Source of the DNA: Alkanindiges sp. WGS2144
Lineage (GTDB): Bacteria > Pseudomonadota > Gammaproteobacteria > Pseudomonadales > Moraxellaceae
Direction: 5' to 3' (one strand)
DNA: 32,000 bases
Assembly: GCF_043950625.1 (NCBI RefSeq)
Contig: NZ_CP171007.1
In this document: positions 1 through 32,000 of the stretch, one piece after another
How positions within the stretch are numbered: the first letter of the stretch is position 1
Layout: every line of letters starts with the position of its first letter
The notes under the pieces: generated by a model
The model's input: only the letters and a program-made list of their open reading frames with translations
The model's database searches: none
What the model was told of the DNA's origin: nothing
Position numbers and translations under genes: made by a program

Positions 1-3000
1 GCCTACATGGCAGTGAACACGGTTTTATTATGCTGATGTTTGCAGTCTTTTTTCTAAGCTGCCTACATGGCAGTGAACAACCCGCCCTGCCATGGCGGGG
101 CATCCTTTGATTTCTAAGCTGCCTACATGGCAGTGAACACGGAGGCAACCTTCAAGGAGTTGGTTGTCGAGTTTCTAAGCTGCCTACATGGCAGTGAACC
201 ATTGCTTCATACTGATCCTTCCACACGCCATTTTCTAAGCTGCCTACATGGCAGTGAACTCCCAATCCAAACCTTTGAAGAAGGTGCGCAATTTCTAAGC
301 TGCCTACATGGCAGTGAACTCCATAAAAATTCACAAGAATTTTCATTACATTTTCTAAGCTGCCTACATGGCAGTGAACATTTTAAAATTGGCTTCTGCC
401 CTATTTTGTGCTTTCTAAGCTGCCTACATGGCAGTGAACGGATGGCAAATCTGAAACAAAGGGGGATTCTAATTTCTAAGCTGCCTACATGGCAGTGAAC
501 AAGAGCCACTAACCAGCCCCCTAACTGGTATTTTTCTAAGCTGCCTACATGGCAGTGAACCGCCCTGCGTTGTTCTGATGTAGCCTTCAGCATTTCTAAG
601 CTGCCTACATGGCAGTGAACGCAGCACAGCGATTGAGCAAGGTTTTGCTGATTTTCTAAGCTGCCTACATGGCAGTGAACAATTTAAACCCCGCGTCATG
701 TCGGTAATGTCATTTCTAAGCTGCCTACATGGCAGTGAACTTCGCAAACAACATCAAAAACGAGATTTGTAGCTTTCTAAGCTGCCTACATGGCAGTGAA
801 CATACGGTAGTAGCTTGCTTATTACCACCAGATTTTCTAAGCTGCCTACATGGCAGTGAACCAATCGTGACGGTACGAATGCGGTGCTTTAATTTTCTAA
901 GCTGCCTACATGGCAGTGAACGTCCAGCCCTCTTTCCCGGTTACTCCTTTTTTTTTCTAAGCTGCCTACATGGCAGTGAACAGTGGAGCGGGGCTGCGGG
1001 GTCTATGTAATCATTTCTAAGCTGCCTACATGGCAGTGAACAGGGTTTTGAACTTGCCGCGCTGAATGGCTGGTTTCTAAGCTGCCTACATGGCAGTGAA
1101 CGGGTGGTCGCCTTTTAAGTGGTCACTTTCGTTTTTCTAAGCTGCCTACATGGCAGTGAACCTTGCTTGCAACAAGGCTTCTAGTTCTTCTTTTTTCTAA
1201 GCTGCCTACATGGCAGTGAACTGCTTGGCATTGATGATCTGGCCGATCTTCATTTTCTAAGCTGCCTACATGGCAGTGAACAAACTGAACCTTTCCTTCG
1301 TTGATAGCTTCAATTTCTAAGCTGCCTACATGGCAGTGAACGAACCTTTTACGGCATAAGCATTTGGCCCAGCTTTCTAAGCTGCCTACATGGCAGTGAA
1401 CTAGCAGGACGTATTGGGCGACCTGTAAATAAATTTCTAAGCTGCCTACATGGCAGTGAACTTGCTCAAATTCTGCAAAATCGTCAGGGTTCGTTTCTAA
1501 GCTGCCTACATGGCAGTGAACCACTGAAGGCATATTCGACACCATTGCCCTATTTTCTAAGCTGCCTACATGGCAGTGAACCACTGAAGGCATATTCGAC
1601 ACCATTGCCCTATTTTCTAAGCTGCCTACATGGCAGTGAACTGTCCAGCTGCTGGATAGTGATGGTTTCAAAATTTCTAAGCTGCCTACATGGCAGTGAA
1701 CCATTACCACCTGGTTTGCGCCCATAGGTACCTTTTCTAAGCTGCCTACATGGCAGTGAACTTCTTACGAACAAATCAGGGCATTGCTACAGCTTTCTAA
1801 GCTGCCTACATGGCAGTGAACATATTAGTATCAATATCAATTGCTCTTTGCGTTTTCTAAGCTGCCTACATGGCAGTGAACTGCGACCCAAGTATCAGCT
1901 TGATTATTATGATTTTCTAAGCTGCCTACATGGCAGTGAACTTGTTCTGACTGGCTCATCACACTTTCCTTCTTTTCTAAGCTGCCTACATGGCAGTGAA
2001 CTGTGCGCTCTTTTTCCCGGTACTCATCGACCATTTCTAAGCTGCCTACATGGCAGTGAACTTTGGAGTGGGGGGCGGCATACACGCGGTTATTTTCTAA
2101 GCTGCCTACATGGCAGTGAACAAATGCTGCCTAACGACGTGGAATTTCAGGCTTTTCTAAGCTGCCTACATGGCAGTGAACCCAGACAAAAATCCATTAG
2201 CTGGTCGTAAGCATTTCTAAGCTGCCTACATGGCAGTGAACATGGCATCAAGCAGCGGTGTAATCAGCTTGGTTTTCTAAGCTGCCTACATGGCAGTGAA
2301 CATTCCAGATCCGCACGTTGAGCAGGTGTAAGCTTTCTAAGCTGCCTACATGGCAGTGAACTTTTGTCAGTGGTCGGTTTGCTCGGCTTGTCCTTTCTAA
2401 GCTGCCTACATGGCAGTGAACAAGCTGGTTTGCCTTTGCCTGACATGGAACATTTTCTAAGCTGCCTACATGGCAGTGAACGTGCCCTCATCATCGCGTG
2501 GTGGATTCTCATTTTTCTAAGCTGCCTACATGGCAGTGAACGCGTGTTGGGCTGATCGTTCACATTCGTTGTGTTTCTAAGCTGCCTACATGGCAGTGAA
2601 CCAGGTTAAGGCCCTAGGCGGTGAAGTCCGCAATTTCTAAGCTGCCTACATGGCAGTGAACAGCTGGGTCATTGTTTTCTGGTGCGTGATCCATTTCTAA
2701 GCTGCCTACATGGCAGTGAACCGTGCCAAACACCTTTGATGTTCTGAACTGTTTTTCTAAGCTGCCTACATGGCAGTGAACGCCACCATCGGTAAGTTTT
2801 ACAATTTTCTCTTTTTCTAAGCTGCCTACATGGCAGTGAACGCCCCTATGAATTTAACTATTGCCTGCTATCTTTTCTAAGCTGCCTACATGGCAGTGAA
2901 CTACGTGTTAAACCGGCCTTACTGGTTTTGTTTTTTCTAAGCTGCCTACATGGCAGTGAACTTCTAAATAAAACACTATTACCGCCAATTAAGTTTCTAA

Positions 3001-3982
3001 GCTGCCTACATGGCAGTGAACTGCAAACATAGCACCGCATAACAATGGTGATTTTTCTAAGCTGCCTACATGGCAGTGAACATTCAGTACCAATATCTTT
3101 TGTTTTCTTGTTATTTCTAAGCTGCCTACATGGCAGTGAACGGTCTTTAGGCACACAGTTATAATTACCGCTATTTCTAAGCTGCCTACATGGCAGTGAA
3201 CTTCTTGTTTTGTCGCGGAGCAAGATTTTAGCGGTTTCTAAGCTGCCTACATGGCAGTGAACAACCATCTTGGTATTGTTGAAGGTGAGCGCGGTTTCTA
3301 AGCTGCCTACATGGCAGTGAACTGGGATCGTTAGGGTCTTTGGGTGGATTGTTATTTCTAAGCTGCCTACATGGCAGTGAACAAAAGCAAAGCGGTAATG
3401 AGAGGGGGGAAGTATTTCTAAGCTGCCTACATGGCAGTGAACAGTTCGGGTAGGATTGGTTGTTGCTCTACCCATTTCTAAGCTGCCTACATGGCAGTGA
3501 ACACGCAGGCCAAGCCTTAATGGCGTGGTGTGTTTTTCTAAGCTGCCTACATGGCAGTGAACATAGTAGTAAAGATTTTGGGCAGGCCGCATTTTTTCTA
3601 AGCTGCCTACATGGCAGTGAACATGAGATTAAGGCCTTTTTTGATGCACACAAATTTCTAAGCTGCCTACATGGCAGTGAACGAAGGAAACCTGCCGGAC
3701 AGCCTACAACTACATTTCTAAGCTGCCTACATGGCAGTGAACTTGTGTTTTTGGCGCTAACTTTTCGACTGGCTTTTCTAAGCTGCCTACATGGCAGTGA
3801 ACTTTTACCTGCAAAAACATCAGAGCGATTAAACTTTCTAAGCTGCCTACATGGCAGTGAACCCCAAACCAAGTAAGGCAGCACGACGGTTAATTTTCTA
3901 AGCTGCCTACATGGCAGTGAACGTGGGTTATTGGGATCGTTAGGGTCTTTGGGTTTTCTAAGCTGCCTACATGGCAGTGAAC
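1..3982 (-). CRISPR. Type I-F CRISPR array: 67 repeats (the first is truncated by the window edge) and 66 spacers; the array continues beyond position 1
   Basis: The 28-nt repeat reads TTTCTAAGCTGCCTACATGGCAGTGAAC on the + strand, which is GTTCACTGCCATGTAGGCAGCTTAGAAA on the - strand. This is the classic I-F repeat with the CTGCC/GGCAG Cas6f hairpin. The period is 60 bp (28+32), with four 33-nt spacers at 139-171, 440-472, 741-773 and 3202-3234. All visible repeats are identical. Orientation is set by the adjacent minus-strand cas operon and leader. Confidence 0.98.
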
Positions 3983-4114
3983 AGTAATTTTAAAGCAAAA
4001 ATATAAGTTACAACAAGCATTTATCATGGATTTTGGCATTTTACCCAATCAAAAAATAGCCAGTTGTAACTCATTGATTTCATTGAGCTGTTAAAGAGTG
4101 ATAAAAATATTGGG
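3983..4114 (-). promoter_or_regulatory. CRISPR leader (AT-rich, between the cas6f stop and the first repeat)
   Basis: A 132-bp AT-rich non-coding stretch directly abutting the terminal repeat at 3955-3982 on the cas-proximal side. I could not assign a convincing -35/-10 pair. Confidence 0.7.
4067..4079 (-). promoter_or_regulatory. Possible IHF site in the leader
   Basis: The minus strand reads AATCAATGAGTTA, which fits the IHF consensus WATCAANNNNTTR. It lies about 85-97 bp from the first repeat. This is a motif match only. Confidence 0.3.
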
Positions 4115-4705
4115 TCAAAACTCGGGAACACTAGATTCCGAGCTTAATCCATAGGTGCTAAAAACCTGACTGGCAGATTGTTCAGCAGGCTGCTTTTCAA
4201 TAAACAATTTAAACGGCTGAGCACTGGTTAGACTTTTTAGCTGAATAAATGGCAAGTCTGAGGTGGTTACTACGTTCTGATAGCGGCTTAAGGCTTCATC
4301 AAAATCAATATCACCCCGTTTTACTCGATGGCGTGCCAACCGTTCAGCATTGGTTTTAGGCTGTTTGCGTTTAAAGCAGGCATAACCTGTAATCTTTTCC
4401 TCAGGTACTGGGCGAATAGATGTGATATGCACATAATCCGTAAGCCGTTCCAGCCATTTTTTGATGTTGAGCTGATCTAGCTCATTTTCGGTTTGGGAAA
4501 ACAGCCGAAGCTTTGTGCCAAGAAAGCCTATTTTCTTTTCTGGATTAAACTGATACTGCGGAAAAGAAACTCCAATGCTTACTTTGTCATCAGCGTTTTT
4601 TATCTCGGCAAGCGCGAGGTGTAATTGCTGGTACAGCTTTGACCATAGAAAATACGTGGGTGCATCCTCTTGCGGTAAAAGCGTGAGTTCAATGTAAAAG
4701 GCCAT
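4115..4705 (-). CDS. cas6f: Cas6f/Csy4 crRNA endoribonuclease (196 aa)
   Basis: Last gene of the csy operon, next to the leader. It is collinear with Pseudomonas Csy4 as I remember it (IGVSFP, NxERLxRR, LPFxxLxSxS..F.LFI, YGLS...VPxF). Its start overlaps the csy3 stop (TAATG). Confidence 0.95.
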   Translation of the reverse strand: MAFYIELTLLPQEDAPTYFLWSKLYQQLHLALAEIKNADDKVSIGVSFPQYQFNPEKKIGFLGTKLRLFSQTENELDQLNIKKWLERLTDYVHITSIRPVPEEKITGYACFKRKQPKTNAERLARHRVKRGDIDFDEALSRYQNVVTTSDLPFIQLKSLTSAQPFKLFIEKQPAEQSASQVFSTYGLSSESSVPEF

Positions 4706-5748
4706 TACTTATCACTCTCACCAAAGACCCCGCCACGAACTAAAATAGCCATGACATAATGCTGCTGTTCAATTTCAGGAATCTTGCCCTCATTAACCCA
4801 GGCATCAAAAAGACTATAGAAATCTTTTTTGTCTGCAGGCTGGCGATAAGCACGTCCTTCCGAGGTTACAGAACCATATGGTTCAACCGCGATAGGTTTA
4901 CTTGCCTCGGGATACCAGTTATCGATAGTGCGTAAGGCATTACCAATTTTCTGCGAGTGGATACCCGCGTCTTTATCTTTAATTTTGTACAGGGTTTTAC
5001 TTTTTGCACCTTTAGTATTTCCACCTGACAGTATAAGTTCCTGGGATGGATAAACTTCCTGTCCCTCACCTAAACGAGCAAAGCCAATAACCCGCAATAA
5101 AACATGCTCATTACCAGTTAAACCTGCCTGAATCCAGCTGGATAATTGCTCCAAAGCTGGCGCTTGCTGGCTGTCTACCGCCACGTCATTTAAACGGTTT
5201 GCCAGTGCATCAAAATTCAAAGTTTCTTTTGGTTGTCCGTCAACAATACGAGCGACAGCTACGCTGACATTTTCAGCACCAATCCGGTTACGCCATAAAA
5301 ATCGGCCATTGGCTAAATTAACTGAATAACGTCTAGCCAATTCATAAAACTGATTTTCTGTCTTGTAGCTTGATACCACATTATTAAGACGCTCAGCAAA
5401 ACTTTCATTATTACAAGCGGATGGTTGCCCTACGTTAGGCAACACCCGAAGTGTAAAAGTCACTGCAACTGTATCCTTGCCCTGCGGTAACGCTGCAACA
5501 TCAACCGTTTGTAAATTTGGTTTTTCCACTGCTGCGTTAATATAGGCAGGGTCAATTTCCTTACTACTCTTAGGACGGTTAGAGATTGTTCCGCGTACTG
5601 ATTTTTCCTCAACCTGGATTGCAATAGCTCCCTCACCCTGTGAAATATCATTCCAGTTTACGGCGGTCATACGGCCATCTGACGGATCTAAATGACGGTT
5701 GAATGATAAAACAGACGCTGTTTTGATTTTTGCTGGTGCTTTAGCCAT
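4705..5748 (-). CDS. cas7f: Cas7f/Csy3 backbone subunit (347 aa)
   Basis: Position and size are typical for csy3, in a tightly packed operon. The ending ...ILVRGGVFG is typical of Csy3. Confidence 0.93.
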   Translation of the reverse strand: MAKAPAKIKTASVLSFNRHLDPSDGRMTAVNWNDISQGEGAIAIQVEEKSVRGTISNRPKSSKEIDPAYINAAVEKPNLQTVDVAALPQGKDTVAVTFTLRVLPNVGQPSACNNESFAERLNNVVSSYKTENQFYELARRYSVNLANGRFLWRNRIGAENVSVAVARIVDGQPKETLNFDALANRLNDVAVDSQQAPALEQLSSWIQAGLTGNEHVLLRVIGFARLGEGQEVYPSQELILSGGNTKGAKSKTLYKIKDKDAGIHSQKIGNALRTIDNWYPEASKPIAVEPYGSVTSEGRAYRQPADKKDFYSLFDAWVNEGKIPEIEQQHYVMAILVRGGVFGESDK

Positions 5749-5750
5749 GA

Positions 5751-6869
5751 TTAAATATCCTCTTCCTCTGAATCTGTAAATGAAAAATCAATTGATTGCA
5801 TATCTAAATCATCAAACGATGAGCTAGGAGCAGGTTGTGGCGCAAAAGGTTGAATGAGTGAATAGATACCCGCATCTGAATTTGGGTCATAAGCCCATAA
5901 AATATGAGTTAGGTCATCAATTCGGTGGGGGCTTTTCCATTCGCCCAAGCTAAGCAACGTTTCCGCAAAAGTCACTGGATATTGCTCATCACGCACGCCA
6001 GCTACAGAACCTGCCTCCAGCACATCAGTTAATGCACCATATCCAATTGGCACTGGAACTAGCCAGCCTTTTAAGTGAGCAGGTCGAGTGCGAAGCTCCC
6101 ATTTTCCTGATATAGGCTGATCGTGTTCAGTTTGCTCGCCTGCCTTTTGAACAGGACTACTGACTAAATTCAGACGGCTAATATCCAGTAGCGTGTCCAG
6201 TAAATCTGCTTCGCTACTCTGAGTTGCCAAGTAGGCTGGATGTTGGTTTAACCACTGTTGATGAGCCATGAGTACATCATGCCGATGAATTAAGGCAAAA
6301 CCAGGAAGCAAGTAACGGCGCAATTTTTTAGTTATCTCCGTGGCTTTAGCCTGTGACCAATTGACCAGTCTGGGTCTCACGCGTTGATGGGGCAAAATCA
6401 CTCCACCTGCCAGGCGCATCCCATAGACAAGCTGGTTAAGTTTGGCGAGTAAGTTTTGGGTTTGTGCATTTAACTCCACATCATTAGCAGATAAATGACT
6501 GTCCAGCGTGTCACCCGTCAGACCAATAACCAGACTGACCTCCATATGACCCTTACCTTCTTCTACCAGCGCTGGTGTAGAACCATTAGCTTCTAGCGGA
6601 GGGCGAGCCAAATTTAACTGATACGGTGTATAACGATACTCACTGGTTTTAGTCACTTGCGGCAGGAACTGATGGCAAATAATACCAATACCACAGCATT
6701 TAATAGCTTGATAATCATTAATAGCATTTAGCTTGCGTTGTAATGCATGCGCAAAACCTGTAAAAGCACTCGGTGCAGGAAAACCCCAAGTAAGATGACT
6801 GCTAATAATTGACGCATTTTCAATCTGTAAACGTACAAGATAAAGCGCTTTAGGATATGCATAAGTCAT
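5751..6869 (-). CDS. cas5f: Cas5f/Csy2 (372 aa) with an unusual acidic C-terminal tail
   Basis: Operon position between csy1 and csy3. It is about 45 aa longer than the ~327-aa Pseudomonas Csy2, and the extra length ends in ...FDDLDMQSIDFSFTDSEEEDI. Confidence 0.88.
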   Translation of the reverse strand: MTYAYPKALYLVRLQIENASIISSHLTWGFPAPSAFTGFAHALQRKLNAINDYQAIKCCGIGIICHQFLPQVTKTSEYRYTPYQLNLARPPLEANGSTPALVEEGKGHMEVSLVIGLTGDTLDSHLSANDVELNAQTQNLLAKLNQLVYGMRLAGGVILPHQRVRPRLVNWSQAKATEITKKLRRYLLPGFALIHRHDVLMAHQQWLNQHPAYLATQSSEADLLDTLLDISRLNLVSSPVQKAGEQTEHDQPISGKWELRTRPAHLKGWLVPVPIGYGALTDVLEAGSVAGVRDEQYPVTFAETLLSLGEWKSPHRIDDLTHILWAYDPNSDAGIYSLIQPFAPQPAPSSSFDDLDMQSIDFSFTDSEEEDI

Positions 6870-8210
6870 TTAGGCAAATTCCTCTTTAAGCAGTCGTAAT
6901 TTTTCTCGCAAGGCCAATGACCACACTCGTGCTTCAGCATCATCCAAGTCTTGTAACTTGCCTCGAGTAGTTAGAATCTTGTTCAGCCAAGTACCAAAGT
7001 TATAACCAACCTCAGTGTGCCAGTCACGTTCCCGATATGCTTCAAGCCACTCTTGCTCTTCTTTGGTTAGCTCACCCCGATCCTCCTTGATAAATAATTC
7101 TTCCCGATAGCCCCGATCTAGCCAAAAACTTTCCACGCGATTAAAATCTCGGCTTTTCTCCATTGTCCAGCCTGTAGTAGCACTTTGCTGAAGCTCAAGG
7201 CTCATATCAACAACGCAATCAGTGAGTTGCTCAACCAAATCGTCACGCTTTTTCCGAAACTCGCTATTATTTACACCATATTCATGACGATACATATGGA
7301 CAATAGCACCTAACAGTGGCTTCACATCTTTGCGATTACCAAGGTAACCCGTAAATACAGAACCCGACTTTGGTAGCTCTACAATCTGCCCCTGCCATAC
7401 GGGTGGCAGCGACGGCAATAACCACATAGCACCACGACGGTCACTATTAAGCTGCGAAATATTCTGCGGTTTTGATCCACCATAGTTGTGAATTAGCAAA
7501 CCAGGATACTCCCGACTTTCCTGCTCTCTGTGCAATTTTTTAAAACGTGCCTCGCGTAATACCTTGCTTTCTTCACTAAAACGATCGCTCAGGATATTTT
7601 GATAAGCACGATGCACCAGAGCACTCGGGTATAAAAGTACTAATACATGATAGCCGTCTTTTTCTACAGGAAAATAAACCTGCTTGGATAAGCGCCCAGC
7701 ATTCAATTGAGCAGGCGCTTTACTAAACGCCAAAAACCGCTGGTAACGGATGTGTGCTTGCTCAGATTGGTTTGCTAACGCAGCAATAAAATCAGCATCT
7801 GCTTTTAATAAGTGCTCAAGCAAGGAAACGTCGTTAAACTTTTGACGCAATAGTTTAAACACATCCAGAACCGCAGCATTACCAATCACGTCAGGTTCAA
7901 GGCTCAGGCCTTGCGAACCGATATAATCATGGGTCTTCTGTGCTTCAGAATAAAACATAGCAGATGCTTTAGAGTTTGGATGATGCTGCTTCGGTGTATG
8001 CGTTGCCAGTCGAATTTGACTGATACGCAGACTGGCCTCTTCCAGCCAGGTTTCAACATCATATTTTTCTAAAAGCTTTTCACGTTCTGCCGTATCCTCT
8101 GGCTTGAGCTTATCGAGTTTTTCGTTTAACCGACTCTGGATATATTGCTCAATCACTGCTCGAATAGTGGGCGGTGGAGAACCTGCTATCTCTTCTTTTG
8201 CATTTGACAT
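6870..8210 (-). CDS. cas8f: Cas8f/Csy1 large subunit (about 446 aa from the ATG at 8210; the ORF track extends to a TTG at 8222)
   Basis: Collinear with Pseudomonas Csy1 motifs (KLDKLxPED, GNAAxLDVFK, KQxYFP, GGxKPQNISQLN, WLLPSLPP). The true start is uncertain (8210 ATG or 8222 TTG). Confidence 0.92.
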   Translation of the reverse strand: MSNAKEEIAGSPPPTIRAVIEQYIQSRLNEKLDKLKPEDTAEREKLLEKYDVETWLEEASLRISQIRLATHTPKQHHPNSKASAMFYSEAQKTHDYIGSQGLSLEPDVIGNAAVLDVFKLLRQKFNDVSLLEHLLKADADFIAALANQSEQAHIRYQRFLAFSKAPAQLNAGRLSKQVYFPVEKDGYHVLVLLYPSALVHRAYQNILSDRFSEESKVLREARFKKLHREQESREYPGLLIHNYGGSKPQNISQLNSDRRGAMWLLPSLPPVWQGQIVELPKSGSVFTGYLGNRKDVKPLLGAIVHMYRHEYGVNNSEFRKKRDDLVEQLTDCVVDMSLELQQSATTGWTMEKSRDFNRVESFWLDRGYREELFIKEDRGELTKEEQEWLEAYRERDWHTEVGYNFGTWLNKILTTRGKLQDLDDAEARVWSLALREKLRLLKEEFA

Positions 8211-8267
8211 AGGATTTCTCAAAACTTGTTTTACAAAGTGAGTTATTTTTTAAAACAATTATTTGTT

Positions 8268-8458
8268 ATCATCTACGACAGTTTAACCATCGTAGATGAT
8301 GTTGGTTACCCAACTGTTCATACTATTATGCGCAGATGTTTGCCAAGCATCGTTTCCTCCTTACCCTATCGGGTGATGTGTGATCTCCCCAGATCGGTGG
8401 TTAAGCCCATTAAAGATGTAGTCTTTAATAAAATTCTTATGAATTACTCATAGGTGAT
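8268..8458 (-). ncRNA. Candidate CreT-like small RNA or csy-operon leader: 5' UTR, perfect SD, 10-codon mini-ORF (MLGKHLRIIV) with tandem AUA codons, then an 11-bp stem-loop
   Basis: On the minus strand: TAAGGAGG at 8363-8356, a 5-nt spacer, and ATG at 8350-8348. The ORF is atg ctt ggc aaa cat ctg cgc ATA ATA gta tga, with the stop at 8320-8318. A perfect inverted repeat ATCATCTACGA/TCGTAGATGAT lies at 8268-8278/8290-8300 with an 11-nt loop, 17 nt after the stop. The 5' end is inferred from the predicted promoter and the 3' end from the stem-loop. There is no expression evidence. Confidence 0.45.
8434..8454 (-). promoter_or_regulatory. Putative Csy-complex binding site (CC PAM plus a partially matching protospacer for the mini-CRISPR spacer), at about +5 to +25 of the predicted promoter
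   Basis: The minus strand reads CC|TATGAGTAATTCATAAGAA, compared with the psi-spacer TATGATCAATTAAACTCTT. Positions 1-5, 8-11 and 13 match. Two of the three proximal mismatches fall at positions 6 and 12, which are flipped out in type I complexes. Positions 14-19 do not match. Confidence 0.5.
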
Positions 8459-8464
8459 CAACTC

Positions 8465-8493
8465 AATATGAACTGGTTTTGTTCTCTTGACAA
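8465..8493 (-). promoter_or_regulatory. Predicted sigma70 promoter reading toward the mini-ORF and cas8f
   Basis: On the minus strand: TTGTCA (8493-8488), 17 nt, CATATT (8470-8465). The predicted TSS is about 8458. Confidence 0.45.
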
Positions 8494-8506
8494 GACCATT
8501 TACACT
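8479..8506 (+). promoter_or_regulatory. Weak candidate promoter for the crRNA-like gene
   Basis: TTGTTC (8479-8484), 16 nt, TACACT (8501-8506). This would start transcription at about 8513, just at psiR1. The match to consensus is poor. Confidence 0.25.
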
Positions 8507-8513
8507 ATTTTTT

Positions 8514-8588
8514 CTTCACTGTTGAGTAAACAGCTTAGAAATATGATCAATTAAACTCTTGTTCACTGCCATATAGGCAGCTTAGATT
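8514..8588 (+). ncRNA. Degenerate mini-CRISPR / crRNA-like gene (CreA- or CreR-type): psiR1 8514-8541, 19-nt spacer 8542-8560, psiR2 8561-8588. It is inverted relative to the cas operon and the main array
   Basis: psiR2 is GTTCACTGCCATATAGGCAGCTTAGATT, 25/28 identical to the array repeat (one change in the loop, two at the 3' end). psiR1 is CTTCACTGTTGAGTAAACAGCTTAGAAA, 21/28 identical. It keeps the 8-nt 5' handle CTTAGAAA, and its stem is changed from CTGCC/GGCAG to CTGTT/AACAG, which is compensatory. Confidence 0.75.
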
Positions 8589-8625
8589 CTAGGCTTTATC
8601 AGGCTTAATCCCTGATAAAACCTAG
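8589..8625. other. 15-bp stem-loop (14/15 paired) straddling the cas2-3 stop codon
   Basis: CTAGGCTTTATCAGG (8589-8603) pairs with CCTGATAAAACCTAG (8611-8625). The 7-nt loop contains the cas2-3 stop (8605-8607). There is no U-tract on either strand. Confidence 0.4.
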
Positions 8626-11600
8626 CCAGTCATGGTATAACCATTTTTTGTTGTCCTGTAGCGTAGGCAAGTTCAGGCTTAAGTATCGACTACAATTATC
8701 CTGCCATTCATACTCTGATGAAGTTGTAACCAAATATTTGCTCAAAGCGTTTTCAGGCTTTTGGTTCGGCCAGCAGTGTATCTGCGGATTGACTTCAAGC
8801 TCTACTCTTCTCATTAGACTTTCTTTAAGCAGCCAATTACCTGTGTCCTGATTGTATTGCTGTAGTTGAAGTGATTGTTCTAGATGCTCTGCTCGTAATG
8901 CATGTAGGGATTCTGGCTGCGACTTTCTAAATTTACTCAAAGTTTGCAGAATACCTGTGTAATGAATGAGCGTGCTCCAGAAACTATAGGCAGGAAATTT
9001 TATGGGAGATAATTCACCAAATATTCTCATTTCTGGGCAGATTCCGTGCCCCAACAGTATGTGATGCATACGGTCATGCTCTAAATCCACCAGAGCTGGA
9101 TAACCAAATTTGTCATAATTTGCTTTCAAGTACATAGCTGGTGGCTGCTCTAACCTCGCAATTGCATCCAGCTGTTTAAAATGTGCCTTACGCAGTAAGC
9201 CATTGTCCACGCTATCATTGCGTGCTTTTAAAAAATGTCGATTGGGCAGAAACTTAAAACCCTCCGCTTCAAAACCAGGGCGCGAGAAACAGGCTTGTTG
9301 CGGATGCTTAAAGTGACGAATATTACTTTCCATTAAAAATACATTGGACTGTGCATAAGGCTCAGGTCGATGTCGTCGCGTACGCCCAGAAGTTTGTATG
9401 ATGGAACGCATGGATGAGGGCTCTAGAATCATCCAGTCATAGTCATGATCTCGTCCGACTTCGCATACTGGCGACGCCAAAACTAAAATAACGTGTTGTT
9501 GTTCTGGATATCGATTAAGCCAGCCTTGTACTAGTTGATGATCATGAGGCTGCTGTCCCTGATTACGGTCTAATAACTCATCCAGATATTTTTCAATATT
9601 TGCCCGAATTAATAGGGGAAACCGCGAATGATAAACACATAAATGAATACGAACATCTGGATCAATCTGCTGTTTTAATAATAGCTGTGCAATAGCAGCG
9701 AGTGGATCAATATTGGCAAAACGAACTAAACCAACGCTATATTGCTTGCCTGTTTTAGGATCCGTAATTGCATTTAAGTGATGGGCTTTTAGTGTTGTAG
9801 TGAGTATGTGCTGAGTAAAAATTTGCTCCCATTTCTCAGAAGAACTGATTTGCCTTGGCAATCCAACCCATTCTAGCGTGCGCCGATGAATTAAAGGGGC
9901 TTGTGCCTTTAAATAAGCCACACGATTTTTGGTAAATTTTCTATGGGCTTTTAAAAAAACAGGATTGGCTTCAGAGCTACTGATTGCGGTATTACAAGGG
10001 ATGACTTCATGACAAATACTTTTTTCATTTTCATCAAACCATGCGGCAATGATGGGCTGATTAGCCTGGGTGCGATGTGCATTATAAAATTTACGTCCTG
10101 AACTATAAGCCAGATATAAACCATTGATTTCAGCAGGTGTCAGGGTTGCAGAAGAAAGTAAAACCCGACTTCCCATTAAGCCTGCCCAATAAACCAGTCG
10201 CGCCAACGCATAATAATCTTCAGGTGAAAAATCATCGGGCTCATCAAAAACTAGATCCGAAGACATCAGGCGCAGCATGGGAGCAATCTGACGGCCACCA
10301 CGTGTACTCTCTGTGGCAGGAATCAGATGATCTATAGTGCAACATAAAATAGGGCTCATCAGCATTTTTTTGACTTGATGGTTACCCTTTAACCATTTGG
10401 CAAACAGATGATCAGCAGGTAGTATGCCTTCAAAGTCAATCTCAAGTTCGTCAAAATCAATATTAACTCCCTCTTCATAAAGTCCAGTCAAAGATTCTGA
10501 ACCCATGGTTTCAGCCAGTTCAGGATTAGTTTCGGGGTCAAAATTTTGCAGCTCTTCATCAATAATCTGGGCTGAAGTATTTTGACTGTACTGCTCAAAA
10601 ATTTCCTTAACTGCGCCACCACCTACCATAATGGCTAAATCAGTTTCATCCAGATTTAGGCGTTGACGTAAAGCCTTGCCTGTTTGCAAAGTTAAGGTGC
10701 GTAGGCCTAAAGCCACATTAAAACGTGCACCTTTCTCAGAGTCGGCCAGACCATACATGATGCGTGTATTCGCAAGCGTTTTACCTCGGCCTGTTGACGC
10801 TAAATTCACCCCGAAAAAGCCATGGTTTGGATAATTTTTCTGGATAAAGCGAGCTTCCTGATAAGATTTATCCTGCCACTTGTAATAGCTATTGTTGGTT
10901 TTACTTTCTAAACTTTTTTGTGGTGGTAAACGCTCAAATAGCTCATCCATGCGGGTAAAAGCGCCCATTAACTGCCGTACAGATTGACTTACGCCTATCA
11001 GATGATCATCTAAAGGCTGTTTTAGTTCACCCGTTTTATCTGTATTGGCATAACGCGTATAAGTCTTATCATGCCATTTTGGCGTTGGTTCACAGCTTGA
11101 ATAATAATGATCAGACAGCATTAAAGCCAAGCGGGAAATATGACTGATGTAAGGATCAGATAAATTTGGAGGGGAACCTGCTGGTATAAGCTGTTTGAGT
11201 TTTATCGCGCAACTATTTACCTCTTTACACCATGTTTTGCTATTAAAAGGGATATGTTTAGCTTCTATATTCCAGCACTGTTTGATTTCTTTTGCCCGAT
11301 TTTTATCATCTGCTTCGTAATGTCGTGGGTAACACCATTTGAAATTAAGCTCATCTAGCACAAAATCAAACTTTGCTAGAGAATAGTCCTTGTCTTGGCT
11401 TTTATCTTTACCCAGTAAATAGCTGGGTATAGGCAGTCGGTGATGAGAAACGATGAGCCACGCCACTATCTGAGCAATTTGCGGTAAGTCCTGAAATGGT
11501 GATAACAGGATAGCTTGATCAGGATGATCCTTAACCAGTGCCTCTAGCCAGACATAGTCTACGTTTTGAGGTGAAAGCGTGGTTAATTTTTCAATCCATG

Positions 11601-12117
11601 CCTTGTCATTTGTTCCGCACGCTTTAACGAATGCCTCAAATAAGCGTAGCGACACCCATTCATGCCGAAATGGATCAGCTATCGGTTTTTTATTAAATTT
11701 AGCATTGGCTAATTTTTTAGCAAAAAATGGATTAATTTTCCCAAAGTCATGAAATAAGGCCGCAATACGGCTCAGCGCTGTGATCAATGCTGCTGTTTGC
11801 CAATTGGTATCGCTATAGTCCAGTTTAATTGGCTTAACCGTTCTATTGACTGGCACATGGCCTTCGCTATTAAACTTACTACGCTGTCCCACAATCCACA
11901 TCAATTCACTGTGCCGCCGTGAACGTATCCAGTGGCAGGACACCGCCGTATTTTTACTGGCAGTTTTACGTAACAAGCGTTTCGCTGCCAGCAACCCATC
12001 CTCAGTAATCACCGTTTGCCAGGTATTATCCCCAATGCGGTTGGCAAAGGCATCCAACACACGGCGGGTACGCGGCAGGGCTTTTTTCTCGCATTGAGAA
12101 ATAAAGGTAACAATCAT
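8605..12117 (-). CDS. cas2-3: Cas2-Cas3 fusion (Cas2/3 nuclease-helicase, 1170 aa)
   Basis: N-terminal Cas2-like domain, an HD nuclease motif (LFHDFGK...SHH), a helicase Walker A (STGRGKT) and a DExD-like box (FDEPDDF). Its ATG overlaps the cas1 stop (ATGA). Confidence 0.97.
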   Translation of the reverse strand: MIVTFISQCEKKALPRTRRVLDAFANRIGDNTWQTVITEDGLLAAKRLLRKTASKNTAVSCHWIRSRRHSELMWIVGQRSKFNSEGHVPVNRTVKPIKLDYSDTNWQTAALITALSRIAALFHDFGKINPFFAKKLANAKFNKKPIADPFRHEWVSLRLFEAFVKACGTNDKAWIEKLTTLSPQNVDYVWLEALVKDHPDQAILLSPFQDLPQIAQIVAWLIVSHHRLPIPSYLLGKDKSQDKDYSLAKFDFVLDELNFKWCYPRHYEADDKNRAKEIKQCWNIEAKHIPFNSKTWCKEVNSCAIKLKQLIPAGSPPNLSDPYISHISRLALMLSDHYYSSCEPTPKWHDKTYTRYANTDKTGELKQPLDDHLIGVSQSVRQLMGAFTRMDELFERLPPQKSLESKTNNSYYKWQDKSYQEARFIQKNYPNHGFFGVNLASTGRGKTLANTRIMYGLADSEKGARFNVALGLRTLTLQTGKALRQRLNLDETDLAIMVGGGAVKEIFEQYSQNTSAQIIDEELQNFDPETNPELAETMGSESLTGLYEEGVNIDFDELEIDFEGILPADHLFAKWLKGNHQVKKMLMSPILCCTIDHLIPATESTRGGRQIAPMLRLMSSDLVFDEPDDFSPEDYYALARLVYWAGLMGSRVLLSSATLTPAEINGLYLAYSSGRKFYNAHRTQANQPIIAAWFDENEKSICHEVIPCNTAISSSEANPVFLKAHRKFTKNRVAYLKAQAPLIHRRTLEWVGLPRQISSSEKWEQIFTQHILTTTLKAHHLNAITDPKTGKQYSVGLVRFANIDPLAAIAQLLLKQQIDPDVRIHLCVYHSRFPLLIRANIEKYLDELLDRNQGQQPHDHQLVQGWLNRYPEQQHVILVLASPVCEVGRDHDYDWMILEPSSMRSIIQTSGRTRRHRPEPYAQSNVFLMESNIRHFKHPQQACFSRPGFEAEGFKFLPNRHFLKARNDSVDNGLLRKAHFKQLDAIARLEQPPAMYLKANYDKFGYPALVDLEHDRMHHILLGHGICPEMRIFGELSPIKFPAYSFWSTLIHYTGILQTLSKFRKSQPESLHALRAEHLEQSLQLQQYNQDTGNWLLKESLMRRVELEVNPQIHCWPNQKPENALSKYLVTTSSEYEWQDNCSRYLSLNLPTLQDNKKWLYHDWLGFIRD

Positions 12118-13076
12118 ACTTCTGCCCCCGGTTTAAAGGACAACGCCGCCGCCTTTACCTGATCAAACATCCAATCCAAACAGCGATGCTCAGTAAATTT
12201 CTGCAAAATCTGCTGGCGGAATTCCTGCTCGGTCGCTTTTTCCTTGGCGCAGACAAATGCCCAGGGCAGCACGATAGCATCCTTAATGAGATCAGCCACA
12301 TCAAATACCAACGCACCGCGGCGAGTTTTGCCATGCATCACAGCAAAACCATGTGGAATGCCTAAAACCCAAAGTGTGGTAGCAGCAAGTCCGTATGCCA
12401 GATAGTTGCCATGATTTAAAAAATCATTGGCTAGGTCGCCCTGCTCATGATTACGGTTAAAATCCGCTGCGCCACAACGCGTGGCAGCGGCTTTATACAG
12501 TTGTTTGGTGGTCATGGCTTCAGCCAGCAAAATATCGCCCACTTTATCCAAATAGCCTAGCTTCTTTTCAAAACCCGCTAAAGCCTGCTCAATATCGCGG
12601 TCATCAATATAAAAACCTTCAGCTTGCAGATCGCGGTCTTTTGCCCAGATCCTGCGGATAAACTCAATACGAGCCTGCTGGAATTGCTTGGCAACCGTTA
12701 AACGCTTGGTGTCATCAAACCAGAATTGCATCCAGCCTTGCATGTATTCAGTAGGCCGATATTCACTTTGCGGCGTCATCCATTCAATTTCACAGCCCAT
12801 AAATAGCGGTGTGCCACCTCCACCAGTAAAACCGACCAGTACCCCGGCACTAGCCAGCATCCGCATAGCGGCTTGAGTAATAGAGGTGCCCGTACCCAGC
12901 ATAATAACCGTGGTATTGGCAATCGGAATATTCCAGTACTGATTTTCATTTTTGGCTTCGGTTAGATAAAGCACGCGGCCATCTTTTTGCATCACCCGAC
13001 AATGCTCAAGATAATAAAGATTAGCCCGCTTGGAGTGCAAAATGGCTTTCAAATCCGACGGGTTGAGCTGTTCCAT
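12114..13076 (-). CDS. cas1: Cas1 integrase, type I-F (about 320 aa from MEQLNPSDLK; the ORF track extends to 13136)
   Basis: Near-collinear with Pseudomonas I-F Cas1 as remembered (SxLKxILHSKRANLYYLxHCRV, WNIPIANTT, GTGTSITQAAMR, HGKTRRGxLVFDVADLIKD). The start was chosen by that alignment; upstream ATGs at 13106 and 13136 are possible. Confidence 0.96.
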   Translation of the reverse strand: MEQLNPSDLKAILHSKRANLYYLEHCRVMQKDGRVLYLTEAKNENQYWNIPIANTTVIMLGTGTSITQAAMRMLASAGVLVGFTGGGGTPLFMGCEIEWMTPQSEYRPTEYMQGWMQFWFDDTKRLTVAKQFQQARIEFIRRIWAKDRDLQAEGFYIDDRDIEQALAGFEKKLGYLDKVGDILLAEAMTTKQLYKAAATRCGAADFNRNHEQGDLANDFLNHGNYLAYGLAATTLWVLGIPHGFAVMHGKTRRGALVFDVADLIKDAIVLPWAFVCAKEKATEQEFRQQILQKFTEHRCLDWMFDQVKAAALSFKPGAEV

Positions 13077-13144
13077 AGTGTTTAAACCAATCCATGTTTT
13101 CTTCATTATTACTTTATTTTTATAAAAAACCATCACTTACTTTT

Positions 13145-13173
13145 AGTATAGCGTCGTAAAATGTCGCCCACAA
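13145..13173 (-). promoter_or_regulatory. Candidate cas1/cas2-3 promoter
   Basis: On the minus strand: TTGTGG (13173-13168), 17 nt, TATACT (13150-13145). Confidence 0.4.
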
Positions 13174-13194
13174 AAAAACCAGCCGAAGCTGGTC
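13171..13194 (-). terminator. Rho-independent terminator downstream of the permease gene
   Basis: On the minus strand: ACCAGC-TTCG-GCTGGT followed by T7. Confidence 0.7.
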
Positions 13195-14443
13195 ATTTTG
13201 AACAACAAGTGTTTTAAGCCTTTTTACGCTTCATCCACAAATAACCGATCAGCAAAATCAACAGCCAAATCGGACTTACAATCAATGACTGTCGGGTGTC
13301 TTCTTCCAGTGCCAAAATACCCACGGTAAAAATAAAAAAGGCAATGACGATGTAGCTCATCAACACTCCGCCCGGCATTTTATAAATCGACTGCGCATGC
13401 AGCTCAGGCCGGGTTTTGCGGTACTTAATATAAGCAACCATCACCACCACCCATACACTAATAAACAAAATGGTCGATAGCGTGGTTGCCAGGGTAAATG
13501 CACGCAAGGTATTGGGCACAAAGTACTGGAGCAGGGCTCCACCCATAATAAACGCACACGATACCACCAGCGCGTTAGAAGGTACTGCCGCCTTTGACAA
13601 CCTACCAAACATGCTGGAGGCCTGATTATCCTTGGCCAAACCAAACAGCATACGACTGGTAGAAAACACCCCACTATTCATGGATGACATGACTGAAGAC
13701 AACACCACCAGGTTCATAATAATGGCAGCGGTTGGAATACCTGCCATCAAGAACAGCTCTACAAATGGGCTTTTGTCCGCCACCACTTGCCGCCATGGGG
13801 TGACCGACATCACTACCATAAGTGCCAGCACATAAAACAGAATAATCCGGAGCGGAATGGAGTTCACGGCCTTGGGCAAATTGCGCATGGGGTCTTTGGT
13901 TTCTGCGGCTGTAGTACCCACCAGCTCAACCCCCACAAAGGCGAAAATGGCAATCTGAAAACCAGCCAGAAAGCCGTGACTTCCATTGGGAAACATGCCG
14001 CCATCATTCCATAAATTGGCAAGCGATGCGGTACTACCACCAGGCGATTGAAAACCAGTGACCACCATGTATGCGCCAATCACCACCAGTGCAATAATAG
14101 CAATAATCTTGATCAGGGCAAACCAGAACTCTACCTCGCCAAACAGGCGCACGGTGAGCAGGTTTAATCCCAGCAAAAACAGCACACAGCCTGCACTAAT
14201 CGCCGCACCGCCCAGCGGGGTAAACTGCTGACCTTGCGGCAGCCAGAAGGTTAAATAACTATTAATAGCCGCAAGATCGGCAATACCAACCGTGATCCAG
14301 CATAACCAATACGTCCAGCCCATAAAAAAGCCGACTTTTGGCCCTAGCAAATCATGGGTTAAATCAATAAAGGATTTATATTGCAAATTGGATAACAATA
14401 ATTCGCCCAGCGCCCGCATGACGAAAAAAATCATTAAGCCAAT

Positions 14444-15326
14444 AGACCTCTTGCGAAAGTCGTTATTGCAAGTTCATCCGGTTTACCAGTGCAGCGATTA
14501 AGTTAATGCGTAAACCGAATCTTTTCCGTCGATTTCGATAGCGTTCACTTAGTATTCTAAATCTTTTCAATTGACTGTTAATATGTTCGATTACAACTCG
14601 TATTTTTCCAATCATTTTATTGTACTTTTTCTCAACATCAAATAAGGGTAAATTCTTCTTTTTCTTTATTGGCATCAATAATTTAAAGCCATCTTGCTCT
14701 AACCCATAGTACCCTAAATCGGTCATAACATATTCAAAATGTTTGAATTTTTTTACTGTTTTTCTTGCCAATTTAATATCATGCTGACTGCCAGACGATA
14801 TATCTACTCCTATGATTTGTTTGCTCTTCGGATGATAGATCACTTGGGCTTTTAGCGTATGTTTCTTCTTTTTACCACTGTAGAACTTACTCTGATTTTT
14901 TTTTCGGGCGTTCTATTGAACATTCTGTAGCATCAATAATGACCCAGTTAAATTGTTCGTTTGCTGTGGTAATGCTTCGTTTTGGCAAGGTAAAACGTCT
15001 TGATTTCATTAATGCATCTTCAACCTTTTTAATAGTTCGATTCACATTACTTTCAGCGATATGGTAATTTGCAGCCAATTCCAATTGAGTGCTGTAATTC
15101 CGTAAGTAATTGAGTGTTAATAATAATTGATCCTCTATAACTAAAGTATGAGGACGCCCAGATTTCTTTTTAAGTGATTCTGCTTCTTTTAAAACTTCGA
15201 CCATTTCACTAAAAACTGGTCGAGGTACACCAACCAAGCGCTTGAATTCAGAATCTGAAAAACGGTTTAATTTCTGATATTTCATGAAATCTATATTGAG
15301 GCAGTTTTTACTTTCGCAAGAGGTCT
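14444..15326 (-). mobile_element. IS5-family (DDE_Tnp_4 / PIF-Harbinger-like) insertion sequence, 883 bp
   Basis: Perfect 17-bp terminal inverted repeats, AGACCTCTTGCGAAAGT at 14444-14460 and its reverse complement at 15310-15326. A 3-bp target duplication AAT lies at 14441-14443 and 15327-15329. Confidence 0.9.
14463..15285 (-). CDS. IS transposase in two frames (orfA 14887-15285, orfB 14463-14843) joined by a +1 shift at an A9 run
   Basis: orfA carries an HTH and the first catalytic D (IIDATECSIERPKKK). The +1 frame continues QSKFYSGKKKKHTLKAQVIYH... with MTDLGY and IEHINSQLKRF motifs. The A9 run on the minus strand is at 14896-14904. Confidence 0.85.
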
Positions 15327-15804
15327 AATAATCATATAAATAAACAAAATAGAAGGTCCAGCTAGACTAATCGTCTTGCCAGAACCCATAAACAGGCCAG
15401 TACCAATCGCGCCACCAATGGCAATTAACTGTAAATGTCGGTTGGATAATTTACGCTGCAAATGGTCTGGCGATGACTGAGTATTGGCATCATCAAAGGA
15501 GGTCATAAAAAGTAGTTCCCAGGTTTGTTATGCCCCGCTTATAAGCAATAATTTATTCCACAAGCACCAGTATTTATTGGAGGATTAACCCTAAAAATGC
15601 TGGCACTATGTGTGGCATCCCTGATTGGTATGGGGCAAATTTAAGCCTGCTCATTTAACAATGAACTACCGGGTAGACACAACAATTTCCTGTGGTATAA
15701 ACACAATTTTGTACGACATGCCATGACGCTATACGATCATGGTTTTAGGATTTTACAGCTAAAACCCGCTACACTATTGTCCATTTAGTAAAACAACGGA
15801 TGCC

Positions 15805-17259
15805 ATGAGCAAGGTCAAAACTCAATATCTCTGCCAGCAGTGTGGCACCAGTCACCCCAAATGGTCAGGTCAGTGCAGTGATTGCGGTGAATGGAACTGC
15901 CTGATTGAAAGCAAACCCGAAGCTGTATCCACGCACCGTGCCAAAGCCGGCATTGTGGCGGGTGGTTACGCCGGACAGGCCAGCAGTGTGACCAAGTTGA
16001 ATCAGGTCAGCTTAAGCAAAGAAACCCGGTTAAGTACGGGTATTAGCGAGTTTGACCGGGTACTGGGTGGTGGTTTGGTGGCTGGTTCAGTGGTACTCAT
16101 TGGCGGCGACCCCGGCATTGGAAAATCCACCATTTTGCTGCAAACCATGACGCATATGGCGGAACAGAAACACCCGGATCATAAGCGGGTGTATGCCAAG
16201 CAAACCATGACGCATATGGCGGAACAGGCTGGCGAAGGCAATCGTGCCTTATATGTCACCGGTGAAGAATCCTTATCGCAGGTGGCACTGCGGGCACAAC
16301 GGCTGGATTTGCCCACGCATCAACTCAGCGTGATGGCTGAAACCTGCGTAGAAACCATTTGCGCCACCCTGGCTCAGGAAAAACCCGCAGTTGCGGTGCT
16401 GGATTCGATCCAGACCTTATATACTGAAAGCCTGCAATCAGCACCCGGTGGCGTGGCGCAAATCCGTGAATCAGCCGCCCTGCTCACCCGTTTTGCCAAA
16501 AATTCCAGCACTGCGTTGTTTCTGGTCGGTCATGTCACCAAAGAAGGTGCGTTGGCTGGCCCTCGTGTGCTGGAACATATGGTGGACTGCGTGCTGTATT
16601 TTGAAGGTGAATCCGACTCGCGTTTTCGAATGATTCGAGCAGTGAAAAATCGTTTTGGGGCGGTCAATGAGCTGGGCGTATTTGCCATGACCGATCGCGG
16701 CCTGCGTGAAGTACCTAACCCGTCAGCCATTTTTTTAAGTCGCTATGATGAAGCCATTCCCGGCAGTATTGTCATGGTCAGCCGTGAAGGGACGCGTCCC
16801 CTATTGGTTGAAGTACAAGCCCTGGTGGATGATGCGCATGGGCAGCCGCGCCGTGTCGCTCTGGGTCTGGATCAAAACCGCCTTGCTATGCTGCTGGCTG
16901 TGATGCACCGGCATGGTGGGGTTCATACTACTGGACAGGATGTGTTTGTTAACGTGGTAGGTGGAGTGAAAGTACTGGAAACTGGCTCTGACCTTGCCGT
17001 GTTACTGGCCGTTGCTTCCAGTTTGCGTGGCAAAGCCTTACCCCGGCACTTGGCAGTGTTTGGTGAAGTTGGTTTATCTGGCGAAATCCGCCCAGTACCC
17101 AATGGACAGGAGCGCCTGCGCGAAGCAGTCAAACATGGTTTTAAAACCGCCATTGTACCGCGTGCCAATATGCCTCAGCAGCCGATTAAAGGTTTAAATG
17201 TGATTGCGGTGGGGCGCTTACATGAAGCACTTGAGGCAGCGCTGAACACAGCAGATTAA
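15805..17259 (+). CDS. radA: DNA repair protein RadA/Sms (484 aa) carrying a 20-codon in-frame insertion
   Basis: N-terminal zinc ribbon (CxxC...CxxC), Walker A GDPGIGKST, the KNRFG motif and a Lon-like C-terminal domain. Confidence 0.95.
   Translation: MSKVKTQYLCQQCGTSHPKWSGQCSDCGEWNCLIESKPEAVSTHRAKAGIVAGGYAGQASSVTKLNQVSLSKETRLSTGISEFDRVLGGGLVAGSVVLIGGDPGIGKSTILLQTMTHMAEQKHPDHKRVYAKQTMTHMAEQAGEGNRALYVTGEESLSQVALRAQRLDLPTHQLSVMAETCVETICATLAQEKPAVAVLDSIQTLYTESLQSAPGGVAQIRESAALLTRFAKNSSTALFLVGHVTKEGALAGPRVLEHMVDCVLYFEGESDSRFRMIRAVKNRFGAVNELGVFAMTDRGLREVPNPSAIFLSRYDEAIPGSIVMVSREGTRPLLVEVQALVDDAHGQPRRVALGLDQNRLAMLLAVMHRHGGVHTTGQDVFVNVVGGVKVLETGSDLAVLLAVASSLRGKALPRHLAVFGEVGLSGEIRPVPNGQERLREAVKHGFKTAIVPRANMPQQPIKGLNVIAVGRLHEALEAALNTAD
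16140..16227. repeat. 28-bp perfect direct repeat flanking a 32-bp insert (CRISPR-unit geometry) inside radA
   Basis: GCAAACCATGACGCATATGGCGGAACAG occurs at 16140-16167 and again at 16200-16227. The flanking bases differ on both sides, so the repeat is exactly 28 bp. The intervening 16168-16199 is 32 bp of unrelated sequence. Confidence 0.9.
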
Positions 17260-17439
17260 GCCCTTAGACAAAAAGTTGACTGAAGGTTTGATTGACAGTT
17301 TTTGTGCTGCATTTGTTAGTTTTTAAGGCTGGCTTAATGGTGATCAACAACAATTTAAAACACAATGTCTGCTTGAATTTCCCCGGCAGAACTACATTAA
17401 TGATCTAACCGTTTATAGATTAAAAACAGGTAATTGCAG

Positions 17440-18441
17440 ATGCAAATGAAAACTCGTGGTTTACTGACTGCGTTAATGATGACTACACTGGTCATTTCAC
17501 CATTGGCCGAAGCCAAGCGTATGGGCGGTGGCAAAAGCTATGGCATGAGCCGCAGCAGTAATTCTTCGCCTAGCCGTAACTACAACCGTCCGGCCACCCC
17601 ACCGCCAAACCAGCAACCAGCAACTGCACCACAACGCTCAGGCCCGGGTGTAGGGGGCATGGTGGCAGCAGGTGCGGCGGGTGCTGCTGCTGGTTATATG
17701 CTCGGTCATAGTAACGAAGCACGCGCCCAGCAAGACCCAACGGCCACAAACGATCCAACTATAGCCACCGAACAGGGTACTGCTGCCAGTGCACAGCAGG
17801 AGCAAAAAAGTAATTTTGGCTGGCTGTGGATTTTGGCTTTAGCTGCGGCTGCGTTTTTCATTTTCCGTCGTTTCAGCGCCAAAAAAGCAACTGCCAACGG
17901 TAATCCGTTCGCGCCGAGCAGTGGCGCAAACCGTCAGTCATTAAGTTCCTCTGGCCCATTTGCACGTAACAATATGCCCGCTGCATCACACCCTGGAACT
18001 AGCGACAACACCAATATCTTTGGTCAGACTGTAGGGGCTAGCAGTGCAGTGGGTGGTGCGTATAGCAGTAGCGGTAATGCCCTACCTGATGGCACTGAGC
18101 CTGCGGCCTTTTTACGTCAGGCGCGTGCCAAGTTTTTACACTTACAGTCTATGAACAGCAGCAGCAATATTGAAGAAGTGCGTCGCTACTTTACAGCAGA
18201 TATGTACACGGCTATCCGCGAGGAAATCTTGTCCAATGATGATCTGGCAGAGTTTCCGCAGCTTAATGCCCAGGTAGTTGATAGTGGTAACGAAAATGGT
18301 CAATACTTTGCCAGTGTAGAATTTAGTGGTACAGTCAGTGAGTCAGTAAATGCACAAGCTGTGCCATTTAGCGAAATCTGGCACTTTGTAAAACCACAAA
18401 ATGGTAGTGAGTGGCTGGTTGCTGGCATTCAGCAACAGTAA
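17440..18441 (+). CDS. Secreted or membrane protein with a C-terminal Tim44-like domain
   Basis: Signal peptide, a low-complexity G/A/P/Q-rich region, a TM segment (WLWILALAAAAFFIF), and a C-terminal region resembling bacterial Tim44-like domain proteins. The start is uncertain (17434 TTG, 17440 ATG or 17446 ATG). Confidence 0.6.
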   Translation: MQMKTRGLLTALMMTTLVISPLAEAKRMGGGKSYGMSRSSNSSPSRNYNRPATPPPNQQPATAPQRSGPGVGGMVAAGAAGAAAGYMLGHSNEARAQQDPTATNDPTIATEQGTAASAQQEQKSNFGWLWILALAAAAFFIFRRFSAKKATANGNPFAPSSGANRQSLSSSGPFARNNMPAASHPGTSDNTNIFGQTVGASSAVGGAYSSSGNALPDGTEPAAFLRQARAKFLHLQSMNSSSNIEEVRRYFTADMYTAIREEILSNDDLAEFPQLNAQVVDSGNENGQYFASVEFSGTVSESVNAQAVPFSEIWHFVKPQNGSEWLVAGIQQQ

Positions 18442-18480
18442 CGATACAACGCTTTGTGTTTGTTGTGTCCTGCATAAAAG

Positions 18481-18503
18481 ACCTCCTCCATGGAGGTTTT
18501 TTA
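18481..18503 (+). terminator. Rho-independent terminator
   Basis: ACCTCC-TCCAT-GGAGGT followed by a T-run. Confidence 0.7.
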
Positions 18504-18563
18504 TTGCTTGCTAATTGCCCTACCCAAACCTTATCTTAAACAGCTATACACTTTTAATTATTC

Positions 18564-18600
18564 AAAAATAAAAAAGCTCCTGCAAACAACATCAGGAGCT
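18564..18600 (-). terminator. Rho-independent terminator of purA
   Basis: On the minus strand: AGCTCCTG, a 10-nt loop, CAGGAGCT, followed by TTTTTTATTTTT. Confidence 0.7.
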
Positions 18601-18620
18601 TTCTGGGCGTTACCCGTTAC

Positions 18621-19958
<1,338 letters not shown>

Positions 19959-19999
19959 TCAAACCATTGAGCTGGCAATAAACATGCCAGCCTGAAAAT

Positions 20000-21163
20000 T
20001 TATATTACCTGACGTTGCCATTGCTGATCCTGCTGGATCAATTGGTGGGTCACTCCTGCCTGCCGGTCTTGTTCATCCAGCATTTGAATCACCACAAAAC
20101 CATCCTGACGTGCCTGTTCAATAGCCGCCTGTAAGCCTTGCTCCTGTCCTGCCGGTGCCAGCATGACAGGCCTAACCTGTAACTGCTGCCCCTGTACCAG
20201 TGCATACAGATCGCAGCTAAATCCGGTCGCTGGACGCTCACGACCAAACGCTACACCAATGCCATCGTAACGTCCACCCTGCGCCAATGGCACGGCACGG
20301 TTAGCGCCATAAGCGGCAAATGTCAAACCCGTATGATAGTTATAGCCACGCAACTCGGCAGCATCCACCCCAACATTAAGCGCCGGCCAGTATTGTTGTA
20401 CATGTGCCTGAGCCTGCTCCAGTGCAGCCAGCGCCTGTTGCAGTGTATCATTGGCCAGTGCTTGTACAGATAACTGTTGTTTGAGTGCGGTTAAATCATG
20501 ACCATAGCGGCCCAGTACATAAAAATCCTGACCAGATGGCAGCGTCGCTGTATATTCAGACAGCTCAGGAATGGCTTTACGCTGATACAAGTCCGTCAGT
20601 TTGGCTTCCTGGTTTTCTGTTAGACCGGCGCTACGGGCAAGATTCCTGAAAATAGCCACGTGACCCAGATCCAGATGCAACTGCTGTTCAAACCCGGCTT
20701 GCTTTAGTACAGTCAGCATTAAATCCAGCATTTCAAGATCAGCAGCCAACCCTTCAAAACCATACAACTCGGCACCGAGTTGCAAAGGCGCACGCGAGGC
20801 AGATAATCCCTGGGGTTTGGTATGTAAAACTGTTGCGGCATAGCAATATCGTGCAATGCCTTCAACTGGCCGCACATGCGCATCTATTCGTGCCACTTGC
20901 GGGGTCATATCCGCCCGCACACCAAGCAAACGCCCGGATAGCTGATCAATGAGCTTAAAGGTAGCCAGGTCAAGATCGGCAGTCGTACGATTTAATAAGG
21001 AAAGAGATTCGACATATTCAATAAGTGGCGTGTATACCAGCTCATAGCCATGGCTGGCGAGTAAGTCCAGTAAACGACGACGAAGCTGTTCAATCACTTG
21101 CGCCTGCTCTGGCAGCACATCAGCCACCCCATCAGGCAGTAACCAAGTTTCGACAACGGACAT
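20000..21163 (-). CDS. hisZ: ATP phosphoribosyltransferase regulatory subunit HisZ (387 aa)
   Basis: HisRS-like catalytic core without an anticodon-binding domain, N-terminus WLLPDGVADVLP. It lies immediately upstream of purA, which is the typical hisZ-purA arrangement. Confidence 0.85.
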   Translation of the reverse strand: MSVVETWLLPDGVADVLPEQAQVIEQLRRRLLDLLASHGYELVYTPLIEYVESLSLLNRTTADLDLATFKLIDQLSGRLLGVRADMTPQVARIDAHVRPVEGIARYCYAATVLHTKPQGLSASRAPLQLGAELYGFEGLAADLEMLDLMLTVLKQAGFEQQLHLDLGHVAIFRNLARSAGLTENQEAKLTDLYQRKAIPELSEYTATLPSGQDFYVLGRYGHDLTALKQQLSVQALANDTLQQALAALEQAQAHVQQYWPALNVGVDAAELRGYNYHTGLTFAAYGANRAVPLAQGGRYDGIGVAFGRERPATGFSCDLYALVQGQQLQVRPVMLAPAGQEQGLQAAIEQARQDGFVVIQMLDEQDRQAGVTHQLIQQDQQWQRQVI

Positions 21164-21324
21164 GCTAAAACCTATTTATTTTTGGTAGAAAGCTAAAAAA
21201 GCCACTAGCCACACGAAAAAAAATCGGGCTACTCCCCGACGCTGGCAAGTCTAGCATGAAGCATAAACTGTTGCACGCTTCAAGCTAGCTAATTCATGAG
21301 AAAAACCAGCATTGTGAACTGGCA

Positions 21325-22383
21325 TTAAAACTTAACCGGCACCACACTCAGCGCCTTGCACAAATCCAGCATACGGTTGGCATAACCCCATTCATTATCA
21401 TACCAGGCCAGCACTTTAGCCTGCTTGCCGACCACCATGGTTTGCAAACTATCCACTACCAATGAATACGGCTGGTGGTTAAAATCACTGGATACCAGCG
21501 GCTGATCTGTCACATCCATAATATGGAAGTACTGATTTTGCGCAGCATCTATAAATAACTGATTAATCGTCTGTACATCAGCTGGTCTTTGCATCACAAA
21601 CGACAAATCAATCGCCGCAACATTAATGGTTGGTACCCGTATGGAGTAGCCATCAATACGATTTTCCATATGCGGCAGTACCCGCTTTAAGGCGCCTAAC
21701 GCACTGGAAGTGGTAGGAATAATATTATAGCCCGAGGCTCTGGCACGACGTGGATCACGGTGTGCCTGATCCAGCACGGCCTGATCGGTAGTGACTGCAT
21801 GAATTTCGGTCATCAAGGCGGTTTCAATACCAAAGGCATCATCCAGCAGCTTAACCAGCGGTACCAGTGCTTGCGTAGTACAGGATACACTGGAAATCAC
21901 CCGGTCGGTGGCGCTTATTTCATGCTCATTCACGCCAAATACTACGGCGGCGTCAACTGTATCAAAGGGTGCTGCACCAATAATCACTCGTCCCGCACCT
22001 GCCTGCAAATGCCGCGATGCCCCTTCACGTGAGCGGAACAAACCCGTACACTCCAGTACCACATCAATATCCAGCGCCTGCCAGGGCAGTTGTTCAGGCT
22101 GGGTTTGCTGCAACAGGCGGATTTTTTTAATATTATTGGTGTGCTCAATATGCAAAAAGGTTTGACCAGATTCTTTTTGTACTTCTACTTTGGCATTAAA
22201 ACGGCCATGCGTGCTGTCAAAACGCAACAGGTGAGCCAGCATCTCTGCTTCAGCAATATCATTGATTGCAGCAATGTTTACCTGTGGCCACAGGTTTTCT
22301 TCTATCCATGCCCGCAGCACATTACGGCCAATTCTTCCAAAACCATTAATGGCAATATTTAAGCAAGTAGAAGGTGGGCTCAC
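21325..22383 (-). CDS. epd: GAPDH-family dehydrogenase, probably erythrose-4-phosphate dehydrogenase (352 aa)
   Basis: NGFGRIGRN, SCTT and WYDNEWGYANR motifs. The DFNH motif and the position next to tkt favour Epd over glycolytic GapA. The subfamily assignment is tentative. Confidence 0.7.
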   Translation of the reverse strand: MSPPSTCLNIAINGFGRIGRNVLRAWIEENLWPQVNIAAINDIAEAEMLAHLLRFDSTHGRFNAKVEVQKESGQTFLHIEHTNNIKKIRLLQQTQPEQLPWQALDIDVVLECTGLFRSREGASRHLQAGAGRVIIGAAPFDTVDAAVVFGVNEHEISATDRVISSVSCTTQALVPLVKLLDDAFGIETALMTEIHAVTTDQAVLDQAHRDPRRARASGYNIIPTTSSALGALKRVLPHMENRIDGYSIRVPTINVAAIDLSFVMQRPADVQTINQLFIDAAQNQYFHIMDVTDQPLVSSDFNHQPYSLVVDSLQTMVVGKQAKVLAWYDNEWGYANRMLDLCKALSVVPVKF

Positions 22384-22622
22384 AGCACAGGCTCAGCAAT
22401 AAAAGCAGCTTAGTGTAACGTATCAACTGATGAATAAAAATAATAAACTTTTTTCGGGGTAAAAGTCCTGTATTTTTTCTACAGCGTTATTTTTTGGGCA
22501 ATGCCTGTGCTTAATTGATCCATTCACCTTTTCACAAATTCCTTCAATAACTGGCACCATTATTGCTTAATGCATTAACAGCGTCTAATAGTTTTGTTAT
22601 TTCATGAACAGAGTCACATAAT

Positions 22623-23291
22623 ATGGACATTATCCCAACTTCCTTTAAGGTACTGGTGCTCAGTTTTGCCATTCTAGGATCAAATTCGTCACTAGCAGAA
22701 ACGATTTATACCTGGGAGGACGAACGAGAAGCCCTAACCAATTATGGTGATATTCCACCAGATGATGAATTAGGTGCTGATGCAGTGAAAATTGTTAACC
22801 TCCAGCAAGGCTTAACCACTAAGGTTGATTTTCCTACCCGTGCCGTGGATGAGGCGATAGAAAAATCGCGTCAACTCAGCTTAATAAGTCCATCTGCTGG
22901 ACCAGCAAGCCAGAATCCGTCTGCCACAAACGCTCCCAAAATGATTGGTTCTTCAGCACCTGCATCAACAGGCGCAACTTTGCCACCCCAGCCTCTAGCT
23001 AATGACCAGCCTCGCATGCTTGGTTCTGGTAGTAGCAACACTGCTAATGACTCTGCGGAAGCACAAAAGCTGAATGAACAGGAAGCCAAGCTGGAAGCAC
23101 AGGCTCAAAGCGCCCGCCGTATTGCAATGGACAAGCGCAAGGAAGAAATGCGGGCACTGGCTGAACGTGTGCGTAATGGCGCTGCATCCAGACAAGAAAT
23201 TGCTGCATTGATGACGTACCGCCAGACCGCCTCCTTTGGTGAAGCACGCGGTGCACTGGCTCGCCCCAAAGTATCGACCAAGTCGCAGTGA
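22623..23291 (+). CDS. Secreted DUF4124-like protein (222 aa)
   Basis: Signal peptide, an IYTWEDE..NYGDIPP motif typical of DUF4124, and a low-complexity, coiled C-terminal half. Confidence 0.55.
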   Translation: MDIIPTSFKVLVLSFAILGSNSSLAETIYTWEDEREALTNYGDIPPDDELGADAVKIVNLQQGLTTKVDFPTRAVDEAIEKSRQLSLISPSAGPASQNPSATNAPKMIGSSAPASTGATLPPQPLANDQPRMLGSGSSNTANDSAEAQKLNEQEAKLEAQAQSARRIAMDKRKEEMRALAERVRNGAASRQEIAALMTYRQTASFGEARGALARPKVSTKSQ

Positions 23292-23383
23292 AATAACGCA
23301 TTAAAGCAAAAAAGCCCCCTAAAACAGGAGGCTTCCCAGGCTATTTTTTAACAGATCGCTTTATTTAACCCAAACTGTTAGCG

Positions 23384-23411
23384 CAATTGTCCTGTTAAAA
23401 CAGGACAATTG
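23384..23411. other. Perfect 12-bp stem-loop between the convergent DUF4124 gene and tkt (possible bidirectional terminator; no U-tract)
   Basis: CAATTGTCCTGT-TAAA-ACAGGACAATTG. Confidence 0.35.
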
Positions 23412-23421
23412 TCTGACAATG

Positions 23422-25410
23422 CTAGGTAGTCACTTCCTGTACCGCTGCCACTACCGCCTCAACAGTAATACCAAAATGCTTAAATAAGTCTTTGGCAGGT
23501 GCAGACTCACCATAAGTTGTCATACCAATCACCTTGCCATCCAGACCCACAAATTTCCACCAGTAATCTACATGGGCAGCCTCTACCGCCACACGGGCAC
23601 GAATACAGGCTGGCAATACAGACTCGCGATAGTTTGCGTCCTGACGCATAAATTCTTCAGCACATGGCATGGATACCACCCGTACACCATCCAGTTGCCC
23701 ATACGCTTGCATAGCTAGATCTACTTCTGAGCCAGTGGCAATAATAATGGCCTTGAGTTCACCTTTTTCTGGTGCCAGCACATAGCCGCCTTTAGCAGCG
23801 TTATTAAGCTGCTCTTCAGTACGGGTTTCATGTGGTAAATTCTGACGTGAAAAAATCAGTGCCGTTGGCCCATCTTTACGCTCAAGGGCTGATTTCCAGG
23901 CAATCGCTGCTTCCACTGCATCGGCTGGACGCCAGGTATTGAGGTTAGGCGTATTACGTAAAGAAGCAATTTGCTCAATAGGTTGGTGGGTTGGGCCATC
24001 TTCCCCTAAACCAATGGAGTCATGGGTATAAACATGAATCACCCGCTGCTTCATCAGGGCTGACATACGCACTGCATTACGGGCATACTCCATAAACATC
24101 AGGAAAGTGGCTACATACGGAATAAAACCACCATGCAAGGCAATGCCGTTGGCAATGGCAGTCATACCAAACTCACGTACGCCATAATAAATATAATTAC
24201 CAGTTGGGTTATCCTGAATTCCCTCACAACCTTTCCATAAAGTCAGGTTGGAACCAGCTAAGTCAGCTGAACCGCCCAGCAATTCAGGCAACAGCGGGCC
24301 AAAGGCTTCCAGGGTATTCTGGCTGGCTTTGCGGCTGGCAATGGTCTCACCTTTTTCATTGACGTCACGAATAAACTGCTCAGCCCGGGCAGCAAAATCG
24401 GCTGGCAAATCACCACTTAAACGACGCTGTAATTCGCTGGCCAGTTCTGGATACTGCGCTTTATAAGTATCAAACAGTTTATTCCACTCAGCTTCCTGTG
24501 CTTCCCCTTTTTGTCTGCCGTCCCATGCAGCATACACATCAGCTGGAATAACAAATGGCTCATCCGTCCAGGTCAGGGTATCGCGCATCAGCTCAATTTC
24601 TGGCAGGCCCAGCGGTGCGCCGTGACAAGACTCTTTACCCTGTTTGTTGGGCGAACCTAAACCAATCACAGTTTTACAAACGATCAGACTTGGTTTGGAG
24701 GTCTGGGACTGAGCTTCAAGTGTCGCCTGATGAATGGCTTCGGTGTCATGACCATCCACCTTAATCACATGCCAGCCATAGGCTTCAAAACGTGCTTGCG
24801 TATCGTCGCTAAACCAGCCTTCTACACTGCCATCAATGGAAATGCCGTTGTCATCATAATAAACAATCAATTTACCTAATTGCAGCGTACCAGCCAGAGA
24901 GCACACCTCGTGTGAAATACCCTCCATTAAGCAGCCATCACCCACAAAACAGTAAGTAAAATGATCCACTACATTCAGGTCACCACGGTTAAACTGGGCA
25001 GCCAGGGTTTTTTCGCTAATGGCAAAACCTACTGCATTAGCAATACCCTGCCCTAGCGGGCCAGTCGTGGTCTCTACCCCGGCGGTATAACCATACTCCG
25101 GGTGTCCAGGCGTTTTACTGTGCAGTTGGCGAAACTGTTTTAAGTCATCAATGGATAAATCATAGCCAGTCAGATGCAGTAAGGCATATTGCAGCATGGA
25201 ACCATGCCCATTGGACAACACAAAGCGATCACGGTTTGGCCAGCTAGGGTTGCTGGGGTTATGACGTAAAATTTGCCGCCACAACACTTCAGCAATTTCT
25301 GCCATACCCATCGGGGCTCCCGGATGACCAGAATTTGCCTGTTGAACCGCATCAACTGCCAGCACACGTATTGCATTGGCAAGGCGACGTTCATTAAGTG
25401 GTGTTGTCAT
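23422..25410 (-). CDS. tkt: Transketolase (662 aa)
   Basis: SGHPG, the [10 protein letters not shown] ThDP motif and [15 protein letters not shown]. Confidence 0.97.
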
Positions 25411-25669
25411 GAGCCAGTTTCCAGAAAATAAAAATAAACCTGAATAAAAAAAGGCCAGATACTGACCAAAAAGCTGTGCCTATTGTCCTAAAAATAACGC
25501 AGGGGGTAAAGTAAAAATCTGCCTTTTAATACCGTGGTTCATCGACTCTCCATATAACCATAAAAATTATTGTGATCCGATCAGGCATTTTTCATCAAAG
25601 AGCGCTAGTCCAAAACAGTAAGTCGCGCTAACATAGCCCCCATCTTTATTTTTGATTTCTGGAACATTC

Positions 25670-26836
25670 ATGCGCGAATACGCTGTCTTTACGTCAGAAT
25701 CGGTCAGTGAAGGCCACCCAGATAAAATGGCCGACCAAATCAGTGATGCCATCCTTGATGCAATTTTACAACAAGACTTATATGCCCGTGTGGCCTGCGA
25801 AACGCTGGTAAAAACCGGCGCCGTGGTACTGGCTGGAGAAATTACTACCACTGCTAACGTGGATTTTGAAAGAATTGTGCGTGATACCGTCAATGGGATT
25901 GGTTATCATCATTCTGATTTAGGTTTTGACGGTTCAACTTGCGCGGTGATTAATATGCTAGGCAAGCAATCACCTGAAATTGCCCAGGGTGTTGACCGCC
26001 AAAAACCCGAAGATCAGGGTGCAGGTGATCAGGGGCTGATGTTCGGCTATGCCAGCTCTGAAACTGACGTATTAATGCCTGCCCCCATTTGCTACGCGCA
26101 CCGCCTGGTTGAAAAACAATCTGAGCTACGCCGTAGCGGACATCTATCCTGGTTGCGCCCGGATGCCAAAAGCCAGGTGACCTTTCATTATGAAAATGGC
26201 AAACCTGCCCGCGTCGATGCTATTGTACTGTCGACCCAGCATGACCCTTCCATTAGTCAAGAAGAGCTCAAAGAAGCAGTGATTGAAGAAATTGTTAAGG
26301 CAGTCATTCCGGCTAACATGCTACATGCAGCCACCAAGTTTCATATTAACCCTACGGGTAAGTTTGTGATTGGTGGCCCGGTGGGTGATTGTGGTTTAAC
26401 TGGCCGCAAAATTATTGTCGATACTTATGGTGGTATGGCGCGTCACGGCGGTGGGGCGTTTTCCGGTAAAGACCCTTCCAAGGTAGACCGCTCAGCAGCC
26501 TACGCTGGTCGTTACGTGGCCAAGAACATTGTGGCAGCGGGTCTTGCCGAGAAGTGCGAGATTCAGGTGAGCTATGCCATCGGTGTTGCAGAACCCACCT
26601 CTATTTCTATTAATACCTTTGGTACCGGCAAAATCAGTGATGAGCAAATTATTGCCTTGATCCGCGAACACTTTGACCTGCGTCCTTATGGCATTACCCG
26701 TATGCTGAACCTGTTGCAACCGATGTATCAAAAAACCGCTAGCTTTGGTCACTTTGGCCGTCAGGGTTCTGACAATGCCTTTACCTGGGAAAAAACCGAC
26801 AAGGCAGACCAGTTAAGGCAGGCAGCTGGAGTTTAG
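25670..26836 (+). CDS. metK: S-adenosylmethionine synthetase (about 388 aa from [19 protein letters not shown])
   Basis: [19 protein letters not shown] and [16 protein letters not shown] motifs. The start at 25670 is preferred over the TTG at 25652 by alignment with E. coli MetK. Confidence 0.96.
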
Positions 26837-26878
26837 GCCGCGTTTTTTCAGCCAGAAGCTACTGGCTGCAATCTAACT

Positions 26879-26912
26879 ACCGTTCTATGCCCTATCGCAT
26901 AAGCGGTTTTTT
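26879..26912 (+). terminator. Probable metK terminator
   Basis: An imperfect hairpin (ACCG..TATGC / GCATA..CGGT) followed by T6. Confidence 0.45.
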
Positions 26913-26930
26913 AATGTCCAGTATTTTTAC

Positions 26931-27548
26931 CTACTCCAGCTCTGGCTGGTCAAAAGCCAGATACATCAGATAGCTTTTGATATCTAGCGGCCAATCATGA
27001 ATTAATCCAGCAAATTCTTCCTGGTCATTGGCAAATAAAGCACGTGATGCTTCTTCAAAATGAGCCAAATTACCACCCAGTGCATACATCACCTGATAAG
27101 CAGCTTCAATTGCCTGTTCCTGCCGTGTTTTACCTTGCCCCGACTTGCGGGCCTGCTCTACTAAGCGCCTCAAGGTCGCAGAAGTACCAGCCGGTTGCGC
27201 ATTCAACCATTCCCAATGCCTTGGCAATAAAGTTACTTCTTTGGAAACCACACCCAGTTTAGGGCGACCTCTACTTCGGGCAACCTGTACCGGTTCACCG
27301 TCCTGTTTCTCAATAAGGCTGGTCTTAGCAGCTAATTCTGGATTTGCTGCCAGTGCTTCAATCATGCCATTTTTACCCCTGCTAAAATCAAAATCCAGCA
27401 GTTTACCAGTCTGGTCATTAAAAACCAGAATACCTCTACTTTCGCCAGCCATGATGTGCTTATTGACAAAAAGTCCTGCTTCTATAGCCGTTCCTTTAAA
27501 AAAGCACTGCTGTTCTATAAAAACATGACATGGTGTTGTTAAGTTCAT
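26931..27548 (-). CDS. Conserved hypothetical protein, DUF2239-like (205 aa)
   Basis: The central RGRPKLGVVSKEVTLLPRHWEWL motif resembles DUF2239 proteins as I remember them. No function is known. Confidence 0.45.
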   Translation of the reverse strand: MNLTTPCHVFIEQQCFFKGTAIEAGLFVNKHIMAGESRGILVFNDQTGKLLDFDFSRGKNGMIEALAANPELAAKTSLIEKQDGEPVQVARSRGRPKLGVVSKEVTLLPRHWEWLNAQPAGTSATLRRLVEQARKSGQGKTRQEQAIEAAYQVMYALGGNLAHFEEASRALFANDQEEFAGLIHDWPLDIKSYLMYLAFDQPELE

Positions 27549-27693
27549 TATTTATACCCGGGTCTAATTTAGCTTAATTTTACTTAACTAAGTTTCTTCT
27601 GTCAATATTACCCGGTGCAAATTAATTTTAGCCATGGTTAAATTTATAGTTATAAAAACCGGGACTGATGTGAGTTTTTATAAATTAGCTGCT

Positions 27694-27726
27694 AAAAAAA
27701 GCCGCCAGGTTTTTCAAACTGACGGC
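27694..27726 (-). terminator. Rho-independent terminator of the lipoprotein gene
   Basis: On the minus strand: GCCGTCAG, a 10-nt loop, CTGGCGGC (one G-U pair), followed by T7. Confidence 0.6.
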
Positions 27727-27743
27727 ATTTTTAGCAATGCAAC

Positions 27744-28232
27744 TTAGTCTTTTGTTAATATATAGTGACTCGCTAAAGCACCTTCAACTTTTTTACCATT
27801 GCTATCTAAAGCATATAAATTATTTCCTTCTTTCCGGAATTTACGATTATCCCCTGCCTGATCCAGTGTGATCATTGAAGGGTTTGCTGAATCAACTGTA
27901 AAGTTACCGTTGACCTTAAATTCATTGTCTTTGCCTTTACCCTTGTATTCTTCTTTTAGTTCATAGGCTTGATTAGGATGAAATTCCAGTTGGGTTTTGA
28001 TGCCTTCACAATCTGCACAGGGTAAGGTACCTTCATACTCACCTGACCAGTCAGAGGCAAGAGTGGTAGAGTCCACCTGCGCTTGGGTGTTTGCAGCTTG
28101 AGCTTGTGTTTCTGAAGTACTGGTGCTTGAAGTGGTATCAGCTGTAGTAGGCGCTGGCTTGGAACAGGCCACTAATGCAAAGGTAGACAATGAAAGGGCT
28201 AAAATTGTTTTTTTCACGTAAATAGTCCTCAA
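27744..28232 (-). CDS. Lipoprotein with an NlpE N-terminal-like domain (162 aa)
   Basis: Lipobox LVAC and the YEGTLPCADCEGIKTQL CxxC motif typical of the NlpE/CutF N-domain. Confidence 0.7.
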   Translation of the reverse strand: MRTIYVKKTILALSLSTFALVACSKPAPTTADTTSSTSTSETQAQAANTQAQVDSTTLASDWSGEYEGTLPCADCEGIKTQLEFHPNQAYELKEEYKGKGKDNEFKVNGNFTVDSANPSMITLDQAGDNRKFRKEGNNLYALDSNGKKVEGALASHYILTKD

Positions 28233-28428
28233 TTCTTGGGAATGCTCTAATCTAATGAAAATTAAAATAAATAAACATATCTTTCCTGTTGACTTTCTAT
28301 TGATTACGCATACTTTTTACATTAATTTGTTGGCTTTAAGTTTTAAAATACCTCTATAAAAACTGCCTTGATCAAAAAATAATAAAGGCAGCGTTCTCAC
28401 TCATGGTGTTTAGCTAAACAAAACTGGC

Positions 28429-28683
28429 TTACATATTTTGCGTGGGTGCTTCACCAGCCACATTGGATTCTTCCAGTGCGGAAGGGTCTTCATCGCTACG
28501 GGCAGTAGGACTGGGTGTTAAGGTCGGTACACCATCGGGAGTATTCTCACGCTCCATCTCTAGCAGATCATCTACATCCGCTTCAGCAAAGCCTCCTACT
28601 GGATCATTGGCAACGGTTTCATCATAACCGACATCGGTCGGGTCGCGCTGTGTATCATTTTTCGGACTTTTATCATTCGCCAT
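28429..28683 (-). CDS. Small, highly acidic hypothetical protein (84 aa)
   Basis: An ORF with a GGAGAG SD 6 nt upstream of the ATG. I recognise no family. Confidence 0.4.
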   Translation of the reverse strand: MANDKSPKNDTQRDPTDVGYDETVANDPVGGFAEADVDDLLEMERENTPDGVPTLTPSPTARSDEDPSALEESNVAGEAPTQNM

Positions 28684-28792
28684 TTATTCTCTCCAATTCC
28701 ATAACAGCAACAGATTAACCCGTTTCATACTGGTAAATAAGGCAATCATTACCACCATTTAGCAGGTTTATGTAAATCGTATAATGTTATGT

Positions 28793-28837
28793 AAAAACAA
28801 AAAAGAGCCTGCCCTGAACCTAATCCGGGCAAGCTCT
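28793..28837 (-). terminator. Rho-independent terminator of rapA
   Basis: On the minus strand: an 11-bp stem with one mismatch (AGAGCTTGCCC / GGGCAGGCTCT) followed by TTTTTTGTTTTT. Confidence 0.65.
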
Positions 28838-28886
28838 ACATATGTTTTAGTAAAATTAGTGCTTAAAAAGCTTGCTTATTAAAACT

Positions 28887-31733
28887 CTACTTCATTGCCA
28901 CCAGTACACGAATGGAATCCGGCACCAGCGATAAATGCTCCAGTAATTGCACTCCTTGCACTTGCTGGGCTTTTAAACGCTCAAGCTCATCTTCACGGAT
29001 ACTGGGGTTGTGTTCCTTAAGATAAGTTAAGCGATCAATTTCCTGTTGCAGGCGGTCATTATAACGTTGCCGCGCTTTTTGACTAAACTGCTGAATCTGT
29101 GCCTTGGCCAGTTGTTCAGCCTGTTTATAACGTTCCTCAATCACTTCACGGCGCAGTTTAATTACTTGCCGTGCGTTGTTCATATCCAGACGATGCACAT
29201 AGGGATGCAGCATGGCCGAGTTGATTTTGCCAGACAAATCCTGACCTGCTTCATTAAGTAATACCCGGATCAGTTGCTGCGGCAAGCTGGCCGCCAGGTT
29301 CAGTACTTTTGGCGCAATCACTTCTACTCTAAACCACATTTCCAGCAATAAACTACCTTGTGGAATGGCTGCACTTTTCAGTACTGCCACACTGGTATTG
29401 CCAAATGACTGGGTATGTACCATTTCAAAAATACTTTGAGTAAAGGGGTGCTCAAGCGTAATGTATTGCGCGTTTTCACGGATTTGCGCCTGTTCACGCG
29501 AGAAGGTGGCGGTCATGCCTTCTTCATCCAGCAGCAAACCTTCTACCTGCATCTGGTCAGACGGACGAATAATCAGGCTACCGTCGCTTTGCTCTTCATA
29601 ATCAATATTGGTGGCGGCCAAAAAGCGCGTCATGAAATCAGGCAGCGGGTTTTGTTCATCCTGATCTTCTAGGGCTTTGACAATGCGTGCAGCGACCTTG
29701 GGACGGCAGGAATTAAATTCCAGCAGGCGGTCACGGCCAGCCTGTAATTCTTCTTCAAGCTGCATGCGCTCATTATTGACCATTTCCAGTAGTACTTCGA
29801 ACTGTTGTTCCTGATCTTCCAGCAAGCAATCTTTTAGCGCAACGATATGATTTTCCTGCAAAATCTGTGCAGTAGGCGAAATATTGCTGAAAATATTTAA
29901 GGCTTCATTGTACCAGCGGAACATACGCTCCTGTGCAGTATCTTCAAAATAAGGCACATGAATCTGGATACGGTTTTGCTGGCCGATTCGATCCAGACGG
30001 CCAATGCGTTGCTCCAGCACATCCGGATTAGACGGTAAATCGAATAAAATCAGGTCACTGGCAAACTGAAAATTACGACCTTCTGAACCAATTTCTGAAC
30101 ACAATAAAATTTGGGCACCATAGCCCTCTTCAGCAAAATAAGCCGCGGCCTGATCCCGCTCCAGCAAGCTCATGCCTTCATGGAACATGGCTGTACGAAT
30201 ACCACCATGAATGCGCAGTACTGTTTCCAGAGCTTCAACCACCGGGCCACTCCGCGCAATCAGCAATACTTTTTTGTGCTTTAAGTCTTTGCGCAATATG
30301 TCCAGCAGCCAAGGCAAACGAGGATCATGCTCCATCCACGAGCCATCAAGCTGGGTTTCTTCAAACCACATTTGCTCACGCAGCTTGCCGGTTAATGGCC
30401 AATGCTCAGGCGCTGGTAATGGCACAGGTAAGCAATCACGTCCAGGAAAACCCTGGATGGCTTCACGCGTGTTACGAAATAAAATCCGGCCAGTACCATG
30501 ACGATCCAGCAGTTCATTAATGGCTTTATAACGCGCCTCACTGTCCTGCTCGACTTCATGCCCCAGCAATTCGATCAGTATCTGTTGGTGTTGTTCCGTT
30601 AAAAGCTCATCAGACATCAACACTTCAGCAATTTGTGCAGTCTGGCTATATTGGGCTTCTTCTTCTAAAAAGTGATCCAGTGTGTCAAAACGTTGTGGAT
30701 CAAGCAGGCGCAAGCGGGCAAAATGACTATCGACGCCGAGCTGTTCTGGAGTTGCAGTGAGCAATAATACCCCGGGTGTCTGGTTGGCAAACTCCTCTAC
30801 CAGCTCATAGCGGTCATTGCCTACGCCTTCGCCCGTCTCCGGGTCTTCATGCCAGGTTAAATGGTGTGCTTCATCAATGACCAGCAAGTCAAAACCAGCT
30901 TCCAGTGCCTGTTGTTTTAAATCATCATGATCCAGCAATAAATCAATGCTGGCAATGATGCATTGTTCGGTTAAGAATGGATTGGCGCCCTCATCGTGTT
31001 CTTTAATCGATGCGGTACGGGTGAGATCAAATAACGAGAACTGTAGATTGAAACGACGACGCATTTCAATCATCCACTGATATTGCAATGAATCCGGCAC
31101 CAAAATTAAAATGCGTTCACTGCGGCCAGTTTGTAATTGCTGATGAATAATCAGGCCAGCTTCAATGGTTTTGCCAAGACCCACTTCATCAGCCAATAAT
31201 ACGCGCGGTGCCAGACGACGACCCACTTCATGCGCAATATAAAGCTGATGCGGAATTAAACCCACGCGTGGGCCAAGCAAACCACGTAAAGGACTGGTGG
31301 CCATGCGGCTTTGCATCAGCAAGGCTTCGATACGCAGGTCATACCATTCTTTGGATTCAATCTGGCTAGCCAGCAAGCGGTCTAATGGTCGTGCAAGCTG
31401 AATATTGGCACCCAGACGGGTTTCATTCATGCTTTTGCGCTGCTCACCATTGGGGCATATCACATGGTAACGCATGACTCCACGTACATCTTCAGCCTGT
31501 TCTACCTGCCACTCATTGCCTTCCTGATCGTTAAACCAGTCGCCCGCTTTAAAAATAATACGGGATAAGGGGGCGTTGGCGCGGGCGTATACCCGGGTTT
31601 CATCACTTTTTGGGAATAAAATGCTGATCGTTCGCTCGTCAACATCGACCAGAACCCCCAAGCCAAGCTCCGACTCTGTGTCTGATAACCAGCGTTGTCC
31701 AATAGCAAAATCCTGCAATTTATTCACCTTCAC
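28887..31733 (-). CDS. rapA: RNA polymerase-associated SNF2 ATPase RapA/HepA (about 943-948 aa)
   Basis: N-terminal GQRWLSDTESELGLG as in E. coli RapA, plus ADEVGLGKTIEAG, DEAHH and the helicase C motifs. The start is uncertain (GTG at 31733, or TTG at 31718 with a GAAGGTG SD). Confidence 0.95.
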   Translation of the reverse strand: MKVNKLQDFAIGQRWLSDTESELGLGVLVDVDERTISILFPKSDETRVYARANAPLSRIIFKAGDWFNDQEGNEWQVEQAEDVRGVMRYHVICPNGEQRKSMNETRLGANIQLARPLDRLLASQIESKEWYDLRIEALLMQSRMATSPLRGLLGPRVGLIPHQLYIAHEVGRRLAPRVLLADEVGLGKTIEAGLIIHQQLQTGRSERILILVPDSLQYQWMIEMRRRFNLQFSLFDLTRTASIKEHDEGANPFLTEQCIIASIDLLLDHDDLKQQALEAGFDLLVIDEAHHLTWHEDPETGEGVGNDRYELVEEFANQTPGVLLLTATPEQLGVDSHFARLRLLDPQRFDTLDHFLEEEAQYSQTAQIAEVLMSDELLTEQHQQILIELLGHEVEQDSEARYKAINELLDRHGTGRILFRNTREAIQGFPGRDCLPVPLPAPEHWPLTGKLREQMWFEETQLDGSWMEHDPRLPWLLDILRKDLKHKKVLLIARSGPVVEALETVLRIHGGIRTAMFHEGMSLLERDQAAAYFAEEGYGAQILLCSEIGSEGRNFQFASDLILFDLPSNPDVLEQRIGRLDRIGQQNRIQIHVPYFEDTAQERMFRWYNEALNIFSNISPTAQILQENHIVALKDCLLEDQEQQFEVLLEMVNNERMQLEEELQAGRDRLLEFNSCRPKVAARIVKALEDQDEQNPLPDFMTRFLAATNIDYEEQSDGSLIIRPSDQMQVEGLLLDEEGMTATFSREQAQIRENAQYITLEHPFTQSIFEMVHTQSFGNTSVAVLKSAAIPQGSLLLEMWFRVEVIAPKVLNLAASLPQQLIRVLLNEAGQDLSGKINSAMLHPYVHRLDMNNARQVIKLRREVIEERYKQAEQLAKAQIQQFSQKARQRYNDRLQQEIDRLTYLKEHNPSIREDELERLKAQQVQGVQLLEHLSLVPDSIRVLVAMK

Positions 31734-32000
31734 TGTTGCAATTATGACAGCACCTGCATACCCACAGCCATCAGGAGCGGGAACACCTGTGCGGCGCGCA
31801 TTCTCTCATATCTGCCTGATCTTTTGCTGTGTTTTTTGCACAAAATAGCCGTTAAACTGTGCGATAAGACCCTGACGACCCAAAGCATTGGCACATCTAT
31901 GGCGGGATTGATAAGGTGCTGTGTCTAAAATGGTGCTGGACAATTAAAATTCAACTTCTCACCGCTCACTGGATGAAAAAAAGACAACTGTTCAGCATGC

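Follow-up and report, generated by a model that had tools for sequence, protein, structure and literature searches.

[quoted passage not shown] The gene cas8f/csy1 (6870-8210, minus strand; TIGR02564 Csy1, E = 5e-84) is the first gene of the effector operon on which CreA, described below, depends. Its neighbour cas2/3 (cas3f; 8605-12117, minus strand; TIGR02562 Cas3f, E = 9e-290) forms the upstream flank of the module considered here, and the two genes are separated by a gap of 394 nt between the cas3f stop codon (8605-8607) and the csy1 ATG at 8210. Csy1 is nearest to Acinetobacter proteins: the top match is a metagenomic cluster with 94% identity, the Csy1 of A. qingfengensis is 80% identical, and identities to about 40 Acinetobacter-type Csy1 clusters range from 94 to 62%. 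The housekeeping genes radA, purA, hisZ, tkt, metK and rapA flank the locus, and a tRNA scan found no tRNA genes in the window. The creT region within the gap is without annotation in the records inspected.

On the minus strand, the gap contains a Shine-Dalgarno (SD) sequence (TAAGGAGG, 8363-8356) and, after 5 nt (AAACG), the ATG (8350-8348) of a 33-bp mini-ORF (8350-8318; ATG CTT GGC AAA CAT CTG CGC ATA ATA GTA TGA), which encodes MLGKHLRIIV, with two consecutive AUA codons at 8329-8324 and a stop codon at 8320-8318. These elements are present as a sequence-only reading of this DNA had claimed. The same reading had described a downstream 11-bp stem with an 11-nt loop: the inverted repeat (ATCATCTACGA/TCGTAGATGAT, 8300-8290 and 8278-8268) does begin 17 nt past the stop codon, but the stem is longer, 14-15 bp with two G-U pairs (8300-8286 with 8282-8268), and the loop is only 3-5 nt. 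This 3' stem-loop, H3 (8268-8300), folds at -19.3 kcal/mol (z = -6.7), a stability reached by 0 of 200 shuffled sequences, and the csy1 ATG is 57 nt past it. A single copy of TAAGGAGG is present in the 32 kb, against 0.64 expected from shuffles, a number that carries no significance by itself. Chance occurrence of the element was rejected because of its conservation, described next, and not because of composition or motif count.

The cas3-csy1 spacers beside 12 Csy1 relatives were compared, and 20 creT blocks, published ones included, were aligned. A covariance model from the 20 homologues places the whole conserved creT block at 8255-8404 on the minus strand (cmsearch, 158.2 bits, E = 1.5e-31), and cmsearch found this one copy only in the window. 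Direct comparison of the block with the creT region of Acinetobacter sp. LoGeW2-3 gave 73.6% identity (blastn, E = 2e-11), and 11 further loci that were retrieved have the 150-nt block ahead of cas8f. The identification as CreT, which the sequence-only reading had put forward from the design of the element, is thereby upheld as homology to a characterized bacterial family. A covariance-model search of 45 distant I-F loci and three relatives with short spacers gave no credible match (best E = 0.11, in L025), and a Cas8f search of a genome collection in which the source species is not included returned only distant relatives (identity of 34% or less), none with the creT block. The loose pattern AAGGRGGNNNNNATGYTTRGCA recovered one true homologue, L072, among the matches listed from metagenomes, the other listed matches being ordinary gene starts, and neither this pattern nor a tighter leader pattern revealed a homologue in viral contigs. 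The creT block is represented by no Rfam family, and the sole credible Rfam matches are the two creA repeats.

Type I-F CreTA modules were described by Wang et al. (2023, Nat Commun; PMC10097628) in Acinetobacter sp. WCHA45, LoGeW2-3 and ANC3789. The WCHA45-type layout comprises a cas3-csy1 spacer of ~400 bp, a creA gene made up of PsiR1, a PsiS of ~20 nt and PsiR2, and a divergent 33-bp mini-ORF with an SD (PMC10097628). WCHA45 CreA is processed by Csy4 and, together with the Csy complex, represses the creT promoter (PcreT) via a partly matching site flanked by CC (PMC10097628). The window shares with these three modules its position in the cas3-csy1 spacer, the divergent two-repeat creA, a candidate CC PAM target near the predicted PcreT, and the conserved leader, SD, 33-bp mini-ORF and 3' hairpin, and the sequences can be aligned throughout. 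It differs from the WCHA45 family in its peptide (MLGKHLRIIV rather than MF[GS]THL[VI]RRV), in AUA-AUA at codons 8-9, in a mismatch between nt 4 and nt 12 of the hairpin that embeds the AUG, in a 19-nt PsiS with just 10 of 19 identities to its target, and in a PAM on the sense strand. Of the 22 modules in Supplementary Data 2, WCHA60 is without the creT mini-ORF and the rest carry AGA AGG, AGA AGA or AGA AGU; neither the mini-ORF found here nor the AUA-AUA variant is in that table (PMC10097628). The interval 8268-8363 is very probably the core of creT, the toxin part of a CreTA module homologous to that of WCHA45. Judged by its sequence, the element is an unlisted variant of this known family, in which two rare Arg codons have been replaced by two rare Ile codons.

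The identity of the block to L046 and L047 is 95.5%, while identity at the four-fold sites of cas8f next to it is only 79% and 62.5%, and in the comparison with L048 the values are 74% for the block and 39% for the four-fold sites. Block identity thus lies far above four-fold-site identity, and strong purifying selection acts on the RNA block. The sequence-only reading had made its case depend on conservation of the SD and mini-ORF in related I-F loci, and both recur there: the SD form [TG][AG]AGG[AG]GG is kept in nearly all of the 20 aligned homologues, and the 33-bp length and stop position in 19 of the 20. The window forms a subclade with L046, L047 and L050, whose ORFs follow the pattern [LF]GK[HL]LRI[IV]V. 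Codons 8-9 read AGA-AGG, AGA-AGA or AGA-AGU in 16 of the 19 full-length homologues, and codon 8 is always AGA or AUA. The shift of the peptide at these codons, from RR to II, is drastic. A peptide toxin was rejected, since RR changed to II while the RNA pairing was kept and since the WCHA45 experiments exclude one (PMC10097628).

RNAalifold and explicit pair counts across the alignment support four elements, two leader hairpins and the hairpins H2 and H3, with 94% of cells paired overall compared with 30-40% in slid-partner controls. The conserved leader (8363-8395, minus strand; -9.4 kcal/mol) contains two small hairpins among the RNAalifold consensus helices, GAUCU/AGAUC (8395-8391 with 8386-8382) and ACCC/GGGU (8374-8371 with 8366-8363); the latter abuts the SD and shows a double change from A-U to C-G in two sequences. 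H1, the AUG/CAU hairpin (8351-8348 with 8338-8335), keeps four of five pairs here according to the pair counts, with a C4.A12 mismatch that Agitococcus-type members share, and the isolated H1 folds no better than shuffles. All three AUA-subclade members have an imperfect H1, and of the 16 other full-length homologues 14 have a perfect one. H2 (8314-8335), a consensus helix that begins at codon 6 and ends shortly after the stop codon, has compensatory changes at five of eight pairs; it pairs CUG with CAG (8335-8333 with 8316-8314) and CAUA with UAUG (8330-8327 with 8322-8319) around the loop AUAG. Of the two AUA codons, the first belongs to the H2 stem, where the change of AGA to AUA is compensated by UAU in place of UCU (at column pair 89/96, GC in 15 sequences, UA in three, AU in one and GU in one), and the second AUA corresponds to the loop, changed from AGGG to AUAG. 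H2 alone is weak here (-4.2 kcal/mol, z = -0.8). H3 is kept in 20 of 20 homologues with 95% of cells paired and shows covariation; its column pair 122/144 is CG in eight, UA in six and UG in six.

Within the subclade, the change from AGA-AGG, the two rarest codons, to AUA-AUA coincides with an imperfect AUG hairpin and mirrors the AUA/AGA interchange of haloarchaea. The rarity of AUA, which the sequence-only reading had guessed from a few translated stretches, is confirmed by counts over 12 non-cas ORFs, where AUA makes up 17 of 5007 codons (3.4 per 1000, or 6% of Ile codons) and is the fourth rarest sense codon, only AGG, AGA and CGA being rarer. In-frame AUA-AUA was found nowhere else among 18 long ORFs. 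The tandem-AUA CreT that the same reading had mentioned does exist, in the type I-B system of Halobacterium hubeiense, where experiments demonstrated that the toxin depends on AUA (Cheng et al. 2021, NAR; PMC8501985), but this haloarchaeal toxin appears to be unrelated to the element here. The two are alike in having two consecutive AUA codons and then a stable stem-loop, and in H. hubeiense a creA with two PsiR represses via Cascade; however, the H. hubeiense CreT is archaeal and leaderless, has no SD and only a 6-codon ORF (PMC8501985), and shows no evident sequence similarity.

The haloarchaeal precedent raises the question of whether CreT in the window might act in the H. hubeiense style, sequestering the rare tRNA-Ile2 (lysidine-CAU) through heavy translation of AUA-AUA, with the 3' hairpin stabilizing the RNA. 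Besides the rarity of AUA itself, the AGA-AGG or AGA-AGA of other members are made up of the two rarest codons here, and haloarchaeal CreT homologues interchange AUA-AUA and AGA-AGA naturally, with engineered swaps changing the target tRNA (PMC8501985). The tandem, however, is not conserved among close homologues, as L046, the closest relative, has AUA GUA and thus lacks a tandem AUA, and IHIT27630 has AGA AGU. Moreover, the rare codons stand at positions 8-9, whereas H. hispanica has them right after the start, and the compensated change in the H2 stem accounts for AGA to AUA. In WCHA45, where only codons 2, 3 and 5 proved sensitive to synonymous replacement, toxicity survived such replacement at codon 8 or 9, although these tests altered a single codon each in a Ptac construct (PMC10097628). 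The imperfect H1 of the AUA subclade could signal a shift of mechanism and so speak for tRNA sequestration. On balance this explanation is unlikely, and AUA-AUA is probably not the toxic principle as the sequence-only reading had supposed: L046 has AUA GUA, the family has mostly Arg codons, WCHA45 toxicity is independent of codons 8-9, and the first AUA lies in a covarying stem.

The preferred reading, a CreT of the WCHA45 type, instead places toxicity in the RNA around the start codon. WCHA45 CreT is a bactericidal RNA whose toxicity depends on the SD, on the start codon and on a 5-bp hairpin that takes in the AUG, with nt -1 to 4 pairing with nt 12 to 16; toxicity disappeared when the 4-12 pair was lost, and the loop nucleotides (nt 5-9) have 23S rRNA complementarity (PMC10097628). 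The stop codon is dispensable there, and the SD and mini-ORF alone suffice for toxicity from Ptac (PMC10097628). The stabilizing hairpin envisaged by the sequence-only reading, H3, is conserved, but it was not needed for toxicity in that WCHA45 construct. [quoted passage not shown] How the WCHA45 toxin works is described in later literature as 'yet to be elucidated'.

The role of H3 bears on a further proposal of the sequence-only reading, that of a leader peptide or attenuator for the csy operon. In such a device, translation of AUA-AUA would sense the availability of Ile-tRNA and control whether transcription continues into the operon. The arrangement of a short ORF and a strong hairpin ahead of an operon speaks for it, but H3 is followed by AACAAA, with no U-tract, and the consensus fold shows no alternative anti-terminator pairing. 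In addition, the supposed regulatory codons vary between Arg and Ile, and the homologues are experimentally toxic RNAs. An attenuator is accordingly highly improbable. H3 as an intrinsic terminator was likewise rejected, as there is no U-tract and the terminator scan gave no call at H3. H3 most probably stabilizes the RNA, as the hairpin of P. aeruginosa CreT does, and protects or defines its 3' end.

The antitoxin half of the module, creA, occupies 8514-8588 on the plus strand as a two-repeat mini-array divergent from creT. PsiR1 (8514-8541) is a degenerate repeat, CTTCACTGTTGAGTAAACAGCTTAGAAA (Rfam CRISPR-DR4, 31.2 bits, E = 5.5e-5; direct-repeat family D9), that retains a 5-bp hairpin (-4.2 kcal/mol) and the CTTAGAAA 5'-handle. 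PsiR2 (8561-8588) is a near-consensus repeat, GTTCACTGCCATATAGGCAGCTTAGATT (CRISPR-DR4, 38.4 bits, above the gathering score), that folds at -7.8 kcal/mol into the 5-bp Cas6f hairpin and carries the 3' handle; its first 20 nt differ from the main-array repeat GTTCACTGCCATGTAGGCAGCTTAGAAA at one loop position. Between these two Rfam matches lies PsiS (8542-8560), a 19-nt spacer-like guide, TATGATCAATTAAACTCTT, in the position of the 18-31 nt PsiS of published homologues. A promoter for creT, inferred rather than mapped, is predicted at 8465-8493 on the minus strand (TTGTCA-17 nt-CATATT, 9 of 12 positions). Homologues have a correspondingly placed counterpart, TTGCAA-17-TACATT, read by eye, and the minus strand of 8150-8700 showed no second promoter-like site. 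The creT -35 box overlaps a plus-strand TTGACA, which could serve creA.

A candidate CreA target (8434-8454, minus strand) lies at the predicted transcription start of creT and consists of a CC PAM (8454-8453) and the protospacer TATGAGTAATTCATAAGAA (8452-8434). Among the CC-flanked sites of the spacer region it matches PsiS best, being identical at 10 of 19 positions (1-5, 8-11 and 13). Taken alone the match is weak, since 143 of 2000 shuffles equal it (p about 0.07), and in published members identities range from 8 of 18 (hand count) to 17 of 20. The position of the candidate agrees with the homologues, most of which match PsiS strongly. The mismatches include positions 7 and 14-17, at which single mutations abolished repression in WCHA45 (PMC10097628). 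Activity in this strain is not assured, because of the weak match between PsiS and target together with the C4.A12 mismatch of H1.

The same two features would also suit a toxin-dead relic, in which PcreT, the leader and the CreA target would act as a CreR-like autoregulatory leader of the csy operon, with CreA-Csy repressing read-through past H3 into cas8f. In its favour, the relatives with short spacers (L049, L051 and L056) have no creT and keep the mini-array and a strongly matching target directly before the cas8f SD. With no U-tract behind H3 and no further minus-strand promoter-like site before cas8f, transcripts from PcreT could continue into the operon, and promoters shared between creT and cas genes have been reported for P. 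aeruginosa CreTA1. The non-toxic creT of ANC3789 is a further point in favour of a relic. Nevertheless, the strong purifying selection on the SD, mini-ORF, H2 and H3 would be superfluous for a mere leader, a perfect SD and the ORF length have been retained, and a dual role as toxin and operon leader fits the data equally well. A relic is unlikely on this evidence.

For a functional creT of the WCHA45 type, the following course of events is proposed. The mini-array would be transcribed from the plus strand, and Cas6f would cut out a crRNA-like CreA of ~47 nt. The CreA-loaded Csy complex would then bind the CC-flanked site where creT transcription starts, to which it is complementary only in part, and since so short a match would not allow Cas2/3 to cleave, binding would block transcription instead. 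Were the Csy proteins lost, mutated or inhibited by an anti-CRISPR, creT would be transcribed. The toxin would be the RNA, not the 10-residue peptide: its perfect SD and its AUG in a small hairpin would engage the translation-initiation machinery, which would lead to arrest or death of the cell. Because loss of Csy would unleash toxicity, the population would be addicted to a working effector. The homology of the creT block, its anatomy, its covariation and the purifying selection acting on it are observed; that creT is transcribed, repressed and toxic in this strain we infer from the comparison with its relatives.

Within this WCHA45-type scheme, an auxiliary role of rare-codon stalling at codons 8-9 keeps some probability, because these codons come from the rarest set in both states and because haloarchaeal CreT interchanges AUA and AGA. 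The proposition that the CreT of the subclade comprising the window, L046, L047 and L050 depends to some extent on ribosomes stalling at codons 8-9 is a tentative and unlikely one.

Two further systems place the module among known guards of type I-F loci. The CreT1 and CreT2 'proline-codon toxins' of P. aeruginosa I-F resemble the present element in their SD, mini-ORF and RNA-stabilizing downstream hairpin and in transcriptional repression by CreA-Csy; however, they have a 15-nt ORF with two Pro codons before the stop, are bacteriostatic and are unrelated in sequence (bioRxiv 10.64898/2026.06.02.729485). CreP/CreA of A. baylyi ADP1 has the same location in the cas3-csy1 spacer of Acinetobacter I-F loci and the same creA logic, but its toxin is a 103-aa protein with a KilAC domain and not a small RNA (bioRxiv 10.1101/2024.01.05.574328).

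The module illustrates that a two-RNA toxin-antitoxin guard of CRISPR-Cas can be recovered from raw sequence, whereas standard annotation misses such guards. CreTA modules are in use to stabilize CRISPR antimicrobials (ATTACK) and kill switches (ATTACH), so that new orthogonal creA/creT pairs are of practical value. The element also extends the WCHA45 family of bacterial CreT by an unlisted subclade. Its AUA-AUA variant amounts to a natural test of codons 8-9, in which a rare Arg pair has become a rare Ile pair with compensation in the hairpin. Should the stalling reading be true, the mechanism of the WCHA45 family would have a rare-codon component that single-codon overexpression tests missed.

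In the window, the PAM and candidate target of CreA, the product of the divergent two-repeat mini-array with the spacer-like PsiS, read ACCTA-TGAGTAATTCATAAGAAT (8434-8458, minus strand), whereas the target in HW-2A and, upstream of the creT toxin block, in the fetched type I-F locus L052 reads ACCTAGTCAGTAATTCATAA-AAT. Judged by sequence, the target site seems to be inverted relative to creT between the two arrangements, because they can be aligned only after one has been reverse-complemented. This agrees with the published table of CreTA modules (Wang 2023, PMC10097628), where the PAM location is entered as '+' or '-'.

Three relatives, namely A. wuhouensis, Acinetobacter sp. S40 and a metagenomic relative (its Csy1 cluster named A. 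pragensis by one source), have cas3-csy1 spacers of only ~200 nt (L049, 1803-2000; L051, 1797-2000; L056, 1804-2000), from which the creT block is absent. All three retain the two-repeat mini-array and, directly upstream of the cas8f SD, a CC-flanked target that matches strongly, with 14-16 matches at non-sixth positions (0 of 2000 shuffles were as good). Such short spacers look as if they either autoregulate the csy operon in the manner of CreR or have lost creT. WCHA60 is entered with creT 'N/A' in the published table (Wang 2023).

I-F loci with creTA are also borne by mobilizable Acinetobacter plasmids (L228 on pANC7970.1, 5993-6136; NZ_CP024012.1, 54749-54886). The creT mini-ORF of ANC 7970 has degenerated to 5 codons through a small deletion, and in the chromosomal copies published for NIPH 284 and Gw_Eff_bin_285 a change of CAT to CAA breaks the A1-U15 pair of H1, the hairpin embedding the creT AUG. 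In all three copies the toxin may have been inactivated naturally.

An inverted repeat, TTATCAGG/CCTGATAA, spans the cas2/3 stop codon (8596-8618) and is conserved across all fetched spacer regions; it may form the 3' end or a terminator structure of the convergent creA transcript. Further from the creTA pair, the main CRISPR array, with at least 67 repeats, extends past the window start and carries identical neighbouring spacers at 1522-1553 and 1582-1613 (both CACTGAAGGCATATTCGACACCATTGCCCTAT). Within 13214-15285, an IS5-family transposase is broken into two minus-strand ORFs (14463-14843 and 14887-15285), and the family-profile alignment of the adjoining amino-acid permease ORF begins only at position 66, which suggests an insertion scar next to cas1.

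AUA codons are more frequent in the cas genes of the window (8.0 per 1000 codons overall; 16 in the 1171 codons of cas3f, 8605-12117, minus strand) than in housekeeping ORFs (3.4 per 1000), and therefore any depletion of tRNA-Ile2, which reads this rare codon, would burden the cas genes disproportionately. Neither a U-tract nor a promoter-like site was found on the minus strand between H3, the large 3' stem-loop of the creT block, and the cas8f ATG (8210-8267); a motif in this stretch, ACTTTGTAAAA (8240-8230), is kept in several homologues. Transcripts from PcreT, the predicted creT promoter, may read through into the csy operon and, if they do, CreA would be a regulator of cas expression too.

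Follow-up and report, generated by a model that had tools for sequence, protein, structure and literature searches.

CRISPR-repressed toxin-antitoxin (CreTA) modules tie cells to their CRISPR effector, whose loss or inhibition by anti-CRISPRs is punished, and they have served to make CRISPR antimicrobials against Acinetobacter more stable. The CreTA module of Acinetobacter sp. WCHA45 has already been described (Wang et al., Nat Commun 2023, PMC10097628): repression of creT is exerted at the transcriptional level and needs Csy and Csy4, and the evidence includes a PAM mutant, compensatory mutations in psiS and target, and a transcription start site (TSS) mapped upstream of the target. A single mismatch at positions 2–5, 7–9 or 13–17 was in each case enough to abolish repression there, while toxicity required a hairpin at the creT AUG and was abolished by synonymous change of the 2nd, 3rd and 5th codons (PMC10097628). 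The same study gives CC as the PAM of all 23 published homologues, on either strand, and found the creT homologue of ANC3789 non-toxic in the test host A. baumannii AYE. Derepression by anti-CRISPRs has been demonstrated for the related CrePA module (bioRxiv 10.1101/2024.01.05.574328), and regulatory mini-arrays that repress the cascade promoter have been validated in P. aeruginosa I-F1 systems (bioRxiv 10.1101/2023.03.03.530964; bioRxiv 10.1101/2023.03.10.532045). Finally, in the archaeal type I-B CreTA of Haloarcula hispanica and Halobacterium hubeiense, a degenerate mini-CRISPR RNA directs Cascade to the repression of a small RNA toxin with a strong Shine-Dalgarno sequence (SD) and a mini-ORF, cells are addicted to the effector, and the toxin acts through tandem rare codons by which a tRNA is sequestered.

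The window, by which we mean the whole 32,000-nt stretch of Alkanindiges sp. WGS2144 DNA analysed here, carries what by its gene content is a complete Acinetobacter-type I-F system, with cas1, cas2-3, a 382-bp gap, csy1–4 and an array. All genes lie on the minus strand and were assigned by Pfam: cas1 (12114–13136, Cas_Cas1), cas2-3 (8605–12117, Cas3_I-F_Cas2 and Cas3-like_C_2), csy1 or cas8f (6870–8210, Cas_Csy1), csy2 (5751–6869, Csy2), csy3 (4705–5748, Csy3) and cas6f/csy4 (4115–4705, Csy4), the matches for Csy1 to Csy4 having E = 5e-96 to 8e-133. The array (51–3982, minus strand, repeat GTTCACTGCCATGTAGGCAGCTTAGAAA; repeat search and TRF) has at least 66 repeats, as it runs past the start of the window, and each of the 66 copies is one mismatch from the query. 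The gap between the Pfam-confirmed Cas2-3 and Csy1 (8223–8604) has the same architecture as the modules of WCHA45, LoGeW2-3 and ANC3789 (PMC10097628), which are likewise type I-F with a cas2-3/csy1 gap of about 400 bp. As in the WCHA45 type, a psiR1-psiS-psiR2 mini-CRISPR in it is divergent from an SD and a 33-bp mini-ORF, a CC PAM with a partial match stands just downstream of the creT promoter, and the leader hairpins and a downstream 14-bp hairpin are conserved. The archaeal modules differ in their position near cas6 and their canonical 11-bp seed.

The mini-CRISPR (creA) lies on the plus strand. The degenerate repeat psiR1 (8514–8541) is identical to the array repeat at 21/28 positions by repeat comparison, keeps both the hairpin and the 8-nt 5' handle CTTAGAAA, and matches Rfam CRISPR-DR4 on the plus strand with 31.2 bits (E = 5e-5). 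It is followed by the 19-nt guide segment psiS (8542–8560, TATGATCAATTAAACTCTT), which is unique in the window, and by psiR2 (8561–8588), a near-canonical repeat found by repeat search (25/28 identical to the array repeat) whose CRISPR-DR4 match on the plus strand, 38.4 bits, exceeds the gathering score. From its sequence psiR2 would be what supplies the Cas6f hairpin and the 3' handle. By analogy with the sequenced CreA of WCHA45, the mature CreA is predicted to comprise 8 + 19 + 20 = 47 nt.

The flagged site faces this mini-CRISPR on the minus strand. The creT promoter predicted in the initial annotation, TTGTCA-N17-CATATT (8465–8493), was recovered by our promoter scan with 9/12 consensus positions and was the sole sigma-70-like minus-strand site in 8100–8700, on a consensus scan that is crude. 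If transcription starts about 7 nt past the -10 element, the predicted TSS falls at about 8458 and the PAM and target at about +5 to +25. Read along the minus strand, the order is TTGTCA (8493–8488), 17 nt, CATATT (8470–8465), GAGTTGATCA, the CC PAM (8454–8453) and the target TATGAGTAATTCATAAGAA (8452–8434). The PAM thus lies at the 5' side of the target and belongs to the creT-sense (non-template) strand, as in ANC3789 and Agitococcus and unlike WCHA45. Guide and target pair at positions 1–5, 8–11 and 13 and mismatch at 6, 7, 12 and 14–19, which reproduces exactly the pairing map of the initial annotation; mismatches at every sixth position are common to this site and to CreR/I-F1 mini-arrays. 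The sequence also bears out that the PAM is a correct CC and that pairing is limited to the PAM-proximal part. The description of the seed as intact, on the other hand, was overstated, since position 7 normally pairs, is mismatched here, and was essential in WCHA45, where its mutation killed the antitoxin function of CreA. In all, the window has 10 pairs with a position-7 mismatch, compared with 17/20 in WCHA45.

The match stands out within the window. CCTATGANNAATT occurs once, where 0.01 copies are expected, and when all 3382 CC-flanked sites in the window are ordered by matches within positions 1–13, with 1–5 unbroken, this site ranks first. Shuffled versions of psiS equalled its score in the 382-bp gap in 0.04–0.055% of 20000 trials (about 5e-4), in agreement with the earlier rough estimate of 1e-4 to 1e-3 for a chance match in the gap. 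In addition, in 8/10 loci with different guides, the locus's own gap contained the best match to its psiS.

The candidate toxin creT has as its core (8318–8362, minus strand) the SD AAGGAGG (8362–8356) and a 33-bp mini-ORF from the ATG at 8350 to the TGA at 8318 (MLGKHLRIIV), which can be aligned to the mini-ORFs, also of 33 bp, of published family members and has the codons CTT GGC AAA CAT ... ATA ATA GTA TGA. A consensus structure computed with RNAalifold from 15 homologues places two small conserved hairpins in the 5' leader (8363–8395, minus strand), GATCT...AGATC (8395–8382) and ACCC-GATA-GGGT (8374–8363), the latter with compensatory pairs. Between creT and csy1, a conserved 14-bp hairpin (8268–8300, minus strand) is found both in the single-sequence fold and in the consensus structure; it shows compensatory changes at several pairs and has no U-run after it. 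This consensus shows the SD, the mini-ORF and four hairpins to be conserved, with covariation. An AUG hairpin of the WCHA45 type, with the AUG centred in a 5-bp stem and 7-nt loop, was not predicted for the window creT, in contrast to WCHA45: C at its position 4 cannot pair with A at position 12, and its minimum-energy fold is unlike those of WCHA45 and the relative L053. This hairpin is a trait of the WCHA45 toxin mechanism rather than a criterion for belonging to the module family, and several listed homologues vary here too. We also considered the tandem ATA ATA codons, which stand where others have AGA AGG, as the mark of a tRNA-sequestering toxin in the archaeal style. This was rejected as the main signal, since in the Acinetobacter I-F family these codons differ by changes that compensate one another within a hairpin across the stop codon, reflecting covariation and not codon choice, and since WCHA45 toxicity is lost by synonymous changes at other codons.

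To what extent the site is kept can be read from its relatives. The TATGA guide class occurs in two more host lineages, L053/L054/L135 and L203/L204, whose Csy1 is 76–77% identical to that of the window. Invariant among the window, L053 and L204 lineages are the CC PAM, target positions 1–9, TATGAGTAA and TTGyCA-N17-CATATT (TTGCCA/CATATT in L053, TTGTCA/CATATT in L204, both with the 17-nt spacing), while the 9–10 nt between the -10 element and the PAM diverge. The initial annotation had made conservation of PAM and seed, wherever the mini-CRISPR is kept, a test of its reading; PAM and target positions 1–9 are indeed conserved in three host lineages. Pairing of guide and target reaches 15/20 in L204. 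Each lineage's host guide has one mismatch within positions 1–11, at position 7, 8 or 10, and no compensatory guide/target change within these positions was seen between the three lineages. Identity to the window creT region is 75% over 138 nt for WCHA45 and 95–96% for L046 and L047. In L046, Csy1 is 94% identical and the creT-to-csy1 interval 95–98% identical to the window, and yet the guides, targets and PAM strands are unrelated. Guide and target are swapped abruptly here in loci that are otherwise almost the same, which suggests that phage pressure diversifies these safeguards. The TATGA guide/target pair, which also sets the window apart from WCHA45, is not among the 23 modules of PMC10097628, and an exact-string search of the supplements of that paper did not return the window psiS, target or mini-ORF.

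A further line of evidence comes from phages. Two IMG/VR phage contigs (L198/L184), which carry TerS, TerL, DnaC-like and HTH genes, share an identical two-guide mini-array adjoining the HTH gene and small unknown ORFs. Guide 1 is the published Agitococcus creA psiS (26/26). Guide 2, TATGAGTAATTAAAC..., pairs with the window target at positions 1–11 and 13 and shares positions 8–15 with the window psiS, so that the array copies two host CreA classes, TATGA and AGCTT. The phage guide fits the window target better than the host guide does, and this speaks independently for the importance of the site in nature. As the phage guide keeps the perfect 1–11 version, the window psiS may be the derived one. 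The array matches the multi-guide Cracr arrays reported among viral RNAs and the CreA- or CreR-mimicking mini-arrays of phages (bioRxiv 10.1101/2024.10.29.618823; Shmakov et al. 2023), a likeness that belongs to these phage contigs and not to the window. The remaining viral matches to the handle-plus-seed pattern (19/21) are without a repeat hairpin and unrelated.

Taking together the anatomy, the match statistics, the family homology, the phage guide mimic and the fact that three lineages keep promoter, PAM and seed, we consider it probable that the site is the cognate CreA DNA target of a CreTA module between cas2-3 and csy1. The initial annotation had proposed a CreA/CreR-type repressor, and by analogy the WCHA45 experiments (PMC10097628) lend this support, the architecture being the same and the creT region similar. 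In such a scheme the plus-strand mini-CRISPR would be transcribed and cut by Cas6f to a crRNA-like RNA of about 47 nt, in which psiS (19 nt) stands between the 8-nt handle CUUAGAAA and a 20-nt hairpin handle. A shortened Csy complex with CreA would recognise the CC PAM and form a partial R-loop, with its 10 pairs within positions 1–13, on the template strand directly downstream of the creT promoter, acting as a roadblock whose repression may or may not be tight with so few pairs and a mismatch at position 7. Because the R-loop would be incomplete, Cas2-3 would not be licensed to cut. Loss, mutation or anti-CRISPR inhibition of Csy would free the promoter, and the leader and mini-ORF RNA (creT), a putative toxin, would be transcribed, probably along with the downstream csy genes by read-through into csy1. 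Counting against a CreTA reading of the window are the short pairing, just 10 pairs with the position-7 mismatch, the lack of compensatory changes between lineages within positions 1–11, the window creT without a predicted AUG hairpin, the non-toxic ANC3789 homologue and a TSS that is predicted. The mechanism has been known since 2023 (PMC10097628), and the window's contribution appears modest, a new guide/target allele of the Acinetobacter I-F family that leaves the accepted picture unchanged. Since its pairing is unusually short and includes a mismatch in the second segment of the guide, this allele offers a natural test of the minimal complementarity needed for a Csy roadblock.

The window also resembles CreR and the I-F1 autoregulatory mini-arrays (Shmakov et al. 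2023; Liu et al. 2023), with partial pairing at a PAM-flanked site and a promoter facing csy1, and differs from them in the toxin-type mini-ORF between the repressed promoter and csy1. The main output could therefore be autoregulation of the effector operon, the promoter being effectively that of csy1–4, creT a passenger in its leader and Csy dosage the quantity tuned; this overlaps with the CreTA explanation, the two are not exclusive, and we put it at somewhat below even chances. Relatives without creT, A. wuhouensis (L058/L059) and Acinetobacter sp. S40 (L051/L052), keep the mini-CRISPR and have a CC-flanked target 18–26 nt upstream of the csy1 ATG, the WCHA60 mini-ORF is entered as 'N/A' (PMC10097628), and the P. 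aeruginosa precedent is a validated one. On the minus strand between target and csy1 no further promoter-like and no terminator-like site was called, and the 14-bp hairpin lacks a U-run. However, the consensus scans behind these calls are crude, the csy genes could be transcribed by read-through from cas2-3, and the conserved hairpin could itself stop or process transcripts. Moreover, the strong conservation of the mini-ORF and SD speaks for selection on creT itself.

The short pairing could alternatively mark a decaying relic, an ancestral site with eroded pairing and little or no function next to a creT variant that is no longer toxic. The mutational rules of WCHA45 predict loss of repression at a position-7 mismatch (PMC10097628), the window creT lacks the 4–12 pair and does not fold into the AUG hairpin, the ANC3789 precedent shows that a homologue can be non-toxic, and the perfect 1–11 match of the phage guide suggests a derived psiS. 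We nevertheless regard a relic as unlikely, as promoter hexamers, PAM and target positions 1–9 are invariant in three lineages with diverged flanks, the cas genes are intact, the array is long, and conservation with covariation is seen for the SD, the mini-ORF and four hairpins. In addition, the published family member A. haemolyticus HW-2A pairs even less than the window (PMC10097628), as does L055, a locus with that same guide. If creT is toxic, selection would act against a loss of repression, and the persistence of the site therefore argues for adequate repression. That a leftover repeat pair resembles AT-rich intergenic DNA by chance, to which the short pairing and a weaker CC-flanked match at the csy1 start might point, is far less probable still: ranking, shuffling, cross-locus matches and conservation in two other lineages, mirrored by the phage guide, effectively refute it, and the module is homologous to the experimentally validated one of WCHA45.

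Returning to the CreTA explanation, two extensions of it, possibly acting together, go beyond the published accounts and are less likely than not. The toxin RNA and the csy1–4 operon may both be driven from a single promoter under CreA control; if so, inhibition of Csy would raise effector synthesis and arm the toxin simultaneously. Furthermore, judging from the near-identical loci with unrelated guides, a block of about 190 bp may be swapped as a unit, carrying the target along with psiS, psiR1 and the divergent promoters, and phages with CreA-mimic arrays might drive this exchange.

A Csy1 search of genome contigs gave relatives at no more than 34% identity. A TCATATTTCTAAGCWRYYT pattern search of metagenome contigs returned almost exclusively ordinary I-F arrays with a spacer beginning TATGA by chance, the sole relevant match being L135, whose gap is identical to that of L053. 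The gap had no match in phage GenBank, and among plasmids it matched only those of LoGeW2-3 and ANC 7970, in flank and creT parts. A 12-nt TTATGAATTACT in common with L055, reversed, raised the question whether the target block is a target of the minus-strand-PAM class copied in inverted orientation. This idea is unsupported, as the local alignment score was just 29 with L055 against 14–20 for other loci, in sequence that is AT-rich and palindromic. Finally, the weaker CC-flanked match to psiS at the csy1 start codon, with its target from 8211 and 8/11 pairing positions, was considered as a second target; it is probably due to chance, since L046 has CCTATG as well despite its unrelated guide.

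A type I-F CRISPR-Cas locus lies complete on the minus strand of the window: cas1 (13136-12114) and cas2-3 (12117-8605) are separated by a 382-bp gap (8604-8223) from csy1 (ATG at 8210), csy2, csy3 and cas6f, which run down to 4115. The CRISPR array, with at least 66 repeats of GTTCACTGCCATGTAGGCAGCTTAGAAA, extends past the window start and contains a duplicated spacer: at 1494-1641, Tandem Repeats Finder reports a 60-bp unit of repeat and spacer in 2.5 perfect copies. The exact Csy1 protein was absent from the public protein collection searched; the best match there is 94% identical and the nearest ones are all from Acinetobacter, with identities of 80% to A. qingfengensis and 72% to A. wuhouensis.

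The anatomy of the gap reads as the initial annotation had described it. On the plus strand, a mini-CRISPR (creA) consists of the guide psiS, TATGATCAATTAAACTCTT (8542-8560), between psiR1 (8514-8541, 21/28 identical to the array repeat) and psiR2 (8561-8588, 25/28), both assigned to CRISPR-DR4 by Rfam in + strand orientation. On the minus strand, a promoter scan of 8100-8700 called a sole sigma-70-like site, TTGTCA (8493-8488), 17 nt, CATATT (8470-8465); ten bases after CATATT lies a CC PAM (8454-8453), directly followed by the target TATGAGTAATTCATAAGAA. Guide and target agree at positions 1-5, 8-11 and 13. This is not a chance match: the target ranked first among the 3382 CC-flanked sites in the window for PAM-proximal pairing, the combination of PAM and seed is found once in 32 kb, where 0.01 occurrences would be expected, and shuffled guides equal its score within the gap in ~0.05% of trials. 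The seed is not intact as had been claimed, since position 7, which is mismatched, belongs to the pairing positions. Another, weaker CC-flanked match to psiS lies across the csy1 start codon (8213-8193, minus; TATG, then AAT, A and A), with 8 of the 11 pairing positions in the stretch 1-13 matched. As a second target it is probably due to chance; CCTATG is also present in the relative L046, whose guide is unrelated.

The gap has the same architecture as the CreTA modules of Acinetobacter sp. WCHA45, LoGeW2-3 and ANC3789, for which PMC10097628 describes a cas3-csy1 gap of ~400 bp, a creA mini-CRISPR divergent from a 33-bp creT mini-ORF with a Shine-Dalgarno sequence, and a psiS partly matching a site that is flanked by CC and lies beyond the creT promoter (PcreT) in the downstream direction. 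Downstream of the window target follow, all on the minus strand, two small hairpins, a strong Shine-Dalgarno sequence (AAGGAGG, 8362-8356), a 33-bp mini-ORF encoding MLGKHLRIIV (8350-8318) and, between creT and csy1, a 14-bp hairpin (8300-8268). We aligned the window's creT region (138 nt) with those of ten fetched loci and with five published sequences. Because this region is 75% identical between the window and WCHA45, and the consensus holds four hairpins with compensatory changes, we assign the module on sequence grounds to the Acinetobacter CreTA family. Supplementary Data 2 of that paper gives guide, target, PAM and PAM strand for 23 gaps, whose guide classes begin TAGTT/TAGTC, TACTAATG, TACTACA or AGCTT, and none TATGA; an exact-string search of its supplements returned no match to the window guide, target or mini-ORF. 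The window allele is thus unlisted there; its kind is already known and the biology was published in 2023.

The target is also conserved. Relatives were chosen by Csy1 homology and the DNA around twelve proteins was fetched, which placed guides and targets beginning TATGA in two further host lineages, L053/L054 (Csy1 77% identical to that of the window) and L203/L204 (76%); the gap of metagenome contig L135 is identical to that of L053. When the window, L053 and L204 are aligned, the guide start and handle, the 17-nt spacing, the -10 CATATT, the CC and target positions 1-9 (TATGAGTAA) are invariant, the -35 (TTGyCA) varies solely at its fourth base, and the 9-10 nt from the -10 to the PAM are almost wholly divergent. 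PAM and seed are conserved in all three lineages in which this class of mini-CRISPR was seen, as the initial annotation had expected of a genuine target. The guides of the window (TATGATCAATTAAACTCTT), L053 (TATGACTAATTAGG) and L204 (TATGAATGATTCAAATTTTG) all pair at 1-5 and carry a single mismatch within 7-11, at position 7, 10 and 8 respectively; pairing of the L204 guide extends to 15/20. When ten guides were each compared with ten gaps, 8 of the guides had their best CC-flanked match in the cognate gap.

The same site is matched by a phage. Scanning a viral collection with the handle plus seed pattern recovered two phage contigs from different samples, L198 (IMGVR_UViG_3300027710_000050, 42 kb) and L184 (IMGVR_UViG_3300009419_000409), whose mini-array regions are identical over the 260 bases compared. 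Their I-F type mini-array (L198 4369-4530) has three repeats and two guides, in the order psiR, AGCTTTCATGCTGAATTTACTTATTA, repeat GTTCACTACCGCACAGGTAGCTTAGAAA, TATGAGTAATTAAACCTGATGC, psiR, terminator. Guide 1 is identical, at 26/26 positions, to the guide listed for the creA of Agitococcus lubricus. Guide 2 matches the window target at 1-11 and 13, better than the host guide does, and has positions 8-15 (AATTAAAC) in common with the window guide; since these include bases unpaired with the target, the likeness points to common descent of the two guides. Earlier work describes phage arrays that mimic CreA/CreR and silence the promoters of creT or cas genes (bioRxiv 10.1101/2024.10.29.618823; Shmakov et al.), so this one is of a known kind. 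It does show that phages have cause to aim at the target sequence of the window. The L198 contig encodes a DnaC-like loader; the array is flanked by the small and large terminase genes (TerS and TerL), a 66-aa HTH regulator and two small ORFs of unassigned function (78 and 160 aa), which could be anti-CRISPR candidates.

Homology to an experimentally dissected module, conservation and the phage mimic support the CreA-type interpretation proposed initially, and the site is very probably the cognate CreA target. In WCHA45 (PMC10097628), mature CreA carries handles of 8 nt at its 5' end and 20 nt at its 3' end; antitoxin function requires the Csy complex and persists when Cas1 or Cas3 is missing; reporter repression is lost without Csy4 and acts at the level of transcription; and a PAM mutant loses function, while compensatory guide/target mutations rescue. 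By analogy, Cas6f would cut the window mini-CRISPR transcript into a CreA of roughly 47 nt, and a shortened Csy complex carrying it would bind the CC PAM (short guides go with fewer Csy3 subunits in P. aeruginosa CreA and Cracr RNAs; bioRxiv 10.1101/2024.10.29.618823). A partial R-loop of 10 pairs, covering roughly +7 to +19 of the creT transcript, would then block RNA polymerase without recruiting Cas2-3, and loss or inhibition of Csy would derepress the promoter.

Useful repression by this site in strain WGS2144 is likely, with less assurance than the identity of the target. In WCHA45, single mismatches at 2-5, 7-9 or 13-17 each abolish repression (PMC10097628); the window allele is mismatched at 7 and 14-17. 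Eroded pairing of this sort might mark a decaying relic, which we consider unlikely: pairing is sparser still in A. haemolyticus HW-2A, which is among the listed family members, and the promoter, PAM, seed, Shine-Dalgarno sequence, mini-ORF and hairpins are all conserved. For toxicity of the window creT, we see the chances as evenly balanced. WCHA45 toxicity needs an AUG-in-stem hairpin, and the ANC3789 creT was non-toxic in the test host (PMC10097628); folding predicts this hairpin for WCHA45 and L053 and not for the window or the relative L047. What is of note in the window is the very short pairing with a mismatch at position 7, together with a possible dual output and guide/target cassette exchange.

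The dual output concerns csy1-4. A scan of the window found no further promoter-like and no terminator-like site between target and csy1, and the 8300-8268 hairpin, which every one of the 15 homologues keeps, with compensatory changes among its pairs, is followed by no U-run; it is therefore plausible that transcription runs on from PcreT into csy1-4, a point not addressed in the available parts of the CreTA literature. If it occurs, one promoter serves both toxin and csy1-4. Relatives lacking creT, A. wuhouensis (L058/L059) and Acinetobacter sp. S40 (L051/L052), keep the mini-CRISPR in a gap of roughly 200 bp, with a CC-flanked target (16/20 and 13/19 matches, respectively) 18-26 nt before the csy1 ATG. 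This is the layout of a CreR-like autoregulator, in close relatives of creT-bearing loci. The loop of the 8300-8268 hairpin is conserved as TTAAA (TTAAT/TCAAT in some homologues); no role for this hairpin is described in the available text of PMC10097628, and it could be a processing site, stabiliser or attenuator.

As to exchange, the window is 95-98% identical to L046 from creT to csy1 (Csy1 proteins 94%), and its psiS-to-target stretch is unrelated to that of L046, where the guide is TAGCTGGCAATCCATAGTTT and the target has its PAM on the other strand. Since the creT-to-csy1 stretch matches L046 and the guide-promoter-target block resembles L053 and L204, this block of roughly 190 bp may move as a unit between close relatives, and guide and target appear to be co-inherited. 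That phage mimics drive their turnover is speculation.

Several smaller features were seen. The -35 region (window 8493-8479; L204 2220-2234; L053) forms an inverted repeat that reads TTGTCA-AAG-TGACAA in L204 and TTGCCA-AAG-TGGCAA in L053, with an imperfect version in the window; it places the -35 boxes of the divergent creT and creA promoters back to back, or may be a protein-binding site. TTATGAATTACT...TAGG is common to window 8436-8454 (+) and the L055/HW-2A target block (creT-sense TTTTATGAATTACTGACTAGG in L055), in opposite orientations relative to creT; an inverted L055 block in the window is not supported, the local alignment score being low (29) and the sequence palindromic. Mini-ORFs of the family end in CGC ATA ATA GTA TGA or AGA AGG GTC TAA. 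These endings differ by compensatory CG<>UA changes at three pairs of a small hairpin across the stop codon (window 8334-8313, alignment columns 72-93), and the apparent exchange of rare Ile and rare Arg codons is covariation of the RNA structure instead. An 8-bp hairpin overlapping the cas2-3 stop codon (TTATCAGG...CCTGATAA, 8618-8596), kept in relatives with a compensatory change in L047 (TTATAAGG...CCTTATAA), might end the creA or the cas2-3 transcript. In L053/L054 (1-2063; ENA ERZ27277503; Logan ERR3404744) cas2-3 is called as two ORFs of 837 and 303-308 aa, and a BrnT/BrnA toxin-antitoxin pair lies between cas3 and the creTA module in the L053 lineage; cas3 is split in L203 (1-2107) and unsplit in its sister contig L204. 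Finally, an unrelated metagenome contig (L127, Ga0247729_10000094, minus, ~7300-7420) carries a three-repeat I-F-like mini-array with very short guides of roughly 12 and 19 nt, both starting TATGA.

Follow-up and report, generated by a model that had tools for sequence, protein, structure and literature searches.

The window analysed here, a 32,000-nt stretch of DNA from Alkanindiges sp. WGS2144, carries an intact type I-F CRISPR-Cas locus on its minus strand (Table 1). All six cas genes are full length, each with the expected Pfam family (E values from 5e-96 to 3e-61 for the Csy1-Csy4 matches), and they are accompanied by a CRISPR array, at 51-3982, in which the 28-nt repeat occurs at least 66 times without change and which continues past the left end of the window. 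The gap between cas2-3 and cas8f is 382 bp. It holds a two-repeat mini-CRISPR on the plus strand, referred to below as creA, and, on the minus strand, a partner gene, creT, that was overlooked in the initial annotation of this DNA.

Table 1. Positions of the cas genes and of the features identified in and around the cas2-3/cas8f gap
Feature	Position	Strand	Remarks
cas1	12114-13136	-	
cas2-3	8605-12117	-	stop codon 8605-8607
cas8f	6870-8210	-	start ATG 8210
cas5f	5751-6869	-	
cas7f	4705-5748	-	
cas6f	4115-4705	-	
csy operon (cas8f, cas5f, cas7f, cas6f)	4115..8210	-	Pfam Csy1-Csy4
psiR1, degenerate upstream repeat	8514-8541	+	CTTCACTGTTGAGTAAACAGCTTAGAAA; 7 mismatches, 21/28 against the array repeat
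psiS, 19-nt spacer-like guide	8542-8560	+	TATGATCAATTAAACTCTT; separates psiR1 from psiR2
psiR2, near-canonical downstream repeat	8561-8588	+	GTTCACTGCCATATAGGCAGCTTAGATT; 3 mismatches, 25/28 against the array repeat
Predicted mature CreA RNA, 47 nt	8534..8580	+	8-nt handle + 19-nt psiS + 20-nt hairpin
Strong hairpin across cas2-3 stop codon	8589-8625	+	MFE fold
Small hairpin and U-run	8632-8649	+	MFE fold
Putative creT promoter	8465..8493	-	-35 TTGTCA (8493-8488), -10 CATATT (8470-8465)
CreA target (predicted)	8434..8454	-	PAM CC (8454-8453), then TATGAGTAATTCATAAGAA (8452-8434)
creT, small toxin RNA gene (by homology; ends approximate)	8262..8458	-	
creT hairpin	8395-8382	-	GATCT-GGGG-AGATC
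creT Shine-Dalgarno sequence, near-perfect	8363-8356	-	TAAGGAGG
creT mini-ORF, 33 nt	8350-8318	-	ATG CTT GGC AAA CAT CTG CGC ATA ATA GTA TGA
creT 3' hairpin, 13 bp	8300-8268	-	within 8300-8268

Scanning both strands of the window with the array repeat (GTTCACTGCCATGTAGGCAGCTTAGAAA; up to nine mismatches allowed) gave exactly two matches on the plus strand, bearing out the description in the initial annotation of two repeat-derived elements running opposite to the array and the cas genes; the 66 perfect array repeats have the other orientation and are separated by spacers of 32-33 nt. A binomial estimate puts the expected number of 28-mers in 64 kb at about 0.003 for 21 or more matches out of 28 and at about 1e-7 for 25 or more; chance cannot plausibly account for two of them next to each other. 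The psiR1 hairpin reads CTGTT-GAGTA-AACAG where the array repeat has a CTGCC/GGCAG stem: four substitutions have turned two C-G pairs into T-A pairs, the three basal pairs are intact, and G1>C and two bases of the loop account for the other three differences. Its 8-nt 5' handle, CTTAGAAA (8534-8541), is intact. psiR2 is degenerate in its last 8 nt, while its first 20 nt (8561-8580) make up the prospective 3' hairpin handle; it scores 38.4 bits against the Rfam family CRISPR-DR4 (gathering score 35), and its sequence recurs unchanged in two close relatives, L089 and L090. Whether folded alone or within 146 nt of context, both repeats form the canonical hairpin, with 5 bp in the stem and 5 nt in the loop. 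The account of the two repeats given earlier (25/28 with the full Cas6f hairpin for psiR2; 21/28, an intact handle, the altered stem and unchanged basal pairs for psiR1) was correct in every listed substitution.

The mature product would be a 47-nt RNA (8 + 19 + 20 nt), which fits the family, the 48-nt CreA of Acinetobacter sp. WCHA45 having been found by sRNA-seq to consist of 8 + 20 + 20 nt (PMC10097628). Downstream of psiR2, the sequence at 8589..8649 is conserved in relatives, yet it overlaps the cas2-3 coding sequence; its two hairpins and U-run may together terminate creA transcription. No sigma-70-like site was detected at the scan threshold directly upstream of psiR1.

The changes in the psiR1 stem had been taken in the initial annotation as compensatory and as a sign of selection on the RNA structure, and this view is reinforced by covariation across the family. 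In an alignment of 13 sequences (12 family psiR1 elements and the array repeat), 98.5% of the stem cells are paired and four of the five pairs show double-sided changes (CG/UA, GC/AU and UA/AU), with a nearly invariant basal C-G pair and an invariant CTTAGAAA handle. When the partner column is slid by 1-3 positions, pairing drops to 3-45%.

On the minus strand the gap contains, in this order, a promoter-like site, a site with a CC PAM that matches psiS, a Shine-Dalgarno sequence, the 33-nt mini-ORF and a conserved hairpin. creT is 71% identical to the creT of WCHA45 over 173 nt, 93% identical to that of the related locus L046 and 86% to that of L047; in a blastn search against plasmids the match falls exactly in the csy1-cas3f gap of the LoGeW2-3 plasmid (E = 2e-17), a stretch that bears no annotation. 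The mini-ORF has the length and position of the published "conserved 33 bp ORF" and is in register with it, the Shine-Dalgarno sequence, start codon, frame and hairpins are all intact, and a 114-nt segment of creT folds with z = -5.0.

The putative creT promoter is the sole promoter-like site on the minus strand between 8100 and 8750, and its hexamers align with TTGCCA/CATATT in L053 and with TTGCAA/TACATT in L046 and L047. The predicted CreA target (CC followed by TATGAGTAATTCA) starts 10 nt past the -10 hexamer. psiS matches it at positions 1-5, 8-11 and 13, with mismatches at 6 and 12, which are unpaired in I-F complexes, and at 7; positions 14-19 are unpaired. Thus 10 of the 19 positions pair, and 10 of the 11 informative positions, counted among the first 13 of psiS, match. 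An equally good CC-flanked site arose in 11 of 20000 dinucleotide-shuffled gaps and with 5 of 20000 shuffled spacers, and when all CC-flanked sites of a locus were compared with its cognate psiS, the best-fitting one fell inside the gap in eight of nine related loci. L053 has a homologous pair, with a 14-nt psiS (TATGACTAATTAGG) against CC followed by TATGAGTAACTCGT; at position 13, the A of the window is replaced by G in guide and target alike. A second CC-flanked site with 10 of 11 matches lies in cas5f (6350-6370, plus strand); it has a seed mismatch at position 2, is absent in L053 and is probably due to chance. In WCHA45, guide positions 2-5, 7-9 and 13-17 are each essential (PMC10097628); pairing between guide and target is weaker in the window than there, and includes a mismatch at the essential position 7.

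Homologues of Cas8f with 62-94% identity are mostly metagenomic, and those with names are all from Acinetobacter. The contigs of twelve of them were compared. Most have a gap of 380-450 bp laid out as in the window, with an antisense mini-array directly past the cas2-3 stop, a promoter, a CC-flanked psiS match and the block of Shine-Dalgarno sequence, mini-ORF and hairpin. The psiS elements of the family are 14, 17, 18, 19, 20, 21, 26 and 30-31 nt long, all below 32 nt and many of them near 32 minus a multiple of 6, and these lengths may be linked to Cas7f steps. Two of the loci, L055 and L057, correspond to entries in the published list of 22 homologues (Supplementary Data 2 of PMC10097628), from which the window is absent. 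Three relatives, L089, L090 and L046, have a Cas8f more than 90% identical to that of the window and a near-identical creT (95% identity to close relatives over the creT core, by local alignment), whereas direct alignment shows their psiS, psiR1, promoter and target to be completely different; the guide/target block is thus exchanged as a unit. In L089, psiS (TACTAGAGCTTTCAGCTAAT) faces CC followed by TACTATAGCTTACAGCTGAT, with mismatches only at positions 6, 12 and 18. The replacement is clear in the direct alignment, whereas gapped local alignment blurred it when recombination was tested through identity segment by segment.

Searches beyond these contigs added little. A Cas8f-peptide search of genome contigs returned only relatives of at most 34% identity and was uninformative on conservation, the close relatives having come from a protein search and the contigs of its matches. 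An exact-pattern scan of metagenomes for AACAGCTTAGAAATATGA gave 28 matches, of which only L064 and L071, both of the L053 type, are real, the rest being chance 18-mers; no further creA of the window type was found in that scan. A blastn search of phages for copies or mimics of the mini-CRISPR found none, and viral pattern scans yielded no phage mini-array, only one chance 18-mer match and, in a predicted viral contig, an array of 16 repeats.

The creT mini-ORF of the window differs from the published ones at codons 8 and 9, which are two consecutive AUA codons (8329-8324). Both codons read ATA in the ATA branch, which consists of the window, L047/49, L053 and L089/90; L046 has ATA GTA, and ATA ATA is kept in four of five distinct sequences. 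In each of the 22 published members the first codon is AGA and the second AGG, AGA or AGT. Among the 7721 codons of the window ORFs, ATA is the rarest Ile codon (9% of Ile codons), AGG and AGA are the two rarest sense codons, and no in-frame ATA-ATA occurs. In a small hairpin formed by mini-ORF nt 18-35, where five of seven pairs show double-sided changes, AGA>ATA on one side is matched by GTC>GTA on the other, and the ATA/AGA alternation may therefore preserve structure rather than codon rarity. A second structure, the AUG-centred 5-bp hairpin (nt -1..4 with 12..16) that is required for toxicity in WCHA45 (PMC10097628), pairs at four of five positions in the window, with a C4.A12 mismatch; counted base by base, three of five positions pair in L046, four in L047, two in L089 and all five in L053. 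With this hairpin weakened in the window and its closest relatives, the toxin may be weakened or may work differently.

The layout of creT, with the Shine-Dalgarno sequence TAAGGAGG, a mini-ORF with two consecutive rare codons and a 3' hairpin, is that of the tRNA-sequestering toxins of H. hubeiense and H. hispanica. The replacement of AGA AGG by ATA ATA was considered as a clear signature of tRNA sequestration, but was downgraded: codons 8 and 9 are individually dispensable in WCHA45, codon 9 is AGT or GTA in some members, and C>A in codon 10 makes up for G>T in codon 8 within the small hairpin. In WCHA45, single synonymous changes at codons 8 and 9 left toxicity in place and only those at codons 2, 3 and 5 abolished it (PMC10097628), which argues against tRNA sequestration for the AGA-AGG branch. 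The eroded AUG hairpin, the retention of ATA ATA in four of five sequences and the rarity of ATA among Ile codons make it conceivable, though unlikely, that CreT of the ATA branch has switched from the AUG-hairpin mechanism to sequestration of, or stalling on, the rare AUA-decoding tRNA-Ile. If true, this would be the first bacterial case, with an archaeal parallel in the CreT of H. hubeiense. Selection for orthogonal guide/target pairs, possibly driven by pressure from phage-borne CreA mimics, would in that case account for the swaps of the block of psiS, psiR1, promoter and target.

All the parts of a CRISPR-regulated toxin-antitoxin (CreTA) module, in which a crRNA-like guide directs the Csy complex to silence a neighbouring small toxin gene, are thus present in the published order and orientation. 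The presence of a creT homologue identifies the module as CreTA, and its homology to the published WCHA45-type module places this creA in an already characterised family; the mini-CRISPR is very probably creA, the antitoxin gene of a CreTA module guarding the type I-F effector. The initial annotation was right in classing it as a crRNA-like regulator of the CreA/CreR type, but missed the toxin gene and did not decide between CreTA and CreR. Its claim of novelty does not hold, as I-F mini-arrays between cas3 and cas8 have been published and the same sequence family was dissected experimentally in 2023.

From homology and anatomy we infer the functions of creA and creT in this organism, including processing, repression, toxicity and autoregulation, which would operate as follows. 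The products of the csy operon would provide both the effector that loads CreA and the endonuclease that processes it: Cas6f would cut the plus-strand transcript at the base of each psiR hairpin, giving the 47-nt crRNA-like RNA, and this would assemble with Cas8f, Cas5f, Cas7f and Cas6f into a short Csy complex. The complex would bind the CC-flanked, partly complementary site at about +5 to +25 from the divergent creT promoter and block transcription of creT, whose small RNA carries a strong Shine-Dalgarno sequence, the 33-nt mini-ORF and hairpins. The short guide and partial pairing would prevent licensing of Cas2-3, leaving the chromosome uncut. That a short guide would bind but not cleave has published support: in the I-F1 system of Aggregatibacter, Cascade assembles on spacers of 14-176 nt, and Cas2/3 is triggered only by R-loops of at least 32 bp (PMC7296934). 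Loss or inhibition of the Csy complex, through mutation, IS insertion or an anti-CRISPR, would derepress creT and poison translation, so that such cells would be selected against. The same bound complex, lying upstream of cas8f on the cas strand, would probably also dampen transcription of the csy operon.

This last step raises the question of whether the element is mainly a Cas autoregulator (CreR), whose guide throttles csy transcription beside a vestigial creT-like sequence. Mini-arrays of I-F1 systems have been published as autoregulators (PMC10120712), the short-gap relatives L051/52 and L088, like the published WCHA60 (PMC10097628), lack creT yet retain the mini-array and, immediately upstream of cas8f, a CC-flanked target, and the promoter adjacent to the target is the only promoter-like site on the minus strand between cas2-3 and cas8f. 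In addition, the AUG hairpin is weakened in the clade of the window, and the creT of ANC3789 was non-toxic in tests (PMC10097628). A standalone CreR is one with no co-occurring toxin gene, and here the stretch from the target to cas8f contains a full creT homologue; a reading as CreR only was rejected on this ground. That creT is vestigial is improbable, as its core has stayed 95% identical to that of relatives while the neighbouring cassette was replaced, which points to constraint on creT, and its Shine-Dalgarno sequence, start codon, frame and hairpins have all survived. The roles of toxin and autoregulator are moreover compatible, as is indicated by the retention of the mini-array and its cas8f-proximal target in the relatives that lack creT, by the target-adjacent promoter being the only such site upstream of cas8f, by the block to cas2-3 read-through that a bound Csy complex would also impose, and by the precedent of H. 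hispanica, in which CreA represses both creT and cas8.

Two readings without a guide RNA function can be set beside the CreTA assignment. The element might have no present function and be what is left of a decaying CRISPR array or of a stray duplication of repeats. In favour of this are the 21 of 28 matches of psiR1, the degenerate last 8 nt of psiR2 and the truncated spacer, and many standalone repeats are spurious according to Shmakov et al. (PMC10120712). Such decay is nevertheless very hard to reconcile with a position and orientation that are constant in Moraxellaceae loci whose Cas8f is from 69% to 94% identical to that of the window, with the compensatory stem changes and invariant handle, and with a guide/target match well above chance; the divergence is confined to places where processing needs no sequence. 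The repeat hairpins might instead serve only as terminators or RNA-stability elements for cas2-3, given that the mini-CRISPR starts 17 nt past the cas2-3 stop in a hairpin-rich region (MFE fold of 8510-8655, z = -3.9). On the cas strand, however, the hairpins have no U-runs after them, and this proposal, to which we attach almost no credence, leaves unexplained the invariant CTTAGAAA handle, the CC-flanked psiS match and the homology to a processed RNA.

The module of the window is a further member of the WCHA45-type CreTA family in a new host lineage, and this assignment is well supported. It extends the family to another lineage of the Moraxellaceae (Alkanindiges, WGS2144) and by a branch that has ATA-ATA codons and a 19-nt guide with very weak pairing, overturning nothing in the current understanding of such modules. 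The ATA-ATA codons in place of AGA-AGG, and the variation of psiS, psiR1, promoter and target among near-identical loci, appear to be unreported variants. The cas3f/csy1 gap carries no annotated feature in two related PLSDB plasmid records (in a gene table without RNA genes), although it is predicted by homology to hold two small RNA genes. The cassette swaps among near-identical loci offer a natural series of orthogonal guide/target pairs, and the ATA/AGA alternation with its covarying hairpin offers a handle on the toxin mechanism that was left open by the authors of PMC10097628.

The closest known system is the I-F CreTA described by Wang et al., 2023 (Nat Commun 14:2078, PMC10097628) in Acinetobacter sp. 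WCHA45, LoGeW2-3 and ANC 3789, in which a cas3-csy1 gap of about 400 bp holds psiR1-psiS-psiR2, a partial target flanked by CC and a divergent 33-bp mini-ORF with a Shine-Dalgarno sequence. Its antitoxin activity needs Csy4 and the Csy complex but not Cas1 or Cas3, and repression is transcriptional, tracking guide/target complementarity in compensatory mutants; Csy4-dependent CreA maturation, Csy-dependent repression of PcreT and CreT toxicity were shown for WCHA45 and LoGeW2-3 only (PMC10097628). The window shares with this type a gap of similar length in which antisense psiR1-psiS-psiR2 directly follows the cas3 stop, a divergent promoter with a CC-PAM target downstream of it, a conserved psiR2 beside a divergent psiR1, a guide of less than 32 nt, and a homologous creT with a Shine-Dalgarno sequence, 33-bp mini-ORF and 3' hairpin, the creT region being 68-72% identical in nucleotide sequence to those of WCHA45, LoGeW2-3 and ANC3789. 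It differs from WCHA45 in its 19-nt psiS with 10 paired positions (17 of 20 in WCHA45), in having ATA ATA rather than AGA AGG at codons 8-9 and in the C.A mismatch of its AUG hairpin, and from all 22 published members in its host, Alkanindiges (Moraxellaceae bacterium WGS2144).

Among other type I-F elements, CreTA1 and CreTA2 of P. aeruginosa (Wang et al., 2026 preprint, 10.64898/2026.06.02.729485) also lie in the cas2-3/csy1 gap, with a two-psiR creA, a conserved psiR1 handle, a 20-nt psiS giving a 48-nt RNA, a CC PAM, mismatches at positions 6 and 12, a creT made up of Shine-Dalgarno sequence, mini-ORF and hairpin, and orthogonal CreA/target pairs. Compared by description, their toxin is unrelated, with a 15-nt ORF containing two proline codons, and their target lies upstream of the -35 element, whereas here it lies downstream of the -10. 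The I-F1 regulatory mini-arrays, or CreR (Shmakov et al., 2023, PMC10120712; Liu et al., 2023, 10.1101/2023.03.10.532045), occur between cas3 and cas8 in about 15% of I-F1 loci, one of them validated in P. aeruginosa (PMC10120712); they too run opposite to cas3 and have a partial PAM-flanked match upstream of cas8, but they are standalone guides without a toxin, where the window has a creT homologue. CrePA of Acinetobacter baylyi ADP1 (10.1101/2024.01.05.574328), another Moraxellaceae I-F element, has the same gap, creA logic and CC PAM, with a 30-nt psiS and, as toxin, a 324-bp gene for a KilAC-domain protein. The I-B CreTA of Halobacterium hubeiense (Cheng et al., 2021, PMC8501985) likewise combines a two-psiR creA with a mini-ORF in which AUA AUA is followed by a stem-loop, and in homologues of its tRNA-sequestering CreT, AUA AUA is replaced by AGA AGA. 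That system is archaeal, leaderless and situated around cas6; the likeness is one of layout, and the dependence on AUA that was shown there (PMC8501985) is a hypothesis for the window.

Three I-F loci whose Cas8f is more than 90% identical to that of the window (L089, L090 and L046) carry a near-identical creT, the small toxin RNA gene. Despite this, when L089:2020-2560, L090:360-900 and L046:1-430 are compared with window positions 8150-8660, psiS (the spacer-like guide), psiR1, the promoter and the target form three unrelated cassettes. The psiR2 repeat of L089 and L090 is identical to that of the window, and the L089 guide mismatches its target at positions 6, 12 and 18 only.

At the end of the creT mini-ORF lies a small hairpin that covaries across the family, with double-sided changes in five of its seven pairs in alignment A2; codon 8 AGA>ATA, for instance, is paired with codon 10 GTC>GTA. 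The window version has only 4 pairs and is A-U-rich (8330-8319). In L046, the closest relative by Cas8f (94%), the mini-ORF (L046:236-268) reads ATA GTA where the window has ATA ATA, a difference lying in the hairpin loop. The passages of Wang et al. 2023 (PMC10097628) that were consulted do not mention this hairpin.

Sequence features in and around the creTA region of the window
Feature	Position	Strand	Remarks
Small hairpin, codons 8-10 + stop of creT mini-ORF	8316-8333	-	mini-ORF nt 18-35; alignment A2 columns 24-41
Second CC-flanked psiS match, CC|TGTGACCAATTGA	6350-6370	+	within cas5f, on the strand antisense to it
15-bp hairpin, then small hairpin + U6 run	8589-8649	+	15-bp hairpin spans cas2-3 stop codon
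Conserved block ACTTTGTAAAA	8225-8245	-	~25-35 nt upstream of cas8f start

The block upstream of cas8f occurs in creT-containing loci, being present at homologous positions in L046, L053, L055, L087 and WCHA45, the Acinetobacter sp. with a characterised CreTA; a promoter-like match that overlaps it (8230-8259, +) is at chance level. The two hairpins and U6 run are also conserved in relatives and could be the terminator of creA transcription, though they overlap coding sequence, the small hairpin and U6 run lying inside the 3' end of cas2-3. Of the 11 informative positions of psiS, the cas5f site agrees with 10, the mismatch being at seed position 2; since L053 has no counterpart of it, the match is probably due to chance.

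In L053/L054 (1-2563), an inserted BrnT/BrnA toxin-antitoxin pair separates cas2-3 from creA. Gene calling divides cas2-3 into two ORFs (837 and 303/308 aa) in both contigs, so the gene may be disrupted there; creTA and the csy genes appear to be intact. In the window, the amino-acid permease ORF directly upstream of cas1 (region 13214-15285) is missing roughly the first 40 profile positions. Immediately next to it is a DDE transposase that is split across two ORFs, 14463-14843 and 14887-15285, and the arrangement suggests an IS insertion at this edge of the CRISPR-Cas locus. In the array, the neighbouring spacers 1522-1553 and 1582-1613 have one and the same sequence (ATAGGGCAATGGTGTCGAATATGCCTTCAGTG in crRNA sense).

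Two distant I-F loci, L027 and L005 (from Amphritea and Desulfocapsa; Cas8f about 30% identical), have, on the antisense strand and at most 1 kb upstream of cas8f, a hairpin, a CTTAGAAA handle, a short spacer (19 nt in L027, the length of the window psiS) and a second repeat; a crude regular-expression search finds elements of this type in 2-3 of 45 loci. The related I-F loci L051/L052 (2797-3000) and L088 (650-834), in which the gap is short (185-205 bp), have no creT but retain the antisense mini-array, along with a CC-flanked target immediately upstream of cas8f; within the same lineage, this is a layout like that of CreR, the standalone Cas-regulating mini-CRISPR without a toxin gene.

Follow-up and report, generated by a model that had tools for sequence, protein, structure and literature searches.

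A candidate natural off-target integration of a type I-F CRISPR spacer in the radA gene of Alkanindiges sp. WGS2144

Introduction

Off-target integration by a CRISPR integrase has been documented in vivo for the type I-E system of Escherichia coli, where it creates neo-CRISPR loci (Nivala, Shipman & Church, Nat Microbiol 2018). According to papers citing that study, hundreds of chromosomal off-target sites were recorded in E. coli, and two further species were credited with natural cases on circumstantial grounds; the E. coli work tied off-target efficiency to IHF-like motifs. Cas1-Cas2 of Pyrococcus furiosus performs full-site integration into non-CRISPR DNA in vitro, at sites with attack points one repeat length apart and with scattered, positionally conserved repeat bases (PMC6698737). 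For the type I-F system of Pseudomonas aeruginosa, the leader, an in-phase IHF site and the 5'-GT of the repeat were each needed for efficient integration in vitro; mutation of GT to AA abolished integration, and Cas1-2/3 gave no integration in vitro beside a scrambled leader (Santiago-Frangos et al. 2023, bioRxiv 10.1101/2023.05.26.542337).

Transposon target-site duplication is a related process, in which staggered cuts and gap repair double the target around the insert. The duplications left by IS elements are typically 2–15 bp and those of casposons roughly 14–15 bp; Cas1 is a domesticated casposase-type integrase. Off-target activity of CRISPR integrases is known mainly from over-expression in E. 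coli, and natural examples are few and circumstantial. The two species with natural cases in the E. coli study are reportedly Yersinia pestis (type I-F) and Sulfolobus islandicus.

Here, a 28-32-28 structure within radA of Alkanindiges is described. A first, sequence-only reading had put it forward as a candidate ectopic spacer integration, and the geometry, the derived state of the allele and the intact type I-F module support that proposal. Those of the checks suggested with it that were run spoke for it. We regard the structure as a very well supported, though unproven, candidate for natural off-target integration by a type I-F system.

Results and discussion

Resident type I-F system

The window, that is, the whole 32,000-nucleotide stretch of DNA that was analysed, comes from Alkanindiges sp. 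WGS2144 and contains a complete type I-F CRISPR-Cas system (Table 1).

Table 1. Positions of the CRISPR-Cas features and of the radA structure in the window
Feature	Position	Strand	Remarks
CRISPR array, type I-F, running past the window start	1–3982	-	66 identical 28-bp repeats, GTTCACTGCCATGTAGGCAGCTTAGAAA
CRISPR leader	3983–4114	-	72% A+T; ends ...AAAATTACT/GTTCAC (slash, leader–repeat junction)
cas6f/csy4	4115–4705	-	Passes curated NCBIfam cut-off
csy3	4705–5748	-	Passes curated NCBIfam cut-off
csy2	5751–6869	-	Passes curated NCBIfam cut-off
csy1	6870–8222	-	Passes curated NCBIfam cut-off
cas2/3 fusion (type I-F Cas3f), partner of Cas1	8605–12117	-	TIGR02562, 964 bits against a cut-off of 566, full length
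cas1 (type I-F Cas1f), presumed integrase subunit	12114–13136	-	TIGR03637, 471 bits against a cut-off of 150
radA (DNA repair protein RadA/Sms), insertion host	15805–17259	+	484-codon ORF, 484 aa
Copy 1 of the 28-bp duplicated target	16140–16167	.	Third base of the Leu112 codon to the Gln121 codon of RadA
Spacer-like 32-bp insert, AAACACCCGGATCATAAGCGGGTGTATGCCAA	16168–16199	.	KHPDHKRVYA and two bases of a Lys codon
Copy 2 of the 28-bp duplicated target	16200–16227	.	Repeated (K)QTMTHMAEQ; 100% identical to copy 1

The array spacers are 32 nt long in 61 of 65 cases and 33 nt in the other four. Overlapping and duplicated spacers are present and are signs of active or primed adaptation. The leader is as expected of a canonical one: it is AT-rich, it adjoins a repeat with 5'-GT, and it carries a perfect IHF consensus, AATCAATGAGTTA, at 4067–4079, 85–97 bp upstream of the first repeat. 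Cas1 aligned over its full length with P. aeruginosa Cas1 (3GOD), with conservation of Glu, His, Asp and Asp, which we take to be the catalytic residues. Judged from sequence, the adaptation module is complete and apparently catalytically intact.

Geometry of the structure in radA

The 28-mer GCAAACCATGACGCATATGGCGGAACAG was found twice in radA with 28/28 identity. The bases just outside the two copies differ on the left (T versus A) and on the right (A versus G), so the duplicated unit is exactly 28 bp and the sequence between the copies exactly 32 bp, as had been described beforehand. The sequence-only reading had further equated these lengths with those of the adjacent I-F array. The lengths do agree, with 28 bp in 66/66 repeats and 32 bp in 61/65 spacers, but the array is not immediately adjacent: its leader end lies about 12 kb from the structure, and the start codon of cas1 about 3 kb.

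In the 28 kb of the window outside the array, the radA pair was the sole exact direct repeat of at least 18 bp within 160 bp, and it is not a chance repeat. Comparable matches in 561 kb of loci from related genomes were plain tandem repeats only; locus L069 carries a true 82-bp tandem duplication, unlike the radA structure. A scan for further 28-32-28-type structures, which had been suggested for the whole genome, covered the 32-kb window and returned none. A simple tandem duplication was rejected, in line with the earlier argument, because the 32 bp between the copies have no counterpart in the ancestral sequence, as seen in A. illinoisensis.

The insert starts with AAACACCCGG... and ends with ...GTATGCCAA. 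It contains a 7-bp hairpin, ACACCCG(9 nt)CGGGTGT, with an energy of -11.8 kcal/mol (z = -2.7). A stem of this length was present in only one of 60 genuine spacers, and so unusual a hairpin counts against the integration reading.

An inverted repeat in the 32-mer is what would be expected of joined IS ends, and the structure was weighed as an IS or MITE footprint, made by an unusual 28-bp target duplication and a near-precise excision that left 32 bp of the ends. Active IS elements are present in the strain; an IS5-family copy at 14443–15327, some 0.8 kb from the structure, has no counterpart in A. illinoisensis. The inverted repeat of the insert is, however, not terminal: it lies asymmetrically within the 32 bp, leaving 2 nt on one side and 7 nt on the other. 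The 32-mer is unrelated to the neighbouring IS5-family element, the ends of which are TAGACCTCTTGCGAAAGT. The radA structure differs from a transposon product in the 32-bp size of its insert, in carrying neither a transposase nor terminal inverted repeats, and in a 28-bp duplication far outside the range generally known for IS elements. Two independent coincidences of length would also be required, and we consider such a footprint highly improbable.

Derived state, recency and reality of the allele

In A. illinoisensis, the closest relative, the 28-mer occurs just once in radA (26/28 identical), and the alignment shows a clean 60-bp gap. The insert was present in none of 80 radA loci of Moraxellaceae and other gammaproteobacteria. 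In a search of 5.8 billion protein sequences, the 20 extra residues were absent from all 25 close RadA proteins inspected, and the RadA allele of the window formed a singleton cluster in that collection. Absence of the 60 bp from relatives had been anticipated by the sequence-only reading and was borne out at each of these levels. By these comparisons the insertion is derived and strain-specific. The ancestral state is known from the outgroup A. illinoisensis. The case comprises one event in one genome, with no conspecific strain to display the allele before insertion, which counts against the integration reading.

The loop of RadA after MTHMAEQ differs in length among relatives; it is, for example, 12 aa longer in an Acinetobacter MAG and 9 aa longer in P0003. 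This variability would suit an old native length variant of the loop, or recombination with a divergent radA allele. Against this, no relative's loop has the duplicated helix segment or KHPDHKRVYAK. The DNA identity of radA to the nearest relative is only about 74%, and the 28/28 identity of the two copies against that background indicates a recent, local event. An origin as a native variant is essentially refuted.

If the structure were an artefact of assembly or sequencing, or came from a chimeric molecule, the living strain would have a normal radA. The data stem from a single sequencing project, and the NCBI and Logan assemblies may share reads. The independent Logan assembly of SRR30887707 was nevertheless 100% identical to the window over 15303–27259, the same sequence thus being obtained from two different assemblers. 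Neither collapse nor expansion of a repeat can produce two 28-bp copies around a unique 32-bp core, and the 32-mer is itself unique, keeps the reading frame and contains no stop. The allele is real, and we give an artefact very little credence.

Mechanism and target site

The exact match of 28 and 32 bp to the repeats and to nearly all spacers of the resident array (61/65) speaks for its integrase. The resident I-F Cas1-Cas2/3, carrying a 32-bp prespacer, would have attacked radA instead of the leader-proximal repeat. The two active sites would have made staggered strand transfers 28 bp apart, this distance being the fixed ruler of the integrase, and gap filling would then have copied the 28-bp target to both sides of the spacer to give the 28-32-28 arrangement. 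Leader-independent ectopic spacer integration by Cas1-Cas2/3 is the best explanation of the structure and a likely one; both the responsibility of this enzyme and its independence from the leader and from 5'-GT are inferred.

The target was compared with the features of canonical I-F recognition. Read 5' to 3', its first two bases are GC on the + strand and CT on the - strand, so that neither has 5'-GT. Its flanks are 44–49% A+T, compared with 72% in the leader. The sole IHF-like site nearby carries one mismatch and is offset by 15 bp from the proper register. Identity to the leader in register was at chance level except for 5/10 at the + strand junction, CT/G, which is like the leader–repeat junction ACT/GT. 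A site without the canonical features implies a rare, non-canonical, leader-independent (off-target) reaction.

Some likeness to the repeat was nonetheless seen, with 9–10 of 28 bases shared in register. On the + strand the target has a 4-bp inverted repeat at 6–9/17–20, centred on position 13 (background 5.5%, post hoc), and this small palindrome is co-centred with the stem of the array repeat at 6–10/16–20. The - strand shows a GCCAT run in register at 8–12, together with 8/14 identity in the leader-proximal half (background 2–4%, post hoc). The resemblance is weak: background frequencies are 2–6%, the features were chosen post hoc, and p is about 0.02–0.06 for each.

The lack of the 5'-GT, leader and IHF features needed in vitro also speaks for a Cas-independent origin in replication or repair, by template switching (FoSTeS/MMBIR) or filler-DNA repair, the I-F geometry then being coincidental. 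In template switching, the growing strand would depart from radA, take up about 32 nt from a different template and re-anneal 28 nt upstream. The strong hairpin of the insert fits here too, secondary structure often being tied to such switching, as does the fact that neither a protospacer nor a PAM was found for the 32-mer. Both lengths, 28 and 32, would however have to equal those of the resident system by chance. No donor of the 32-mer is present in the 32-kb window (longest match 10 nt), no microhomology was seen between the end of the insert (..GCCAA) and the sequence before the 28-mer (..TTGCT), and the 561 kb of relatives hold no similar structures. This route is unlikely, although among the rivals it is the one that we take most seriously.

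Canonical I-F acquisition in P. aeruginosa yields the same product, a 28-bp duplication and a 32-bp spacer, through an enzyme family that is encoded 3 kb from radA; the leader, the in-phase IHF site and the 5'-GT of that reaction have no equivalent at radA. The shared bases and the co-centred small palindrome recall the off-target sites of P. furiosus, from which the case differs in subtype and organism and in being a fixed chromosomal allele rather than a product on plasmids in vitro (PMC6698737). With the E. coli I-E events, the structure shares a spacer-length insert outside arrays, a repeat-length duplication, a cognate integrase in the genome and a target only loosely like the repeat. It differs in being natural, whereas the E. 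coli events were induced by over-expression of Cas1-Cas2, and in belonging to type I-F in Alkanindiges (Moraxellaceae), in frame within a conserved housekeeping ORF. It also differs in having no in-register IHF-like motif and no sign of crRNA or expansion.

Folding of the array repeat gave a 5-bp stem at positions 6–20 (-7.8 kcal/mol). The pairings of the radA 28-mer were weak and of another kind (-3.1 and -3.4 kcal/mol) and did not surpass those of shuffled sequences, and the CUGCC/GGCAG stem that forms the Cas6f hairpin is absent from it. The structure consists of a single spacer inside an ORF, with no leader-like flank and no added spacers. A functional neo-CRISPR was rejected on these grounds; the 28-mer lacking the Cas6f hairpin points to a scar of off-target integrase activity rather than a working mini-CRISPR.

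Source of the 32-mer

No second copy of the 32-mer with up to three mismatches was found in the window, where the longest exact match was 10 nt, which is chance level. This agrees with the claim of the sequence-only reading that the 32 bp are unrelated sequence; the 32-mer does not come from radA. No match was obtained in IMG/VR with the exact sequence, three overlapping 20-mers and three wobble-degenerate patterns, nor in the JGI metagenomes with the central 22-mer and one wobble-degenerate pattern. Searches of the INPHARED phages and PLSDB plasmids by blastn revealed no source. Rhodococcus phage Francesca gave a 21-nt match (E = 0.02) lying across the 5' boundary of a tRNA-Leu gene, and we put this match down to chance.

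As a control, the whole array was searched against phages and plasmids. Of the 65 genuine spacers, one at most had even a weak phage match, the rest of the matches being to other I-F arrays. A 23-mer common to two of the newest spacers, used to look for the mobile element behind them, gave no match, and resident spacers matched the window at no more than 22/32, none of them overlapping the radA insert. Since the databases miss essentially all 65 genuine spacers, the negative results for the 32-mer say little. As no protospacer came to light, a foreign source of the 32-mer and the direction in which it went in are unproven, and there is no flank in which to look for a CC PAM. Nor did the positional composition of the spacers give an orientation for the insert, both ends of which are A/T.

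Effect on RadA

The insertion adds 20 in-frame codons to radA without a stop, as had been read from the ORF at the outset; the extra residues are KHPDHKRVYAKQTMTHMAEQ. In the opposite orientation the insert would give a TGA stop. Since an I-F unit measures 60 bp, which is divisible by three, the reading frame is always preserved.

The insertion site lies between the helix following the P-loop and the ALYVTGEES strand. Alignment with Streptococcus pneumoniae RadA (5LKM) breaks exactly at residues 121–145. In the AF2 model, the first copy makes the helix at 107–120 and the strand is placed at 148–152, the native helix and strand being kept, while residues 123–144 form a low-confidence loop (pLDDT below 50). 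Twenty residues in a naturally length-variable loop after the P-loop helix are an addition that the radA allele could survive, and RadA with the insertion presumably still works. Taken as one reading, ectopic Cas1-Cas2/3 integration that left no functional neo-CRISPR, with a tolerated surface-loop insertion in RadA as the product predicted from the model, is likely.

Conclusions

The radA insertion is, as part of this preferred explanation, likely to be a new natural example of the known off-target integration phenomenon. The case is a clean one, with an outgroup ancestral state, an exact geometry, an integrase 3 kb away and a conserved gene as host. A wider proposition is held only tentatively and is rather doubtful as a whole: that I-F Cas1-Cas2/3 integrates in vivo without a leader, IHF positioning or 5'-GT, that it is a natural generator of in-frame insertions, and that the strain has a functional RadA with a CRISPR-derived 20-residue loop. 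If that proposition were true, CRISPR integrases would occasionally feed the evolution of host proteins, and such scars would be minable across genomes to map natural off-target preferences.

The ancestral radA 28-mer provides a concrete substrate for biochemistry of off-target specificity, and a genome-wide search for scars in which target-site duplications flank a spacer could gauge the frequency of off-target integration. If the integration reading is true, a I-F integrase can act in nature at a site devoid of the leader, IHF and 5'-GT features on which the reaction depends in vitro, and self-mutagenesis would be a real genomic cost of adaptation. As the 60-bp I-F unit preserves reading frames, some events would persist as protein insertions.

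Geometry of the radA insertion

The 28-mer GCAAACCATGACGCATATGGCGGAACAG was found in two copies (100% identity) within the radA gene, and the left and right neighbouring bases mismatch between the copies. The 32 bp separating them, AAACACCCGGATCATAAGCGGGTGTATGCCAA, are unrelated to the neighbouring sequence, and the RadA segment across the insertion reads ...GKSTILLQTMTHMAEQ-KHPDHKRVYAKQTMTHMAEQ-AGEGNRALYVTGEES. This geometry had been described in the sequence-only reading and proved to be exact. The arrangement is the sole direct repeat of its kind in the window outside the CRISPR array (28 kb), and a scan of 561 kb from related genomes yielded ordinary tandem repeats only. The background direct-repeat scan also recorded, in a Legionella MAG, an ~82-bp tandem duplication (L069, 2593-2755) that lies upstream of radA and is unrelated to the radA insertion. 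The insertion lies ~3 kb from the start of cas1 and ~12 kb from the leader. The features of the region are listed in the table.

Features of the CRISPR-radA region (window positions)
Feature	Position	Strand	Remarks
Type I-F CRISPR array	1-3982	minus (transcription)	window starts inside array
CRISPR leader	3983-4114		72% A+T
Perfect IHF consensus AATCAATGAGTTA	4067-4079	minus	in leader, 85-97 bp upstream of first repeat
cas6f, csy3, csy2, csy1, cas2/3, cas1	4115-13136	minus	full I-F gene set
cycA-like D-serine/D-alanine/glycine permease gene	13214-14434		~65 N-terminal residues missing
IS5-family insertion sequence	14443-15327		perfect 18-bp terminal inverted repeats TAGACCTCTTGCGAAAGT
IS5-family transposase, split in two ORFs	14463-14843, 14887-15285
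radA	15805-17259	plus	484-residue RadA/Sms on translation
28-mer, first copy	16140-16167
32-mer insert	16168-16199		hairpin at 16170-16192
28-mer, second copy	16200-16227

Derived state

Comparison with relatives shows that the 60 bp are an insertion. Alkanindiges illinoisensis DSM 15370, the closest sequenced relative, carries one copy of the 28-mer (26/28 identical), and its alignment with the window leaves a clean 60-bp gap corresponding to exactly one repeat copy plus the 32-mer. A scan covering 185,579 species-representative genomes recovered 80 radA loci, all without the extra segment. A search of 5.8 billion sequences placed the window RadA in a singleton cluster, and the 25 close RadA proteins inspected among its matches likewise have no such segment; the expectation that relatives would lack the 60 bp was thus borne out. 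The two copies are identical despite a radA DNA identity of only ~74% between Alkanindiges sp. WGS2144 and A. illinoisensis, so the event is recent. The exact DNA duplication practically excludes an inherited variant of the RadA loop.

Across 15303-27259, the window is reproduced without differences in an independent assembly (Logan, run SRR30887707), whose contig ends at 15303 because of the IS5-family element there. The structure is therefore not peculiar to one assembler. With two assemblers in agreement, and the nature of the structure also speaking against it, an assembly artefact is very improbable.

CRISPR system and integrase

The array contains 66 identical 28-bp repeats (GTTCACTGCCATGTAGGCAGCTTAGAAA) and spacers of 32 nt (61) or 33 nt (four). 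The IHF consensus in the leader fits an IHF-dependent I-F leader architecture. The adjacent spacers 1522-1553 and 1582-1613 are identical, which indicates a duplication of one repeat-spacer unit. The newest spacer (3923-3954) and the eleventh (3323-3354) have 23 nt in common with a 9-nt offset, so one target was sampled twice, as is characteristic of primed adaptation; IMG/VR contained no match to these 23 nt. These overlapping and duplicated spacers suggest that the array has been extended actively.

All of the I-F cas genes scored above curated NCBIfam cut-offs. Cas1 aligned over its full length with Pseudomonas aeruginosa Cas1 (3GOD), with conservation of Glu, His, Asp and Asp, which we take to be the catalytic residues. 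WGS2144 encodes the I-F Cas1-Cas2/3 integrase, the only enzyme known to flank a 32-bp insert with a 28-bp duplication of its target. Geometry, derived state and encoded integrase together support, with rather high confidence, the earlier proposal that the 60 bp arose by off-target spacer integration into radA. In the most likely history of the allele, a Cas1-Cas2/3 complex carrying a prespacer would have attacked radA, two strand transfers would have taken place on opposite strands 28 bp apart and the target would have been duplicated through gap repair.

Template switching or filler-DNA repair could in principle also produce a duplication plus insert; the match of both lengths would then be a coincidence, neither donor nor microhomology is visible in the window, and we consider this origin improbable.

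Source and folding of the insert

No source of the 32-mer was found within the window or, using blastn, in phage and plasmid collections, and there was no match in IMG/VR (exact 32-mer, three 20-mers, three wobble-degenerate patterns) or in JGI metagenomes (two patterns). A 21-nt match to a Rhodococcus phage was judged to be due to chance. In control searches at most one of 65 genuine spacers matched the same phage collection, weakly, and the matches of the array in the plasmid collection were other I-F arrays. These databases do not represent the mobilome of WGS2144, and the negative searches consequently weigh little.

The insert contains a perfect 7-bp hairpin (ACACCCG-N9-CGGGTGT, -11.8 kcal/mol, z = -2.7), which is unusual for the array: a stem as long occurs in one of 60 genuine spacers. 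The nearby IS5-family element, absent from A. illinoisensis, interrupts the 5' part of the cycA-like permease gene. That the radA structure is an IS footprint is highly unlikely: the duplication measures 28 bp, the inverted repeat of the insert is non-terminal and the insert shows no similarity to this element.

Putative integration site

According to a preprint on the P. aeruginosa I-F system, integration in vitro requires a folded leader (two IHF sites, two inverted repeats) and 5'-GT at the repeat; no integration occurred alongside a scrambled leader, and mutation of GT to AA abolished it (bioRxiv 10.1101/2023.05.26.542337). The radA target begins with 5'-GC on the plus strand and 5'-CT on the minus strand, its flanks are 44-49% A+T and the one IHF-like sequence in the vicinity carries a mismatch and is displaced from the register by 15 bp; the reaction at radA therefore cannot have been canonical. 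On the plus strand, the target shows a CT|G junction resembling the leader ACT|GT and an inverted repeat, CCAT/ATGG (positions 6-9/17-20), which occurs in 5.5% of background 28-mers and is centred at position 13 like the repeat stem (positions 6-10/16-20). On the minus strand, a GCCAT run lies in register with the repeat and the leader-proximal half is identical at 8 of 14 positions, features found in 2-4% of the background. The resemblance is modest, and the statistics are weak and post hoc. Off-target sites used by P. furiosus Cas1-Cas2 are described as resembling the repeat in a similarly loose, positional way (PMC6698737). As chromosomal off-target integrations are on record in Escherichia coli (Nivala et al., 2018, as described in citing papers), a rare leader-independent integration at radA in vivo is plausible by analogy.

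Consequences for RadA

Since the unit is 60 bp, any I-F integration keeps the reading frame. As oriented here, the spacer has no stop codon in the RadA reading frame, whereas its inversion would introduce a TGA. The insertion separates the helix downstream of the P-loop from the ALYVTGEES strand, and the alignment with Streptococcus pneumoniae RadA (5LKM) is interrupted exactly at residues 121-145. Across Moraxellaceae (L002-L081 radA loci, P0002-P0030 proteins), loop residues 120-147 (window ~16160-16245) are hypervariable in length, e.g. +9 or +12 residues, and in sequence (AGSATENTTRALY, HVGDATSHATSNANRALY, AKTAQLSPVNKVNDNACAALY), marking a natural indel-tolerating hotspot. In an AlphaFold2 model of mediocre overall quality (mean pLDDT 63.5) with a reasonable ATPase core, the native helix (107-120) is built from copy 1 of the duplication; a loop modelled with low confidence follows at residues 123-144, and the strand is retained at 148-152. 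From the alignment break, the natural variability and this model, it is plausible that RadA tolerates the insertion as a surface loop. As RNA, the 28-mer is devoid of the Cas6f hairpin, so the locus would be an integration scar and no working neo-CRISPR.

The radA case is best classed as a natural instance, itself new, of the already known phenomenon of off-target spacer integration. It is set apart by the type I-F system, the conserved gene with its frame preserved and a site devoid of the features considered essential in vitro.
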